Shown one piece after another: positions 1 through 64,000 of a DNA stretch of 64,000 nt. Positions within the stretch are counted from its first letter, which is position 1. Each line of letters begins with the position of its first letter. The stretch spans positions 18,141,101-18,205,100 of the forward strand of contig NC_134025.1 of assembly GCF_964204645.1 (NCBI RefSeq), given 5' to 3'. This DNA comes from Tubulanus polymorphus (taxonomy: Eukaryota > Animalia > Nemertea). Position numbers and translations under genes: made by a program. The notes below the pieces were generated by a model. That model saw only the letters and a list, made by a program, of their open reading frames with translations, made no database searches and was not told the DNA's origin.

Positions 1-1320
1 GCTAAAGGTGTTAATGGACTGAATATAGCTAAAAATGTTATCACCGAACTAATTGTAACTGAACCACTAATAATAAAATAATATATAATTTTACTTTTTA
101 TGTGGGGGGGGGGCATACTATATTCACTTCGTCGTTCGTCCGTCTGTCCGTCCGTCTGTCCGCAGTGGTTTCCGTGCCCTAGCACCCAAACCCTTTGACA
201 AATTTTCCTGAAATTTAACAACTGTGTTGTACTAGATGAGGTTAATAACTGATTAGATCCTTTTGGATCCTGTAGGTCCAAGATCAAGGTCACAGGAAGT
301 CATTTTGTAAATTTCATTTCCGGGCTCAAACTCATCAACGGTTTAAGATAATAGGTGAAATTTTATGGATAAGTTATCCTAGAGACTGTGGGTAACTGAT
401 TAGATTTGGGTCCCGTAGGTCCAAGGTCAAGGTCACAGGAAGCCATTTCGTAAATTTAATTTCCGGGCTCTAACTCATAAACGATTTGAGATAACTCAAT
501 GAAATTCTAGGGATGGGTTATCCCAGGGACCGTGGGCAACTGATTAGATTTTGGAACCTGTAGGTCAAAGGTCAAGGTCACCAGGAGCTGTTTTGTATTT
601 TTAATTTCCAGGCTCTATCTCATGAACGATTTAAGATAACTTGCTGAAATTTTATGGATGGGTTACCCTAGAGACCTTCAGTGACTGCTTAGATATCGGG
701 TCCTGTAGGTCTAAGGTCAAGGTCACCAGAAGTTATTTTGCTATTTTGATTTCCGGGCTATAACTCATAAATGGTTTAAGATAACTTGGTGAAATTTAAT
801 TGATGGATTGTCCTAGAGCAAATAGATAACTGATTAGATGTTGGGTCCTGTAGGTCAAAGGTCAAGGTCACCAGAAGTTGTTTACGTGTTCCTTGCGTAT
901 TTTCTTTGTTTCCTATCATGTACATTTTTTACACATTATTTTGCCCCCTTGGGACTTACTCTGAGCAGGCTATTGCATTCACTTTTCATTCGTTGTGTCT
1001 CCGTCCTCAAGGACTAAGGGTTACTGATCAATTTTTTTGGCCTATAGGTCCTAAGTCACTGGCACGGGGAGTCATTTTGTTCTTTTCGTTTGCTGCGGCT
1101 TCATATACAATTCAATATATCCTCAAGGTGTACTTTACTCTCAGGCGTTTCACCTGATGTGGGGGCATCAGTCGTCTTCAGCGACATTCTAGTTAAATAT
1201 TTTTTCTTTTTAATTTTCAAATCATTTTCAAATTCTAATATTTTTTTCTAAATATATTTTTGATTTAGTTTTATTTATATCATGAGGTATAATATTAACA
1301 CTTTCAATTTTATCTTCCAT
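1..1320 (-). pseudogene. Polinton small two-TM membrane ORF (MDDKV family), split by the HINE
   Basis: 1195-1320 encodes MEDKIESVNIIPHDINKTK...KKKY and 1-93 encodes SKIIYYFIISGSVTISSVITFLAIFSPLTPLA, both matching ORF 36984. Confidence 0.85.
94..1194 (+). mobile_element. Non-autonomous HINE/Helentron-type (DINE-1-like) element with internal ~145-bp tandem array
   Basis: 5' TTTTTATG..GGGGGCAT, then a GTCC/GTCT microsatellite (135-162), then ~5 units containing GTAGGTC-AAGGTCAAGGTCAC at 272, 415, 560, 705, 850. The 3' end has GGGGGCAT, a short hairpin GTCG..CGAC and CTAGTT. Inserted in a T run with no target duplication. Confidence 0.75.
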
Positions 1321-1339
1321 TTATATTATGAAAAAATTA

Positions 1340-1761
1340 CTAATAAGTAAATTTATATGCTACAAATATAACAATAATTGTTCCACCTAAAATCCAAATT
1401 ATTTCATATTGTTGTTGTTCTTTACTTGGGGTATAATAATCTGATAATTTAGGTTTGTATAGATGTAATTTTCTTTATTGGTTACCGCGTTATATAAACT
1501 CATTGCATCATCAACTGATTGAAAATCTCTATGTGAAATCTTCTGATCATATAATTCCTTGTTAATATAATCCATATAGTTTTGTCTCTTTTCTCTATAT
1601 TCTTCTGCAGCTATATTGTATTTCTCTAATGCTAAGTTATGTCTTTTTTGTTCTGATAATGATCCATTTTTATCAATATGCTTAAATAAATATCCGCCAC
1701 CAGTAAATGCTAAAGCGTTAACAATTGCCGATCCTATAATAGTTATAACTGCAGAAGCCAT
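1340..1761 (-). pseudogene. Polinton conserved ORF (MASAVITIIG family; hydrophobic N- and C-termini, coiled middle)
   Basis: ORF 1399-1761 with a frameshift near 1460; homologous copies at 36542 and 51165. Confidence 0.8.
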
Positions 1762-2019
1762 TTATTTAGTAAAAAAATTACGCGTCAATAGGAGGAATAT
1801 ATTTTTGTTTTTCTAAATAATCAATTGTTAAATTAGATAAAGTAACTGCTAATGTCAATTTTAAAATACCATTTATATCAAATCTATCAACATCAATACT
1901 TCCTATTTGAATACTTTTTTTAATACCATTGTATATATCCAACAGTTCCAACTGATTGAAATGCTCTATTATATAAACCAGTTATTAGCCACTTCTGATC
2001 CGCCACTTATTATGAAAAA

Positions 2020-2360
2020 AATTACTATCTTCAAAATTTTTAGTTATCTTAGTTATAATTATTTCAAAATTTATATCATCGTTCGTTTCATTTTTATATA
2101 TTAGTTATTATCTTTTTAATATCATCAATAATAAAATCTTCATCTAATTCATAAAATCTTAAAGAATTTCTAATTAAATCAGTAATCTTTTCTACACTAT
2201 AAGTTTCTTTATTTATTGTTGTTTCATAATCAATTGTTGTTTCATTAAAAAATGCAATGTTTTTAATATGTGTTATTACATCATTAATATCTAATTTCAT
2301 TTCTTTCTCACGTTTAAAATCAAATCCAAGACATATACTCGGTCCTACAGTTATATTCAT
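2020..2360 (-). pseudogene. Polinton conserved unknown ORF (MNITVGPSIC family)
   Basis: Near-identical to ORFs 35939 and 50561; truncated by a premature stop. Confidence 0.8.
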
Positions 2361-2384
2361 ATTTATATAGTGAAAAAAGTACCC

Positions 2385-3112
2385 TTTACATCTTATAACC
2401 AATTCATAAATTACAGGGAAGTTATTTTAATCAATTAAGTAACCATTAAGATTTCTTATTTCTGATTAAAAATTATTAAATTTTGAAATACAAGGCTTGA
2501 AAGCACATTCAGTTAAATTATAATTTATTTGCGATCCAAATTTTTTAACATTTTTAATGGTAAAATATTTATTAATATACTAGAATAACAAATTGTATCT
2601 TTAGTTGCTTCAAATGTCTTTATAGGGTCTATCAAATTACAATATATACAGAAATCTGTGTAAGGTATTAAGTATATTTGAATAAAGTTTATCTAGTGTA
2701 ATTCCTAACAGCTATAGGTTTTTTACTAAATATTGATATTTTTCACTATGAGATAACCTTATCTTTATTTTATCAGAACTATCACTTTTTAAAAATCTAA
2801 TGTTAAAACCAGCACCACTACCTAATTTGTGTCGGGCTTTTCTATTAATTTCTTGTGACAATGTATCTAAATTATATAACCCTGATTTTAGATATAGATG
2901 ATACCTTTTATTTTTTCCTGAATCATAAACAATCTATGATCAATAGTTTTATCCGATATACTATAAAAAGATTTACATAAACTTATATTTACTTATTTTA
3001 AATCTACACAATTTTTAAATTTTCTATCTAATTGTATTAGTAAATTATGTGATTTATAATTCAATGGTTTTCTAGATTCAACAAATATTCTATATTCTTT
3101 TAATTCAACCAT
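2385..3112 (-). pseudogene. Minor capsid (penton-like, single jelly-roll) protein
   Basis: MVELKEYRIFVESR...GLYNLDTLSQEIN...IYCNLID...LIDxNNFPVIYEL pattern typical of Polinton minor capsids; frameshifted. Confidence 0.7.
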
Positions 3113-3179
3113 TATCTATTACACAAAAAAATTACCTCGAACCACTAGAAATTAATTTTAATGACATATTTCCTAAATA

Positions 3180-4480
3180 AGTGGACGAGAAAATAGAACG
3201 TCAAATTTGTGGTGAACTTCAAAGAAAAGTAATATGGCTCGACATATGAAAAAAACATGATAGAAATTAAAAGCCCCCTAAAATAAACTGCCCAAATTGT
3301 AATAAATTATTCTCAAGAAATTAAATTGTTAAAAAACATTCAGAGAAGTGTAAATTTAATGACTCAACGGTTAATGTTGATAGTAACGAAAGTAATAATA
3401 ATTCTGTTGAAACTGAACCTGAAATGATTTGGAAAAGACCTTTTTTATTTTATGACAAGAATAATATAATAGTCAAGAATAATAATCATTTCTGTGAGCA
3501 TTGTCGAATAAAATATAGCCCTGAAAATATAGAAGATTGGGAGAATCATCAATTTAAAAAAGCACATTTAGATAAAATTTTTAATAAATTTGAAACAGAA
3601 TTTAATGAAAGAAAAAATAATATATTAGAAAAAAAAATATTAGAAAACGTTACCGGATAATAAAGAAACACTTGAAAAGTTAGAAAAACAATATAATGAA
3701 TTAGCAAGAAAAACATATTATTGTAAATATTGTACATAATAGAACAATAAAAAATAAAGAAAACGCAAGAAAATACCAAGAACTTAAATGAAGGCCAATT
3801 GCCAAGATTTGATAGAAAAAAATGCCCACAACGTATTTATGAGTACTTAAGACAAGAACATCCTGTGATATTTTGTAATGAATGTGGTTATGAAAGAAAT
3901 TTATGGGGTGATGAAAAAACTAGAGATTTTCTTATAGAACCAAAATTTAAATATCTAGATGAAATTTTAAAATATTTTCTATGGAAGATCATACACCAGA
4001 ATATAAGCAATGGCTTGTAAAAATAGAAATAATAGAAAATAAAAATGGTGAAATAACTAAGAAAGATATAATTAAAAAAATTATTCCGTCAACATGTTAC
4101 ACACACAAAAAAAGAAAATGTATTTATATCTATTATTTAACGATTATTATTAAAAACCTAAATCAACAAAAGAAGATATGGAAAATATAAAAGAAACATT
4201 CACAAACATATTAAGATATTATGTGGATAATAAAATAACAGATTCAATTAATTATGAATTCTTTTTAAATAAGATTGTAAATTTTTTAAACATCGATATT
4301 ATAATTCCATTTGATGAATTAACAAATAAAAAGAAACAAAGAGAGCGAGATGAAATGTGGAAAAGCATAGAATTTCATTAAATGGGAAAAATGAAATGGA
4401 AAAACCTAAAGAAATTATAGAAAAACTATTGGATGAAAATGAAGAAACCAATAGTGATTTCGAGTACGATGATGTTGATT
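3180..4480 (+). pseudogene. Degraded zinc-finger-containing accessory ORF(s) of copy P1
   Basis: CxxC...H motifs (CPNC, FCEHC...H...H, FCNEC) in broken ORFs at 3424, 3799, 3981 and 4178. Confidence 0.5.
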
Positions 4481-4487
4481 TCATGTT

Positions 4488-7400
4488 TTAATAACCATAA
4501 GGTAATGTTTTTATTCCATCATCCAAAATATATCTTTTATCGTCGAATGGATTTAAGCTAGTTTTTTTTTCAAATTCATTAATGTACATCTCGTGATCTT
4601 CTGATCTTAAACAATTCATTTTATGTTTCATTACAATTGAGTTATATAAACACTTTATATAATCTTGAAATTCTATATGTTTATCAACCACATGCTTTGT
4701 TATTCCTTTTAACTGTTTAGCTTCATGTTCTATAACTACACATTTTACTTCTTATCCCAACAAATTCAATCATTTCATCACCCCCTAATTCATCTTTAAA
4801 TTTACCAGGAATTTTCTATATTATCATTGCTAAATAAGTCATGATCTTTTGGATAATTGCTAAAGTCAAAATGATGTTTTAATGTTTTTAAGTCTTTTGT
4901 TATGTCATTTGTCTTGATTTTTAGTATGTAACTGTCGGTATTGAAGCAAATTAATGGAAACCCACAATTAAATGTACCATCTTCAGTTGTTAAATCATAT
5001 ACATAATCTGATGGGTTATATATTTCAAATAAATCTGTAACTTCTTCAGTTAAATCTTTTTCTGTGTGGCTTAAATTAAAGCAATTTGGTTTAGATTTAA
5101 TCAACCCAATATTCATATTAAAACCTAATGAATTGCGTAATATATTCAATCCTGATATAGCAACTTTTCTTTTCTGAGCTAAAGGTATAATTTTGTCTCC
5201 TGCAAATCACCATCTGCAACAGAGAATCCAATGAAGAACCATTTTCTTAGATTATATTTTGCATTAAATACATAATCTGGAACTATCTTTTCTTTGGTTG
5301 AAGTATTAATTTTAACTATTGCATCAGTATGGAATTCATCATTATATTTAATTGCAAAATCTTTAGGATTGTTTACAGGTATTCTATAAACCGCTGTTGA
5401 TTTCATAGTATCTATGATTTTAAATGTTTTATGCACATGAACTTCTTCACAATATTTCTTTATTCTTTCCGATAATTTCAAATCTTGATTACATAAATAC
5501 CAACAATATTTAGATCCACTTACATAATTATACACTCCTGCTGAACCATCTCCCATAAAAAAATCCTCTGATAAAATATTCTTTTTCTTTCAATGTTTCA
5601 GGTTCTATGTTATAAATATTATCAATTACTTCATCAAATGACTTATGATTCATTCTTGGATAAAATCTTTTATGTAATAATTCATCAATTTTTAAATCAG
5701 TTGGATTATTTCATCACCATTTTGTTTAATAAAACTATGATCTTCAGTAACATCAACAAATCCTAATTTATTTCTAACTCTATAAATCTTCTTATTGGTT
5801 TTATGTCCAATTATATTCTTTAATTTTTTCCATCAATTTTTGTCCAAACATCCATCAATCCATTCATTTGTATTAATTCTTTTTCACCATATGAAATATG
5901 AAGTTCATTTTGTTTAGAAATTATTTCTGAAATTCTTCTAATTAACATTTGTTTATTATATTTTAATAATATTGGGGTGTCTGCTGTTACAGAATAAAAA
6001 TATAATATTTCATTATGCTTTTCCCCAAGAAGTGGTTGTAAAACATTATAATAATAATCGTACATTAATAATTTAGATATTTCTAAAACAGTCTAACCAA
6101 TGAATATAGGTTTATTAAATTTCATTGACGTACTTTTTATTTTTACTGCTGTTAAATAATCTTCAAATCTTTTATTTCCTAAGTGTCTAGGACTTGATTG
6201 TAAATGTCTCAATCGTTCAAAATTATTTACTAATTCAATATCATTTCTATTTCTAATATTTTCACATGATTTTCCAAAAAAACTATTATTCATTAATTTG
6301 AAGAAATCTTTTTCAAAATCTGTTTTAGATACAATATATCATATATATTTATATATATTATTATGTTATTATTATATTCATCATTTGCTATAAAATACCT
6401 ATCTCCCGTAACACCACTAATTCCACCTCTAATTGATTTTTTCAAATAATAAAACAATGTCTGTTTCTTTTAATAAATCTAATTCTACATTTGTATACCC
6501 TATTGCCAGGTTAAACCAGGACTTGAATAACAATAACAAGGATCAACATAAAAATGATTTAAATTAACTTCTCTAAATTTTTCAAATATATCAGTCAATA
6601 TCATAACATCTGATTTTAAGTATAAATCTACTAATTCACCATGATTTTTTATCTTAAAATGATTCCAAATATTTAATGTCTTATTAAAAACTCCATCTTT
6701 CACGTACTCCTCTTTTAATTGATCATAAAATTGTTCTTTTAATAATTCTGTTACATTAAAATCATCGTGTGTTTTATAAAATGAATTAGGAATTGCACCT
6801 TTAAATCTCAATAATTTTAAATCTTGTTCATTTGGATAATAATGTCGAGTTATTACAAAACCATTATCAACTAAACTTTTTGCTAAATTATCTAATGAAC
6901 TTGCTAAAAATCTATGAGAATCTAAAAATCTCAAACAACCAAATTGAAATGAAATGTAATTTTCAGATTTCTTAGCTAATAGTTTAAAATCATATTTTCT
7001 TACATTTAAAGAATTTATAGCATTATATTATTCTATTTCTTGATTAATTACGCCTAATTTTCCTGATAATTGTTTTATAAATAAGTGGGTATCATATCCT
7101 GATAAATTATGAAATAATATTGGTACGAAATCTAGTTTTTTAGCTTGTATATAACAATCTTCATGAGCAGCTCCGCGATATTTTGAATTTAAATGATCAT
7201 GATCTTTAACTTTTTCACCAAATAGATAAAAACGTTTTTCACAATAACAACAATGAGTTGCATAATTAAAATCAATTTCATCTTCTTTTGTCATTACTAT
7301 TCTTTTATTTTGTTTAATAATTGTGCAAAATCACTTTCTAGTTCAATTATTTTATTGCAAAATTTACTACATCTTCACCTCTAAAAGAAATATATTGACT

Positions 7401-9103
7401 TTCATATAATTCGGGCTAATTTGATTTTATATAAATTGCATAAGCAGCAGCTCTTTGATGAACTTTTTTAATTGTATTTATGATTGGTGGGTCTTGAATT
7501 ATGTCTTCATTTAGTTCATTTCCTTTAGCCATTGATTTTATAAATTACTTTTTGTTATACATTTCTTTTCTATCTTGATCAGTTAATTCTTTATTCAACG
7601 ATTCAAAATCCCCATAAATTACAAATGGCACTATATTTTTAAATCTATGATTAGTAAATTTCAATTTATAATCTTTTGTTGTTGGCATTATTAATTTGCA
7701 AAAATCTTTCATTATCACATAATTCTTTATGTTTTAGTTATGCATTTCCAGTTCTAAATTTAGAAAAACATTTTCTACATAGATACATTTTATTATGGTG
7801 ATCACTTTCTGTTCTAAAGAATAAATCTATCTATTTTAACCCCATCTAATGTTCATTTTCATCTTTTTTTGTAATATAAAAAATCTATAACATTTTCATC
7901 ATCATAATATTCTGTTAGATATAAAGCTTCTAATGTATAATCTTTAATATTTTCACCTTTTGTCTCTGGTAATTGCATTAATTCGAATACATTCGTTTTT
8001 AAATTATTAACTTTTTCTATTTCAGGAATTATCTTAAAAATTACTGGATATTGATCAAATTTATATAATGTTTCATATTTCCGATAATCTGTTATTCTAT
8101 AAACATGTTTTCTGTTGGATGTAAACAACTATTAATTGACCATAGAAAACATTTATTATCTTAATTTTGAACATTTATAACTGCTTTTGTTGTAAATGGT
8201 TATTTAATACCAGATGATGCTTTAATATCCTTTTCTGTTGTAAAGTTTGAGTCATTTTTAAACATTGTATTACTTTTTGATGCTTTAGTCCTTTTTGTAT
8301 TATAAATATTGAAATCTAAAAATATAATTTCATTCAAAGTTAAACCAGAACCCTCAAAATATCTTTCCTCAATATGACGTTTAAATTACTTAAATATTTT
8401 TTTCTAATTTCTCTTTTATTTGTGTTTTTGAAATTATTTCTTCAGAATGTGTTTGAATATTATACTTCATTTTTCTTCTGATTTTATAAAACTAACTTAC
8501 TTTTCCAGCAATACTAATTTTTGGGTATTCAACATCTGTTACATTATTACTTTATTATTTTTTCCATTACTTCAATATATTTACTATAATCTTCTATTGT
8601 TGTACCTTTAAAAAATCTAAATATAATAGCTGCAGGACCAATTTTACTACGTAATGTTTTTAAAATTTCAATTGTATCTTTTATTTCTAGTGAATCAATA
8701 TAATTTCTAACATTTTCCATGTAAGGTTTATTTGAAATGAATTTAGTTTTTGAAGCTGGTATTTTTACTTGTTGAGGTTTATCATCAAAATATTCTGTTC
8801 CTAAAATATTTTCATTTAAATTTTGTTTGTGTTTTTGTGATTCGAGATGTCTTTTATAATCCCTTTTACTATAAATTCATTACAAACTTCACATTTTATT
8901 TCGTCTTTTTTCACATCATTTAATCGTATTTTTTTTTCATTTGAATTTTCTGGTGTCTCAAAATCTACAACATTTTTTTATGATTTGCAGTTTTTTCATG
9001 TCGAGATTTTTTGAGATTTATCGATGAATTTTTTACAATGTGTACAATAATATTGATTTTTATTAACATCTTTTTTTTCTGTCTGGAACTCACTGTCTCT
9101 CAT
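4488..9103 (-). pseudogene. polB: Protein-primed family B DNA polymerase (Polinton type), intein-containing, with N-terminal zinc fingers and an endonuclease VII-like motif
   Basis: Motifs CCYC..VKDHDHLNSKYRGAAH, FHNLSGYD, RFLDS, YLKSDV, SIRGG, KLMNNSFFGK, YF.|TDS, LNPFDDKRY. ATG at 9103 lies in a TAAATG context. Many frameshifts, and motif A (DANNLYG) is deleted at ~6330-6380. Confidence 0.93.
4940..5993 (-). other. Intein (class 1, Ser1...Asn/+1 Thr) with LAGLIDADG homing endonuclease, inside PolB
   Basis: Block A SVTADTPILL; block B GFVDVTEDHSFI; endonuclease blocks FIRGFFMGDGS and FFIGFSVADGD; blocks F/G YVYDLTTEDGTFNCGFPLICFN followed by TDS. Absent from the sister PolB (ILYFD|TDSYILKIK at 56452-56490). 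Confidence 0.92.
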
Positions 9104-9247
9104 TTATCAGGGGGAAAAATTACTTGTGGTGATGAGTGATGTGCCGACCTCTCGACCTCTGGCCTGAAACCCTCATTTTCCAATTACTCATTTGTATTGT
9201 AGCCAACCATGTGGACGGTGTATTATATAAACAATTAAGCTCTTTAC

Positions 9248-9612
9248 CGTCAAAATCTGCGTCTTTCATTATATCATCTAGCTCTGAATCGGTTGGGTTC
9301 ATTCCAATTCCCCTCATAACTGTTGAGAGTTCATTTTTATCTATGTGATCATCACCATTAAGATCAAACAAATTGAACGTGTCTCTTATTTCTGCAATAG
9401 ACAATATTTACGTATAATTAAGGTTTTCTATATACAATAATGGAGGAGATCCCGAATTGTTAATCTATTCAAATCTAAACACTACCTTGCAATTCTTCTT
9501 CCGTAAATCCGTCAGCATTGTTTTTAGCCAAATTTTCAGTCGTCTAGAATATAAAGTGGAGAGTGGAAAAAGTGATCCATTAGTAAGATTAATTCACAAA
9601 ACCGCTTACCAT
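9248..9612 (-). CDS. Calmodulin-like EF-hand host gene, exons 1-3 (9610-9612, 9486-9543, 9248-9391); 3' exons not seen
   Basis: GT-AG introns after the ATG (phase 0), after ELQ-E (phase 1) and after DADFD-G (phase 1), with a 144-nt exon 3: the classic calmodulin intron pattern. Protein: MTTENLAKNNADGFTEEELQEIRDTFNLFDLNGDDHIDKNELSTVMRGIGMNPTDSELDDIMKDADFDG. Confidence 0.85.
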
Positions 9613-10899
9613 TAAACTAACAGTCAGTACGACAAAAAGACATCTCGAATCACAATAAGTGATGCACGAAAGCATACGTATATAATAGGCATATTGGCAT
9701 ATTGTCAAAACCATTTGATTATTACATTACGGATCATGAATGCCTGACTAGAACTACTAACTAAATATATTGTTTGTGAAACTCCAACGTGATCCAATTC
9801 CCTAGTACCCGGTATTTAAAATTTGGTTACACTTTCCATGCATAGATATATGGCTTAGACTAAAACGGCTCGGCGCGTTGCCGCAGCGCGTTGCGTCAGC
9901 GTCTCGTCATAGTCATTAGTGCCGCGTTATGAGTGCTGGTGGTGCCGGTACATGTAGTGTAGGAGCTATTCATCGTTATACTTATATTAAGGATGAGGTG
10001 TATAATGAATATAAATCTTAAATCACATCGAAACTTTTAGGACCTAAAAGTGGGCCTCGATTCTTAGACGGATGGAATGCAACGTCATTTCCATATCGTG
10101 ATAATATCTGTGATAACACTGAAAATAATGTTAATACCGCTGCTTAATCGTGAATTCAGTCGGCATCAAGTAGAAACAAGAGCCCCAAGGGACACTACAG
10201 CCACCCTGTCGGCTTTTCATAAATAGCAAATGATGCAATCGGTAGGTTTATTTGTTAAAATACAGAATTTTTTTCGATTAAATGAAATTAAATTGGATTT
10301 TATATTTTTGCAGAATATAAAATTGTATAGAATTTGTAATATGGCTTACGCATATTAAGGTCATCCCTCCGAAGAAAAAGCTATGTTTCCGCATCTTGCA
10401 TAGTTTTCAATGATACTTTCTGTAGTGCAAATAAAAACATTCCTTCCAAAAACCAAATCAACTAAAGATTTCACCGAAATCAAAAATAAAACCAAGAAGT
10501 AATACAGTAGACGATAACACAGATTCACGTGAACACCTGCTGATTTCTGCGGCTAAGCCAATCATAGAGGAGACTTTAGCTCTTTAAAACTGATATTTTT
10601 GCGTTCAGACTTTCGTAAAAAACCTCATGTAAATTTTAACGGGGCCCTTTTTCAAAATTCATCTCCCTAGGATTTTGAGAAAGGATAATGCTTTAATGGA
10701 TGATTTATATGCACAGTTGCACAGTCAAAGGGCTATTCCTCTGGAAACCATGTTAGTTAAATTTGCTCCATTTGTATAGTAATATCCTCAGCCTACGACT
10801 GGTCTATAAACAAAAAAAACTTACACTGATAATGTGTGTACAGTGAACGTTGTATTATTCACTGTATAGCCCGTATGGCGTCACACGCATACAGTCAGT

Positions 10900-11650
10900 A
10901 CGCACTCGGCAATAAATGGCACACGGTAATAGATCTGTTGACTGATCGATTAGGTCGTCCTCACAAGATCGTAGAAAATATTAATGAAACTTTAATAGAT
11001 ATCCAAAGACCAAATTATACGGTTGAATCTATGCGTATATTTGTGACACAATTGAATTGCACGTCCGCACTCTTGAATCGTTGAATACTCGATTTCTACG
11101 GAACTATTCTCGTTCCCATTTTGATAAAAATAGTAACCGGTAGAAATAAAGGAGATTTAGCAAAAACGCATGGGGATTGCGAATGGGATGGCAATGATCT
11201 TAGGACTTCTATTTTGGGAAGTCAAAATTATGGAATCATGCAACAATTGATCAGTTAGATGCAACGCCCGATTACGGTATTGTTATTAAATTGTAATATT
11301 CAGGCAACGATATTAACGGTAATAGGCAACAGAATAGAAATGCATATTCAATAAAATGTTCTTATTGTATGAACAGTCGTTATTAGATTTTTCCACTGCT
11401 CATATTATGTTTGACGATGGTTCACCACATACGTTCATTTCAAAGAGGCTTGTACAAACTTTAGATTCACGCCCCGTTGGGCAGGTAGACCTGAATATTG
11501 CAATATTTGGTCCAAACGAACGTAAGAGTTTTGTCAGATTGTTAGTTATGTGTAAGGATCGCTCTACAATTGAGACTGATGCATTGGTTTTTTTCCAAAC
11601 ATAACAAACTCATTAAATTAAGGTACCGACTGACTTATCCAAATATCTCG
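10900..11650 (+). mobile_element. BEL/Pao LTR retrotransposon gag/protease remnant
   Basis: WHTVIDLLTDRLGRPHKIV (gag-like) and AHIMFDDGSPHTFISKRL (LLDxGSQxSFI aspartic-protease-like). Confidence 0.65.
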
Positions 11651-14600
11651 GTTTGAATCAAGACGAATATAGCACACCACCCACAGTCAAGAGTACCAGG
11701 AAACTCAGATCGGTGTTGTGATATCGCGGAATCACGGATACGTGGAATTTTCCAAAACATGGAATTTCTTCACTTTCACTATAAATTGTTGGTTTACCTA
11801 TGTTATGGTATGTTAAAACAACGAACATTCTCCGCTTTCTATAAGTTACTTGCGTTGGATTCACGGAATTTCCGGGAATTTCGGCACCTGTAACGTAAGT
11901 ATGGGAGTCACAAAATGGCGAGCAATTCATTTCACGTTCGTGTCGTGCTTAGTTTGTTTATAGTTTATAGTTGATTCATTGTGAGGATTTTAATGGAGTC
12001 GGCTATCTAATTTAGTATCTCAATTTAGTTAGTATGGTAATTTTGATAGAGTCCTAGCTTCGATATGTCTTGTCATTGTCTTATTTTGCCTGTAAAATAA
12101 TTCTTGGAAAGTAACTGCTAACGTTAATTTTGAAATATCATTTATATCAAATCTATCAACATTAATATTTCCTATTTTGAATACCTCCTTCAATAACATT
12201 GTGTAACCAACTGAGCCCACTGATAGTAATCCTCCATTATATAATCCAGTTATTATCCATTTATTATCACTCATTTATTTATCCAAAAAAATCTTCAAAA
12301 TATTTGGTTATCTTATTTATAATTATTTCAACATTAATTTCATTACTACTTTTATGATTATCATATATTTTAGATAATATGTTTTTATTATCATCGATAA
12401 TTCCATTTTCATTCAATTCATAATATTCGAAAGATGTTTTAATTAAATCAATTACTTTTTCTATATTATAATTTTCTTTATTAATCATTGATGCATTAAA
12501 TGATTTACTTTTAATAACAGTTATTACATCATTTAGTTTAATTCTCATTTCTTTACCATGTTTAAAATCAAACCCAAAACATATACTCGGTCCTACTGTT
12601 CATATTTATATATATATTCATATTCATATTTATTATTTTTTAAAAATTATTAATTAGGGTATCTGCTGCTTTCGCAGAAACCCTCTTGTAATTCTGTTGA
12701 TTATTATTATTTTAAATTTTCCACTTTCCAGCCAAAATTTTTTCATAAAATGTAACTCCTCTCAGATTCGACCACTAACAGCTTATAAACGTAATTTTCA
12801 TTTCTGTCGGAAATATAACTCTGACCATTTCGAATTTGCGTATAGTAATTTATTATGAATTAATCCCGTGTAATTACCGGGTCTAAACAGCGATAAGAAT
12901 AACGCAAAGCATTGTCATCCATTGATAAAAGTACATCCCGAAAAGTCTACAAATTACTGGACGACCTCGAGCTTCAAACTCGACCGTAAATCGCGAATTC
13001 AGACTTAAAATTAGTCCGGATCCGTCAATTACTGCGGACAATATGCAGCCAACATGGCGAATGGTTGAAATCATTTTCGGCTTAAATCTATCGCAAATTT
13101 ATGGCGAGTTTTAGGACTAAAATGAACTATGATCCCTAAAATGAGTCAATTGATTAATTCTATTAGTAAATCAATTTACGTTGGCTACATTTCCGTAATA
13201 TGGACAGGAATGGTAGGGATTTTCCTATGGAATTTTACTTCCGTGTTCACTTGACGACTCGGATCGATGACAACGACAGCAGAGTTCATGCAATTTAAGT
13301 CGAGAATCCACTAACTAGGGTATGTTAGACATGATTTCTTGGTCTAACTGCAATTAAGGTTACCTTTCCACTGGGTGATGCTATAATATGAGTACATATG
13401 ATAGCAAATGAGTACTCGGCAAAGCAATGATCATTGTTGGCTACCTACTTGCCTAATGACTAGCTTTTTGGGGGATACGCCTAGAATAGATTTAGGCCCT
13501 TAATGTAGTGTGTAGAGCCATTGGAAAGCCTTAGTTGTAAGTAAGGGGCTGGGTTACACTTATGTGTACGACTATTTATTTCGATTACTTCCTTTTCAGC
13601 TATTAATCGTGGATTGAACTGGTCACTACGGTCTTCAATTCCTTTGCCGATTCTTGCCGCTGGTGGGAATATATTTAAACCACAGTATACAAGTGTACGT
13701 TTCAAATTAAGCGTCTCAGATGCTGTAAGTACTTGACGTTTTGTGTAATTGTTTTTTTCTAATATCATGTTTAAAATATTTGGATCAGTAATCAGTCGTG
13801 CTAGTGTACATGCAGAATTGGATTCATTGTTATTATGGGATGATAATTCTCGAGCATCAAGAGTTCTACGATATACCCTTGATATGAAGCTTTTAAAAGT
13901 TTATCAGAGACTTGTTTTGGAGTAAACCGAATAGTCCTTAAATACCAATTCCACATTGCTTAACGGTCGGTGTCTATGCTCTGCGAGACAGCAGAAATAG
14001 ATTTCACGACAAACGCACGATTTACATATTTATTATACTTCTTTCACTCCCTAATTATATTACATAACTGAGTAATTCTTACATTAAATTGCTTAATTAC
14101 AGGTGGAAAGAGGTCAGATGGCATGAAAATCGACTGTGGCTGACTAATTGACGCGCGCAGATAGAGCGTTGAGGTTTCAAAAGATGTCGCCAAAATGCTT
14201 GTATCATCAGGGGTAGACAAATTATCCGAAGATAAATGAAAACTCCACCTTGTTGATCGTTGATTTAGCTGTAATTATTTCGTCTGGATCAATCGACATG
14301 TACTTCATTTCAAAACCTGTGTTCAGTAGAATTTCTTTCAATAAAATAAGAATCTATTTAACTAATTTTTTACTAATGTATTCAGGAGTGAATTTTAATT
14401 GATCTCAAAACCTGAGAAAGCATTCTTCAAAAATTTAGAAAATCCTAGACTCATAATCAAATTATTTGAAGTCATTTAAGGTCTTTTGCTCGAATCAAGC
14501 CAAGGGCTCAGGTAGCTAAAATTCAATTCCTCGCTGTCTTAATGCCGAGTACGACGGAGTTTACACACTGAAAAACGTCGCGCTGTGTAAGTGTAATTTG

Positions 14601-14869
14601 GATAAGTCAGCAATATAATGACGGCCCTGCCCCGCGCTCCATCTGAGACATAAACAAGTTGGACTGTATTGCTTCGATGCTTTGACAAATGGACTCCTAA
14701 TATCCACATATCCAGCATAATGTTGAGCAAGGTTGCGCTTCTTGGCAATAGTCATATGTTATGGACTAGAATTATTTCGATGAAATCTTCGTACGCTTCC
14801 CAGTTCGACATATGAACCAATTAGGTAGAAACCCGTTATCGCTGCTATGCAGCTACATTTATTCTTGAC

Positions 14870-15616
14870 ATCTTATCACTAATTCATAAATCACAGGAAA
14901 GTTATTCAAATCAATTAAGTATCCATTATGATTTCTAATTTCGAACTTAAATTATTATTATTAAATTGTGAAATACAAGGCTTAAAATCACATTCTGTTG
15001 AATTATAATTTATTTGTGTTCCTAATTCTTTAACGTTTTTCAATGGTAAAATATTGAATACACTAGAATTACAAGCTGTATCTTTAGTTGCTTCGAATGT
15101 TTTTGTAGGATCGTTTAAATTGCAATAAATATAAAAATGTGTGTAAAGTATTAAGTTTGGTGTAGCATCAATATTTGTAAAAGATGTGGAGGAATTCCTA
15201 ACAGTTTAGCTATAGGTTTTTTACCATAGATTTATGTTTTTCACTATGAGTTAACCTTATCTTTATTTTATCAGAACTATCACATTCTAAAAATCTAATG
15301 TTAATCCCGGAATCACTACCTAATTTGTACCAGGCTTTTCTATTAATTTCTTGTGATAATGTATTTGAATTATATAACCCTGGTTTTAAATATATATAGA
15401 ACCATTCATTTTTATTTTTATTAAAAATTAAAATTCTCTATGTTCAATAGTTTCATTCGATATATTGTAAAATGAGTTACATAAACTAATATTTACTAAT
15501 TTTAAATCAACACAATTTCTAAATGTTCAATCTAGTTGTATCAATAAATTATGAGATTTATAGTTTGTAAGTCTTCTAGAATCAACACATATTCTATAGT
15601 CTTTTAATTCTACCAT
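14870..15616 (-). pseudogene. Minor capsid (penton-like) protein
   Basis: Homologous to 35170-35914 and 61320-62063; frameshifted. Confidence 0.75.
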
Positions 15617-15632
15617 TTATTTTACATATTTT

Positions 15633-15977
15633 TTATTCGAAATCTATATCATGACGTCCTTTTTCATTCTTACCTATATATATGAAATAGAAATCACCTG
15701 AATATAATTCTTCAATATCTTCACTAGATAATCTATGAAATCTATCTGGTAAATATGTTCGGAATTTATATTTATTTCCTTTTAATCCTTCATATTCTAA
15801 GTGAATAACTTATTTATTACCATATCTATTAGTAATTGTTTCAATATTTGTAATTAAATATTTCTTATGTAATGTTAATTCTGTTAACTTTTTGATTTTA
15901 TAATCTACAGATTTAACACTTCTTGTAGTATCTTTGATTCTATTTAAGAATTCACTGTTTATTTGTTTACTCTCCAT
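15633..15977 (-). pseudogene. Small conserved Polinton ORF upstream of the minor capsid gene (possible OB-fold)
   Basis: MESKQINSEF...KKYLITNIETITNRYGNK*...FRTYLPDRFHRLSSEDIEELYSGDFYFIYIGKNEKGRHDIDFE with one stop; fragments also at ~35135 and 62077-62220. Confidence 0.6.
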
Positions 15978-16555
15978 TTATTGTATAAATTTTTTATTGA
16001 AATTGATTTTCATTTATATAATGTTCATATATATGAATATATTACCCCTATATGTCTTTATCTCCTTAGTAGTTCTAGTATATAAAGAATATATAAAAAA
16101 TAATTTATATATAATATTTATTTATCACACAGATTTATATATATATTACTATTGCAATAATAATAATATTTATTCATCCGATAGATTTTATATATTCCTG
16201 TTTCAATAATAATAATATTTATTCATCTGATAGATTTTATATATTTCAGTTTCAATAATGATATTATATTTATCTCACAGATTCATCATACATATTTTTT
16301 ATTTTTTAATACTACTTTATATTATTTATGTACTAAAAGTACTAAAGCCATAAAGACACAACACTCAAATGTTTGAAACCCCCTTTTTTATTAACTATTT
16401 TTATACATTTCAACCAATATATTTTATATTTTTCACACTATATTCAAAAATATATCAGAGTAATAGGTAATAAGTGTCTTTTCATTTCAGAGGTTGAGAG
16501 GGGCGAGTGAGTGAAAATGAGCTCGACCTCTCGACCTCTGGTATGAAAAGACCGT

Positions 16556-17400
16556 CATGTAATTAGCTGATAATGACGGTGTTGCTGAAAATAAAACCGT
16601 CGTCAATGTCTCAGGTCAGAGCTGGAACGTTCTTCAAGATGTTTTGACCAACACATCAATCAGCGTCATACCAATATCCGGTACGGTAACTAAGCGCGAT
16701 ATCGTTCGCGACGCGTCAAAAATCTACGATTCACTTGGATACTTGTCACCGATCATTATTAATGCAAGAATTCTTAACCAGGATTTATGGAAAGTACCGA
16801 ACTTAACTTGGGACGACCAAGTATCGCCGGAGATTTTCAAAAGATGGTTTGCGATCGCTGAGGATTTAGAATTTGCGTCACATTTTAGTTTCAATCGCAA
16901 ACTGTTCAGCGTTTCACCGATCGACGGCACGGAATATCAGCTTCATATCTTTTGTGATAGTAGAACGTCCAGTTATAGTTGTTCCGCTTATCTCTTCGTA
17001 AATGGCCAGACGTCATAGTGTATGGCTAAATCTCGCGTAGCGCCACTAAAGCAGATTTCAATACCTCGATTAGAGTTGTTGGCGGCAGTGATTGGGTCGC
17101 GCCTATCTCGGCATGTACGACAGATTCGGTGGATTCTTTGAACGATTGGTTGGTTTAGTGAAACTCAAAGAAAACGTTAAGGCTAGCGAAACTAGGGTTT
17201 ACCGAATTACAAACCGTAGTCACCGAAATAGAGCCCGCATTGAACGACCGTCCGATTACCGCCGTATTCAAGATCCGCAATGTCAGATCCGCAACCGTTA
17301 ACGCCATCGCAATTATTTATGGGTCGTCAAATTAGCGGTATACCATACAAATTAGTTAATATCGACGACTTACCCGATCCCGACTACATTCAACATTCAG
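16556..17400 (+). mobile_element. BEL/Pao pol remnant (RNase H region and integrase C-terminus)
   Basis: VTKRDIVRDASKIYDSLGYLSP, LHIFCDS, MAKSRVAPLKQISIPRLELLAA, GGFFERLVGLVK, PLTPSQL. Confidence 0.88.
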
Positions 17401-18439
17401 ACGTTCAGAACGCGCGGCTCGAATGCGTGCCTATAGCGTGCTGATTGTGAATTGCTTACGCAATCCTATCTGTAAATGTGAAGACCTCTAGGGCATTATG
17501 TTTTCTATTAAACCTTATCCCACAAACGGGACTGCTAATAGGTTGATTTTGATGGCATGGAAATACTGTCAAAATTAAAATAGCATTTTGACGCGTCAAA
17601 CGACGCGTCAGATTCATTTCATTAAAAATTTTATCTCATTTTCAAATGAGATAAAATCATGCATTTAATCATTATGCATTTAATTAAGATGTATATGGTC
17701 CAGAGGGTTTGGGTTAAGGTAGGTTGAGGGCTATGTGTAGGTAAAACATTGACCAACTGTATTTGGCTGCGTCGTTGGTCTAGCAGTGTCACTGCGCAAG
17801 CTGCTTGCAGGCCTGAGTTCGAATACTGTTCTTTTCTCTCTGTTGTATTGTCTCTACAAATTGTTTGAGTCGCGGGATTAGTGTGGGATTCTAATTAGAG
17901 CAAATTACTATGAGCAGAATTGCCCATATATAACAGAAATAATGCCTCGTCGGTGATCCTGTACCCAAAAACTGACCTGATCAGGGTTTGCAAGGGTTGA
18001 TTCCTTACCGCCAACATAAACCCTTCATTGGTCTATTATTGCCCAAGGTTTCTTTGGACAGGTTGCTACTACTAGGCGGCCACAAGTCTGTATTGTATAT
18101 TATGTAGCAATAATAATAATACACTGAATTGGATACCAGCAAAACCAGATGGCGCGACAAAACACCGGGTTATTCGTAATGAAAATCAGTTCATTTTCAA
18201 TGAAATTTGAACTTTACTTTTAGGCTTTCAAATGAGAAAATTATCAAACGACTCATCGAATAGATATAAGATTCCCTTTCTCACTCAGTGGATGGTATTG
18301 ATTTCACTGAAAATTGATATACTAATCAGAAAAGTTGACTCGTATTTAATTGAAATGTAGAAGAAATTGAAGCGCGGTAACCCAGTGCCACTAGCGATCC
18401 ACTAGTAGCCTTGCCGGTATCCCATTGTAACAGCTCCCG

Positions 18440-18529
18440 CGAAGAGCTTTCGAAGCAGGGGTGAATCTAGGGACGGTGGGACCCCGAAGAGCTTTCGAAG
18501 CAGGGGTGAATCTAGGGACGGTGGGACCC
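18440..18529. repeat. Perfect 45-bp tandem duplication
   Basis: CGAAGAGCTTTCGAAGCAGGGGTGAATCTAGGGACGGTGGGACCC x2. Confidence 0.9.
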
Positions 18530-19015
18530 GAGAGACCAGGGCCACTTCCCCTCGAAGTTCCGAGCGTGTATTTCTTATTTTCCCGAATACTGTCGGCTTG
18601 AGATTTATGTTGTCTACTCATTTCCTCTTGAATTAGTTCTCAAATGCAACAATTGCACAATTGTGCACATGGAATTTGAAATATTCTGGCGGATGACCCC
18701 CAGATCCCCAGATTAGCACGCTCTAATAGAGCAAACCAGGTCCGGTTCAAATTTTGGACCGGTCTAAATCTTTATGTGTGGTCATGATTCTGAATCTCTG
18801 CGGTAGATGTCTCGACCTCTGCGGTTGAGTGTGAGTCCAGTTTATTAAGTTTTAAATACTCTTATTACCGTTTATGTATTCATTTTTTATGTACTGTTTT
18901 TCCCTCCCTATTCTCTAGCGCGTAATTCGTATTCGCATGTCTCATAATTCGTATTCGCATGAATCACGTTCAAACGATATTTTCTGCGTGATACAATAAA
19001 ATCGAATACGCAAAA

Positions 19016-19111
19016 ATGTCTTAACCTGACAGAGGATCGAATTGGTCAAATGAAGAGTATCCTGCTCTACTTGGAATCTGGAAGCAAGACTTCATCCAGG
19101 CCCAGTTGATT
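19016..19111 (+). pseudogene. Myb/SANT-like (Harbinger-type) fragment
   Basis: MS*PDRGSNWSNEEYPALLGIWKQDFIQAQL matches the WSxEExxALLxIW trihelix pattern. Confidence 0.5.
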
Positions 19112-19324
19112 ATTCAGCATATGGCGACATCTTGTGGGCCCGGTGAACCCTCACCAAAATTTGGTGAACGCGATTCTAGGTTCATAGAAACAGGCCAATA
19201 GTGGTGCTTAACATAGGAAAAGATTACATATTAACATGACAACAACCAGATCAGGGTTAAGAGAACATTTAAAGACATTTAGATAATATGGTGAAAAGGG
19301 AGATCATCACTCGGCAAATACGAC

Positions 19325-19806
19325 CCCAGGGTGTCTATCTTGGAAATCCTGTAAGTACGATAATGCCTAGAATTCTTGATGGATTTCCATGAAATATTTG
19401 GGACGATTGGGGCGCGTATAATTAAAATGCGGGTTATTGGTAATTAAATATGGCCATTAGGGCAGCTATCTTGAATTTCCTGTAAGCGCGAAATTTCAGG
19501 CGGATTTTCGTGAAACTTACTGTGAGGATTGAGGCAAGTGAGATGTCTATTTGGAGATCCTCGACCATCAAATATGGCCGATAGGGCAGCCATCTGAATT
19601 TCTAGTTAGCGATACAGCCCATAATTCTTGATGGATTTCCATGAATCGTGATGTGATGAGTAGAAACAGGTAGATTCATCCGAAGTAAATGAACAGTTGT
19701 GAATGAACAGAAGTGAGCTCAGCTTTTTTATAAAATATGCAATATGTTTACGTTACCTATCTTCAATTTCCCGCGGAGACATACCTGGCTTTGTCACATT
19801 CTAGTT
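19325..19806 (+). mobile_element. 5'-truncated HINE-like element with degenerate tandem units
   Basis: Repeated GGGCAGC(T/C)ATCTTGAATTTC and AATTCTTGATGGATTTCCATGAA; ends CGGAGACATAC...CATTCTAGTT, like the element at 94-1194. Confidence 0.5.
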
Positions 19807-22484
19807 TTGTCATTTATCAGTTGTATAAAGATTTGATTTCAATGGGATTTGAAGCTTATTTTAAAGAAAATTTAAACTAATTTGAATTACTCAAATTCAA
19901 GTCACGTTTTGCGTATTTTTGGTTTTGTGATCTCGTGTATATGAAAACGCTTATATGAAGAATATATATATAGTACGCTAATGCAATGATTTGTAACTAG
20001 TTAACAAGACCCTTCAACTTATCGGTCATCAATAATGTTAGGTGTATTCAGAATTTGGGTGTGGTTCCTATTCTGCTGGAAAACTAGTAGCGCTTTAGGG
20101 GTAAATGAATACGTTCGAATCTATCAATAGATCGTTAAAATGATGTCTTATAGCTCGATTGTGGGTTTGAATTTTCACGTTAGGTGTACATACGCATATA
20201 CGTTAGAAAAGCTCCATGGCTTCTATTTCTAATCTTTATGATAGTCTATCTTTCAAAGATAAACCGATGAAGAAAGCTGCGTGCCGTACTTAAACCGAAT
20301 ACTAGAAAATGCTTTTGGTGAATTTCGGTAACATGCGATTTCAATAATCTTAAAATATAATAACGTAAAAACTCCCGGATGGAGCGCAAAACATATGAGT
20401 GGCTTAGATGCATTTCGATAAAGTACAGGTTCAACCACAGTGTGTCTTTCTATGAATATATTGAGTGATTCTTATTGATCCATCTTTATAAAGGGCGTGT
20501 TTCTTGAATGTACATGGATATGAATGTGTGCTATAGATATTCGACGTCGCTCAAAACACTGGTATACGGTATGTCTATGAAACAAAACCGATGACCAGAA
20601 CAAACTACACGTTATATATCATACACATGTTTTTTCATTCGTAGGGAACTCCCGTAATTTTTTTTGAATAGTTGAGAAACGGCGTTGTGTCGGAATGGAT
20701 CATCGTGAGAGGCCTGTAAAGGATACTATATTGACACTTGAAGAAAACCGCATTTCCGTGATAAAAAGATTAAGAAAATGGTTTTGCGAACTTAATGTAT
20801 CAATTGATTATCCAGAAAAAAATACATGTGCATGTATAATGAAGTTCTTTTCATTCGAGCAATTCATTCGAATTGCCTTTTGTAAATAAGCATGTTAAAA
20901 GGCCCGTGCGATTGAGAAAGTGAGTGACGGATTAATGAATGTTGTTAATAAGTATCCGAAACTGTGTTTCACAATGCATAATGTGAAATAAATAAGAAAA
21001 GCAAGAAATTGAATGAATATGAAATTGATTTGAATTGATAAGCACTGCAAACTGTAATGTTTTTACGAATTAACTATTGAAAACAGCAAACCGTTCTTAC
21101 GAAATTGTGACCTAATCTAATGAAATATTGCACTCACCATTTTCATTGGTTAAAGTCTAAATCACCGTGGCTAGAAGAAAAGTCCACTGTTACGCTGTGT
21201 ATTTCCGATTCAGAAATACCAAACTTGTGATGTACAACGTTAACACTGATGTCGTAATGTCAGGAACGTGATGATTGCCTGAAACGCTTCTAAACAATCG
21301 ATACCAAGCGAAATAGATTCCGCACATGATATTATATATGCGGATGAAAATCAATGTGATGCCATCTAGAAATGCCTCCTCTGTCAAAATTTTAGGATTC
21401 AACTTTAGCTCAAATATCTTAATCCATAGATCATTCAACTGATCTGGTAGCATTCTGGATCGTTCAATTAGTGCTTATGCACGATAGGGAGGGAGGGGCT
21501 CAGCGAAAATGCAAGCAACTGCGTATGGGAGAGGGAGGGGATCTAAGCAGACGTACGCACCATCTGATGCCATTTTTCTGTTACAGGATTGAGAAAACGA
21601 TACAGTATTGGTTTACAATGCGCTATACTTCAATGAAACAAAGAAGCAATTTAATCACATCTTGTGTTGTTCTAACGATCACCGTGGTGGCCGCATCGGC
21701 CAAATTTTGAAAAAAATGATATGATTCTGGTCGTGTCCAGTTAGACTTCGGCTTGGCTTAACTATACCTTACACAGCCGTGTAGGTTCACGATTTGAAGT
21801 GATTCGGTTTATATCAAATACAATTTGAAGTGAATCGGCTCATATCAATACACCGCTCGGTGCACAGAGTTACTACGATATCGCCGTGATTCGTTCAGCT
21901 TATACAGGTCGAATCCCATTTATTGATCTGTATGATATGTGTGTTGCTTTGTTACTAATTGCATATTTAGGATTTAAACCACTTGATTTTATGTAAGCAA
22001 ATAAGGAAATAAATCACTAGTACATACGTTTATTCCCTGTTGACTCTATTTATTGTCTCGATTTTAATTCAATATTCTTTTTGCATCCATTGAACTCATC
22101 GTGTATATTTTAAATTCTACTACGTATTCGACGTGGTGGTGAAAAAGTCTAGAGAAAAACATTTTAGTTTTAAAGAGAATAACTGCGGTCAACAATGCGT
22201 TAATATGTTGAATGATTAAATCCTTTGAGCTCGGAAACAATGGGGATTAATAAGATTAAAGGTTTTGTTAAATATAACAAAAAATACTGCCTTGCTATTG
22301 TCAGATTGAGTCAGGTGGAACTTGAATTTAGCCCACATGCTTAAGTTGTTAATCAAAATTACTGTTCACAATCATAAATCATTTATTTCCAATTTTTTCA
22401 TTAATAACATTAAAATGGACTTCGAGGGAAAAGGAAGGTTTGTTCTTTTGAGGAATATGACTGGAGGGATAATGATTGAGGGAT

Positions 22485-23197
22485 TTAGGCAGGAATACGC
22501 TCTCCAGCAGTCGCTCATGATTGTTGTTCCCGGCAGTATCCACTTTTCGATAATCGGTATCAGGGTATCGCTATCACGTTTATCGACACTGACCATAAAC
22601 ACATTCTTATTATTCCCTCTCTCAAAGCCCCCGAAAACCCATTGCCCATCGACGCATCGTCCTCGGTTGAATTTCCGTTTTCCGAACTTGCTTTCATCGA
22701 TTTCCACTACTTTTCCTGGTCCGCCTATGGCTTTACAATTGTCAAAAAACAACCAGTTCGCAAACTTCACGGAAAAAACTAGCCCAGTCGACAATAGTTT
22801 TGCTGGATAAGCCCATTTCAGTCTGTATAACGGTCTGCTGTACTCCGCGCGATAACCAATACGTTATTTCTAATATCTCTGCGATCGTTAAGTTAGATTT
22901 AGAAAACCAACTGTCGTCTCGAACCGACTTAAACCGTTGGTGTAACACACCATCAACACGTTTTTGGCAACTCCACCGCCATCCTTCACTCGCAGATTTT
23001 TTGCTGATGTCCAATGACAATTTCATTTCATCATTACAAACCGGACACTGACGTGAAGCTGCAATCAATTTACGATCCATTAACCAGTCAATAGTTCCAC
23101 GTCTTGTATTCATGATTGTTCCAATTAATTCTTTATAGGTGATGACTTTTTTCTTATCGTCTCTCTCATCAATCATGTTTATTGTTCCACTTCGCAA
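22485..23197 (-). mobile_element. Merlin (IS1595/ISXO2-like) DDE transposase pseudogene
   Basis: CPVC..WRWSC..SVRDDSWF zinc/HTH region; VVEIDESKFGKRKFNRGR...WVFGG...ILPGTTIMSDCWRAY. Frameshift at ~22770 and C-terminally truncated. Confidence 0.9.
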
Positions 23198-23741
23198 AGT
23201 GATCTAAAAATGAGCCTAGAGCCATACTCCATATTAGCCAATTTTTAATTCGACCGTTCATAACCTTTCATTTCGGCTCATTTCTATTGGCCAAACTTTG
23301 ATAACAAAGTGTTATGGAACAATGAACGGTAAACAGGTTAACCGCAAACAAATGTGGAAATATGATTACCACTAGCACTTGTTCAGCTTCGTTGAACAAT
23401 GCATTGATTTAGATTTATTCATTGCTTCTATTCAATATACCGCGCATTAACACACTTGTTAGTGGGCTGCAGCCGTTAGTACAGGGCCTGTAATTATCAA
23501 AACCACTAGTTTTAAAATCCTAAGTAAATTACTAATTACCACTTTAATTTCGGTGTGACTATTTCCTGTCAAAGTTGCCTGTTTAGAATCTTGACCCAAG
23601 CAAATCGAATTAAGTACTAGCACTAAAACCCTAATTTGTCATTGTTTCTGCAATTGTTTACCGATTCGTTGATGCACGTGCATCGATTCCAAAAAGTATT
23701 AATGCTTAACTCTCGCAACGATATCCTCACACAAACTGATC

Positions 23742-25262
23742 ATGGAGTCGAAGTATACAGCCCGCGTCGACGCATGTTACCAGTTGCCGCTACCCGATGA
23801 TGTAGCCGACAATTTGACCATAGACATCTTGAAACAGTACTCAAACACTCGTGCTTTTCCGTTGGAATATATCTTAATGCCGACGATTACAGCTGCAGCG
23901 TACTTCATGCATCGTTCTCAAATACATGCCTTTAAATCGTACTGACAACCAAACATTTTGTTTTGCATGGCTATCGGATCGTCCGGTACAAATAAAAGCG
24001 GCGCTATGGATTTAGTTAGAGAAGCAGTCGTTTCAGTCGAATCCGTATCGGATATGAAACCTGAGGATTCACATATCAATCAATGTAAGTTGAATTACGT
24101 TTTTCCTTATTATAAAAAAATTATTTCAACAGGCACCTTTCAACAGACCACACATACTTTAATCTATGACACTTTCATTGCAGCAACTACAGTAGAATCG
24201 CTACTTAAAGTGATGCAGACAACCCCAAATTTGATTCAACTATGGGACGAGATGACGACGTGGACTGGCACTCTCGGTCTTTATAAACCAAACGCAGCCG
24301 CCGACTACGATCGCAGTATCTACTGCACAGCATACAATGGACCGGCCTCAATGAAGAAACAAAATTGCCAAGGTAAAAACTGTTTACCACCATTTCCGCC
24401 AATGTTAAAAATTATGTGTTCATGTGTCATAAAGCCCTTAATTGTATTTCCTTTTTTTATAGTTACTATACTAGTGGAGAATCCGACGCTCAATATTTGT
24501 GGCATGTCACATCCGGATGCCACATGCAAGTTGCTCGACCAAGAAAAATCACAAAGGACGACGGGTTGTACAGTCGCTTTTTGATGGTTCTCCCTAAACC
24601 TGTTTTCCCTAGGGATCCGGACTCCATTGGATATGTCAACGCACAGACTCCATCTTTGCAACGGTAAGAAATAAAATAAATTCCAAAACTTCATACTTTA
24701 CAATTATTGTACATTGATTCTTTGTCGTTTAACTACAGTATTGCCTTTTTCGTTTCAGCCTATTGTATATGGTACACGCTAGCTACGTAGGAGGGTTTCA
24801 TGTATACGAATACGACGACGATGCTAAGGAGGTTATTAAAGAAAATTGGGCAAAAACGCTGGACTTTCTTGAGGCCAATCACTACAAGAATCCATATCTT
24901 TCGGCAGTTTATAGCAAAGCCAAATGACAGTTACAACGAATGGCTATGGTCTTGCAAGCAACGAACGACGCTGCAACATTGTTGAGTCAAGTAGAGTGCG
25001 GCAAATCTTTGGACGATGTGTTCAACTGACAAATCGACGATCTACTGAAATTACAAAACAATGAAACTGTGACTGTTTTCAAATCAGAACAGAAATATGA
25101 GGCGTTTATTCACGCGATTACAAAGGAAACAGCTGTACGCGCACTCCGATTAATCAATCACATGATCACGCACAAACTGTTCTTGTCAGGAATTATCGAT
25201 AATGTGGGCGGTGATTTAAACGTGTTGCCGTCACGCCTGGCTACAAAAATACTCCTTACACC
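23742..25262 (+). pseudogene. Intron-containing DUF3987-like (YfjI-like AAA+/helicase) gene
   Basis: PLEYILMP..AAA; Walker A-like IGSSGTNKSGAM; ATTVESL; Walker B LWDEM; DRSIYCTAYNG; LNICGMSHP; DDGLYSRFL. Probable GT-AG introns at ~24084-24183, 24372-24461 and 24664-24758; internal stops. Confidence 0.65.
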
Positions 25263-26155
25263 AGGGGCCGGTTTCATAGACATGGAATAGTTTGGTGCTA
25301 GCAATAAGGGTTATTCTGGGTATCAAATATATTCCCTGGGAATAGTAAGTGCTAGCACCAAATTTCTGTTTCGTAGACAAACTTTGTTGCTAGCAATAAC
25401 TATTCCCAGGGAATATATTTGATCCTAGCTATAAGATATGCTAATTAGGTTCAATGTCATGGAAACTCAGATCCTCACAAAATTTATCCCATAATTCATT
25501 TCGTTGCTATGAGACAATAGAAACAACAACAACCATTCCAGACGAAAATGCAGAATGAATGACAAGATGAATGTTGAAAATAAAGCTCCTCTTCCTGCAA
25601 AATCGTGGAAGAGAGGCATAAATTTCTCCCAGAAAGAAATCAGCATAATTTTAGAGCTGTGTTCCGAGAATGCCTCATTATTGCGATCAACGTTGAATAA
25701 TGATGTGACGATTAAATCAAAGCAAGAGGTCTGGAGTAGAATTACTGATGCAGTAAATAGTATTGGGGTTTGTCGGAGGGAGGTGAACGATATCAAATTA
25801 AAATGGAAAACGATGCAAGCAGAGGCTAAGAAAAAGTCAATTACGCACGCAAGAGATAGCAAACAGACAGGCGGTGGACCGCAACCTAATAATATCTCAG
25901 AGACGGATATTAAGAGAATCATATAGCTCTACAGTGGAAATCCTTCTTGGAACGGTATCCCCGGTGGTGGTGTGGAAAGCCAGGCACCAGTGATACTAGA
26001 TGATTCTCTTGTTGGTAAGTTTTCATTTTCTTAGTTTATCAATTGCCGAATTTTCACTCAAAATAGGCTCAAACCATTTTAGGCTAATGCATTTCTGAAT
26101 TTAATCGTAGGCCCTTGGCTATTGCTTTAATAAAGTCGAGATTATTGGGAGAACA

Positions 26156-26338
26156 AATAAAAAACCACCGTAGATTTGTAGAAATAGTTTATTTCCTGAC
26201 GGTTTCGAGCTTAATAAACCTCATCTTCAGAGAAACAATAAATTGTTCCTCCTGAAGCTGAGACTCTGAAGTTTAGTTTTAAGCTCGAAACCGTCAGGAA
26301 ATAAACTAATTCTACAAATCTACGGTGGGTTTTTATTC
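26156..26338. repeat. ~180-bp foldback formed by two inverted Penelope-type termini
   Basis: AATAAAAAACCACCGTAGATTTGTAGAA...CCTGACGGTTTCGAGCTTAA is inverted at TTAAGCTCGAAACCGTCAGG...TCTACAAATCTACGGTGGGTTTTTATT. Confidence 0.85.
26193..26235 (-). ncRNA. Degenerate minimal hammerhead ribozyme
   Basis: Minus strand TTTCT-CTGAAGA-T-GAG(GTTTATTAAG)CTC-GAAA-CC-GTC-AGGAA. Confidence 0.55.
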
Positions 26339-28576
26339 GTTAACTACTGGGTTTATATCAATTCACTACAGTCATACTAAATGAATTGTTGGCAATAGGT
26401 TCACTAGGAAGCAAACCTAGGGCCTAGGCTTAATCCCCAACTGCACCATACCTTGGCTTTCCTTAATCGAACCACACGCCAGCCCAGAGTCAATCCTGTT
26501 TTCCCAAAATCTGACCATCAAAATAATCCAAAAGTATCGCTTTAGGTCTACGTCACGCAGGTTTAGACTTAACATGATGATCTGTTTGAAGAGTTCATGG
26601 CTGTGTTCACACCCATCTCATTCATCTTTATAAACCAAAAAGTCCAACAAAGTAGATTGGAATGCTCAAATGATTCGATATAGGCCTAATCAGTCCTTTG
26701 CAGGCTTTTACTTTACTGCATGCAGGCCTCACATGGATTGGAGACTTGCCTTAATACACCGCCCTCCACAGTTTCAGATCATTTAATTGATCCATTCCTC
26801 TGCACTAGATTACATATGGTTTTGAATAAATGTACCATAGGCTCGATCAATTATTATAACTGCAATGTTGTGGAATTTATCAATCGTATTGCTTTTAAGC
26901 TACTTCCAACGAATGATTATTCATTCTGTGATCAAAACTTTTTTTTAAATTATTCAACCAAATTAATAGTTTTCATGACAAACTTTTCCATTTGTCACTA
27001 GCATGCGACAAAACTGACAAAACTATAAAAAATAATGGATATTAGTATAAAAGACTCCTGCGAGTGAGAAATAAATATGTTTCTTTATTATTTTAGAAAT
27101 CGATCTGAATAAACTCATGCTTGGACTGAGTGCAGACAAGCAGATTATATCAGTGGATGATCAGTTTATCGTTCCGAGTACATCCACTGCTGATCAACTG
27201 ACGGAACAAACCTCAATCGACACAGCAACCGAGCCACAATCAGAACCCGTTGCTTCTTCATCTTCATCTATTAAAGGTAACTTTCACTTTGAATCCAGGA
27301 AGAAAGACACTCTAAATATTTGGATGGATATATGAAAGCTGTGGGTACTGGAGTGTGTAATGGGTAGTGTAGTGTGATCTGTATGCATTTGTGGCCAGCA
27401 CACAGATCACATTATTCATTGGGGTTTGGTCCAGGACTCGCGAGATTTTCAACAACACGGGAGTAACGTGTAATAAATGATGACTTGAATTGCATGACTA
27501 CCTACCACCCTTCATTATTGTTGGAAAACTAAACGTTCGGCACTGACTAAAAATTAGTAATAACATTTCAGAATTTTAACTTAGGTTCTATCTCATTTTT
27601 ATTTTACAATTGCGATTGGTATAATTCTTTTTAAACGGCCGTTAAGGCTTCATGTTTCGTCTGCAATTCACTGCAAATAGTTACGCAACTACGCACATTT
27701 CAGTGTTTTTGGCAGCTGTACACTCAATCGGCACCGTTCGCGACTAGCTTCACTGCGGAATTATCATTAATTAATATCGCCATATCACATCATCAACTTA
27801 TATTGTGCCTTAAAACCCTAACAGCCGAAATAATTGAAATGTACACACGATTTCTATCATTGAAAATTGAGAGTGGCCATGTTTGTCTTTGCTGCTTCGC
27901 GTAAATCCCGCGCGGTGGCGCAACCGCGCGGAGTGGGGCCGATACGTCCAGTAGTAACTAGCCATGACTATTGACAGTTCTTGATTATCATTAAGTTTGA
28001 ATAAATATAGTATATGGGCTCAAAGCAGTTGCTCAAAGATATATTGTAGTTCATTTCAAAATCCCAGGTTAGGTCTTAGTGTACAACTGTTGGTTTCATA
28101 AGAGGCAACAATATATTTAAAGTATCGAATGCAAAAAATTACACTCCCTGTGCTAGGGGATTCACCTGCACTTTCCATACCTGATAAAATTAAATCTTTT
28201 GGTTTAATGGAAACAGACAATAAACTGTTATCGTAATCTTGATGCATATCGGCATCATCTTATTTCAGGGAGGATACAAAGTGCTCGAAAAGAGAGAAAA
28301 CGGAAGGCGTTTACACAACAAGACGTTTATCAACGCCAGTGCATGTGTCTGGATAAAAAAATTGAAAGGTTGGACGTGGAAATGAAAAAGATGAAGGCGG
28401 AAACGGAGTACTACAGTAAAAAATCGTCGTTAATAGACTTGAAAATTGCTAAATTCATGGAAAAGTGATTGCATTAAGTGAAAGCAATTAAATTGTAATA
28501 TTTTCAAATTAATTTCATAATCATTTCAATTAATTTTTTTTTAAATTTACTTTTATTAAAGTTTTACACGTATATA

Positions 28577-29382
28577 CGGCAGCATCCTGGCGACAATTAT
28601 ATTTATCTTTTTTTTTGTAGCTCCCAAAAACATAATTATTTTAAATCAAATTAATTTTCTGTGTAAAAAAATCACACAGAAAAATAACTTATAATTATAT
28701 TTATCATTTTTCTCGATGGCGGCCATTTTTCTGTGTGAGATCACACCGAAAAATAATCAGTTATATTTATCTTTATGTAGCTCCCAGAAACATAATTATT
28801 TTAAATTAAATTAAATTTTCTATGTGAAAAAATCACACAGAAAAATAATTTACATTTATATTTACCATTTTTCTCGATGGCGGCCATTTTTCTGTGTGAA
28901 AAAAATCACGCAGAAAAATAATTTACATTTATAACTACCATTTTTCTCGATAGCGGCCATTTTATCTGTGTGAAAAAATCACACAGAAAAATAATTTACA
29001 TTTATATTTACCATTTTTCTCGATGGCAGCCATTTTTCTGTGTGAAAAAAATCACACAGAAAAATAATTTACATTTATATTTACCATTTTTCTCGATGGC
29101 GGCCATTTTTCTGTGTGAAAAATTACACAGAAAAATAATTTATATTTATATTTGTCATTTTCCTCGATGGCGGCCATTTTTCTGTGTGAAGAAATCACAC
29201 AGAAAAATAATTTATATTTATATTTATTTATAATGGCCGCCATCGAGAAAAATGATAAATATAAATATAAATTATTTTTCTGTGTGTTCTTTTCACACAG
29301 AAAATTAATTTAATTTAAAATAATTATGTTTTTGGGCGCTACAAAAAAAAAGATAAATATAATTGTCGCCAGGATGCTGCCG
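28577..29382. mobile_element. MITE with ~150-bp TIRs, TA target duplication and internal ~59-60-bp tandem repeats
   Basis: TA-CGGCAGCATCCTGGCGACAATTATATTTATC...GATAAATATAATTGTCGCCAGGATGCTGCCG-TA; repeat unit TTTTTCTCGATGGCGGCCATTTTTCTGTGTGAAAAAATCACACAGAAAAATAATTTA. Confidence 0.85.
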
Positions 29383-29458
29383 TACGTATAAGTTAGTTTT
29401 AAAATTTAAAAAAATAAAATTCAGAACATTGAACATTGAATATTCAAAAGGCTTTCTA

Positions 29459-30192
29459 CGGCAGCATCCTGGCGACAATTATATTTACCTTTTTTTTTGT
29501 AGCTCCCAGAAACATAATTATTTTAAATTAAATTAATTTTCTATGTGAAAAAATCACACATAAAAACAATTTACATTTATATTTACCATTTTTCTCGATG
29601 GCGGCCATCTTTCTGTGTGAAAAAAATCACACAGAAAAATAATTAGTTATATTTATCTTTTAGTAGCTCCCAGAAACATAATTATTTTAAATTAAATTAA
29701 TGTTCTATGTGAAAAAAATCACACAGAAAAATAATTTACATTTATATTTACCATTTTTCTCGATGGCGGCCATTTTTCTGTGTGAAAAAAATCACACAGA
29801 AAAATAATTTATATTTATATTTACCATTTTTCTCGATGGCGGCCATTTTTCTGTATGAAAAATCACACAGAAAAATAATTTATATATATATTTACAATTT
29901 TTCTCGATGGCGGCCATTTTTCTGTGTGAAAAAAATCACACAGAAAAATAATTTATATTTATATTTATCATTTTTCTCGATGGCGGCCATTTTTCTGTGT
30001 CAAAAAATCACACAGAAAAATAATTTATATTTATATTTACCATTTTTCCCGATGGCGGCCATTTTTCTGTGTGAAAAAATCACACAGAAAAATAATTTAT
30101 ATTTATATTTATCATTTTTCTCGATGGCGGCCATTTTTCTGTGTGAAAAAATCACATAGAAAAATAATTCCTATTTATATTTATCATTTTTC
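29459..30192. mobile_element. Second, right-truncated copy of the same MITE/minisatellite
   Basis: Same left TIR after TA, then ~10 repeat units, no right TIR. Confidence 0.85.
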
Positions 30193-31064
30193 GCGCGGTG
30201 TTGCCGAGACATTCTGCGGGCTTAATGGTGATAGGTACCGGTACGGCGAAGTTTTACGTAACTAGTAATTACAGATAACACACCATGGACGAGTCTTTCA
30301 AAGAACACCTTCGCTCGTTGAACATTGATGAAACGATCATCAATCACTTAGAAAAAGAGAAGGTAAGGTACATAGTCGTATTAGGCCTCTCCTATTGTTT
30401 CCTTAGTCGCTATAGGCATACATCTCGGGGTATAGTAGACCTATAGGTCTACGAAATATGTAGCCAGACACAGCGCCGTGACAATATGATCGATTTTTTC
30501 TCGTCATTACGAATTACGGGTACGTTTTACGTTTTACGACAAACGTCAAATGAATTAGGTCAAGGTTTCCTACAATTACAAAATATCGTGAATTAAGTTT
30601 CACTAATTACAAATTACATTTTACGTTTTAAAAATTGAAAATTCCGTTTTGCGAATTACAAATTATGTTTCCCAAAAGACCTCTCGCGATAAAATGAACC
30701 GAGATGTAGTGGAAAATCGTTAAACGTCCATAACATTATTCGTAAAACGTAATTCGTAATTCATAAAACACAACGAGTACCGTACTCGTCGAATCGTAGT
30801 GTCGCTCAAGGGGGAAGTGGTACCGTAACAAAATGAAATTAATTAAATTAGGGCTAGAGTTTAGGAATTCAACCTCTCGAGGGTCCAGAGGGTTAGATGG
30901 TCGAGGGGTTGGAGTTATAATAGGGTAGGTAGGGCTAGGCTATATCTAGTAAACATTGACCCATATGGTTTTAGTGGTTAGCTCGTTGCTGGTTGAATTC
31001 CATTGTATGCATCTAGAGCTATAAATGGTTTTTAATCAAATCAATACGTTTTTCTATTTCAGTT

Positions 31065-34000
31065 ATATATATGATTTTCAATCAGTTGATGAAGCTATGA
31101 GTTTATATAACGTAGTAACAAATAAAGAAAAATTACATCTATACAAACCTAAATTATCAGATTATTATACACCAAGTAAAAAACAACAGAAATATGAAAT
31201 AATTTGGATTGTAGGTGGAACTGTTATTGTTATATTTGTAGCATATAAATTTGCAAATTAATTACATATTATTTTTTGCTAAATAGATGGATGATAAAGT
31301 TGATGGTGTTAATATTATTCCTCATGGTATAAATAAAACTAAATTGAAATTATATTTTGAAAAACAAATATTAGAATTTGAAAATGATTTAGAATTTAAA
31401 AAAGAAAAAATATCTAAAAAGTAAAATTATATATTATTTTATTATTAGTGGTTCAGTTACAATTAGTTCTGTAATAACATTTCTAGCACCTTATGCTATA
31501 TCAATTGGTGTGCTAGGATTATCATCAAGTGTTTTAGCTGGTATAAGTTCAAAAATTAAATATAAATGGTAATAAAGAAAAAATAAAATCTAATATAAAA
31601 GAATTAAATAAATTAAAAAATACATAAGATTATATAATAAATTTAAATGGTAATATAACAGTTGATGAGCAGGATAAATTATGAAAGGAATTAATAAATA
31701 ATTAATCTTTTTATTGTATAAATAGCAGGGTGTGGTATAAGCTGGAATGAATTACCAAAATATTATGATAATATACAACAACAAAATATAATGGTTGGAT
31801 TAATTTCATTTTAGAAAATAGTGAAGGTTTATCAAAATCAGGTATACAAAGAATAAATCAATCAATTAGAACTTATTTAATTTGTATTTTAGGCGCTCAA
31901 ATTGAAACAAGATCACTAATAGCTGGAAATGATAATACTTCATTTGACGCGCAGAAACAATTTAAAGTATTATTTGAAGATTCTTTTCATAACGATAAAA
32001 ATAGATCGATTCCAGAAAATATAGTTAGGTACCAAAATTGTTTAGATAAATCACATGTAAGATTAAATTATTGTAGAGGCCCTAATTTGTTAATTATTTC
32101 AAATGATTTAATATTAAAAATGGGAAATAACCTGATTTTAATTAAACTAATATTGCTAATGATGGTGGAGCAGCATATAATACTAATTTAGGTGAAGATG
32201 ATTGTAGTGGGCGTATATTATATGATTATGATGAATTTAAACTGATACTGAAACAAGTGAAAAAGTAATAGATAATTTAAGAACCCGCGATGAGATAATA
32301 ATTAAAACTAGACCAGAAAGAAAAGATTTAATTAATAGATTAGAAAGAACAGAAAACCCTGAATTGAAAAAAGAATTATTATACATGAAACATAGTGAAA
32401 CATATACAGTTATTGAAGAAATATTACCAAAAAATGTAACAGATAACATTGAACCAGAAGATATTTCAGGACAAATTAGAAAAGATGACATTAATTTCAT
32501 GAATAATTTAGAATTTAAAAATGATTCAAGGTATTATAATGTTGAATTAAATAACAAAACTATATCAATTCAATTATCTAATATGGGACAAGAAGATCTG
32601 TACCATCTCGAAATGCGAGCAAGATCTACAATTGAACGTTCAAAAGGTGGTTTAGAATTTCTCAAGAATTATATGGAATGCACTCGATAGAATAAATGAA
32701 GAAGAACCAAATGTTGGTACTGATATTATCAAATATTCACAATTTAAAAATCCAAATTTAAATCCTACTGATGTTGATCCAGAAATGGAAGAGTATGGAG
32801 ATCGATTAGATAAATTAAGAACTTCAACATCAGAAACATAGATGATTTAAAATATAGCAGAGAATTTCAGGAAAAAGAAAGAGATATTATCAAAATCATT
32901 TGATCTTAATCATATTAAAAAATTAAAAGTTATTTTTAAAGATTTATTGATAAAACCAGATTCTGAATTATCATTGAAAGATAGAATAAGATTATTATTT
33001 AAATTAGAAGGAATAACAATTGTTTCAATTCTAACAGCCGTAACTATGTTATTTACAACAATTGGTTTAGCTATTTCAAATTCATTAAAATCTACGCCAA
33101 ATCCTAATAATCCTAATAATCCGGATAAACCACCAAATAATAATAATTCTATACAAGATAAGGTGAAAGATGGATTAAAAAAATTAGCAAAATGTCTATG
33201 GGAACTATCTAAAAAATCTGCTACAGCTTTACCCGGAATTGTTGCATCAATTGTTGGTTTTATATTGGAATCTGGTGGGAATATTCTTAACTTTGCTGCT
33301 GAACATATAATTTCATTTTTATTACAGTTATTAGTGCAATTATTCTTGGGTTAGCGAATATGATAAAAAATAAATAGTTAATCTTTTTTGTTAAATAAAT
33401 GAGTGGGAGTTACATAAATCCTTCTAAGAATACAAGAATATCTAATGCTATTAAAGCAGAGAGATCTCATCATATAATTACTCATAATCCTTCTAATATT
33501 AATCCCGATGAAACTTTATATGTAAGAATCCCTCGATTAAATCAAATTACTTTTTATGTTCCAAATAGTATTTATTTGTCAGCTGATATAAAAGAAACTG
33601 GTCATGATAATAATTATGTTGTCGATAATATTGGAAGATATTTAATTAAAAACTTAATTGTAAAGATTGGAACAGAAACAGTTTTTTCATTACATGATTA
33701 TAATTTATTTATGCATTATAAAGATTTATGGTTAACAAAAGAAAATAGAAATAATATGATTTTTCAAGGCATCCAATCCTTAAATCAAAATAAATTAAGA
33801 TCAGACGCTGATAACGCAATAGTAACTAATGCTGTAGATAACTTAATAAAAATGATTTATGGAAGCAAATATGACATTCCATTAGACTTTGAATTGATAA
33901 ATAATAATGCAATAATAGATACGCAATTCAAGAAGATATTATATTTGAAATGACATTTGCTCCTGTTAATGAAATTGTATTATCTAGCGTTGTTAAAGAT

Positions 34001-35140
34001 ATGGGTTATAAATTATCGAATACATGTTTAGAATATGATACAGTAACTGATGAAAATATTGCTAACACAATTCAAACTCAATATCATCAAGGATTTTCGC
34101 TATTATATGATTATATTGATAGATTTAAAATTGTAACTATTAATGCAAATGATGAAATAATTAATGAGAATATTAACTACCCAAGAAGATCTATTAAAGG
34201 CGTATTAATATTTTTTACAATTGCTACATATTCTAATGGTGCAATAAATGTGGATAATTATTATAATCCTGAAATTTCAAAAGTAGAAATAACAATTGAA
34301 GGCATAGCAAATAAGATATTTTGCCAAGGAATGAGAATGATTGATCAATGGCCAGAAATTAGAAAACATTTTATGAATGAAAAAGTAAAATCATCTGAAA
34401 ATTGTAATATTAATCAAATTGATTATTATACCGGCAATAAATACGCATTATGGTTAGATTTTAGAACCACTGAAGATAATTTATTACATTGTTCTGGGAA
34501 AAAGCTGCAGAACACTAAAGATGGAATACAATTATTCATGAAAAAGAAAAAAGGAGGTTTAAATTAAAAAATGCACAGTTATATTGTATCTGACGCGCAA
34601 TTAAATATCACAAATTCTCAATTGAATAGTGTTATGTATTAAAATTTTTATTTTAATAAAAATCTATATAATAAATGGAAGGTGGAATATATGAAATACA
34701 AACTCCAAATGAAATGATATCAGATATATATTATATAATACCTCATGATGAATATAGTAAGTATTTTGGAGAATACTTTAATCAATTCAAATACAGAAAA
34801 AGTAAAATAGAAAAGAATATTGAAAATGAAAAAGAAGATAATATTGAATCTAAAATAGAAGACAATATTGAATCTAAAATCGAAGATACTGATAAAATTG
34901 AATCTAAAATAGAAGATAATATTGATACTAAAATAGAAGATAATATTGAAACTAAAAAAGAAGATAATATTGAAACTAAAAAAGATAATATTGAAACTAA
35001 AAAAGAAGATAATATTGAAACAAAAAAAGAAGATTTCACAGCATCTGCCTCTAACTATAAAATAGAAAACTCAAATGTTAAACCAAAAGATATCATTAGA
35101 TGCACTTTTTGTGAAGAAGATTTTGAAGATTTGATTTCAT
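31065..35140 (+). mobile_element. Polinton copy P4 (structural module, multiply deleted)
   Basis: Fragments of the MASAV, MDDKV and MADSF families, the membrane-helix gene, the major capsid and the MEGG gene, in the same order as P5. Confidence 0.85.
33399..34641 (+). pseudogene. Major capsid (hexon-like double jelly-roll) protein, frameshifted
   Basis: ORFs 33399 and 33950 are highly similar to 40322-41533. Confidence 0.8.
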
Positions 35141-35142
35141 AG
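34675..35142 (+). CDS. Variable post-capsid ORF with KIEDNIE(S/T) repeats, truncated at a CxxC
   Basis: About 8-9 24-bp repeats at 34830-35030; start MEGG..YY(I/V)IP shared with ORF 41566. Confidence 0.6.
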   Translation: MEGGIYEIQTPNEMISDIYYIIPHDEYSKYFGEYFNQFKYRKSKIEKNIENEKEDNIESKIEDNIESKIEDTDKIESKIEDNIDTKIEDNIETKKEDNIETKKDNIETKKEDNIETKKEDFTASASNYKIENSNVKPKDIIRCTFCEEDFEDLIS

Positions 35143-35169
35143 ATTATCAAGTGAAGATCTAGTAGAATT

Positions 35170-35914
35170 ATGTTCTGGAGATATAATTTGTTTTGTAGAT
35201 TCTAGAAGACTTACAAATTATAAATCTCATAATTTACTAGTTCAATTAGATAGAGAATTCAAGAATTGTGTAGATTTAAAATTAGTAAATATAAGTTTAT
35301 GTAATTCTTTTTACAATGTATCGGATAAAACTATTGAACATAGATTGTTTATGATTTTTGATAGAAATGCCGATAAATGGTATCATATATTTATAAGACC
35401 AGGATTATATAATTTAGAAACATTAGCGCAAGAAATTAATAGAAGAGTTAGGGCAAAAATGGGCGCGGCTGCTGGATTTGTAATTAAATTTTTAAAAAGT
35501 GATATCAATAATAAAGTAAGAATAAAGTTAGATGAAGATGAACAATATTAATTTTTAGTTAAAAAACCTATGGCTAAACTGTTAGGAATTAATCTAGATA
35601 AACTTTATTCAAATGTTGACATTGCACCAAACTTAATACCTTACATGCATTTTTATATTTATTGCAATTTAATTGATCCTACAAAAACATTCGAAGCAAC
35701 TAAAGATATAACTTGTAGTTCTAGTATACTAAATATTTTACCGCTAAAAAATGTTAAACAATTTGGAACGCAAATAAATTATAATTTAGCTGAATGTGAT
35801 TTTAAACCTTGCATTCTTAAATTTAATAATTTTAAATTAGAAATAAGAAATCATAATGGTTATTTAATTGATTTAAATAACTTTCCTGTGATATATGAAT
35901 TAGTTATAAGTTGA
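35170..35914 (+). pseudogene. Minor capsid (penton-like) protein
   Basis: ORFs 35345 and 35570: PGLYNLETLAQEIN, HFYIYCNLID, LIDLNNFPVIYELVI. Confidence 0.75.
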
Positions 35915-35938
35915 GAGAGTAATTTTTTCATTATATAA

Positions 35939-36295
35939 ATGAATATAACTGTTGGACCGAGTATATGTTTTGGGTTTGATTTTAAACATGAGAAAGAAAT
36001 GAAATTTAACATTAATGATGTAATTACACATATCAAAAATATTGCATTTTCTAATGAAACGACATTTGAGTATGAAACAACAATAGATAAAGAAACTTTA
36101 AATGTAGAAAAGATTACTAATTTAATTAGAGAATCTTTAAGATTTTATGAATTAGATGAAGGTTTTATTATAGATGATATTAAAAAAATAATAATTGAAA
36201 TGTATACAAATGAAACTAGTAATGAAAAAAATGTTGAATTAATCATAAATAAGTTAACTAAATATTTTGATGATAGTAATTTTTTTGATAAATAA
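35939..36295 (+). CDS. Polinton conserved unknown protein (118 aa)
   Basis: Intact ORF; five copies in the window. Confidence 0.75.
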   Translation: MNITVGPSICFGFDFKHEKEMKFNINDVITHIKNIAFSNETTFEYETTIDKETLNVEKITNLIRESLRFYELDEGFIIDDIKKIIIEMYTNETSNEKNVELIINKLTKYFDDSNFFDK

Positions 36296-36517
36296 ATGAG
36301 TGATAATAAGTGGATAATAACTGGATTATATAATGGAGCATTACTATCAGTTGGAACTGTTGGTTATTCAATGGTATTAAAAAAAGTATTTAAAATGGGA
36401 AGTGTTAATGTTGATAGATTTGATATAAATGATATTTTAAAATTAACATTAGCAGTTACTTTATCTAATTTAACTATTGATTATTTGGAAAAACAAAAAT
36501 ATATTCCTCCTATATAA
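36296..36517 (+). CDS. Small two-helix membrane protein (73 aa)
   Basis: Intact ORF MSDNKW with two hydrophobic segments; five copies in the window. Confidence 0.75.
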   Translation: MSDNKWIITGLYNGALLSVGTVGYSMVLKKVFKMGSVNVDRFDINDILKLTLAVTLSNLTIDYLEKQKYIPPI

Positions 36518-36541
36518 ATGCATAATTATTTTACTAAATAA

Positions 36542-36963
36542 ATGGCTTCTGCAGTTATAACTATTATAGGATCGGCAATTGTTAACGTTTAGCATTTACT
36601 GGCGGTGGTTATTTATTTAAGCATATTGATAAAAATGGATCATTAACAGAACAAAAAAGACATAACTTAGCATTAGAAAAATACAATAAAGCAGCGGAAG
36701 AATATAGAGAAAAGAGGCAAAACTATAAGGATTATATTAACAAGGAATTATATGATCAGAAGATTTCACATAGAGATTTCCAATCAGTTGATGATGCAAT
36801 GAGTTTATATAACGCGGTAACCAATAAAGAAAAATTACATCTACATAAACCAACAATATCAGATTATTATACCCCAAGTAATGAACAGAGGAAATATGAA
36901 ATAATTTGGATTTTAGGCGGAACTGTTATTGTTATATTTGTTGCTTATGAGTTTACTAATTAG
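36542..36963 (+). pseudogene. MASAVITIIG family ORF, frameshifted
   Basis: Homologous to 1399-1761 and 51165-51587. Confidence 0.75.
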
Positions 36964-36983
36964 TAATTTTTTTTGCTAAATAA

Positions 36984-37416
36984 ATGGATGATAAAGTTGA
37001 TAATATTGATATTATTCCTCATGATATAAATAAAACTAAATTAAAAATATATTTAGAAAAACAAATATTAGAATTTGAAAGTGACTTAAAAGTTAAAAAG
37101 AAAAAATATTTAAAATCTAAAATTATATATTATTTGATTATAAGTGGTTCGGTTACAATTAGTTCTGTAATAACATTTCTAGCAATATTCAGTCCATTAA
37201 CACCTTTAGCTATATCAATTGGTGTGTTAGGATTAAGTTCAAGTGTTTTAACTGGTATAAGTTCAAAATAAAATATAAAAAGTAATAAAGAAAAAATTAA
37301 AACTAATATAAAAGAAATTAATAAATTAAAGAATACACTAGATTATATAATAAGTTTAATTGGTCATATAACAGTTGAAGAACAAGATAAATTATTAAAA
37401 GAATTAATAAATTATT
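36984..37416 (+). pseudogene. Two-TM membrane ORF (MDDKV family)
   Basis: Premature stop at 37269; homologue at 51608-52020. Confidence 0.7.
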
Positions 37417-37434
37417 AATTTTTTAGTTATATAA

Positions 37435-38766
37435 ATGGCAGATAGTTTTCCAAAAGCTTTCCAATATAATAAATCAATTAAATATAATATTCCTGCAATA
37501 GATTTTAATAAAGATATTTCATATAGAAATGAAGTTTTAAATTCAATAATTGATTTATATATTTATGTTACTGAAAGTAATAATTTTCATGTAAAGATGG
37601 AAAATATATTTCATGTGTATACAATTAATTTCAAAAATTTAAATGAGGCAAAACAATGGTTATTGATTATATTGATAATATGAAGTATTGGCAGAACCAA
37701 TTAAATTTTGCTGTTTATTGTGCAACAACAGGATGTGGAATTAGTTGGAATGATCATTTAAACAAACCAAGTTTACCATTGATGTTATCACTTTTTAGAT
37801 TTCATACTTATTTTCAAATAAAATTAATAATAGATGAATTAGAATGTCCTTTACCAGGTTCAAAATATTTTAAAGAATTGAATAATAATATTAATTTGTC
37901 TAAGTTTTATAAAATATGTAATGAATTTAATATTAATTCAAATAAAGATTTCAGAGCAAAAATTGGAACAATGGGTGGATTAGGAATATTATATACTAAA
38001 GAATTTGGAAAAATAATGACAAATTCAGATATAAGAACACTGAATTGGAATGAATTACCAAAATATTATAATAATATACAACAACAAAACAATAATGGTT
38101 GGGTTAATTTCATTTTAGAAAATAGTGAAGGTTTTACTAAAGCTGGAATACAAAGAATAAATCAATCTATTAGAACTTATTTGATATGTATTTTAGGTGC
38201 GCAAGTTGAAACAAGATCCCCAATAATTGGAAATGATAACACTTAATTCATTCGATGCACAAAAACAATTCAAAGTATTATTTGAAGATTCAATTCATAA
38301 TGATAAAAATAGATCGATTCCGGAAAACATTGTAAGATATCAAAATTATTTAGATAAATCACATATTAGATTAAATTATTGTATAGGCCCTAATCTATTA
38401 ATTATTTCTAATGATTTAGTATTAAAGATGGGAAATATAATTGGTTATAATAATCTAATTAAAACTGCAACAATAAATAATTCATTTGGATTAAATGATA
38501 TAAATAAAAAGATTATTACTGCTCCAAAATTAATGGAAGGTGAAAAAAATAAAAAACATATTCAATCAACAGAAACTAAAACTAAGAATATTAAATTAAA
38601 TAGTGATTCTAAACCGGATTATAATACATCAGAAAATATTAGAACCGATATTATTCAACATGATATAATTAAACTAAATGATGATAATAAATCCCATGAA
38701 AATACTAAATTAGCTTTAACTTGTATAGGAATTGTAATCGGAGGAATATTATATTTTAGATTTTAA
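37435..38766 (+). pseudogene. Conserved ~440-aa Polinton-group protein with C-terminal TM helix
   Basis: YWQNQLNFAVYCATTGCGIS..FRFHTYFQ..LECPLPG..SIRTYLICILGAQ; two frameshifts; homologue at 52020-53350. Confidence 0.75.
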
Positions 38767-38782
38767 TTTTTTTATTATGTAA

Positions 38783-40282
38783 ATGGCAGAAGGTGGAGAA
38801 GATATTCCATTGGAAGGCATGGGAAATAATAATGAAGGATATATTGATGATGATTATATGACTGCTGATACTAATATTGATAATGATAATGAATCAGCAT
38901 ATAATTCTAATTTAGCAGATAGTGGTTCTAAAGCCCCATCAACAGAGGAATATGATAAAAGAACTATATCGGAAATAGCTGCTGAAAATTTAAATCCAGA
39001 TTTAGTAAAACAAAATTTAGAATATAATGAATATATTTATAATTTCAAACCTATATTTGAAAAATCTGGATATAATATAAATGATAAAGTTGCCAGATTT
39101 TTAGTAAAAAAATTAAAGTTTTTAGATGGTGAATATTATTATAGTTTGAAAGATGATTCGGATTATTGTATAAATATCTCTAATAAAAATGAAGACAAAA
39201 TAATAGCAAAATCAACTTTGCTTAAGTCTGACTCATTACTATCTAGAATTAAGAGAATAATAAATAGTAATGAAATAGAAGATGTAACACAAGAAGAAAT
39301 AAATCAAAATAAAAGAGTATTTAGACAAAGAATTAATAAATTATTTGAAACAATCAAAGATAATCCAGAAACAGAAACAACTTCTGAACAGAATAAAACT
39401 TCCAAAACTAGTAAACTTAAATCAAATAAAGTTCCAATTGAAAAACTTTTACCAAATGGATTACTTGATGCAACAGATCAACAATTAGAAGATTTAGATA
39501 TATTTTCTGATAAAGCAATTAGAGAAATTATTAGTATAAGACTTGCATCTGATAAAATTGCGCATGATAAAAGTATAAGACTTGCATCTGATAAAATTGC
39601 GCATGATAAAAGTATAAGAGATTTTAAAATTAGAACTTAGATAAGAACTGTTAAAATTAAAGAAATAGAACAACTAAAATTAGATAGAGATAATAAAGTT
39701 ATTGAAGAAATCGAATTTAAAAAAAGAAATGCATATTTAGAAAAAGAAAAAGATGATTTAGAATATAACATAGAATTACAAAAAGAAGAAATTAAATTAT
39801 CATTAAAATCATAAGATTATTATATTAATAGATTAAAAGATGTTTTTAAAAGATATCTAATAAAACCAAATTCTAAAATATCATTGAAAGATAGAATAAG
39901 ATTATTATTTAAGTTTGAAGGTATCACAATTCTTTCAATTCTAACAGCTGTAACTATGTTATTTACAACAATTGGTTTAGCTATATCAAATGCTTTGAAA
40001 TCTACTCCTACTCCCAATAAACCGGATAAACCCCCAGATAATAATTCTATACAAGATAAAGTTAAGGATGGTTTAAAGAAATTAGCAAAATATCTATGGG
40101 AACTATCAAAGATATCTGCTGCAGCATTGCCAGGAGTTATTGCATCAATTGTTGGTTTTATATTGAATTCTGCAGGAAACATTATTAACTTTGCTGCTGA
40201 ACATATTATTTTATTTTTAATTACAGTTGTAAGTGCAATTATTTTTGGGTTAGTAAATATGATATCAAAAAATATCAAGTAA
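38783..40282 (+). pseudogene. Large protein with variable acidic/coiled N-terminus and conserved amphipathic/hydrophobic C-terminus (putative membrane-active virion protein)
   Basis: ORFs 38783 and 39884 joined across stops; the C-terminus is near-identical to ORF 32947. Confidence 0.65.
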
Positions 40283-40321
40283 CCATGATAAAAAATAAAT
40301 AATTAATTTTTTGTTAAATAA

Positions 40322-41533
40322 ATGAGTGGGAGTTATATAAGTCCTTCTAAGAATCATAGAATATCTAATGCTATTAAAGCAGAAAGATCACATCATATAA
40401 TTACTCATAACCCTTCTAATATTAATACCGATGAAACTTTTTATGTTCCAAATAGTATTTATTTATCAGCCGATATAAAAGTAATCGGTAATAATAATAA
40501 TTATGTTGTTGATAATGTTGGAAGATATTTGATTAAAAAGTTAACAATAAAGATTGGTCCAGAAACAGTTTTCTCATTAGATGATTATAATTTATTTATG
40601 CATTATAAAGATTTATGGTTAACTAAAGAAAATAGAAATAATATGATATTTCAGGGTATTCAATCAGAAAACCAAAATAAATTAAGATCAGAAGCTAATA
40701 GCGCAATATTAACTAATGATGTAGATAAATTGATAAAAAGTATATATGGAAGCAAATATAAAATTCCATTAGACTTTGAATTGATAAATAATAATGCACC
40801 TTTATATAAATACGCAATTCAAGAAAACGTTATATTCGAAATTACATTTGCTCCTGTTAATGAAACTGTAATATCTAGCGTTAATAAAGATATGAGCTAT
40901 AAATTATCGAATATATGTTTAGAATATGATACAGTAACTGATGAAAATATTACAAGTATAATTCAAACTCAATACAATCAAGGATTTTCATTATTATATG
41001 ATTATATTGATAAATTTAAAACTGTAACTATTAATGCAAATGATGAAATTATTAATGAGAATATTAACTTCCCAAGAAGATCTATTAAAGGTATATTAAT
41101 ATTTTTTACCATTGCAACATATACTAATGGTGCAATGAATGTTGATAATTATTATAATCCTGAAATAACAAAAGTTGAAAAAACTATCGAAGGAATAGCA
41201 AATAAAATATTTTGCCAAGGAATGAGAATGATTGATCAATGGCCAGAAATTAGAAAACATTTTATGAATGAAAAAGTGAAATCATCTGAAAATTGTAATA
41301 TTAATCAAATTGATTATTATACCGGTAATAAATACGCATTATGGTTAGATTTTAGAACAACAGAGGATAATTCATTACGTGGTTCTGGAAAAAAACTACA
41401 GAACACTAAAGATGGAATACAATTATTCATGACAAAGAATAAAGGAATCAAAAATTTTAAAATGCACATTTATATTATATCTGACGCGCAATTAAATATT
41501 GTAAATTCTCAATTAAATAGTGTTATGTATTAA
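40322..41533 (+). CDS. Major capsid (hexon-like) protein, open frame with a 33-bp deletion
   Basis: 403-aa beta-rich protein (HIITHNPSNI, IPLDFEL, YKLSNICLEYD, KYALWLDFRT, DAQLNI) in a Polinton context. Confidence 0.82.
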   Translation: MSGSYISPSKNHRISNAIKAERSHHIITHNPSNINTDETFYVPNSIYLSADIKVIGNNNNYVVDNVGRYLIKKLTIKIGPETVFSLDDYNLFMHYKDLWLTKENRNNMIFQGIQSENQNKLRSEANSAILTNDVDKLIKSIYGSKYKIPLDFELINNNAPLYKYAIQENVIFEITFAPVNETVISSVNKDMSYKLSNICLEYDTVTDENITSIIQTQYNQGFSLLYDYIDKFKTVTINANDEIINENINFPRRSIKGILIFFTIATYTNGAMNVDNYYNPEITKVEKTIEGIANKIFCQGMRMIDQWPEIRKHFMNEKVKSSENCNINQIDYYTGNKYALWLDFRTTEDNSLRGSGKKLQNTKDGIQLFMTKNKGIKNFKMHIYIISDAQLNIVNSQLNSVMY

Positions 41534-41565
41534 AATTTTAACTTTTATACAAATATATATAATAA

Positions 41566-42414
41566 ATGGAAGGAGGTAAAGTATATAAACATATTCCATA
41601 CATCGATACACATGAAAATAATGATGGTTTATATTATGTAATACCTTGTAATATAGCTTTGATATTTGATCCTATTTTCAAAATTTATAAAACTAAACTA
41701 ATAGAAATCGATAATAATAAAAGTGAAGTTGTTGATAATTTAAGTAATGTAATTGATAATAATGTAATACCTTCTACATCTAATAATGTAATACCTACTA
41801 CATCTAATAATGTAATACCTACTACATCTAATAATGTAATACCTTCTACATCTAATAATGTAATACCTTCTACATCTAATAATGCAATAATATTAAATGT
41901 TAGTGAAAATAGAAATTATTGTGATTATTGTAAAGGTGAATTTTCAAACGCTCCATCAAATTGGAATAAACATATGAATACAAGGGTACATATAAATAAT
42001 GTAATAGATCGTGTTGGTTTAAAAGAATTTATAGAACACCCATTTAGATATGTTACAAAATTTGTTTCAAATGAAAAAGTAAATGGTAAAGAATTATATG
42101 AAGTTTTTTTATTAGCAACACCTAATAAAGATGAATTAGATTTAACCGATGCTAATAAAATATTAGGATCAAACACTGTAAATGAAATATTAGGAGCAAA
42201 CACTAAGAAAGATGATAATGAAAATACAGGAAAGCGCATTGATAATAAAGATTCTATGAAACTTAAATCAGAAAATAAAGATATAGTTGAGATGCCTAAT
42301 AAGTATATCAATAAACCAATTATTTATGAAGATACGGTAGAGCATTTGAATAAATTGTTAGGGTCTGATAGTGAAAGTGATTCAGAAAGTAATTATATAA
42401 CACTCAAAAAGTAA
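41566..42414 (+). CDS. Variable post-capsid ORF with NNVIP(S/T)TS x5 and a C2H2 finger
   Basis: 24-bp repeats at 41758-41883; YCDYC...HMNTRVH. Confidence 0.65.
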   Translation: MEGGKVYKHIPYIDTHENNDGLYYVIPCNIALIFDPIFKIYKTKLIEIDNNKSEVVDNLSNVIDNNVIPSTSNNVIPTTSNNVIPTTSNNVIPSTSNNVIPSTSNNAIILNVSENRNYCDYCKGEFSNAPSNWNKHMNTRVHINNVIDRVGLKEFIEHPFRYVTKFVSNEKVNGKELYEVFLLATPNKDELDLTDANKILGSNTVNEILGANTKKDDNENTGKRIDNKDSMKLKSENKDIVEMPNKYINKPIIYEDTVEHLNKLLGSDSESDSESNYITLKK

Positions 42415-42799
42415 TAAAGGTTGAAAATTGTATAAAATAATAGTAAATAAAAAAGGGGGTTTTAAGTATTAAGGTATTTAATACATATCTAATACGTATC
42501 TAATACGTATCTAATATGTATCTAATACATATTATTTGAAAATACCTTAAATTATATTTCTTTTTAAATTTATATTGAAACCTCAGTAATGATAAATAAC
42601 CTTTATTATTTTCAAACTTATTCATATATTGAAAATAAAAAATGAAAATAAATTGGTTGAAAATTGTATAAATAATATTTATTAGGGTATCTAATAGGGT
42701 ATCAGGTATTAGGTGGTATCAGGTATTAGGGTATCTAATAGGGTATCAGGTATTAGGGTATCTAATAGGGTATCTAATACATAGGTATTCAAATAGTTA

Positions 42800-43408
42800 T
42801 TTTATAAATTTATATTCATAGGGAAATTGTAGTCTCAGTAATAATTTTGAACCTTTATTATTCTTTAATTTATTCATTTATTCATCATGTAACTCAGTAG
42901 GTATAATTTGATTTTCTTCCAATGATTGTTGCATAGATTTTCTATCTTTGTTATAGAATAAAACTAGAAATCTTATATTCTCCCTAAAGTCTTTAACAAT
43001 TGAATTATATTTTTGATTTAAAACCCATGTTGTTATCCCAAAATGTCTTCTAGAGAAAGCTAAATAACATAACTCACTTTCTTTTACTTTTGAATCATGT
43101 AAATTTGCGCAATCATCTATAATGAATAATGTATTTGATCCTTTATAAGTATCAATTGCTATTTTTATACAATTATCTAAATTTTCTTTTACTGTTTTAG
43201 GATCTAATATAATAAACTTTTTCATCTTAACTATGTCTCTATTATATGTTTTATTCATTTCATAAGTAGGACAGAATAATATTATATTATCAAAATGATT
43301 CTTATAAATAGTTTCTAACAAATCTAATATGAAATGTGTTTTAACACAATTGGTTACACCAGTAACTAACATATTATGCGGTTCGAATATGAATAAATCT
43401 TTATTCAT
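42800..43408 (-). pseudogene. A32/FtsK-family DNA packaging ATPase
   Basis: Walker A GVTNCVKT (G>V compared with GVTNCGKT in the copy at 59770), Walker B FIIDD, RH motif, LNQKY; premature stop. Confidence 0.88.
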
Positions 43409-44504
43409 TTATTCTTTTAATTTTACTAGATAAAATCCATTCATTAAACTTATCATCATATCCTTTATATTTCACCAAAGAATACTTTTTTCCTTTAAGA
43501 GATTTTGTTTTCAATACTTTTTCTATTTTGTATTCTATTTCATCTGGATTTGGTACAAGTGATAATTCTTGTTCATAGAAATAACCTAATATTTCTTCAT
43601 CTTTTAGATCTTCTAGTTTATAAACAAAAGGTTTAGTTAATATTATCTTTTTAATTTTAAATATTTCTTCAGTAAAATTAGGGGTATAACCTTTATAAAA
43701 GGTTTTTCTATATTTAGATATTCTGACGTGTTGTCCAATTTTGAATCTAGGTTCACCGAAATCATGTGTAACAAATGCTCCATATAAATTATTCCAAACT
43801 ATTTCCGTATTATCTTCTTTTCTAGCTTGTATAGGTTTCATATTTATAGAACTATGTTTAGAATTATTATAACATTTCACTAAATCATCTAATATATTTA
43901 TAGCCTCATCGATATATTTATATGTTTCATTAGCAGTAAAATATTTCCACATTCTAGTTTTCAATGTTTTATTGAATCTTTCTATAATAGATGCTTTTTT
44001 ATCTGAATGTGTTGAAAAATAATCTACATCGTTATCAGATAATAGTTTTTTGAAATGTTTGTTATAGAATTCCTTACCTTCATCAAATTGTATCTTATCT
44101 GGAATTGCTTCTTAAAATATAGATTTAAAAGCATTTGTCACTTCTATTCCAGTTTTATTTTTGATTGGAATTGACCATGCGTATCGACTGAATATGTCTA
44201 TAACATTCAGTATCCAGAAATATCCTTTGTTGTGTTCTTCTAAGTTCTTCATGTCAATTAAATCTGCTTGCCATTGTTGATCGATATATGAAACCATAAC
44301 TTTTCTTGTTAAATAAGTTTTATCCATTTTCTTGTGGATTTGATATGTTGGTTGATTTTGTAACCATGATCTTAATTCACTATATTTTATATTACCATTT
44401 TCATTATCAGATTTAATTTTACTTCATAATTCTGAAACGTTAGAATATGATACTTCACTTTCTGGGTTATAATATAACTCTCTTAAATATTGTTCTTTTT
44501 TCAT
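43401..44504 (-). pseudogene. Retroviral-type DDE integrase with C-terminal chromodomain
   Basis: WQADLIDM, IDIFSRYAW, IQFDEGKEF, ASIIERFNKTLK, YNNSKHSSI, chromodomain YKIEKVL..LVKYKGYDDKFNEWI; internal stops. Confidence 0.92.
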
Positions 44505-44510
44505 CTTATT

Positions 44511-44882
44511 TTAATCCATTAATAATAATTTAGATTTAGTTTCAATGACTTTATGATTTGACTTATTTTCTGGTATGATAGGTTTATTATCATTGGAATC
44601 ATTATTGTTATAATCAGATTTATACTTATATTTATATATTACACCGGATAATATAATAATTGTGATTAACCCAATTGTAATATATAAGTAATTATTTCTT
44701 CCACTATTCGAAGAATCAGATGGATTATTATTTGAATTAATATCAGATAAAGTCTGTGATTCATTTATATCAGTTAATTTCTTTTTCTTAGCTTTTTTTA
44801 ATTCTGAAGATCTTTTTCCCAATTCCTTTGCCCATTTAATTTGTTTCTCGGATCTAGCCTTTTTCTTAACTCCATCACTCAT
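44511..44882 (-). CDS. Basic N-terminal, single-TM small protein
   Basis: Intact 123-aa ORF; homologue at 58591. Confidence 0.7.
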   Translation of the reverse strand: MSDGVKKKARSEKQIKWAKELGKRSSELKKAKKKKLTDINESQTLSDINSNNNPSDSSNSGRNNYLYITIGLITIIILSGVIYKYKYKSDYNNNDSNDNKPIIPENKSNHKVIETKSKLLLMD

Positions 44883-45477
44883 TTATTTTAGTTAATTTTT
44901 GTTCTGATTCATTTTCTGTTACGACGTTTGTTTGTAGTACATCTGTTTCGTTCTTACCTGATTTATATTCCATAGGCTTGATGTTCGAAAATGTTATGAC
45001 ACCAGTAGAAATTAATGTCATAACCGATCCTAATTGAAATGAAGCATAACCAACCCATTTTTGTAATTCAGTCATAACTAAATAGTCATTTTTCAAATCA
45101 CTATATAATTTATTTTCATCATCAATTGGTATTAACTGGTTACATAACTTAGAGTAACATTTGACAATACCATCTGCAATAGAATCATTTATTCTAGCTA
45201 ATCTTGCCTCTTAACAAATCTTAAAATATTTTATTACTTTATCTGGTTTCATAGAGTCTAGTTCTTGAAAAGTAATGATTCTGTTTAAAAACTCCTTAGA
45301 TTTTCCACCGGCAATCAATAGTTCTAGATGATGCTTACAATATAAGTAGTATTCATAATCAATATTGTTATTAACTTGAATAAAATCAGAAACAACTGTA
45401 TCTTTATTATCACTTATACCCAAATCATCTAATGTCTTTTCAATATCAATACTATTCTTATTAGATTTCTTTGACAT
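44875..45477 (-). pseudogene. Conserved unknown Polinton protein (MSKKS family)
   Basis: One stop; intact 195-aa homologue at 58011. Confidence 0.7.
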
Positions 45478-45705
45478 TTATATTAGAGAAAAAAAGCAAA
45501 AAAAAATATTATAAGTATTCTTCAAATGATACTAGTATCTCTTTAGATTAATACTAGCTTAGTTTAAGTTAAAGAATTCTAGTATTGGTTATTGTTTTTT
45601 TAGTATTTTTTATTTGTGATATAAAGTATTCTTTTTTTGAAAAGAAAATATTAAAAATATAATAGAATTCACTAGCTAGTTGAAGTTATTGTTTTTTAAT
45701 ATTTT

Positions 45706-46413
45706 TTATTTAAAATCTATTATTCTTGAACCACTCATTAAAGACTCAACGTATTGTTCATTATTTGGATCATTGTTCAATTGATCAATAAATTTCTTTG
45801 CCTTTGTTAACTGTTCTAAATATAACTGTAAATCTAGTTTATTAGATTTAATTATGTTTTCCTTCTTTTCTAAAGGTCTTAAATTCTTCCAATTCCAAAT
45901 AAGTTTTTTATTGTATTCATCATTCATGTTAAATTTAGTTATATAAAATAATGTTAATATTGTTAACACGTGATCAATATGGTAATAATCCCCATAATTA
46001 TCTATATTAATTTTATCATCGAATTGAAATATAATCCATGATTTGAAAAATTCATCTGAACAACCCAATAAATTAGATAGTGTTTCTGAATGTGTTTCTT
46101 CGTTGAATAATTGTGTTAATCTAGATCTTAAGCTTTGTTCCAATCTAAAATTAAGATCTGTTTGATATCTTTCTCTCATATATTCTGCCATATAATAATT
46201 ATAATGTTCTATATTATCTTCTCGGTATTGTTTGGTATATAGTTTAAAACAAGTTTTACAGCAATATTGAAAACCATCTTTGCTAATCTTACGCTTACTA
46301 AATTCTGTTGAAGCTAATTTATCTAATTCACATTTAGAACACTTCTTGTAGTATATATTTATAACACCAGTGTTATTTGTAATATTGATAATTTGTGGTT
46401 GTTCTGGTTCCAT
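45706..46413 (-). CDS. HNH endonuclease with N-terminal CxxC..CKxC zinc module (large-DNA-virus-like)
   Basis: KKCSKC..FSKRKISKDGFQYCCKTC; LLGCSDEFFKSWI; NYGDYYHIDHVL; WNWKNLRPLEKKENIIKSNK. Confidence 0.75.
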   Translation of the reverse strand: MEPEQPQIINITNNTGVINIYYKKCSKCELDKLASTEFSKRKISKDGFQYCCKTCFKLYTKQYREDNIEHYNYYMAEYMRERYQTDLNFRLEQSLRSRLTQLFNEETHSETLSNLLGCSDEFFKSWIIFQFDDKINIDNYGDYYHIDHVLTILTLFYITKFNMNDEYNKKLIWNWKNLRPLEKKENIIKSNKLDLQLYLEQLTKAKKFIDQLNNDPNNEQYVESLMSGSRIIDFK

Positions 46414-46549
46414 TTATTATACGTATTTTTTACTAAATTGGTTAATATTTTAGAATCCTCTTCCATTTCTTCGACCAACGTCATCCTTTTTCATTCCTCG
46501 CTGCTTTTGATAAGTTGTTTCGATTCCTTGATATCTAAATCATACCAGT

Positions 46550-47050
46550 TACAATACCCGCGTCACATGCGGACATACAGGCGCGCTTTTGCTTAATGCG
46601 CATGCGTTAATCATAATTATATATTCATTCTATAAATTCTGTAAAATAGAAACAACACATGCGTTACATGCGTTACATGCGGCCATGTATGGCCGGTTTG
46701 GATCAATGCACATGTGTTAATCATAATTATATATTCATTATGCAAATAGAAACAACTGAACATAGAAAATTCAAACGCATTCATGTTCTCGTTACATGCG
46801 TCACATGCGGCCATTTATGCGCGCTTTTGCTTAATGCGCATGCGCTAATCATAATTATATATTCATTCTGTAAAATAGAAACAACTGATCATAGAAAATT
46901 CAAACGCGTTCATGTCCGCGTCACATGCGTTACATGTGTCAGTCACATGCGGCCATTTATGGCCGGTTTTGCTTAATGCGCATGCGCTAATCATAATTAA
47001 ATATTCATTATGCAAATAGAAACGACCGAACATAGAACATTCACCAAGTA
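46550..47050. repeat. Irregular tandem array (~110-140-bp units) replacing PolB in copy P5
   Basis: Four copies of TAATGCGCATGCG(T/C)TAATCATAATTA...AATAGAAAC, plus TACATGCG subrepeats. Confidence 0.8.
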
Positions 47051-48020
47051 GATTTACACAATACATTATACAAGTTGTTCAGTCGTTTCTTCCAATACAT
47101 CATTTGATTTCTATAAATACAATTTATAATTACAAACTTTTTTCAATTGCTGGTAAATATTTAACTACATCAACAAATGTTAAACTTAATCATTGGAGTC
47201 TTAATGTTTTTGAAATTCTTAAATAGTTTCTTCGTCGATCTTTTGGCGATTCTTGTGTTTCTTGTGCTAATTTCTATTGGTTCGATATCCCCATTGCTGT
47301 TGATTCCTCAGTCAGAAACAGTATCTTGAGTTTCTCTATCACTTCTTGATGCGTATGGCGTTTTATTAATCTAAAAGATATTAGCGGCAACTCTAGCCAT
47401 CTAAAAGATATACTAAATACACTTAAATATATCTAAAGGTTTCATATTTAATAGCCCCAATAACTACAAAAAACAGTACTTACATTTAGATTTAGAATTG
47501 TAACCTATAAACTCTTAATTTCGTTTTGATAGATAGAATATCCTGAGCACAATGTTACAGCGTCTGTTCATTTCTTGCCACGTCATCTGGTTCCGGTTCT
47601 AGAGTGTTCTCTACACGTTTGTAATATTATGAGTCATATGTCTCGGCGTCATAGTAACAGCTGTAACAGCTGTGAATTTATAGATTTATTCCATAGCTCT
47701 TTACATGGAATGTATATAGGCTCAAATAGAATCATGTTCTAGTATAAACAGCTATGATTTATATCATGTATTATTTCAATCACACTTTAGTAACACTTTT
47801 AATGTTTAAAAATCTAACTCACACAAATATGAATATTGAAATAATGTTGTAAATATATCTATATATCTATTCTATAAGAGCCCACGCTTTACTCACACTT
47901 TTATATTGAATAATCTATCAATTTATATGTTATTCATATATATTTCATTCATGTATATAAATATTTTAAGAGTAATAGGGATAATAGGCTTTCATATTAA
48001 AGGTTGAAAGGGCTAGTGAG

Positions 48021-48189
48021 TAAAAAATGAAAAATATGAAAATAATGATAATTTCTATTTGAATTAGGAGTGAAACTCATATAAAATGAAAAATAAATTG
48101 GAGTGTGCGAGAATTATTTTTCATTTTATATGAGTTTCGCTACTAATTCAAATAGAAATTGTTATTATTTTCATATTTTTCATTTTTTA
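48021..48189. repeat. Long terminal hairpin (~78-bp arms, ~12-nt loop)
   Basis: 48021-48099 is the reverse complement of 48112-48189, with about 4 mismatches and 1 indel. Confidence 0.92.
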
Positions 48190-48209
48190 TGAGCTCGACC
48201 TTATGAGCT

Positions 48210-48313
<104 letters not shown>

Positions 48314-49002
48314 TGCGCTTATAGCGTAGAGCGGGGAATCCCTGCTGTACAGTGATACAATAGAGAACATGCGCGCTGTATTGTATTACCACTGACACGC
48401 GGTAATGTAAAATTGTCCCAATCATTACTAACTTGATAACTAACTTCATAACTAACGTGATGTAGTTAATTTCGCATCATAATAGCACCAGAGAACAAAC
48501 TTCGTAGGCCTAATTTTTAATACATTTTAATTACAATTTTAACATTCGATAATTAAATTGATAGGCAAAATTAATGCCAAAATTGTAGGCCTATATGTAA
48601 TTCTCACGGTCACTCAATGAATTTTTTTTTATGGTTAGTGTGCAATTAACACCATTACCAAGTTTTTTCTCAGTGTTTTTTTAATTTGAAGTAGTGATAG
48701 ACTTAAACCTTTTTTTTTCTACCTTATGTGACATTTTTTCTGGAGCGTGTGTATTATAATTTAAATCAAGTATAAGTGAATCTTGAAATTACAAGTATAT
48801 AGACACGATCACACGGATACGATTTTGCCCGGGTCAAATTGACACGGATCAGACTCGGACCTAATTTGGCCCGTGTTTAGAGAGCGCGCTAACATGCAAA
48901 CCATTTACTCGATAGTAAACAAAGCGAAGTGGGTCATTCATGGTACCAGTTCCAATTCAAACGCAATCATTTGTCTCGTGCTAAATCTGGCTCGGGCCTG
49001 GC

Positions 49003-52000
49003 ACATGAGAATTGTAACTTACAAGCTAAGAAAATTAACTTTGTACCAGTTATATTTCATAATCTATCAGGATATGATTCGCATCTATTTGTCAAACAGT
49101 TATGCCATGAAATAGAAGAAATTAATAATGAAATAGAAAGATTAAATTCAAATAGATCAAAAGATAAAATACCAACTTATAAATTTAAAATGTTAGCTAG
49201 AACATCTGAGAATTATATATCATTCCAATTTGGTTGCCTAAGATTTATAGATTCATATAGATTTTTAAATAGTTCATTAGATAACTTATCAAAATCATTA
49301 GTTGATGCTGAATTATTCATTTTATAAAAATCATAATGATTTTAACATAACTGAATTATTAAAAGAACAATTCTATGATGAATTAAAAAATGAATATGTT
49401 AAAGATGAAGTATATAATAGAACATTGAATATTTGGAATCATTTTGGAATGAAAAATCATGGGCAATTAGTAGATTTATATTTAAAATCAGATGTATTAT
49501 TATCAACTGATATATTTGAAAGATAAATATATTCGATATATTAAAGATAAAAACTGATAACATAACTGATGATTTAAAAACATTAAAACATCATTTTGAT
49601 TTCAGTCCTAAAGATCATGAATTGTTTAGCAATGATAATAAAAAAGTTCCAGGGAAGTTAAAGGATGAATTAGGTGGTGAAGAAATGATAGAGTTCATCG
49701 GTATTTGATCTAAAATGTATTCATATAAAACTAAAGAACACGAAGCTAAAAAGTTAAAAGGAATAACCAAAAGTGTAGTAGAAAAGAATATTCATTTCAA
49801 AGATTACATTAATTGTATATTCAATGAAGAAGTTAGAAAACATAAGATGAGATGTTTAAGATCTGAAGATCATGAAATGTTTATTGAAGAGATAGAGAAG
49901 ATAAGTTTAAACCCATTCGATGATAAAAGATATATTCTGGATGATGGTATACACGCAGTTGCTTATGGTTGCAGAGGGTTTATGATTTATATGAGAAATA
50001 AAGATAAATGGTTTCATATATTTTTAAAACCAGGATTATATAATTTAGAATCATTAGCGCAGGAAATTAATAGAAGAGCTCGGTTGAAAATCGGGGGTAC
50101 TTCTGTATTTGAAATTAAATTTAATAAAATTGATAGTACTAATAAAATAAGAATAAAGATTTCTAATGAACAACATAAATTTATGGTAAACAAACCACTA
50201 GCTAAAATGTTAGGAATTAAACCGCTTACAGTTACTGGAAACGCAGAAGGCAGCTCAAATATAATACCTTTTACACACTTTTATATTTATTGCAATTTAA
50301 TCGAGCCTACAAAAACTTTCGAAGCAACTAAAGAAACAATTTGTAGTTCTAGTATACTAAATATTTTACCGCTAAAAAATGTTTTGGAACTCAAATAAAT
50401 TATAATTTAACAGAATGTGATTTTAAACCGTGCATTCCTAAATTTAATAATTTTAAATTAGAAATAGGAAATCATAATGGACATTTAATTGATTTGAATA
50501 ACTTTCCTGTGATATATGAATTAGTTATAAGATGTAGAGAGTAATTTTTTCATTATATAAATGAATATAACTGTTGGACCGAGTATATGTTTTGGGTTTG
50601 ATTTTAAACGTGAGAAAAGAATGAAATTTAACATTAATGATGTAATTAAACATATCAAAAATATTGCATTTTCTAATGAAACAACATTTGAGTATGAAAA
50701 AACAATAGATAAAGAAACTTTAAATGTAGAAAAGATTACTAATTTAATTAGAGAATCTATAAGATTTTATGAATTAGATGAAGATTTTATCATTGATGAT
50801 ATTAAAAAAATAATAATTGAAATAAATACAAATGAAACTAGTAATGAAATAAATGTTGAAATAATTATAACTAAGTTAACTAAATATTTTGAAGATAGTA
50901 ATTTTTTTGATAAATAAATGAGTGATAATAAGTGGATAATAACTGGATTATGTAATGGCGCATTACTATCAGTGGGAACTGTTGGTCATTCAATGGTATT
51001 AAAACAAAGTATTCAAAATGGGAAGTGTTAATGTTGATAGATTTGATATAAATGATATTTTAAAATTAACGTTAGCAGTTACTTTATCTAATTTAACTAT
51101 TGATTATTTGGAAAAACAAAAATATATTCCTCCTATATAAATGCATAATTATTTTACTAAATAAATGGCTTCTGCAGTTATAACTATTATAGGATAGGCA
51201 ATTGTTAACGCTTTAGCATTTACTGGTGGTGGATATTTATTTAAGCATATTGATAAAAATAGTTCATTAACAGAACAAAAAAGACATAACTTAGCATTAG
51301 AGAAATACAATAAAGCAGCAGAAGAATATAGAGAAAAGAGACAAAATTATATGGATTATATTAACAAGGAATTATATAATCAGAAGATTTCACACAGAGA
51401 TTTTCAATCAGTTGATGATGCAATGAGTTTATATAACGCGGTAACAAATAAAGAAAAATTACATCTATACAAACCTAAATTATCAGATTATTATACCCCA
51501 AGTAATGAACAGGAGAAATATGAAATAATATGGATTTTAGGCGGAACTGTTATTGTTATATTTGTTGCTTATAAGTTTACTAATTAGTAATTTTTTTTGC
51601 TAAATAAATGGATGATAATATTGATATTATTCCTCATGATATAAATAAAACTAAATTAAAAATATATTTAGAAAAACAAATATTAGAATTTGAAAGTGAC
51701 TAAAAGATAAAAAAGAAAAAATATTTAAAAAGTAAAATTATATATTATTTGATTATAAGTGGTTCGGTTACAATTAGTTCTGTAATAACATTTCTAGCAA
51801 TATTCAGCCCATTAACACCTTTAGCTATATCAATTGGTGTATTAGGATTAAGTTCAAGTGTTTTAACTGGTATAAGTTCAAAATTAAATATAAAAAGTCA
51901 TAAAGAAAAAATTAAAACTAATATAAAAGAAATTAATAAATTAAAAAATACACTAGATTATATAATAAGTTTAAATGGGCATATAACAGTTGAAGAACAA

Positions 52001-53690
52001 GATAAATTATTAAAAGATAGATAGTTTTCCAAAAGCTTTCCAATATAATAAATCAATTAAATATAATATTCCAGCAATAGATTTTAATAAAGATATTTCA
52101 TATAGAAATGAAGTTTTAAATTCATTAATTGATTTATATATTTATGTTACTGAAAGTAATAATTTTCATGTAAAGATGGAAAATATATTCAATGTTTATG
52201 AAATTAATTTTAAAAATTTAAATGAGGCAAAACAATGGTTATTAAAATCTAATAAGAAGTATTGGCAGAACCAATTAAATTTTGCTGTTTATTGTGCAAC
52301 AACAGGATGTGGAATTAGTTGGAATGATCATTTAAACAAACCAAGTTTACCATTGATGTTATCACTTTTTAGATTTCATACTTATTTTCAAATAAAATTA
52401 ATATTAGATGAATTAGAATGTCCTTTACCAGGTTCAATATATTTTAAAGAATTGAATAATGATATTAATTTTTCTAAGTTTTATAAAATATGTAATGAAT
52501 TTAATATTAATTCAAATAAAGATTTTAGAGCAAAAATTGGTACAATGGGTGGATTAGGAATATTATATACTAAAGAATTTGGAAAAATAATGGAAAAATA
52601 ATGACAAATTCAGATATAAGAACACTAAATTGGAATGAATTAACAAAATATTATAATAATATACAACAACAAAACAATAATGGTTGGGTTTATTTCATTT
52701 TAGAAAATAGTGAAGGTTTTACTAAAGCTGGAATACAAAGAATAAATCAATCTATTAGAACTTATTTAATTTGTATTCTAGGATCACTAGTTGAAACAAG
52801 ATCACCGATAATTGGAAATGATAACACTTCATTCGATGCGCAGAAAGAATTCAAAGTATTATTTGAAGATTCCATTCATAATGATAAAAATAGATCGATT
52901 CCAGAAAACATTGTAAGATATCAAAATCATTTAGATAAATCACATATTAGATTAAATTATTGTATAGGCCCTAATCTATTTATTATTTCTAATGATTTAG
53001 TATTAAAGATGGGAAACATAATTGGTTATAATAATCTAATTAAAACTGCAACAATAAATAATTCATTTGGATTGAATGATATAAATAAAAAGATTATCAC
53101 TGCTCCAAAATTAATGGAAGGTGAAAAAAATAAAAAACATATTCAATCAACTGAAACTAAAACTAATAATATTAAATTAGATAATGATTCTAAAATAAAA
53201 GATTATAATACTACAGAAGATATTAAAACTGATATTATTCAACATGATATAATTAAACTAAATGATGATAATACATCCCATGAAAATGCTAAATTAGCTT
53301 TAACTTGTATAGGAATTGTAATCGGAGGAATATTATATTTTAAATTTTAATTTTTTTATTATGTAAATGGCAGAAGGTGGAGGAGATATTCCATTGGATC
53401 CTTTAGATGAACCTGGTATAAGTGATGAACAACCACTTGATTTTGATGAAACAAGTTTTAGTAATGATAATAAAACAGAATATAATACTAATTTAAATAC
53501 ACCTGAATTTATTGATGAAACACGTTCAAAGATAAGTACTGAAAATGAAGTACCAGAATTAACAGGAAAAGAATTTAAATATAATGAAATTGCTAGTGAT
53601 TTTAAACCAACGTTAAAAAGATCTGGTTTCAATATAACAAATAAAGGTATGGATTATTTAGTAAAAGGTTTGAAATATTTTAATGGTTCT
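49003..53690 (+). mobile_element. Polinton copy P6: deleted PolB fused to minor capsid, followed by the structural module
   Basis: PolB pieces at 49003-49973, minor capsid at 49975-50540, then the MNITVG, MSDNKW, MASAV, MDD, MADSF and MAEGG families. Confidence 0.88.
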
Positions 53691-53699
53691 TAGGAAGAG

Positions 53700-54580
53700 A
53701 GTTCAAATATCCGAATAACCATAGAAGCGATAACATTAAAAACCTCATTTTCTAATGAGTAAATACAGTTTATTAACACGAACGTTTTCGGGATCATATC
53801 CCCTCATCAGGTGAAATACAAGTGAATCAAATGATTAAACTACAGGTTTATATACAACATAAGTTACAAAATTACAAGTGCTAAATTCTAAGCTAATTAC
53901 AAACCAAGTATTTAATTACAAACTAATTATTTGAATACATTTAGGATAAAGGATGAGCCGTTTTGAAATAATTGTTGATTTAAAGAGGGTCGTTGCGCTT
54001 TAATAAACAGGGCCTCCCTAATTTTTTTACAGTCGAGATCAGATGAACCTTTGTCTAGAATTTTGAATTTGTTGTTACTGAATTCCTGATCACAAGTGTG
54101 ACAAATTGCGAGATGTTGTCCAATCGCAGAAGTCTTTGATCTGTGTTCCTTAATCCTGATGGCCAAATGTCGTTTAGTTTTCCCAATATAGGAAGTGTTT
54201 ATATCACATAAACAATTAAATTTATATATGACTTTAGCCTTCAGCGATTTAGGGGTAGCACATTTCAAAGAGAAAAAATTCTTAATTTTGGTCGTAGTGA
54301 ATGCACATTTCAAGTTGATTTCAAAATTCCTTTTAAATAGATATTTTAATTTTCGGGCAAATAGGATTGACGGGTTACCAATATACGGTAATGAAATGAA
54401 TAGATCAATTCCATCTTCAACAGGTTTCGGTTGAGGTTCTGAGTTCTGTTTTGATTTCAAAAATCTATTAATACATTGATCGATGACATGAATAGGAAAC
54501 GCATTAGATTTAAACAGATTTTTCAAAAAACGCATTAGATTTAAACAGATTTTTCAAAAAATCTGTTTAAATCTAATGCG
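53700..54580 (-). mobile_element. 5'-truncated Penelope-like retroelement (GIY-YIG endonuclease)
   Basis: ORF 53927-54535: VIYKFNCLC..SYIGKTKRHLAIRIKEH..SAIGQH..REALFIKAQRPSLN; 3' hammerhead present. Confidence 0.9.
53777..53813 (-). ncRNA. Minimal type I hammerhead ribozyme
   Basis: CAC-CUGAUGA-G-GGGA(UAUGA)UCCC-GAAA-ACGU-UC-GUG. Confidence 0.85.
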
Positions 54581-54589
54581 ATTATCCAG

Positions 54590-56960
54590 AACTAATTGAA
54601 AGTGAATATTATCATTATATAAATGAAAATGTTATCAATCATTTTGTTACTTATTAATTGAATACGAAATAAAATTTAATGAAAAGTTTAATGAAAATAA
54701 AGAAATTATAATGACAGAAGAAGATAAAGAAGAATTTGAGTTTGCTGATAAATGTTTTTATTGTGAAAAGATATTTAATCTAAAAGATAAAAAAGTTAGA
54801 GACCATGATCGTTTGAATGGAAAGTTTAGAGGCGCAGCGCATAAGAATTGTAACTTACAAGCTAAAAAAATAAACTTTGTTCCAGTTATATTTCATAATT
54901 TATCAGGGTATGATGCTAATTTATTTATCAAACAGCTATGTCATAAAATAGAAGAATTCAATAATGAAATGGAAAGATTAAATTCAAATAGATCAAAAGA
55001 TAAAATACCAACTTATAAATTTAAAATGTTAGCTAAAACATCTGAGAATTATATATCTTTCCAATTTGGGTGTCTAAGATTTATAGATTCATATAGATTT
55101 TTAAGCAGTTCATTAGATAATTTATCAAAATCATTAGTTGATGATGAATTAAAGATATTAAAGCAACACTATCCAAATAATGATGATTTTCAATTAATGA
55201 GATATAAAGGCGCAATTCCATATTCATTTTTATAATTCACATAATGATTTATATACAACTGAATTATTAAAAGAACAATTCTATGATGAATTAAAAAATG
55301 AATATGTTAAAGATGAAGTTTATAATACAACATTGAATATTTGGAATAATTTCAAAATAAAAAATCATGGACAATTAGTAGATTTATATTTAAAATCAGA
55401 TGTATTATTATTAACTGATATATTCGAAAGGTTTAGAGATGTAAATCTAAAATATTTTAATATTGATCCTTGCAATTGTTATTCTAGTCCAGGTTTAACT
55501 TGGGATTGTGGTTTAAAATTTACAGATATAAAAATGGATTTGTTAACAAATATAGATCAATTATTATTATTTGAAAAATCTATAAGAGGAGGAGTTTCAT
55601 GTGTATTAGGCGATAGATATTTCAATGTAAATGATAACCCTGGATATAAGTTATTATATATAGATGCAAATAATTTATATGGTTGGGCAATGATGGAACC
55701 TCAACCTTATAGAGTATTTGGAATGACTGAAGTTTTACAACATGAAAATAATGATAAATTTGATTGGAAGAAAAGAATTCTAGATATTGCAGATGATTCA
55801 GACACTGGTTACTTTTTTGTGGTAGATTTAGAATATCCTGAAAACATTAAGTTTAAATCTAGAAATCTAGCATACTGTCCCGAACATAAAACTGTAACAC
55901 ATGAAGAATTATCAAGTTATCAAAAAAGAATTAAACCTGATAATCATATTCATACAGAAAAGTTAATGGTAACTCAAGAAGATAAATATAATTATGTAGT
56001 GCATTATAGAATGTTAAAATTCTATTTGAATCAAGGAATGGTTCTAAAAAAAAGTACATAGATATATTTCATTCAGTCAATCTAAATGGTTAGAAAAATA
56101 TATAGATTTTAACACCAAACAGAGAACTAAAGCTAAAACTGATTTTGAGAACGATTTTTTCAAACTAACGAATAATGCATTCTATGGTAAGACTTGTGAG
56201 AATATTAGAAATAGAAATGATATTGAGTTGGTGAGCAAAGGTAAAAGAATTAGACATTTACAAACATATCCTAAATTTATTGGTAACAGAATATTTGATG
56301 AAAATTTAGCTGCAGTTAAAATGAAAAGAACTTCTATGAAATTTAATAAACCAATTTATGTTGGAGCTACAGTTTTAGAAATATCAAAGTTACTAATGTA
56401 TAAATTCTATTATAACGTATTAAACCTCATTTTGGAGAAAAGCGCATAGAAATCTTATATTTTGATACCGATAGTTACATATTAAAGATTAAAACTAATA
56501 ACATAACAGATGATTTAAAAACATTAAAACATAATTTTGATTTCAGTAATTATCCAAAAGATCATGAATTGTGAACAATGATAATAAAAAGGTGCCTGGT
56601 AAATTCATTGGAATTCGATCTAAAATGTATAGTTATAGAACTAAAGAACATGAAGCTAAAAAGTTAAAATGTATAACAAAAAGTGTAGTAGAAAAGAATA
56701 TTCATTTTAAAGATTACATCAATTGTATATTCAATGAAGAAGTTAGAAAACATAAGATGAAATGTTTACGATCTGAAGATCACGAGATGTTTATTGAAGA
56801 GATAGAGAAGATAAGTTTAAACCCATTCGATGATAAAAGATATATTCTGGATGATGGTATACACGCAGTTGCTTATGGTTGCAATTTAGAAGAATACTTA
56901 AAATTTAAAAGAGAAGAAGAGAAAGAAAAGGAAATAATGAACAGGATTCTAAAATGTTAA
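54590..56960 (+). pseudogene. polB: Protein-primed PolB, intein-free allele (copy P7)
   Basis: VRDHD, FHNLSGYD, SIRGG, YIDANNLYGWAM, KLTNNAFYGK, YFDTDS (uninterrupted), LNPFDDKRY; frameshifts. Confidence 0.93.
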
Positions 56961-56988
56961 TCAATTTTAGTAAAAATATGTATAATAA

Positions 56989-57673
56989 ATGGAGTCAGAA
57001 CAATCACAAACTATAAATATTCACCATAAGAAATGTTCAAAATGTGAATTAGATAAATCATTATCAGAATATCATAATAAAAAAAACTCAGAAAGATGGT
57101 AAGCAAAGTTATTGTAAAACTTGTAGTAAACTAAGTGACAAACAAAATTATAGAAATAATACTGAAACACGCAAGGATAAGATTGAGCAATATCAAGCAA
57201 ATGATAGAGAATATTATAATGAACTGAATAAGAATTATCAAAAAGAAAGGCGCCGAACAGATTTTAATTTTGAATTGAAATAATGTTTACGGTCTAGATT
57301 ATCACATTTATTCAGTAAAGATTAACATTCAGTTACACTATCTAATTTATTGGATTGTTCAGATGAATTTCTCAAATGCTGGATTATATATCAGGTCAAT
57401 GAAAAAATGAATATGAATAATTATGGTGAATATTTCCACATTGATCATGTGTTGCCGATTTCTAAATTTAACATGAATGATGAACACAATCAGAAATTAA
57501 TTTGGAATTGGAAAAAATTTAAGACCCCTTGAAAAGAAGGAAAATATTAGGAAAGGAAATGAACTAGATTTACAGTTATATTTCGAACAGTTAGATAAAG
57601 CAAAGAAATTCATTGAATTATGGAATAGTGATCCAAATAATGAAAAATATGTTGAATCTTTATTGAGTGGTTA
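56989..57673 (+). pseudogene. HNH endonuclease, homologue of 45706-46413
   Basis: KKCSKC, YCKTC, NYGEYFHIDHVLPIS, WNWK; stops and frameshifts. Confidence 0.75.
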
Positions 57674-58010
57674 AAGAATATTTTGTGGATTTATAATCGA
57701 GGATCCGAAATGACTTATCTGGACAGTTATTGTAACTGCTCCTATAGATAGACAAAAGTAGTGGGTATTAAATCCTAATTCAAATAAAATATATTAAAAA
57801 TTACATATCTTTAACTAGCCATTATTTCTATTATATTTTTATTCAAAATCTATTATTTCTTTTAAAAAAGAGATTAAAAATAGATTTTGATAAGATTTGA
57901 ATAAAGATTCTTTAACTTCGAATAGAAATTCTTTACCTTAACCAAGCTAGTATTAACTAAAGAGTTACTAGTACCATTTTATATTTTTTTCGCTTTTTTC
58001 TCTAATATAA

Positions 58011-58598
58011 ATGTCAAAGAAATCGAGTAAAAATAGTATTGATATTGACAAGACAATTGAAGATTTAGGTATTACAGATAATAAAGATACAGTTGTTACT
58101 AATTGTATTCAAAATAATAATATTGATTGTAAATACTATTTAACATGTAAGCATCATCTAGAATTATTAATTGCCAGCGGAAAGTGTAACGAATTCCTAA
58201 ATAGAATTATAACTTTACAAGAATTAGATAATATGAAACCAGATAAAGTAATAAAATATTTCAAAATATATGAAGAAGCTAGATTAGCTCGAATAAATGA
58301 TTCTATTTCGGATGGAATAGTTGAATGTTATTCTAAGTTATGTAACCGAGTAATACCAATTGATGATGAAAATAAATTATATACTGATTTAAAAAATGAT
58401 TACTTAGTTATGACAGAACTACAAAAATGGGTTGGATACGCTTCATTCCGATTAGGCGGAATAATGATATTAATTTCTACGGGCGTAATAACATGTTTTA
58501 ATTTCAAACCTACAGTAAATAAACCAGATAATATCGAATCAGATAATAAATCAGAAGATATTGAATCAGAACAAAAATTAACTAAAATGAATGAGTGA
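58011..58598 (+). CDS. Conserved unknown Polinton protein (195 aa)
   Basis: Intact ORF, homologous to 44875-45477. Confidence 0.72.
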   Translation: MSKKSSKNSIDIDKTIEDLGITDNKDTVVTNCIQNNNIDCKYYLTCKHHLELLIASGKCNEFLNRIITLQELDNMKPDKVIKYFKIYEEARLARINDSISDGIVECYSKLCNRVIPIDDENKLYTDLKNDYLVMTELQKWVGYASFRLGGIMILISTGVITCFNFKPTVNKPDNIESDNKSEDIESEQKLTKMNE

Positions 58599-58950
58599 TG
58601 ATACTAAGAAGAAGCCTAAATCTGAAAAACAAATTAAATGGGCTAGGGAATTAGGTAAAAGATCTTCAGAATTAAAAAGAGCTAAGAAAAAGAAATTAAC
58701 TGTGATAAATGAATCGCAGAAATTATCTGATATTAATTCGAATGATAATTTATCTAATGCTTCTAATACTGGAAGAAAAAATTACTTATATATTACAATT
58801 GGGTTAATCACAGTAATTATATTCTCTGGCGTAATATATAAATCTAAATTCAAATCTAATAATAATGAAGATGATAAACCTATTATACCAGAAAATAAAT
58901 CAAATGATAAAGTCATTGAAACTAAACCATGATTATTATTAATGGATTAA
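58591..58950 (+). pseudogene. Basic/TM small protein
   Basis: Homologous to ORF 44511; early stop near the C-terminus. Confidence 0.7.
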
Positions 58951-58956
58951 AATAAG

Positions 58957-59777
58957 ATGAAAAAAGAACAATATTTCTGGATATTAAATGTTATAGATAT
59001 ATTCAGTAGATACGCTTGGTTTATTCCAATCAAAAATAAAACAGGTATAGAAGTTACTAATCCGTTCAAGTTAATATTTAAAGAAGCTATTCCAGGTAAG
59101 ATACAATTTGATGAAGGTAAGGAATTTTAAAATAAACATTTTAAAAAATTATTATCTGATAACAGTATAGAATATTTTTCAACACACTCTAATAAAAAAG
59201 CATCTATTATAGAAAGATTTAATAAAACATTGAAAACTAGAATGTGGAAATATTTTATAGCAAATGAAACATATAAATATATCGATGTATTAGAGGATTT
59301 AGTGAAAGGTTATGATAATTCTAAACATTCAAGTATTGGTGTGAAACCTATACAAGCTAGAAGAGAAGATAATTCAGAAATAGTTTGGAACAATTTATAT
59401 GGTGCATTTGTAACGCATGATTTTGGAGAACCTTAATTTAAAATTGGTCAACATGTTAGAATATCTAAATATAGAAAAACATTTTATAAAGGTTATACTC
59501 CAAATTTTACGGGACAAATATTCAAGATTAAAAAGATATCAACTAAACCTTTTGTTTATAGATTAGTAGGTTTAAAAGATGAAGATATATTAGGTTATTC
59601 CTATGAACAAGAATTATCGCTTGTACCAAATCCAGATGATATAGAATACAAACTAGAAAAAGTATTGAAAACAAAAACTCTTAAAGGAAAAAGTATTCTT
59701 TGGTTGAATATAAAGGGTATGATGATAAATTTAATGAATGGATTTTATCTATTAAAATTAAAAGAATAAATGAATAA
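58957..59777 (+). pseudogene. DDE integrase-chromodomain, N-terminally deleted
   Basis: IDIFSRYAW, IQFDEGKEF, IERFNKTLK and chromodomain; stops. Confidence 0.88.
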
Positions 59778-60381
59778 AGATTTATTTATATTTGAACCGC
59801 ATAATATGTTAGTTACTGGGGTAACAAATTGTGGTAAAACACATTTCATATTAGATTTATTAGAAACTATTTATAAGAATCATTTTGATAATATAATATT
59901 ATTCTGTCCTTCTTATGAAATGAATAAAACATATAATAGAGATATAGTTAAGATAAAAAAGTTTATTATATTAGATCCTAAAACAGTTAAAGAAAATTTA
60001 GATAATTGTATTAAAATAGCAATCGATATTTACAAAGGATCTAATACATTATTCATTATAGATGATTGTGCTAATTTACATGATTCAAAAGTTAGAGAAA
60101 GTGAGATATGTTATCTGGCTTTCTCTGGGAGACATTTTGGGATAACAACATTGGTTTTAAATCAAAAATATAATTCAATTGTTAAAGATTTTTGAGAAAA
60201 CATTAGATTTCTAGTTTTATTCTACAATAAAGATAGAAAATCGATGCAACAATCATTGGAAGAAAATCAAATTATACCTACTGAATTACATGATGAATAT
60301 ATGAATAAATTAAAAAGTAATAAAGGTTCAAAATTATTACTGCGGCTTCAATTTCCTTATGAATATAAATTTATGAAATAA
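59770..60381 (+). pseudogene. A32/FtsK packaging ATPase
   Basis: GVTNCGKT, FIIDD, SGRH; stop at 60193. Confidence 0.88.
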
Positions 60382-60399
60382 GGTATTTCAAATAATTAA

Positions 60400-62220
60400 T
60401 ACCCCCTTGTGTCTTTATTGTCTTTAGTAGTTTTAGTACTTTTAGTACATAAAGAATACATCTTTATTATATTCGTACTGATATAAATTATTTTTAAAAC
60501 TACTAAACTACTAAAGACAATAAAGACACATAGATTTATCATTGCTGAATCAAATATAAATGATAAATCTGTGAGATAAATAAATCTATGATATTTATTA
60601 CTGAATCAAATATATATAAAAAATCTATGTGTGTTTGTTATGTCTTTATTATCTTTACTACTTTTATTACTTTTAGTACATAAAGAATATATCTTCCTAT
60701 AATAGTTATAATTGCAGAAGCCATTTATTTAATAAAGAAAATTACGTATTTATATAGGAGGAATATATTTTTGTTTTTCTAAATAATCAATAGTTAAATT
60801 AGATAAAAGTAACTGCTAATGTTAATTGTAAAATATCATTGATATCAAATCTATCAACATTAACACTTCCCATTTTAAATACTTTTTTAATACCACTGAA
60901 TAACCAACAGTTCCAACTGATAGTAATGCTCCATTATATAAACCAGTTATTATCCACTTCTGATCCGCAATTTATTTAGAAAAAAATTACTATCTTCAAA
61001 ATATTTAGTTATCTTAGTTATAATTATTTCAACATTTATAATATTATTAGTTTCATTTTCATATATTTCAGTTATTATTATTTTTAATATCATCAATAAT
61101 AAAATCTTCATCTAATTCATAAAATCTTAAAGACTCTCTAATTGAATCAGTGATCTTTTCTACATTAAAAGTTTCTTTATTTACTGTTGTTTCATATTCA
61201 AATGTTGTTTCATTAAAAAATGTAATTCATGTATTTCATTTCTTTTTCGCGTTTAAAATCAAATCCAAAACATATACTCGGTCCAACAGTTATATTCATT
61301 TATATAGTGAAAAATTATTCTTTACATCTTATAACTAATTCATAAATTACAGGAGAATTATTTAAATCAATTAAGCATCCATTATGATTTCTTATTTCTA
61401 ACTTAAAATTATTAAATTTTGGAATACAAGGTTTAAAATCACATTCAGCTAAATTATAATTTATTTGTGTTCCAAATTGTTTAACATTTTTAATAGTAAA
61501 ATATTTAATATACTAGAATTACAAATTGTATCTTTAGTTGCTTCGAAAGTTTTTACAGGGTCGATTAAATTGCAATAAATATAAACGTGTGTAAAAGGCA
61601 TTAAGTTTGGTCTAGCTTCGGCATTACGTATCCTCTGGGTTAATTCCTAACAGTTTAGCTATATGTTTTCTAACCACAAATTGATGTTCATCATTAGCTA
61701 ACTTTATTCTTACTTTATTATTGATATCACTTTAAAAAAATTTAATTCCAAATCCAACAGACCCACCCATTTTTAAACGAGCTCTTTTATTAATTTCTTG
61801 CGCTAATGTTTCTAAATTATATAATCCTGGTTTTAAAATAGATGATACCATTTATTCAAATTTCTAGCATGAACTAAAAAAGCTAAATGATCAAGACTTT
61901 TATTCGATATATTGTAAAAAGAGTAACATAAACTTACATTTACTAATTTTAAATCTACACAATTTTGATATTCCCTATCTAATTGTACTAGTAAATTATG
62001 AGATTTATAATTTTTAAGCCTTCTTGAATCAACAAATATTCTATATTCCTTTAATTCTACCATTTATTTTACATATTTTATTCGAAATCTATATCATGGT
62101 GCCCTTTTTCATTCTTACCTTTATATATAAAATAGAAATCACCTGAACATAATTCTTCAATATCTTCACTTGATAATCTATTAAATCTATCTGGTAAATA
62201 TGTTCTGAATTTATATTTGA
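60400..62220 (-). mobile_element. Polinton copy P8 (non-coding module, then MASAV start, MSDNKW, MNITVG, minor capsid 61320-62063, small ORF)
   Basis: Homology to the other copies; ORF 61833-62063. Confidence 0.85.
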
Positions 62221-62875
62221 TGATAAATTTAATGACCCACCACGTACGAGTATCCCAGAAACACCCGCCTATTTAAATGAAGAAATCCCACACTTCGAAT
62301 TTAAAATTATACGATTAAATTTATTCTTACGAAACCACAACGTTTCGGCTGTTGACTAACAGCCATCATCAGGTGGAATGACCAGAAAAACAAGTAACAA
62401 AGCATATAAACTCACAGGATCTAAAATAGAAGCAGTGTGTCAAAATTGAAGATAAACAGACCAAGCAATAAAACATCAAGGGGTACCGTGGAAACCACAG
62501 CAATTCTAAACAGTTCAGAGTAAAAACAAATTATGTAACTATTTGAAGTGGACTGAAGAGAGTGGCGATAACAGAGTGACACATAGTGACATTAACCCAA
62601 ATCTAATAAAGAGTTGATGTGTCTGAATAATAATTGGTTATGTGGATAAAAACCAGTATTTAAATTAGTAGATAAATTGGATTTCGGAAGTTTACATATA
62701 AGGGCTGATTCCACTATGTGTCTCTTATGAATATCTCTACAAGGATAGATTAGTTTCGAATTCTGAAAGTCAAATTGGTGATTGGTTGTAAAGACATGAT
62801 TTGCTATTCCACTCTCAGGCTTTTGGTTGCGGATATCTATTTTGTGTTCTTTAATACGCTGACTGAGAGTAATTG
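62220..62875 (-). mobile_element. Second Penelope-like 3' fragment (GIY-YIG C-terminus plus UTR)
   Basis: Minus strand LSQRIKEHKIDIRNQKPESGIANHVFTTNHQFDF...HIVESALI..NLNTG. Confidence 0.8.
62335..62376 (-). ncRNA. Minimal type I hammerhead ribozyme
   Basis: CCAC-CUGAUGA-U-GGCUGUU(AGUC)AACAGCC-GAAA-CG-UU-GUGG. Confidence 0.85.
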
Positions 62876-62879
62876 GGAA

Positions 62880-64000
62880 AGTAGGCTTTCAGATCAGAGG
62901 TCGAAGGTCGACCACTCATCACCACAAGTAATTTTTTTTCCTAATAAATAGGAGATAGAAAAGCATTCTTAGCAACAATAAATAACAGAATTAAACCAAC
63001 AAAAAAAAAATTTGAAATAAAAAAGTTAGTTGATGTTACAAAAGAAATTGAACATAAGATATTGAAATTAGAAAAGATAAAAACTAAATATGGAGAGAAA
63101 GTATCAGCGAATTAAGAAATAAAAATAAGTTTAGAAAAATTAAATTTTTTTTTTTTTCCTTTTTCCAAAAATAAACACACTTTTTAATATAAAAGCGCTA
63201 ATAAAATGATAAAATTGTTCAATATTAAAAGTGTGAGTATAATAATTTAGATTTTCAATATTAAAAGTGTGAGTAAAGTGTGAGTAAAATGATAAAATTG
63301 TTCAATATTAAAAGTGTGAGTAAAGTGTGAGTAAAATAATTGAGATTTTCAATATTAAAAGTGTGAATAAAGTGTGAGTAAAATAATTGAGATTTTCAAT
63401 ATTAAAAGTGTGAGTAAAGTGTGAGTAATAATTTTGTTATAAAAATGAAGAAAGAAGAACCCAACTTCAAAATCGAAATCAATGAAACCAATAAATCATT
63501 TTCACAGTTTAACATTAGAAATTATATTTCAGCAACAAATTTAGTTTAAGGAAGACAATATAAAATTGATAATATTACTGTAATTAATCAAATATTATTA
63601 AATGAAACATATTTAATTACTGAACTAATAGATACTTTAGATAATGGCGCCAAAAATCCTAAAATATTTAATACAGTTTTAAATTATAAAGGTAATTTAG
63701 ATGAAAACATAATAAATATTCTTAAATTTCCTTTTAATGAAAGAGAAAGTGATATAATACTTTCAAAAGGTAATGATAGGATAGACTTAAGAATTGAAAA
63801 ACGACAATTATATTATTGTAATTTTGATAATAAACAAATTATTTATAATGAAAATACATCAAATATTGAAATTCAATGTGATTTAGAAAACAATAATTCT
63901 TTTAAAGATATTGCAATTCAGTGTGATTTAGAAAATAGTAAATCTTTTAAACATATCGCAATGCAATGTGATTTAGAAAATGAATTCAAAAGATTTAATC
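62880..64000 (+). mobile_element. Polinton copy P9 terminus, iterons and degraded ORFs (runs off the right edge)
   Basis: AGTAGGCTTTCAGATCAGAGGTCGAAGGTCG..CACTCATCACCACAAGTAATTTTT matches the P1 end at 9115-9183 in reverse complement. Confidence 0.75.
63200..63428. repeat. Subterminal iterons (mostly 47-bp spacing)
   Basis: TTCAATATTAAAAGTGTGA(G/A)TA at 63218, 63254, 63301, 63348 and 63395; a related motif occurs in reverse complement at ~47885-47912. Confidence 0.85.

Follow-up and report, generated by a model that had tools for sequence, protein, structure and literature searches.

A decayed Pol-c-allele intein in the protein-primed DNA polymerase of a Polinton, and a Polinton-specific clade of intact relatives

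The stretch of DNA analysed here (64,000 nucleotides, hereafter the window) carries a 1054-bp insert on its minus strand (5993-4940) that interrupts the broken gene for a protein-primed DNA polymerase (pPolB) of a Polinton. The insert raises the question of whether an intein has entered a polymerase of this class and, if so, where it came from and how it moves. Metazoan genomes are described in PMC5784728 as lacking inteins. The answer we favour, with a probability of about 0.85, is that the insert is a dead member of a Polinton clade of Pol-c inteins, the intact members of which are predicted to splice out of their polymerases and have probably spread by cutting empty motif C sites. Established within this reading are the anatomy of the insert, its exact site, the presence of filled and empty alleles in one genome, the grouping of the Polinton inteins in one clade, and the Hint and LAGLIDADG fold of an intact member.

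The insert begins SVTADTPILL and ends CGFPLICFN, after which the polymerase resumes with TDSYILKIK, and the point of insertion is exactly motif C (YxD|TDS). An empty control lies in the same window. A paralogous pPolB, copy D (54580..56957, plus strand; PF03175, E 8e-7), reads EILYFD|TDSYIL at 56466|56467 with no insert; the BLASTN matches of the two flanks of the insert abut at this point, and over the 36 bases that surround it the filled and empty copies agree at 32. Measured against this intein-free paralogue, the placement of the insert between EILYF and TDSYILKIK in the preliminary description is precise. Removal relative to an empty homologue is likewise in frame in five intact relatives discussed below (P0011, P0287, P0295, P0298 and P0299); the window copy itself is frame-broken. 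A third pPolB copy (48962..49972, plus strand) has the site deleted and is hence uninformative as to filled or empty state.

The decayed intein (4940..5993, minus strand) reads as five frame pieces separated by four breaks, and not with the approximately three frameshifts described previously. Piece 1 (5841..5993) runs from block A (Ser1, SVTADTP) to DVWT; piece 2 (5707..5832) contains block B (VDVTEDH, with Thr and His kept); piece 3 (5561..5698) is a linker into the first LAGLIDADG helix; piece 4 (5209..5556) is the endonuclease core from MGDG to ADGD; and piece 5 (4940..5191), with blocks F and G (YVYDL...GFPLICFN), ends in the terminal Asn that precedes the +1 Thr. The SVTADTPILL start, the TEDH block B and the two LAGLIDADG-like blocks reported earlier (here xFFMGDGS and GFSVADGD) are therefore all present in the insert. 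The window copy has kept Ser1, the block B Thr and His, both acidic residues of the endonuclease, the block F Asp, the last Asn and the +1 Thr. Its penultimate residue is Phe rather than the canonical His, and the final residue of the N-extein is substituted. This copy is dead, able neither to splice nor to home.

With regard to the identity of the insert, Pfam searches with the five pieces one by one gave no Hint or LAGLIDADG match. A hidden Markov model was trained on 225 Pol-c inteins, all from RNA-primed (non-Polinton) PolBs. In a search with it the five pieces took ranks 1-5 among 1789 stop-to-stop frames (E 7e-32 to 4e-5; the first match after them had E 0.73), and they fall in order along the model: pieces 1 to 5 match positions 1-59 (E 1e-5), 62-103 (E 2e-16), 105-151 (E 4e-5), 147-261 (E 7e-32) and 265-354 (E 1e-15). 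The intact intein of P0011 matches the window insert with E 1e-86, at 54% identity over piece 1 and 63% over piece 5. The fold was modelled for this intein only, as an intact relative of the window copy; the prediction, from an 82-row alignment, reached a pLDDT of 94.8 and a pTM of 0.93 and has a Hint and LAGLIDADG fold. Its best PDB matches are TliVMA, PhoVMA, PI-PkoII, PI-PfuI and PI-SceI (E 2e-18 to 5e-11), it also matches I-DmoI (rmsd 2.6-4.3), and its named BFVD matches (ranks 2-6) are the PolBs of a phycodnavirus, pandoraviruses, a marseillevirus and Megavirus. P0287 scores above the Pfam thresholds of Intein_splicing, Hom_end and LAGLIDADG_3 and also matches TIGR01445. Searches with piece 4 gave no close relative in viral contigs, PDB sequences or phage records, a word-indexed search with it among longer proteins returned 222 candidates of which none scored, and P0121 as a query found nothing in viral contigs.

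The residues of a class 1 intein were found (Ser/Cys1, block B TxxH, block F Asp, a terminal Asn and +1 Ser/Thr/Cys), as were those of a dodecapeptide LAGLIDADG endonuclease, with two motifs bearing acidic residues and an alpha-beta-beta-alpha-beta-beta-alpha fold. The penultimate residue is His in P0287, P0298 and P0299, and Ser and Lys in P0011 and P0295, respectively. Since His occupies this position in only 59 of the 225 non-Polinton relatives and another residue does so in 166, a penultimate His is dispensable in the Pol-c allele group. Assignment to this allele follows from the YxD|TDS site in motif C together with closest similarity to inteins of that site. These comparisons of sequence and predicted structure identify the insert as a LAGLIDADG-bearing intein of the Pol-c allele, lodged in the protein-primed PolB of a Polinton, and bear out the intein identity and the Pol-c site (the YGD|TDS allele) that had been proposed for it.

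Several lines of evidence indicate that the insert is real and multicopy. Four runs of the same organism (X1, X2, X3 and X5, the last from a different study than the others and represented by a sample of about 12% of the raw run) were mapped on 4450-6300. The 4940 junction is bridged by X1 contigs and the 5993 junction by X1, X2 and X3 contigs, with at least 31 letters on either side, and X5 reads span the whole insert, which excludes the assembly chimera named earlier as a possible refutation. Of 4248 mapped X5 reads, 26 have an identity of at least 99%, 527 of 95-99%, 2107 of 90-95% and 1588 below 90%; those over the insert are mostly just 85-95% alike. The insert is covered about 200-fold, with depths of 76-245 over it and of 247-495 over the flanks, and 22 X5 reads contain the joined flanks free of the insert. 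Three of the four breaks are lesions that most copies lack, since 68-93% of the X5 reads there have a length other than that of the window; depth is at its lowest at the fourth. The insert is thus a member of a multicopy family and not a chimera, and if the genome measures 0.2-2 Gb there may be tens to about 200 related copies.

The host gene, pPolB copy A, spans about 9061 to 4491 and is broken many times. Its N-extein (5994..9061, minus strand), delimited by tblastn with residues 6-1186 of P0001, has many stops and frame breaks, one piece of it matching PF03175 (E 4e-4); its C-extein (4491..4939, minus strand) starts with TDSYILKIK. Downstream lie family-conserved Polinton ORFs (1193..3085, minus strand) with 84-86% identity to the ORFs after other copies. 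Elsewhere in the window are a likely major capsid protein of the same family (40322..41533, plus strand), an A32-like packaging ATPase (42878-43408, minus strand; Pox_A32, E 2e-9), an rve integrase with a chromodomain (43401-44111, minus strand; Chromo, E 1e-4; rve_3, E 0.003), and second copies of the ATPase and integrase (59083-60297, plus strand). The capsid candidate reaches only E 0.16 with Pfam Capsid_N and matched no PDB sequence; the clusters that resemble it are viral, and some of them include Capsid_N proteins. Membership of the Polintons is read from the protein-primed PolB and from an integrase and ATPase that belong to the sister copies in the window and are not physically attached to copy A. 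Neither termini nor a target-site duplication were found for copy A, none of the 25 longest of 230 inverted pairs qualified as Polinton termini, the copies being fragmented and nested, and Pfam gave no match to an adenain-like protease among the window ORFs scanned. A single Polinton family has thus left a mosaic of decayed copies across the window.

Adjoining copy A is a calmodulin-like EF-hand gene of two exons (9247..9531, minus strand) with a 94-nt GT..AG intron (9485-9392). The window also contains a Pao retrotransposon peptidase (E 3e-24), transposon genes of the ISXO2/Merlin and Myb/SANT types, and, under the standard code, open frames of 400 aa. BEL/Pao elements are not known from outside animals. 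Their presence in metazoan genomes is documented in PMC3118150. Because of the Pao, Merlin-type and Myb/SANT genes and the calmodulin-like gene with its GT..AG intron, an animal host for this DNA is very likely.

The decayed copy has intact relatives. With the empty window paralogue as query, the best 120 of 1978 matches yielded P0011, an uninterrupted pPolB of 1693 aa in which 354 aa (residues 1184-1537) are inserted at the same site, and the best 120 of 1302 matches to the P0011 intein gave four more pPolBs with intact motif C inteins (P0287, P0295, P0298 and P0299). Intact inteins of 337-354 aa thus occupy one site in five pPolB clusters, known here from their pPolB sequences alone, with both pPolB classes represented and both endonuclease acidic residues present in all five. 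A metagenome scan added L086, a Polinton-type pPolB with a broken intein at the same site, and partial inteins occur in P0072, P0081, P0084 and P0121. All Polinton inteins that reach the C-terminal end finish GFPLIxxN. In a 150-row tree, for which thinning at 70% identity reduced the 225 non-Polinton inteins to 141 and near-duplicates of P0287 and of P0298 were omitted, the 9 Polinton rows form one clade (SH-aLRT 99); the same holds for 7 Polinton rows of 43 under a mixture model (100/100) and after addition of seven archaeal rows, one archaeal mini-intein being omitted (100/99). The window intein is sister to P0121 and P0011. Filled sites are rare: among the best 120 pPolB matches 97 reach motif C, and 4 of these 97 are filled. 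The GFPLIxxN|TD motif at the DNA level was found at 57 loci (15 viral, 42 metagenome), of which only L086 is a Polinton-type pPolB; the C-terminal DNA motif had no match in prokaryote genomes, and P0152 against genome contigs gave a single weak extein match. The trees and alignments confirm that Polinton polymerases have a clade of Pol-c inteins of their own, with a dead member in the window and intact ones elsewhere, a finding wider than the preliminary description.

Comparison of inteins with exteins indicates movement among Polintons. For 34 exteins picked by hand, the tree requires 8 changes to explain the 9 filled rows, as many as shuffled labels require. P0295, a member of the other pPolB class (PF03175, 110.9 bits), shares with the other six just 20-24% identity in the extein, as against 43-48% in the intein; the AU test does not reject its exclusion from nesting among the other Polinton inteins (p 0.23). 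In the recent P0298/P0299 pair the intein is the more diverged (77% identity vs 82% for the extein).

The P0287 cluster offers a closer view, at the level of alleles. Its 136 members come from contigs as long as 1 Mb, far longer than a Polinton, from which we infer a family integrated in a large genome. Among 15 members listed, 7 are filled, 6 are empty and 2 are too short. Identity to P0287 is 98.6-99.4% for the filled exteins and 94-98% for the five empty ones of full length. In the empty alleles, which differ among themselves around the site (YFD|TDAM, YTD|CDSM and YGD|TDAM occur), 7-8 of 22-64 differences fall within residues -7 to +8 of the site where 0.3-0.9 are expected (P at most 4e-6 in a binomial test of each of the 6, in an interval picked after inspection of the data); in P0405 the count is 8 of 22 against 0.3 expected (P 3e-10, same interval). 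A sister subfamily has Cys at -5 in 3/3 filled alleles, as in P0287, and in 0/77 empty alleles of that lineage, a point weakened by the P0287 cluster, where three empty alleles have Cys at -5 as well. Such a concentration of differences at the site would fit co-conversion, selection for empty sites that escape cutting, or both, and is not what simple precise loss would leave. We take it as likely that intact Polinton inteins are still spreading.

As to the origin of the clade, the best non-Polinton matches (38-45% identity) are in RNA-primed PolBs, and 221 of 225 RNA-primed relatives sit at YGD|S. Among the 15 viral contigs with the GFPLIxxN|TD motif, 13 bear names of giant-virus MAGs; of six carriers looked up, four are Imitervirales (IM_01, IM_07, IM_08) and the other two are not in the list (PMC8575486 supplement). 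The same GxPLIxxN subclade is also carried by the T4-like phage PolBs P0196, P0242 and P0348. Matches were found in 36 of 301 archaeal genomes, one of them close (L096, E 4.5e-57) and the others at E 8.5e-15 or worse. Under an archaeal root (78/97 support) the Polinton clade stands in a polytomy on the viral side. In AU tests on 50 rows, a sister position of the Polinton clade to the whole set of viral PolB inteins was not rejected (p 0.49), and neither was its grouping with the GxPLIxxN clade (p 0.39). These two groups are not united in the trees, nor is their union rejected, and a donor within one Imitervirales clade is a lead only. Comparison of the window's empty site with 29 distinct flank sets gave 9-15 matches in the 18 central bases, which could make a rare cross-class cut plausible; the same cross-class puzzle was noted for Mimivirus and archaea in PMC549080. 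Taken together, these data lend good support to what would be a single transfer across polymerase classes, with a giant virus as the likely donor. The earlier proposal that a giant-virus-type intein entered a pPolB thus holds insofar as the nearest sampled non-Polinton kin are in giant-virus RNA-primed PolBs; the direction of transfer that it assumes is one of several allowed by the polytomy and the AU result (p 0.49). A tree with viral and archaeal Pol-c inteins, proposed at that stage as a check, returned one Polinton clade but also a backbone polytomy, with some near kin in T4-like phages.

We propose that the precursor of pPolB and intein would be translated as one protein and would splice by the standard class 1 route, in which an acyl shift at Ser1, aided by the block B Thr and His, would be followed by transfer to the +1 Thr and cyclisation of Asn, restoring YxDTDS. 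The monomeric endonuclease would cleave intein-free sites, after which repair templated by a filled copy would bring in the intein and some of its flank. The clade may descend from one transfer, in a host cell common to both parties, between a Polinton and the pool of RNA-primed viral PolBs, most likely that of a giant virus; such a transfer would be feasible because motif C is the sole stretch common to both polymerase classes. The intein would then have moved among Polinton lineages and entered a likely animal genome inside integrating Polintons. The fuller version of this account, in which a lineage of inteins captured from a giant virus homes among integrated Polintons in the animal germline while empty copies survive by target escape changes, has in our judgement an even chance of being right.

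An assembly chimera or a chance similarity could be suspected from single pieces that have no Pfam match and from the lack of a close relative of piece 4 in several searches, but is refuted by the junction-bridging contigs, the match to P0011, HMM ranks 1-5 and the intact homologues at the same site; we give it next to no weight. The window might instead derive from a protist or symbiont co-assembled with the animal, which would leave the Polinton intein unaffected. Polintons are indeed widespread across protists, but the Pao peptidase, the Merlin-type and Myb/SANT genes, the intron-bearing calmodulin-like gene and the open 400-aa standard-code ORFs all make such a source improbable.

A challenge to homing, as distinct from the presence of an intein, would be a single ancient entry into Polintons followed by vertical inheritance and many losses, with no homing today. 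That the Polinton inteins form one clade, that several between-lineage intein identities follow those of the exteins (43-51% vs 41-45%), that the intein tree roughly tracks extein groups for P0298/P0299 and P0287/L086, and that monophyly of the Polinton inteins without P0295 is not rejected are all compatible with this history. It fares poorly with the disparity between extein and intein identity in P0295 and with the coexistence of filled and empty alleles at 94-98% identity whose differences concentrate at the site. Moreover, from the intein life cycle, endonuclease residues are not expected to persist for long in the absence of homing, yet all five intact members retain the acidic residues; we consider purely vertical descent a slim prospect. 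The identity of the donor leaves more latitude. A phage or archaeal PolB, an unsampled pool, or passage from Polinton to giant virus is allowed by the polytomy and the AU result, and the T4-like phage PolBs and the close intein of L096 point the same way. On the other hand, the best non-Polinton matches include giant-virus loci, four of the six motif carriers looked up are Imitervirales, and archaeal matches other than L096 are far weaker. Polintons share eukaryotic host cells with giant viruses and not with phages. We regard a donor other than a giant virus as possible but rather unlikely, and retain homing among Polintons, with a giant virus as the most likely donor, as the preferred reading.

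A search of openly accessible literature, at the level of abstracts and text passages, found no report of an intein in a Polinton or an animal, in line with the earlier expectation for Polintons and animal nuclear DNA, and within the same scope no complete intein in a protein-primed polymerase. If the host is an animal, as argued above, the clade breaks both the rule of no metazoan intein and that of no pPolB or Polinton intein. If the fuller account is true, animal nuclear DNA would here have its first gene drive based on protein splicing, and the intein would record at the molecular level that Polintons replicate in the same cells as giant viruses: homing requires donor and target DNA in one compartment, and a common intein therefore bears on whether Polintons and giant viruses meet, as in virophage-like co-infection. 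Homing, co-conversion and target escape among paralogues could be measured in nature where one genome has numerous Polinton copies of both the filled and the empty kind, and intact non-thermophile inteins with +1 Thr extend the protein-splicing toolbox.

Inteins and nuclease inserts known from other systems resemble the Polinton intein in part. The Chilo iridescent virus intein resides in ribonucleotide reductase. This insect iridovirus, cited in PMC549080, likewise provides an intein in an animal virus, but it is a non-integrating giant virus with a glutamine-type intein outside the germline. In Klebsormidium, Tetrabaena and a labyrinthulomycete, an intein has also entered a eukaryotic nucleus within a viral polymerase gene (PMC10710043); those are giant-virus-like polymerases of algae and protists, whereas here the host gene is a multicopy Polinton pPolB, likely of an animal, with filled and empty copies together. 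The HNH, VSR and endonuclease VII inserts of Polinton pPolBs are similarly derived from selfish nucleases (PMC10748475, PMC11161782), and nuclease inserts in pPolB are proposed to stem from intein invasions (PMC11161782). Those inserts lie elsewhere in pPolB and in these texts have no reported splicing domain, whereas the Polinton intein combines complete Hint and LAGLIDADG domains within catalytic motif C, and must splice out.

The closest parallels are at the pol-c allele site itself, reported for Mimivirus and archaea in PMC549080. The APMV Pol-c intein described there occupies the same YGD|TDS motif C site and has 351 aa, compared with 337-354 aa here. Giant-virus Pol-c inteins likewise have Ser...Asn|Thr junctions, the block B Thr and His and a dodecapeptide endonuclease, with 38-45% identity to the best sampled; their hosts are RNA-primed PolBs, in contrast to the protein-primed PolB of an integrating Polinton, whose inteins form their own clade. 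Archaeal Pol-c inteins have the same site and fold (matches to PI-PkoII, E 2e-10, and to the split intein of Nanoarchaeum NEQ068, E 0.001), but they are, L096 excepted, much more distant, and their hosts are cellular replicative polymerases. The YGD of P0011 was considered as a co-converted giant-virus flank and dropped, since the empty allele P0406 also reads YGD. Across the Polinton inteins, the -2 residue is variable (YFx, YMD, YLD, YGD, xSD), unlike in the giant-virus Pol-c inteins.

Outside Polintons, three RNA-primed PolBs from the intein trees, P0196, P0242 and P0348, match phrog_262 at E 1e-77 or better and are T4-like phage DNA polymerases. A GxPLIVKN subclade of Pol-c inteins is common to these phage polymerases and to Imitervirales, and its occurrence in both suggests that phages and giant viruses have exchanged inteins. 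An archaeal locus, L096 (G233:C165), encodes a PolB with a 328-aa Pol-c intein that matches the viral and Polinton inteins at E 4.5e-57, far closer than every other match in 301 archaeal genomes. P0293, a type II topoisomerase, contains several inteins, two of which resemble this Pol-c family; non-allelic spread of the family is possible.

The class of protein-primed polymerase (pPolB) to which copy D in the window and the intein-bearing P0287 and P0298 belong also carries an endonuclease VII-like domain (PF02945; window 54627-55232, + strand), and filled alleles therefore hold two nuclease-type inserts. At motif C, YxD|CDS replaces YxD|TDS in many pPolBs that belong to the P0287-related lineage and lack the intein (P0019-P0120), a substitution that might represent target escape.

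One Polinton family is present in the window in at least four nested and rearranged copies (31073-46463, 48962-53687 and 54580-62218) with mutual identities of 70-92%, in which some capsid-module genes remain open. A calmodulin-like EF-hand gene is represented by two exons (9531-9247, - strand) that lie approximately 190 bp upstream of the start of pPolB copy A; a 94-nt GT..AG intron separates them, and a second donor lies at 9247. The stretch between these exons and the pPolB start showed no Polinton terminus.

Other mobile-element genes comprise a Pao peptidase A17 (16563-17015, +), an ISXO2-like transposase (22375-23203, -), and a Myb/SANT protein (25513-25923, +); there is also a weak match to retroviral protease (11338-11601, +). 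Positions 28544-30195 are occupied by a tandem satellite, some of whose copies are inverted; its repeat unit measures roughly 72 bp. By eye, and without Pfam support, an ORF at 53927-54553 (-) resembles the C-terminus of a Penelope-type element.

Follow-up and report, generated by a model that had tools for sequence, protein, structure and literature searches.

Within the 64-kb stretch of DNA analysed here (the window), one decayed polymerase gene, P1, is interrupted by an intein at its catalytic motif C, and a second decayed copy, P7, has the same motif free of the intein. The question raised by this locus is whether P7 is an intein-free allele of P1 on which homing has acted, as the initial annotation proposed, or an ordinary polymerase of its own lineage. 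The reading that we consider probable is that P7 has a normal intein-free site and that P1, a member of another subfamily, carries a broken copy of an intein that has been spreading among Polintons by homing.

Judged by its coding content, the window is a heap of decayed Polintons/Mavericks of the adintovirus-like kind (Table 1). P1 and P7 lie ~50 kb apart and are distinct insertions, both decayed: P1 contains many stops and frame changes and has an internal deletion upstream of motif B; P7 lacks its 5' end, consists of six collinear pieces in changing frames and has a gap just downstream of the site, and one of its pieces matches PF03175, the protein-primed PolB family (E 8e-7). The rve, Chromo and Pox_A32 matches sit in fragments neighbouring P1 and P7, and a common element is assumed for neither copy. 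The capsid candidate had an Atlas feature score of 0.98 to viral clusters, some of which have Capsid_N/Capsid_NCLDV on 10-14% of their members, with recognition below the threshold of the tool and no Pfam match. Inverted matches within the window were found between scrambled fragments, and no Polinton element ends were recognised there. The ATPase-integrase block is present as inverted copies at 42531-46463 and 56939-60391 (71-90% identical) and the capsid-side block in several copies (80-92% identical), which suggests that the window consists of clustered Polinton fragments nested in one another.

Table 1. Positions in the window of the polymerase copies, the intein and genes of neighbouring decayed elements.
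Feature	Position	Strand	Remarks
P1, decayed protein-primed PolB hosting the intein	4491..9061	-	
Intein coding sequence in P1, 1,054 bp	5993-4940	-	Ser start, TEDH, LAGLIDADG motifs, Asn end
Probable double-jelly-roll capsid gene of neighbouring decayed element	40322-41533	+	Atlas feature score, lead only
A32 ATPase of neighbouring decayed element	42878-43408	-	Pox_A32
Integrase with chromodomain, neighbouring decayed element	43401-44423	-	rve, Chromo
Third polymerase fragment, P7-like (92% downstream)	48962..49972	+	
P7, 5'-truncated, frameshifted protein-primed PolB pseudogene of a Polinton	54580..56960	+	

The GC-richer middle of the window contains an ISXO2/IS1595-type transposase (22372-23203, minus strand), DUF3987 (23946-24584, plus strand) and fragments of Myb/SANT (25513-25926, plus strand) and of a Pao peptidase (16563-17018, plus strand). 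Immediately upstream of P1 there is an EF-hand (calmodulin-like) coding piece at 9093-9290, of which a partial copy, 80% identical, lies at 62867-62958. Pao elements are mainly found in animals, and the Pao retrotransposon, ISXO2-type transposase, Myb/SANT and EF-hand pieces together point to a eukaryote, likely an invertebrate animal. A partly inverted tandem array with a period of ~72 bases spans 28544-30195. The place of the missing 5' end of P7 is occupied by a 208-residue frame on the minus strand (53927-54553) with no Pfam match; by eye it resembles the GIY-YIG portion at the C terminus of Penelope-like retroelements.

In P7, EILYFD/TDSYILK (39 bases; the slash marks the insertion point) is encoded at 56449-56487 of the plus strand, with the insertion point between 56466 and 56467. 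The bases quoted in the initial annotation are therefore present, but not at 56452-56490, where it had placed them, which is three bases off. Its observation that P7 is collinear with both flanks of the P1 insert is confirmed: 13/15 bases match on the 5' side and 14/15 on the 3' side (i.e. 27/30 around the site), the wider flanks match at 24/30 bases on each side, and blocks found by tblastn and blastn place the homology of P7 and P1 beyond chance. A search of the window with the site sequence gave one match, the single intact empty site found there. The third polymerase fragment had been a candidate for a second empty or filled site and is ruled out, as an internal deletion has taken out the insertion site, leaving P7 as the only empty site found. 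The P7 site is the ordinary catalytic motif C (YxD/TDS) of a decayed Polinton polymerase, intein-free.

P7 had also been said to fix the intein boundaries to the base. A boundary does exist, at 5993/4940, but P7 alone leaves it ambiguous by one codon, because two codons, the one preceding the insert and the one that closes it, each depart from the P7 site codon at the first base only; we therefore rejected P7 as the sole basis for setting the edges. What settles the boundary is the chemistry of inteins, with Ser at the start, Asn at the end and Thr as the following residue, together with the intact relatives described below.

Comparison with P7, L002 and L003 places the P1 insert exactly at the YxD/TDS junction. 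The insert has a Ser start, a block B (VTEDH), two LAGLIDADG-type motifs and an N/T end (Thr +1), and is divided into five open pieces by four frame changes near 5835, 5705, 5560 and 5207, the first LAGLIDADG motif being cut by a frame change and both motifs still being recognisable. The five pieces match consecutive parts of the intact intein-bearing polymerase P0011 with 55-76% identity. The residue before the insert is not the conserved Asp, which is present in all five intact relatives, and the penultimate residue is Phe in place of His. A penultimate His is usual in inteins but not obligatory; elsewhere in this group the residue is Ser (P0011), Lys (P0133) or His (P0123, P0137 and P0138). 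A Pfam search with three P1 fragments returned no intein family, P1 fragments matched the NCBIfam intein profile models weakly (E 0.04-0.08), and a homologue search with one fragment of the P1 intein gave 0 of 222 candidates. Taken together, the motifs, junction and relatives identify the P1 insert as a class 1 LAGLIDADG intein of the pol-c allele, now broken. Given the four frame changes in the intein and the breakage of the polymerase upstream, P1 would be unable to make either intein or endonuclease. No intact intein was found in the 64-kb window, and a search of sequencing runs for words of P1 gave no RNA run among the matches listed, with shares of at most 0.19.

The initial annotation had described P7 as an allele in the same locus and, on the strength of it, the family as polymorphic for the intein. 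Neither description survives the comparison of the two copies. P1 and P7 are 73.9% identical in DNA upstream of the site (1,332 columns) and 77.6% downstream (416 columns), and 67% identical in protein. In a 59-row polymerase tree built without inteins, P1 was sister to the intein-free P0254 (support 99), P0004/P0254 (i.e. L002) being its nearest intact relative, and P7 grouped with the intein-free P0003, P0255 and P0002 (support 99), its nearest intact relatives being P0001/P0255, P0002 and P0003, all without the intein. A single clade of P1 and P7 was rejected on a 24-row subset of this tree (p-AU 4e-10), which together with the ~74% DNA identity led us to reject P7 as an allele of P1. The two copies are separate insertions of different subfamilies, and polymorphism holds in the wider clade only.

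These results make it decidedly unlikely that P1 and P7 are the intein-plus and intein-minus alleles of one family, with homing between them in this host and integrated empty copies being cut. That reading draws on the close match of the 30 bases around the site and on a local blurring of the signal among four sequences, in which the grouping of P1 with L002 against P7 with L003 is supported at 106/148 informative sites outside the region and at 6/23 between -22 and +261 bases (p 0.002 anchored, 0.014 unanchored), a signal that does not single out which row recombined. Changes private to P1 were not raised in this tract (12/214 columns vs 16/311 just upstream), and sliding-window identity between P1 and L002 showed no drop near the site. 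A different history for P7, namely descent from an intein-bearing ancestor with precise loss of the intein, is highly improbable: intein-plus members do occur in the sister subfamily (P1 and P0332) and in the next clade out (P0011), but the three nearest relatives of P7 are all empty, and state-change counts on an unrooted tree cannot separate gain from loss.

How much an empty site can tell depends on how common the state is. Among the 120 matches listed for a P7 query, 92 had an empty motif C, 4 had an intein and 24 lacked clear coverage, and among 80 metagenome loci counted by eye 75 were empty, one (L074) had an intein and 4 had no clean motif. These polymerases usually have motif C empty and, since this is their default, P7 by itself is uninformative on homing; its sequence makes it a plausible substrate for the endonuclease, not evidence of a homing event. 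In L074 (3070-4089) the intein of an intein-plus pPolB is interrupted by stops, and its sister is the intein-free L004 (76% DNA identity). In many intact-looking pPolBs (P0248, P0246 and 27 of the 120 listed proteins) motif C reads YxD-CDS, not YxD-TDS, and in others TDA; these variants are possibly cleavage-resistant forms of the site.

Sequencing reads gave a similar picture for copies resembling P7, the only copy covered by the read comparison. Run X5, which has the species label of the run richest in P1 words (share 0.19; this may not be the species of the window), placed 3,505 reads (of 1,934 million letters) on 651 bases of P7 at ≥80% likeness, of which only 7 were at ≥99% likeness. Bins had depths of 380-715, and the junction itself was crossed at a depth of 527; there was no dip and no point at which many molecules ended, and none of the six loose ends listed (95-436 reads; 199 more rows) fell at the P7 junction. 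In run X3 one contig had 51 unaligned letters before 56476. Since depth shows no dip and the listed loose ends all lie elsewhere, intein-bearing copies can be no more than a minority in these runs, and the reads on P7 suggest a family of probably hundreds of copies, mostly empty. The abundance of P7-like copies in runs of matching species label is what homing between P1-like and P7-like alleles in this host would call for, but no loose end at the junction was among those listed and the window holds no intact intein.

Intact relatives of the intein were found in other polymerases. P0011 is an intact 1,693-residue pPolB with matches to PF03175, Intein_splicing and LAGLIDADG_3 and a weak match to PI-PkoII (E 4e-4). 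A search with its intein gave 1,295 proteins, 120 of them listed; among these listed matches at least five pPolBs (P0011, P0123, P0133, P0137 and P0138) have a whole intein at motif C, and the rest are nearly all PF00136-type PolBs. P0123 is above the curated cut-offs of PF14890, PF05204, PF14528 and TIGR01445; P0011 and P0133 lie just below those of the intein profile models PF14890 and TIGR01445, and PF14528 is above its cut-off in P0011 as well as in P0123. All five intact inteins keep S1, DVTEDHS, GFFxxDG plus GFYxxDG and N/T in one frame with the host, and are 43-77% identical among themselves. Near P1 there is one more intein-plus member, P0332, whose intein is 67% identical (157 columns) and whose C-extein shares 83% identity with P0254 across 72 residues. 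An intein at this motif also occurs in a giant-virus contig, L001; a comparison of P0011 with viral contigs gave no relative (57 stretches, none confirmed).

The intein of P0133 is 42-45% identical to the other pPolB inteins (E below 1e-75), and its exteins barely align with those of the other hosts (best E 0.001); a shared intein in barely alignable exteins points to a jump between polymerase classes. The fragment P0338 has the C-terminal end of this intein followed by the C-extein of another kind of polymerase, a possible further class-to-class jump. P0131, a protein of 1,897 residues with topoisomerase II-type Pfam families, has a related intein at a D/S site, i.e. in a non-polymerase host.

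The comparative evidence for homing comes from these wider data. The 24-row tree includes 8 intein-plus rows chosen from the 59-row tree, which need 7 state changes; most of them have an intein-free sister, and intein-plus polymerases as one clade were rejected (p-AU 4.7e-7). A single deep clade, the pattern that the initial annotation had named as contradicting homing, is thus not what the intein-plus PolBs form. The trees give no intein frequencies, as the intein-plus rows were collected on purpose.

A local signal is seen in the 90% cluster of P0123, whose members come from contigs of 95 kb to 1 Mb. This cluster has 136 members, 15 of them listed; two fragments missing the site were dropped, and the remaining 13 were compared at the protein level. 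Seven are intein-plus and six intein-free, with exteins 93.8-98.7% identical between the groups. All 10 fixed differences between the groups lie within -7 to +44 residues of the intein, in a tract window that was drawn after the data were seen, and among the 1,716 possible 7/6 splits of the members no other gives more than one fixed difference. Differences distributed in this way look like a co-conversion tract, which a single event may have left. Around the site the intein-free members vary at 5/10 positions, compared with 82/1,111 elsewhere (p 5e-4), and the intein-plus members at 0/10; such variability around the empty site is what cleavage escape or repeated conversion would give. A recombination signal in the flanks, which had been proposed as a check, is seen as a tract in the P0123 family and as a possible, weaker one (described above) in the P1/P7 group. 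The earlier inference that homing was active is supported for Polintons by data outside the window and does not follow from P7 itself.

In the reading that we prefer, the intein of an intact element would excise itself from the precursor of the polymerase, using Ser1, the terminal Asn and Thr +1, and leave motif C whole again. Its endonuclease would cut the intein-free YxD/TDS sequence in the gene of a related element that shares the nucleus, whether free or integrated, and repair off the intein-bearing copy would transfer the intein plus some flank. Decay, loss and resistant sites would keep the distribution of the intein patchy.

The history of the intein itself bears on the alternative that there was a single ancient gain followed by vertical descent, with the patchiness due to repeated precise loss and ordinary recombination and with no recent endonuclease-driven spread. 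We compared 12 pPolB inteins (5 of them partial) with 46 others (the first 45 parseable of 115 listed, plus L001) in an unrooted FastTree tree. The 12 formed one clade (support 100) among the inteins of PF00136-type PolBs, and the P1 intein was 61% identical to that of P0011, against 39% at best to the 46 non-pPolB inteins compared. For pPolB2-type hosts the branching of the inteins mirrors that of the polymerases to a large extent, and intein and polymerase identities are correlated (rank correlation 0.65 over 21 pairs). One pPolB intein clade that branches mostly as the polymerases do suggests long residence in lineages, with loss explaining part of the pattern. The broad congruence of the two trees, the decay of the P1 intein and the fact that long co-residence with repeated loss also yields congruent trees are all in keeping with a single ancient gain; moreover, ordinary recombination could also carry an intein plus flanks, and the seven intein-plus P0123 members may represent one event. 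However, a single ancient gain without endonuclease-driven spread would require many independent exact losses, and is hard to reconcile with a tight tract centred on the intein in P0123 copies that are otherwise 94-99% identical, with the same intein in the barely alignable polymerase of P0133, and with the retention of both endonuclease motifs in all five intact inteins despite their being only 43-77% identical. We therefore regard it as unlikely.

Spread by homing among Polintons is thus the reading that we retain, together with a long history in each lineage. The placement of the clade suggests that a single entry of the intein into protein-primed polymerases, with a giant-virus-type PolB as the source, is likely, although the tree being unrooted makes this giant-virus origin an inference. 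Since then it has likely mostly cycled within lineages (gain, decay, loss and escape), with rare jumps between distant polymerase classes.

The insert has counterparts in known systems. The pol-c inteins of archaeal PolB and Mimivirus PolB are described as inserted at YxD/TDS (Ogata et al. 2005, PMC549080) and, like those of P1 and its relatives, have ~350 residues, Ser first, Asn last, Thr +1, TxxH and LAGLIDADG; the hosts described there are RNA-primed PolBs, whereas here the host is the protein-primed PolB of an integrating Polinton. Eukaryotic inteins are reported from fungi, algae, some protists and NCLDV (Green et al. 2018, PMC5784728) and from virus-like polymerases on algal and labyrinthulomycete nuclear scaffolds (Gallot-Lavallee et al. 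2023, PMC10710043). As in those accounts, viral polymerase inteins can reach eukaryotic nuclear genomes inside endogenous viral elements, but the elements described there are of NCLDV families in non-animal hosts and here the element is multi-copy and self-integrating. The main text of PMC10710043 uses neither 'Polinton' nor 'animal', and that of PMC5784728 neither 'animal' nor 'transposon'.

Insertions of HNH and VSR endonucleases are described in Polinton pPolB (Jeong et al. 2023, 10.1101/2023.08.22.554363; Krupovic et al. 2024, PMC11071308), the HNH-type ones being suggested in the latter as leftovers of intein invasions. They resemble the present case in having an endonuclease domain inside a polymerase, but as described are nuclease domains without a splicing domain, unlike the complete intein in a catalytic motif found here. 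An Endonuclease_7-like insertion is carried weakly by P7 and its relatives. The word 'intein' is absent from the main text of 10.1101/2023.08.22.554363 and of PMC8502044, and PMC12220804, PMC5718144 and PMC4760082 mention inteins in other contexts in the parts consulted. Interference competition by intein and intron endonucleases has been proposed for Bodo saltans virus (Deeg et al. 2018, PMC5871332). Similarly, the empty site of a co-infecting relative would here be cut and rescued by copying, but that proposal, as worded there, is a hypothesis for lytic cytoplasmic giant viruses, and with Polintons the host chromosomes, too, come to hold many empty sites. In the literature as far as consulted, with Repbase, InBase, supplements and subscription journals outside its scope, no description of an intein in Polinton motif C was found.

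A bolder proposal, which we advance only tentatively and judge unlikely as it stands, is that in animal genomes an active homing intein derived from giant viruses drives through hundreds of chromosomal Polinton copies. It would convert empty copies, break host chromosomes at the remaining copies and select for cleavage-resistant forms of motif C (YxD-TDS, -CDS and -TDA), an arms race that would be seen as hypervariable residues around the site in near-identical copies.

Taken by itself, the empty site is nothing unusual. With the intein, the range of the pol-c allele grows from archaea and giant viruses to include the protein-primed polymerases of integrating Polintons, and a complete intein is placed in a nuclear genome that is likely that of an animal. 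As Polintons are multi-copy, so that intein-plus and intein-minus copies can be counted and tracts mapped, the cycle of gain, decay and loss and the recombination between Polintons would be directly testable in one genome. The intein would also serve as a marker by which to trace the exchange of DNA, both between giant viruses and Polintons and between classes of Polinton.
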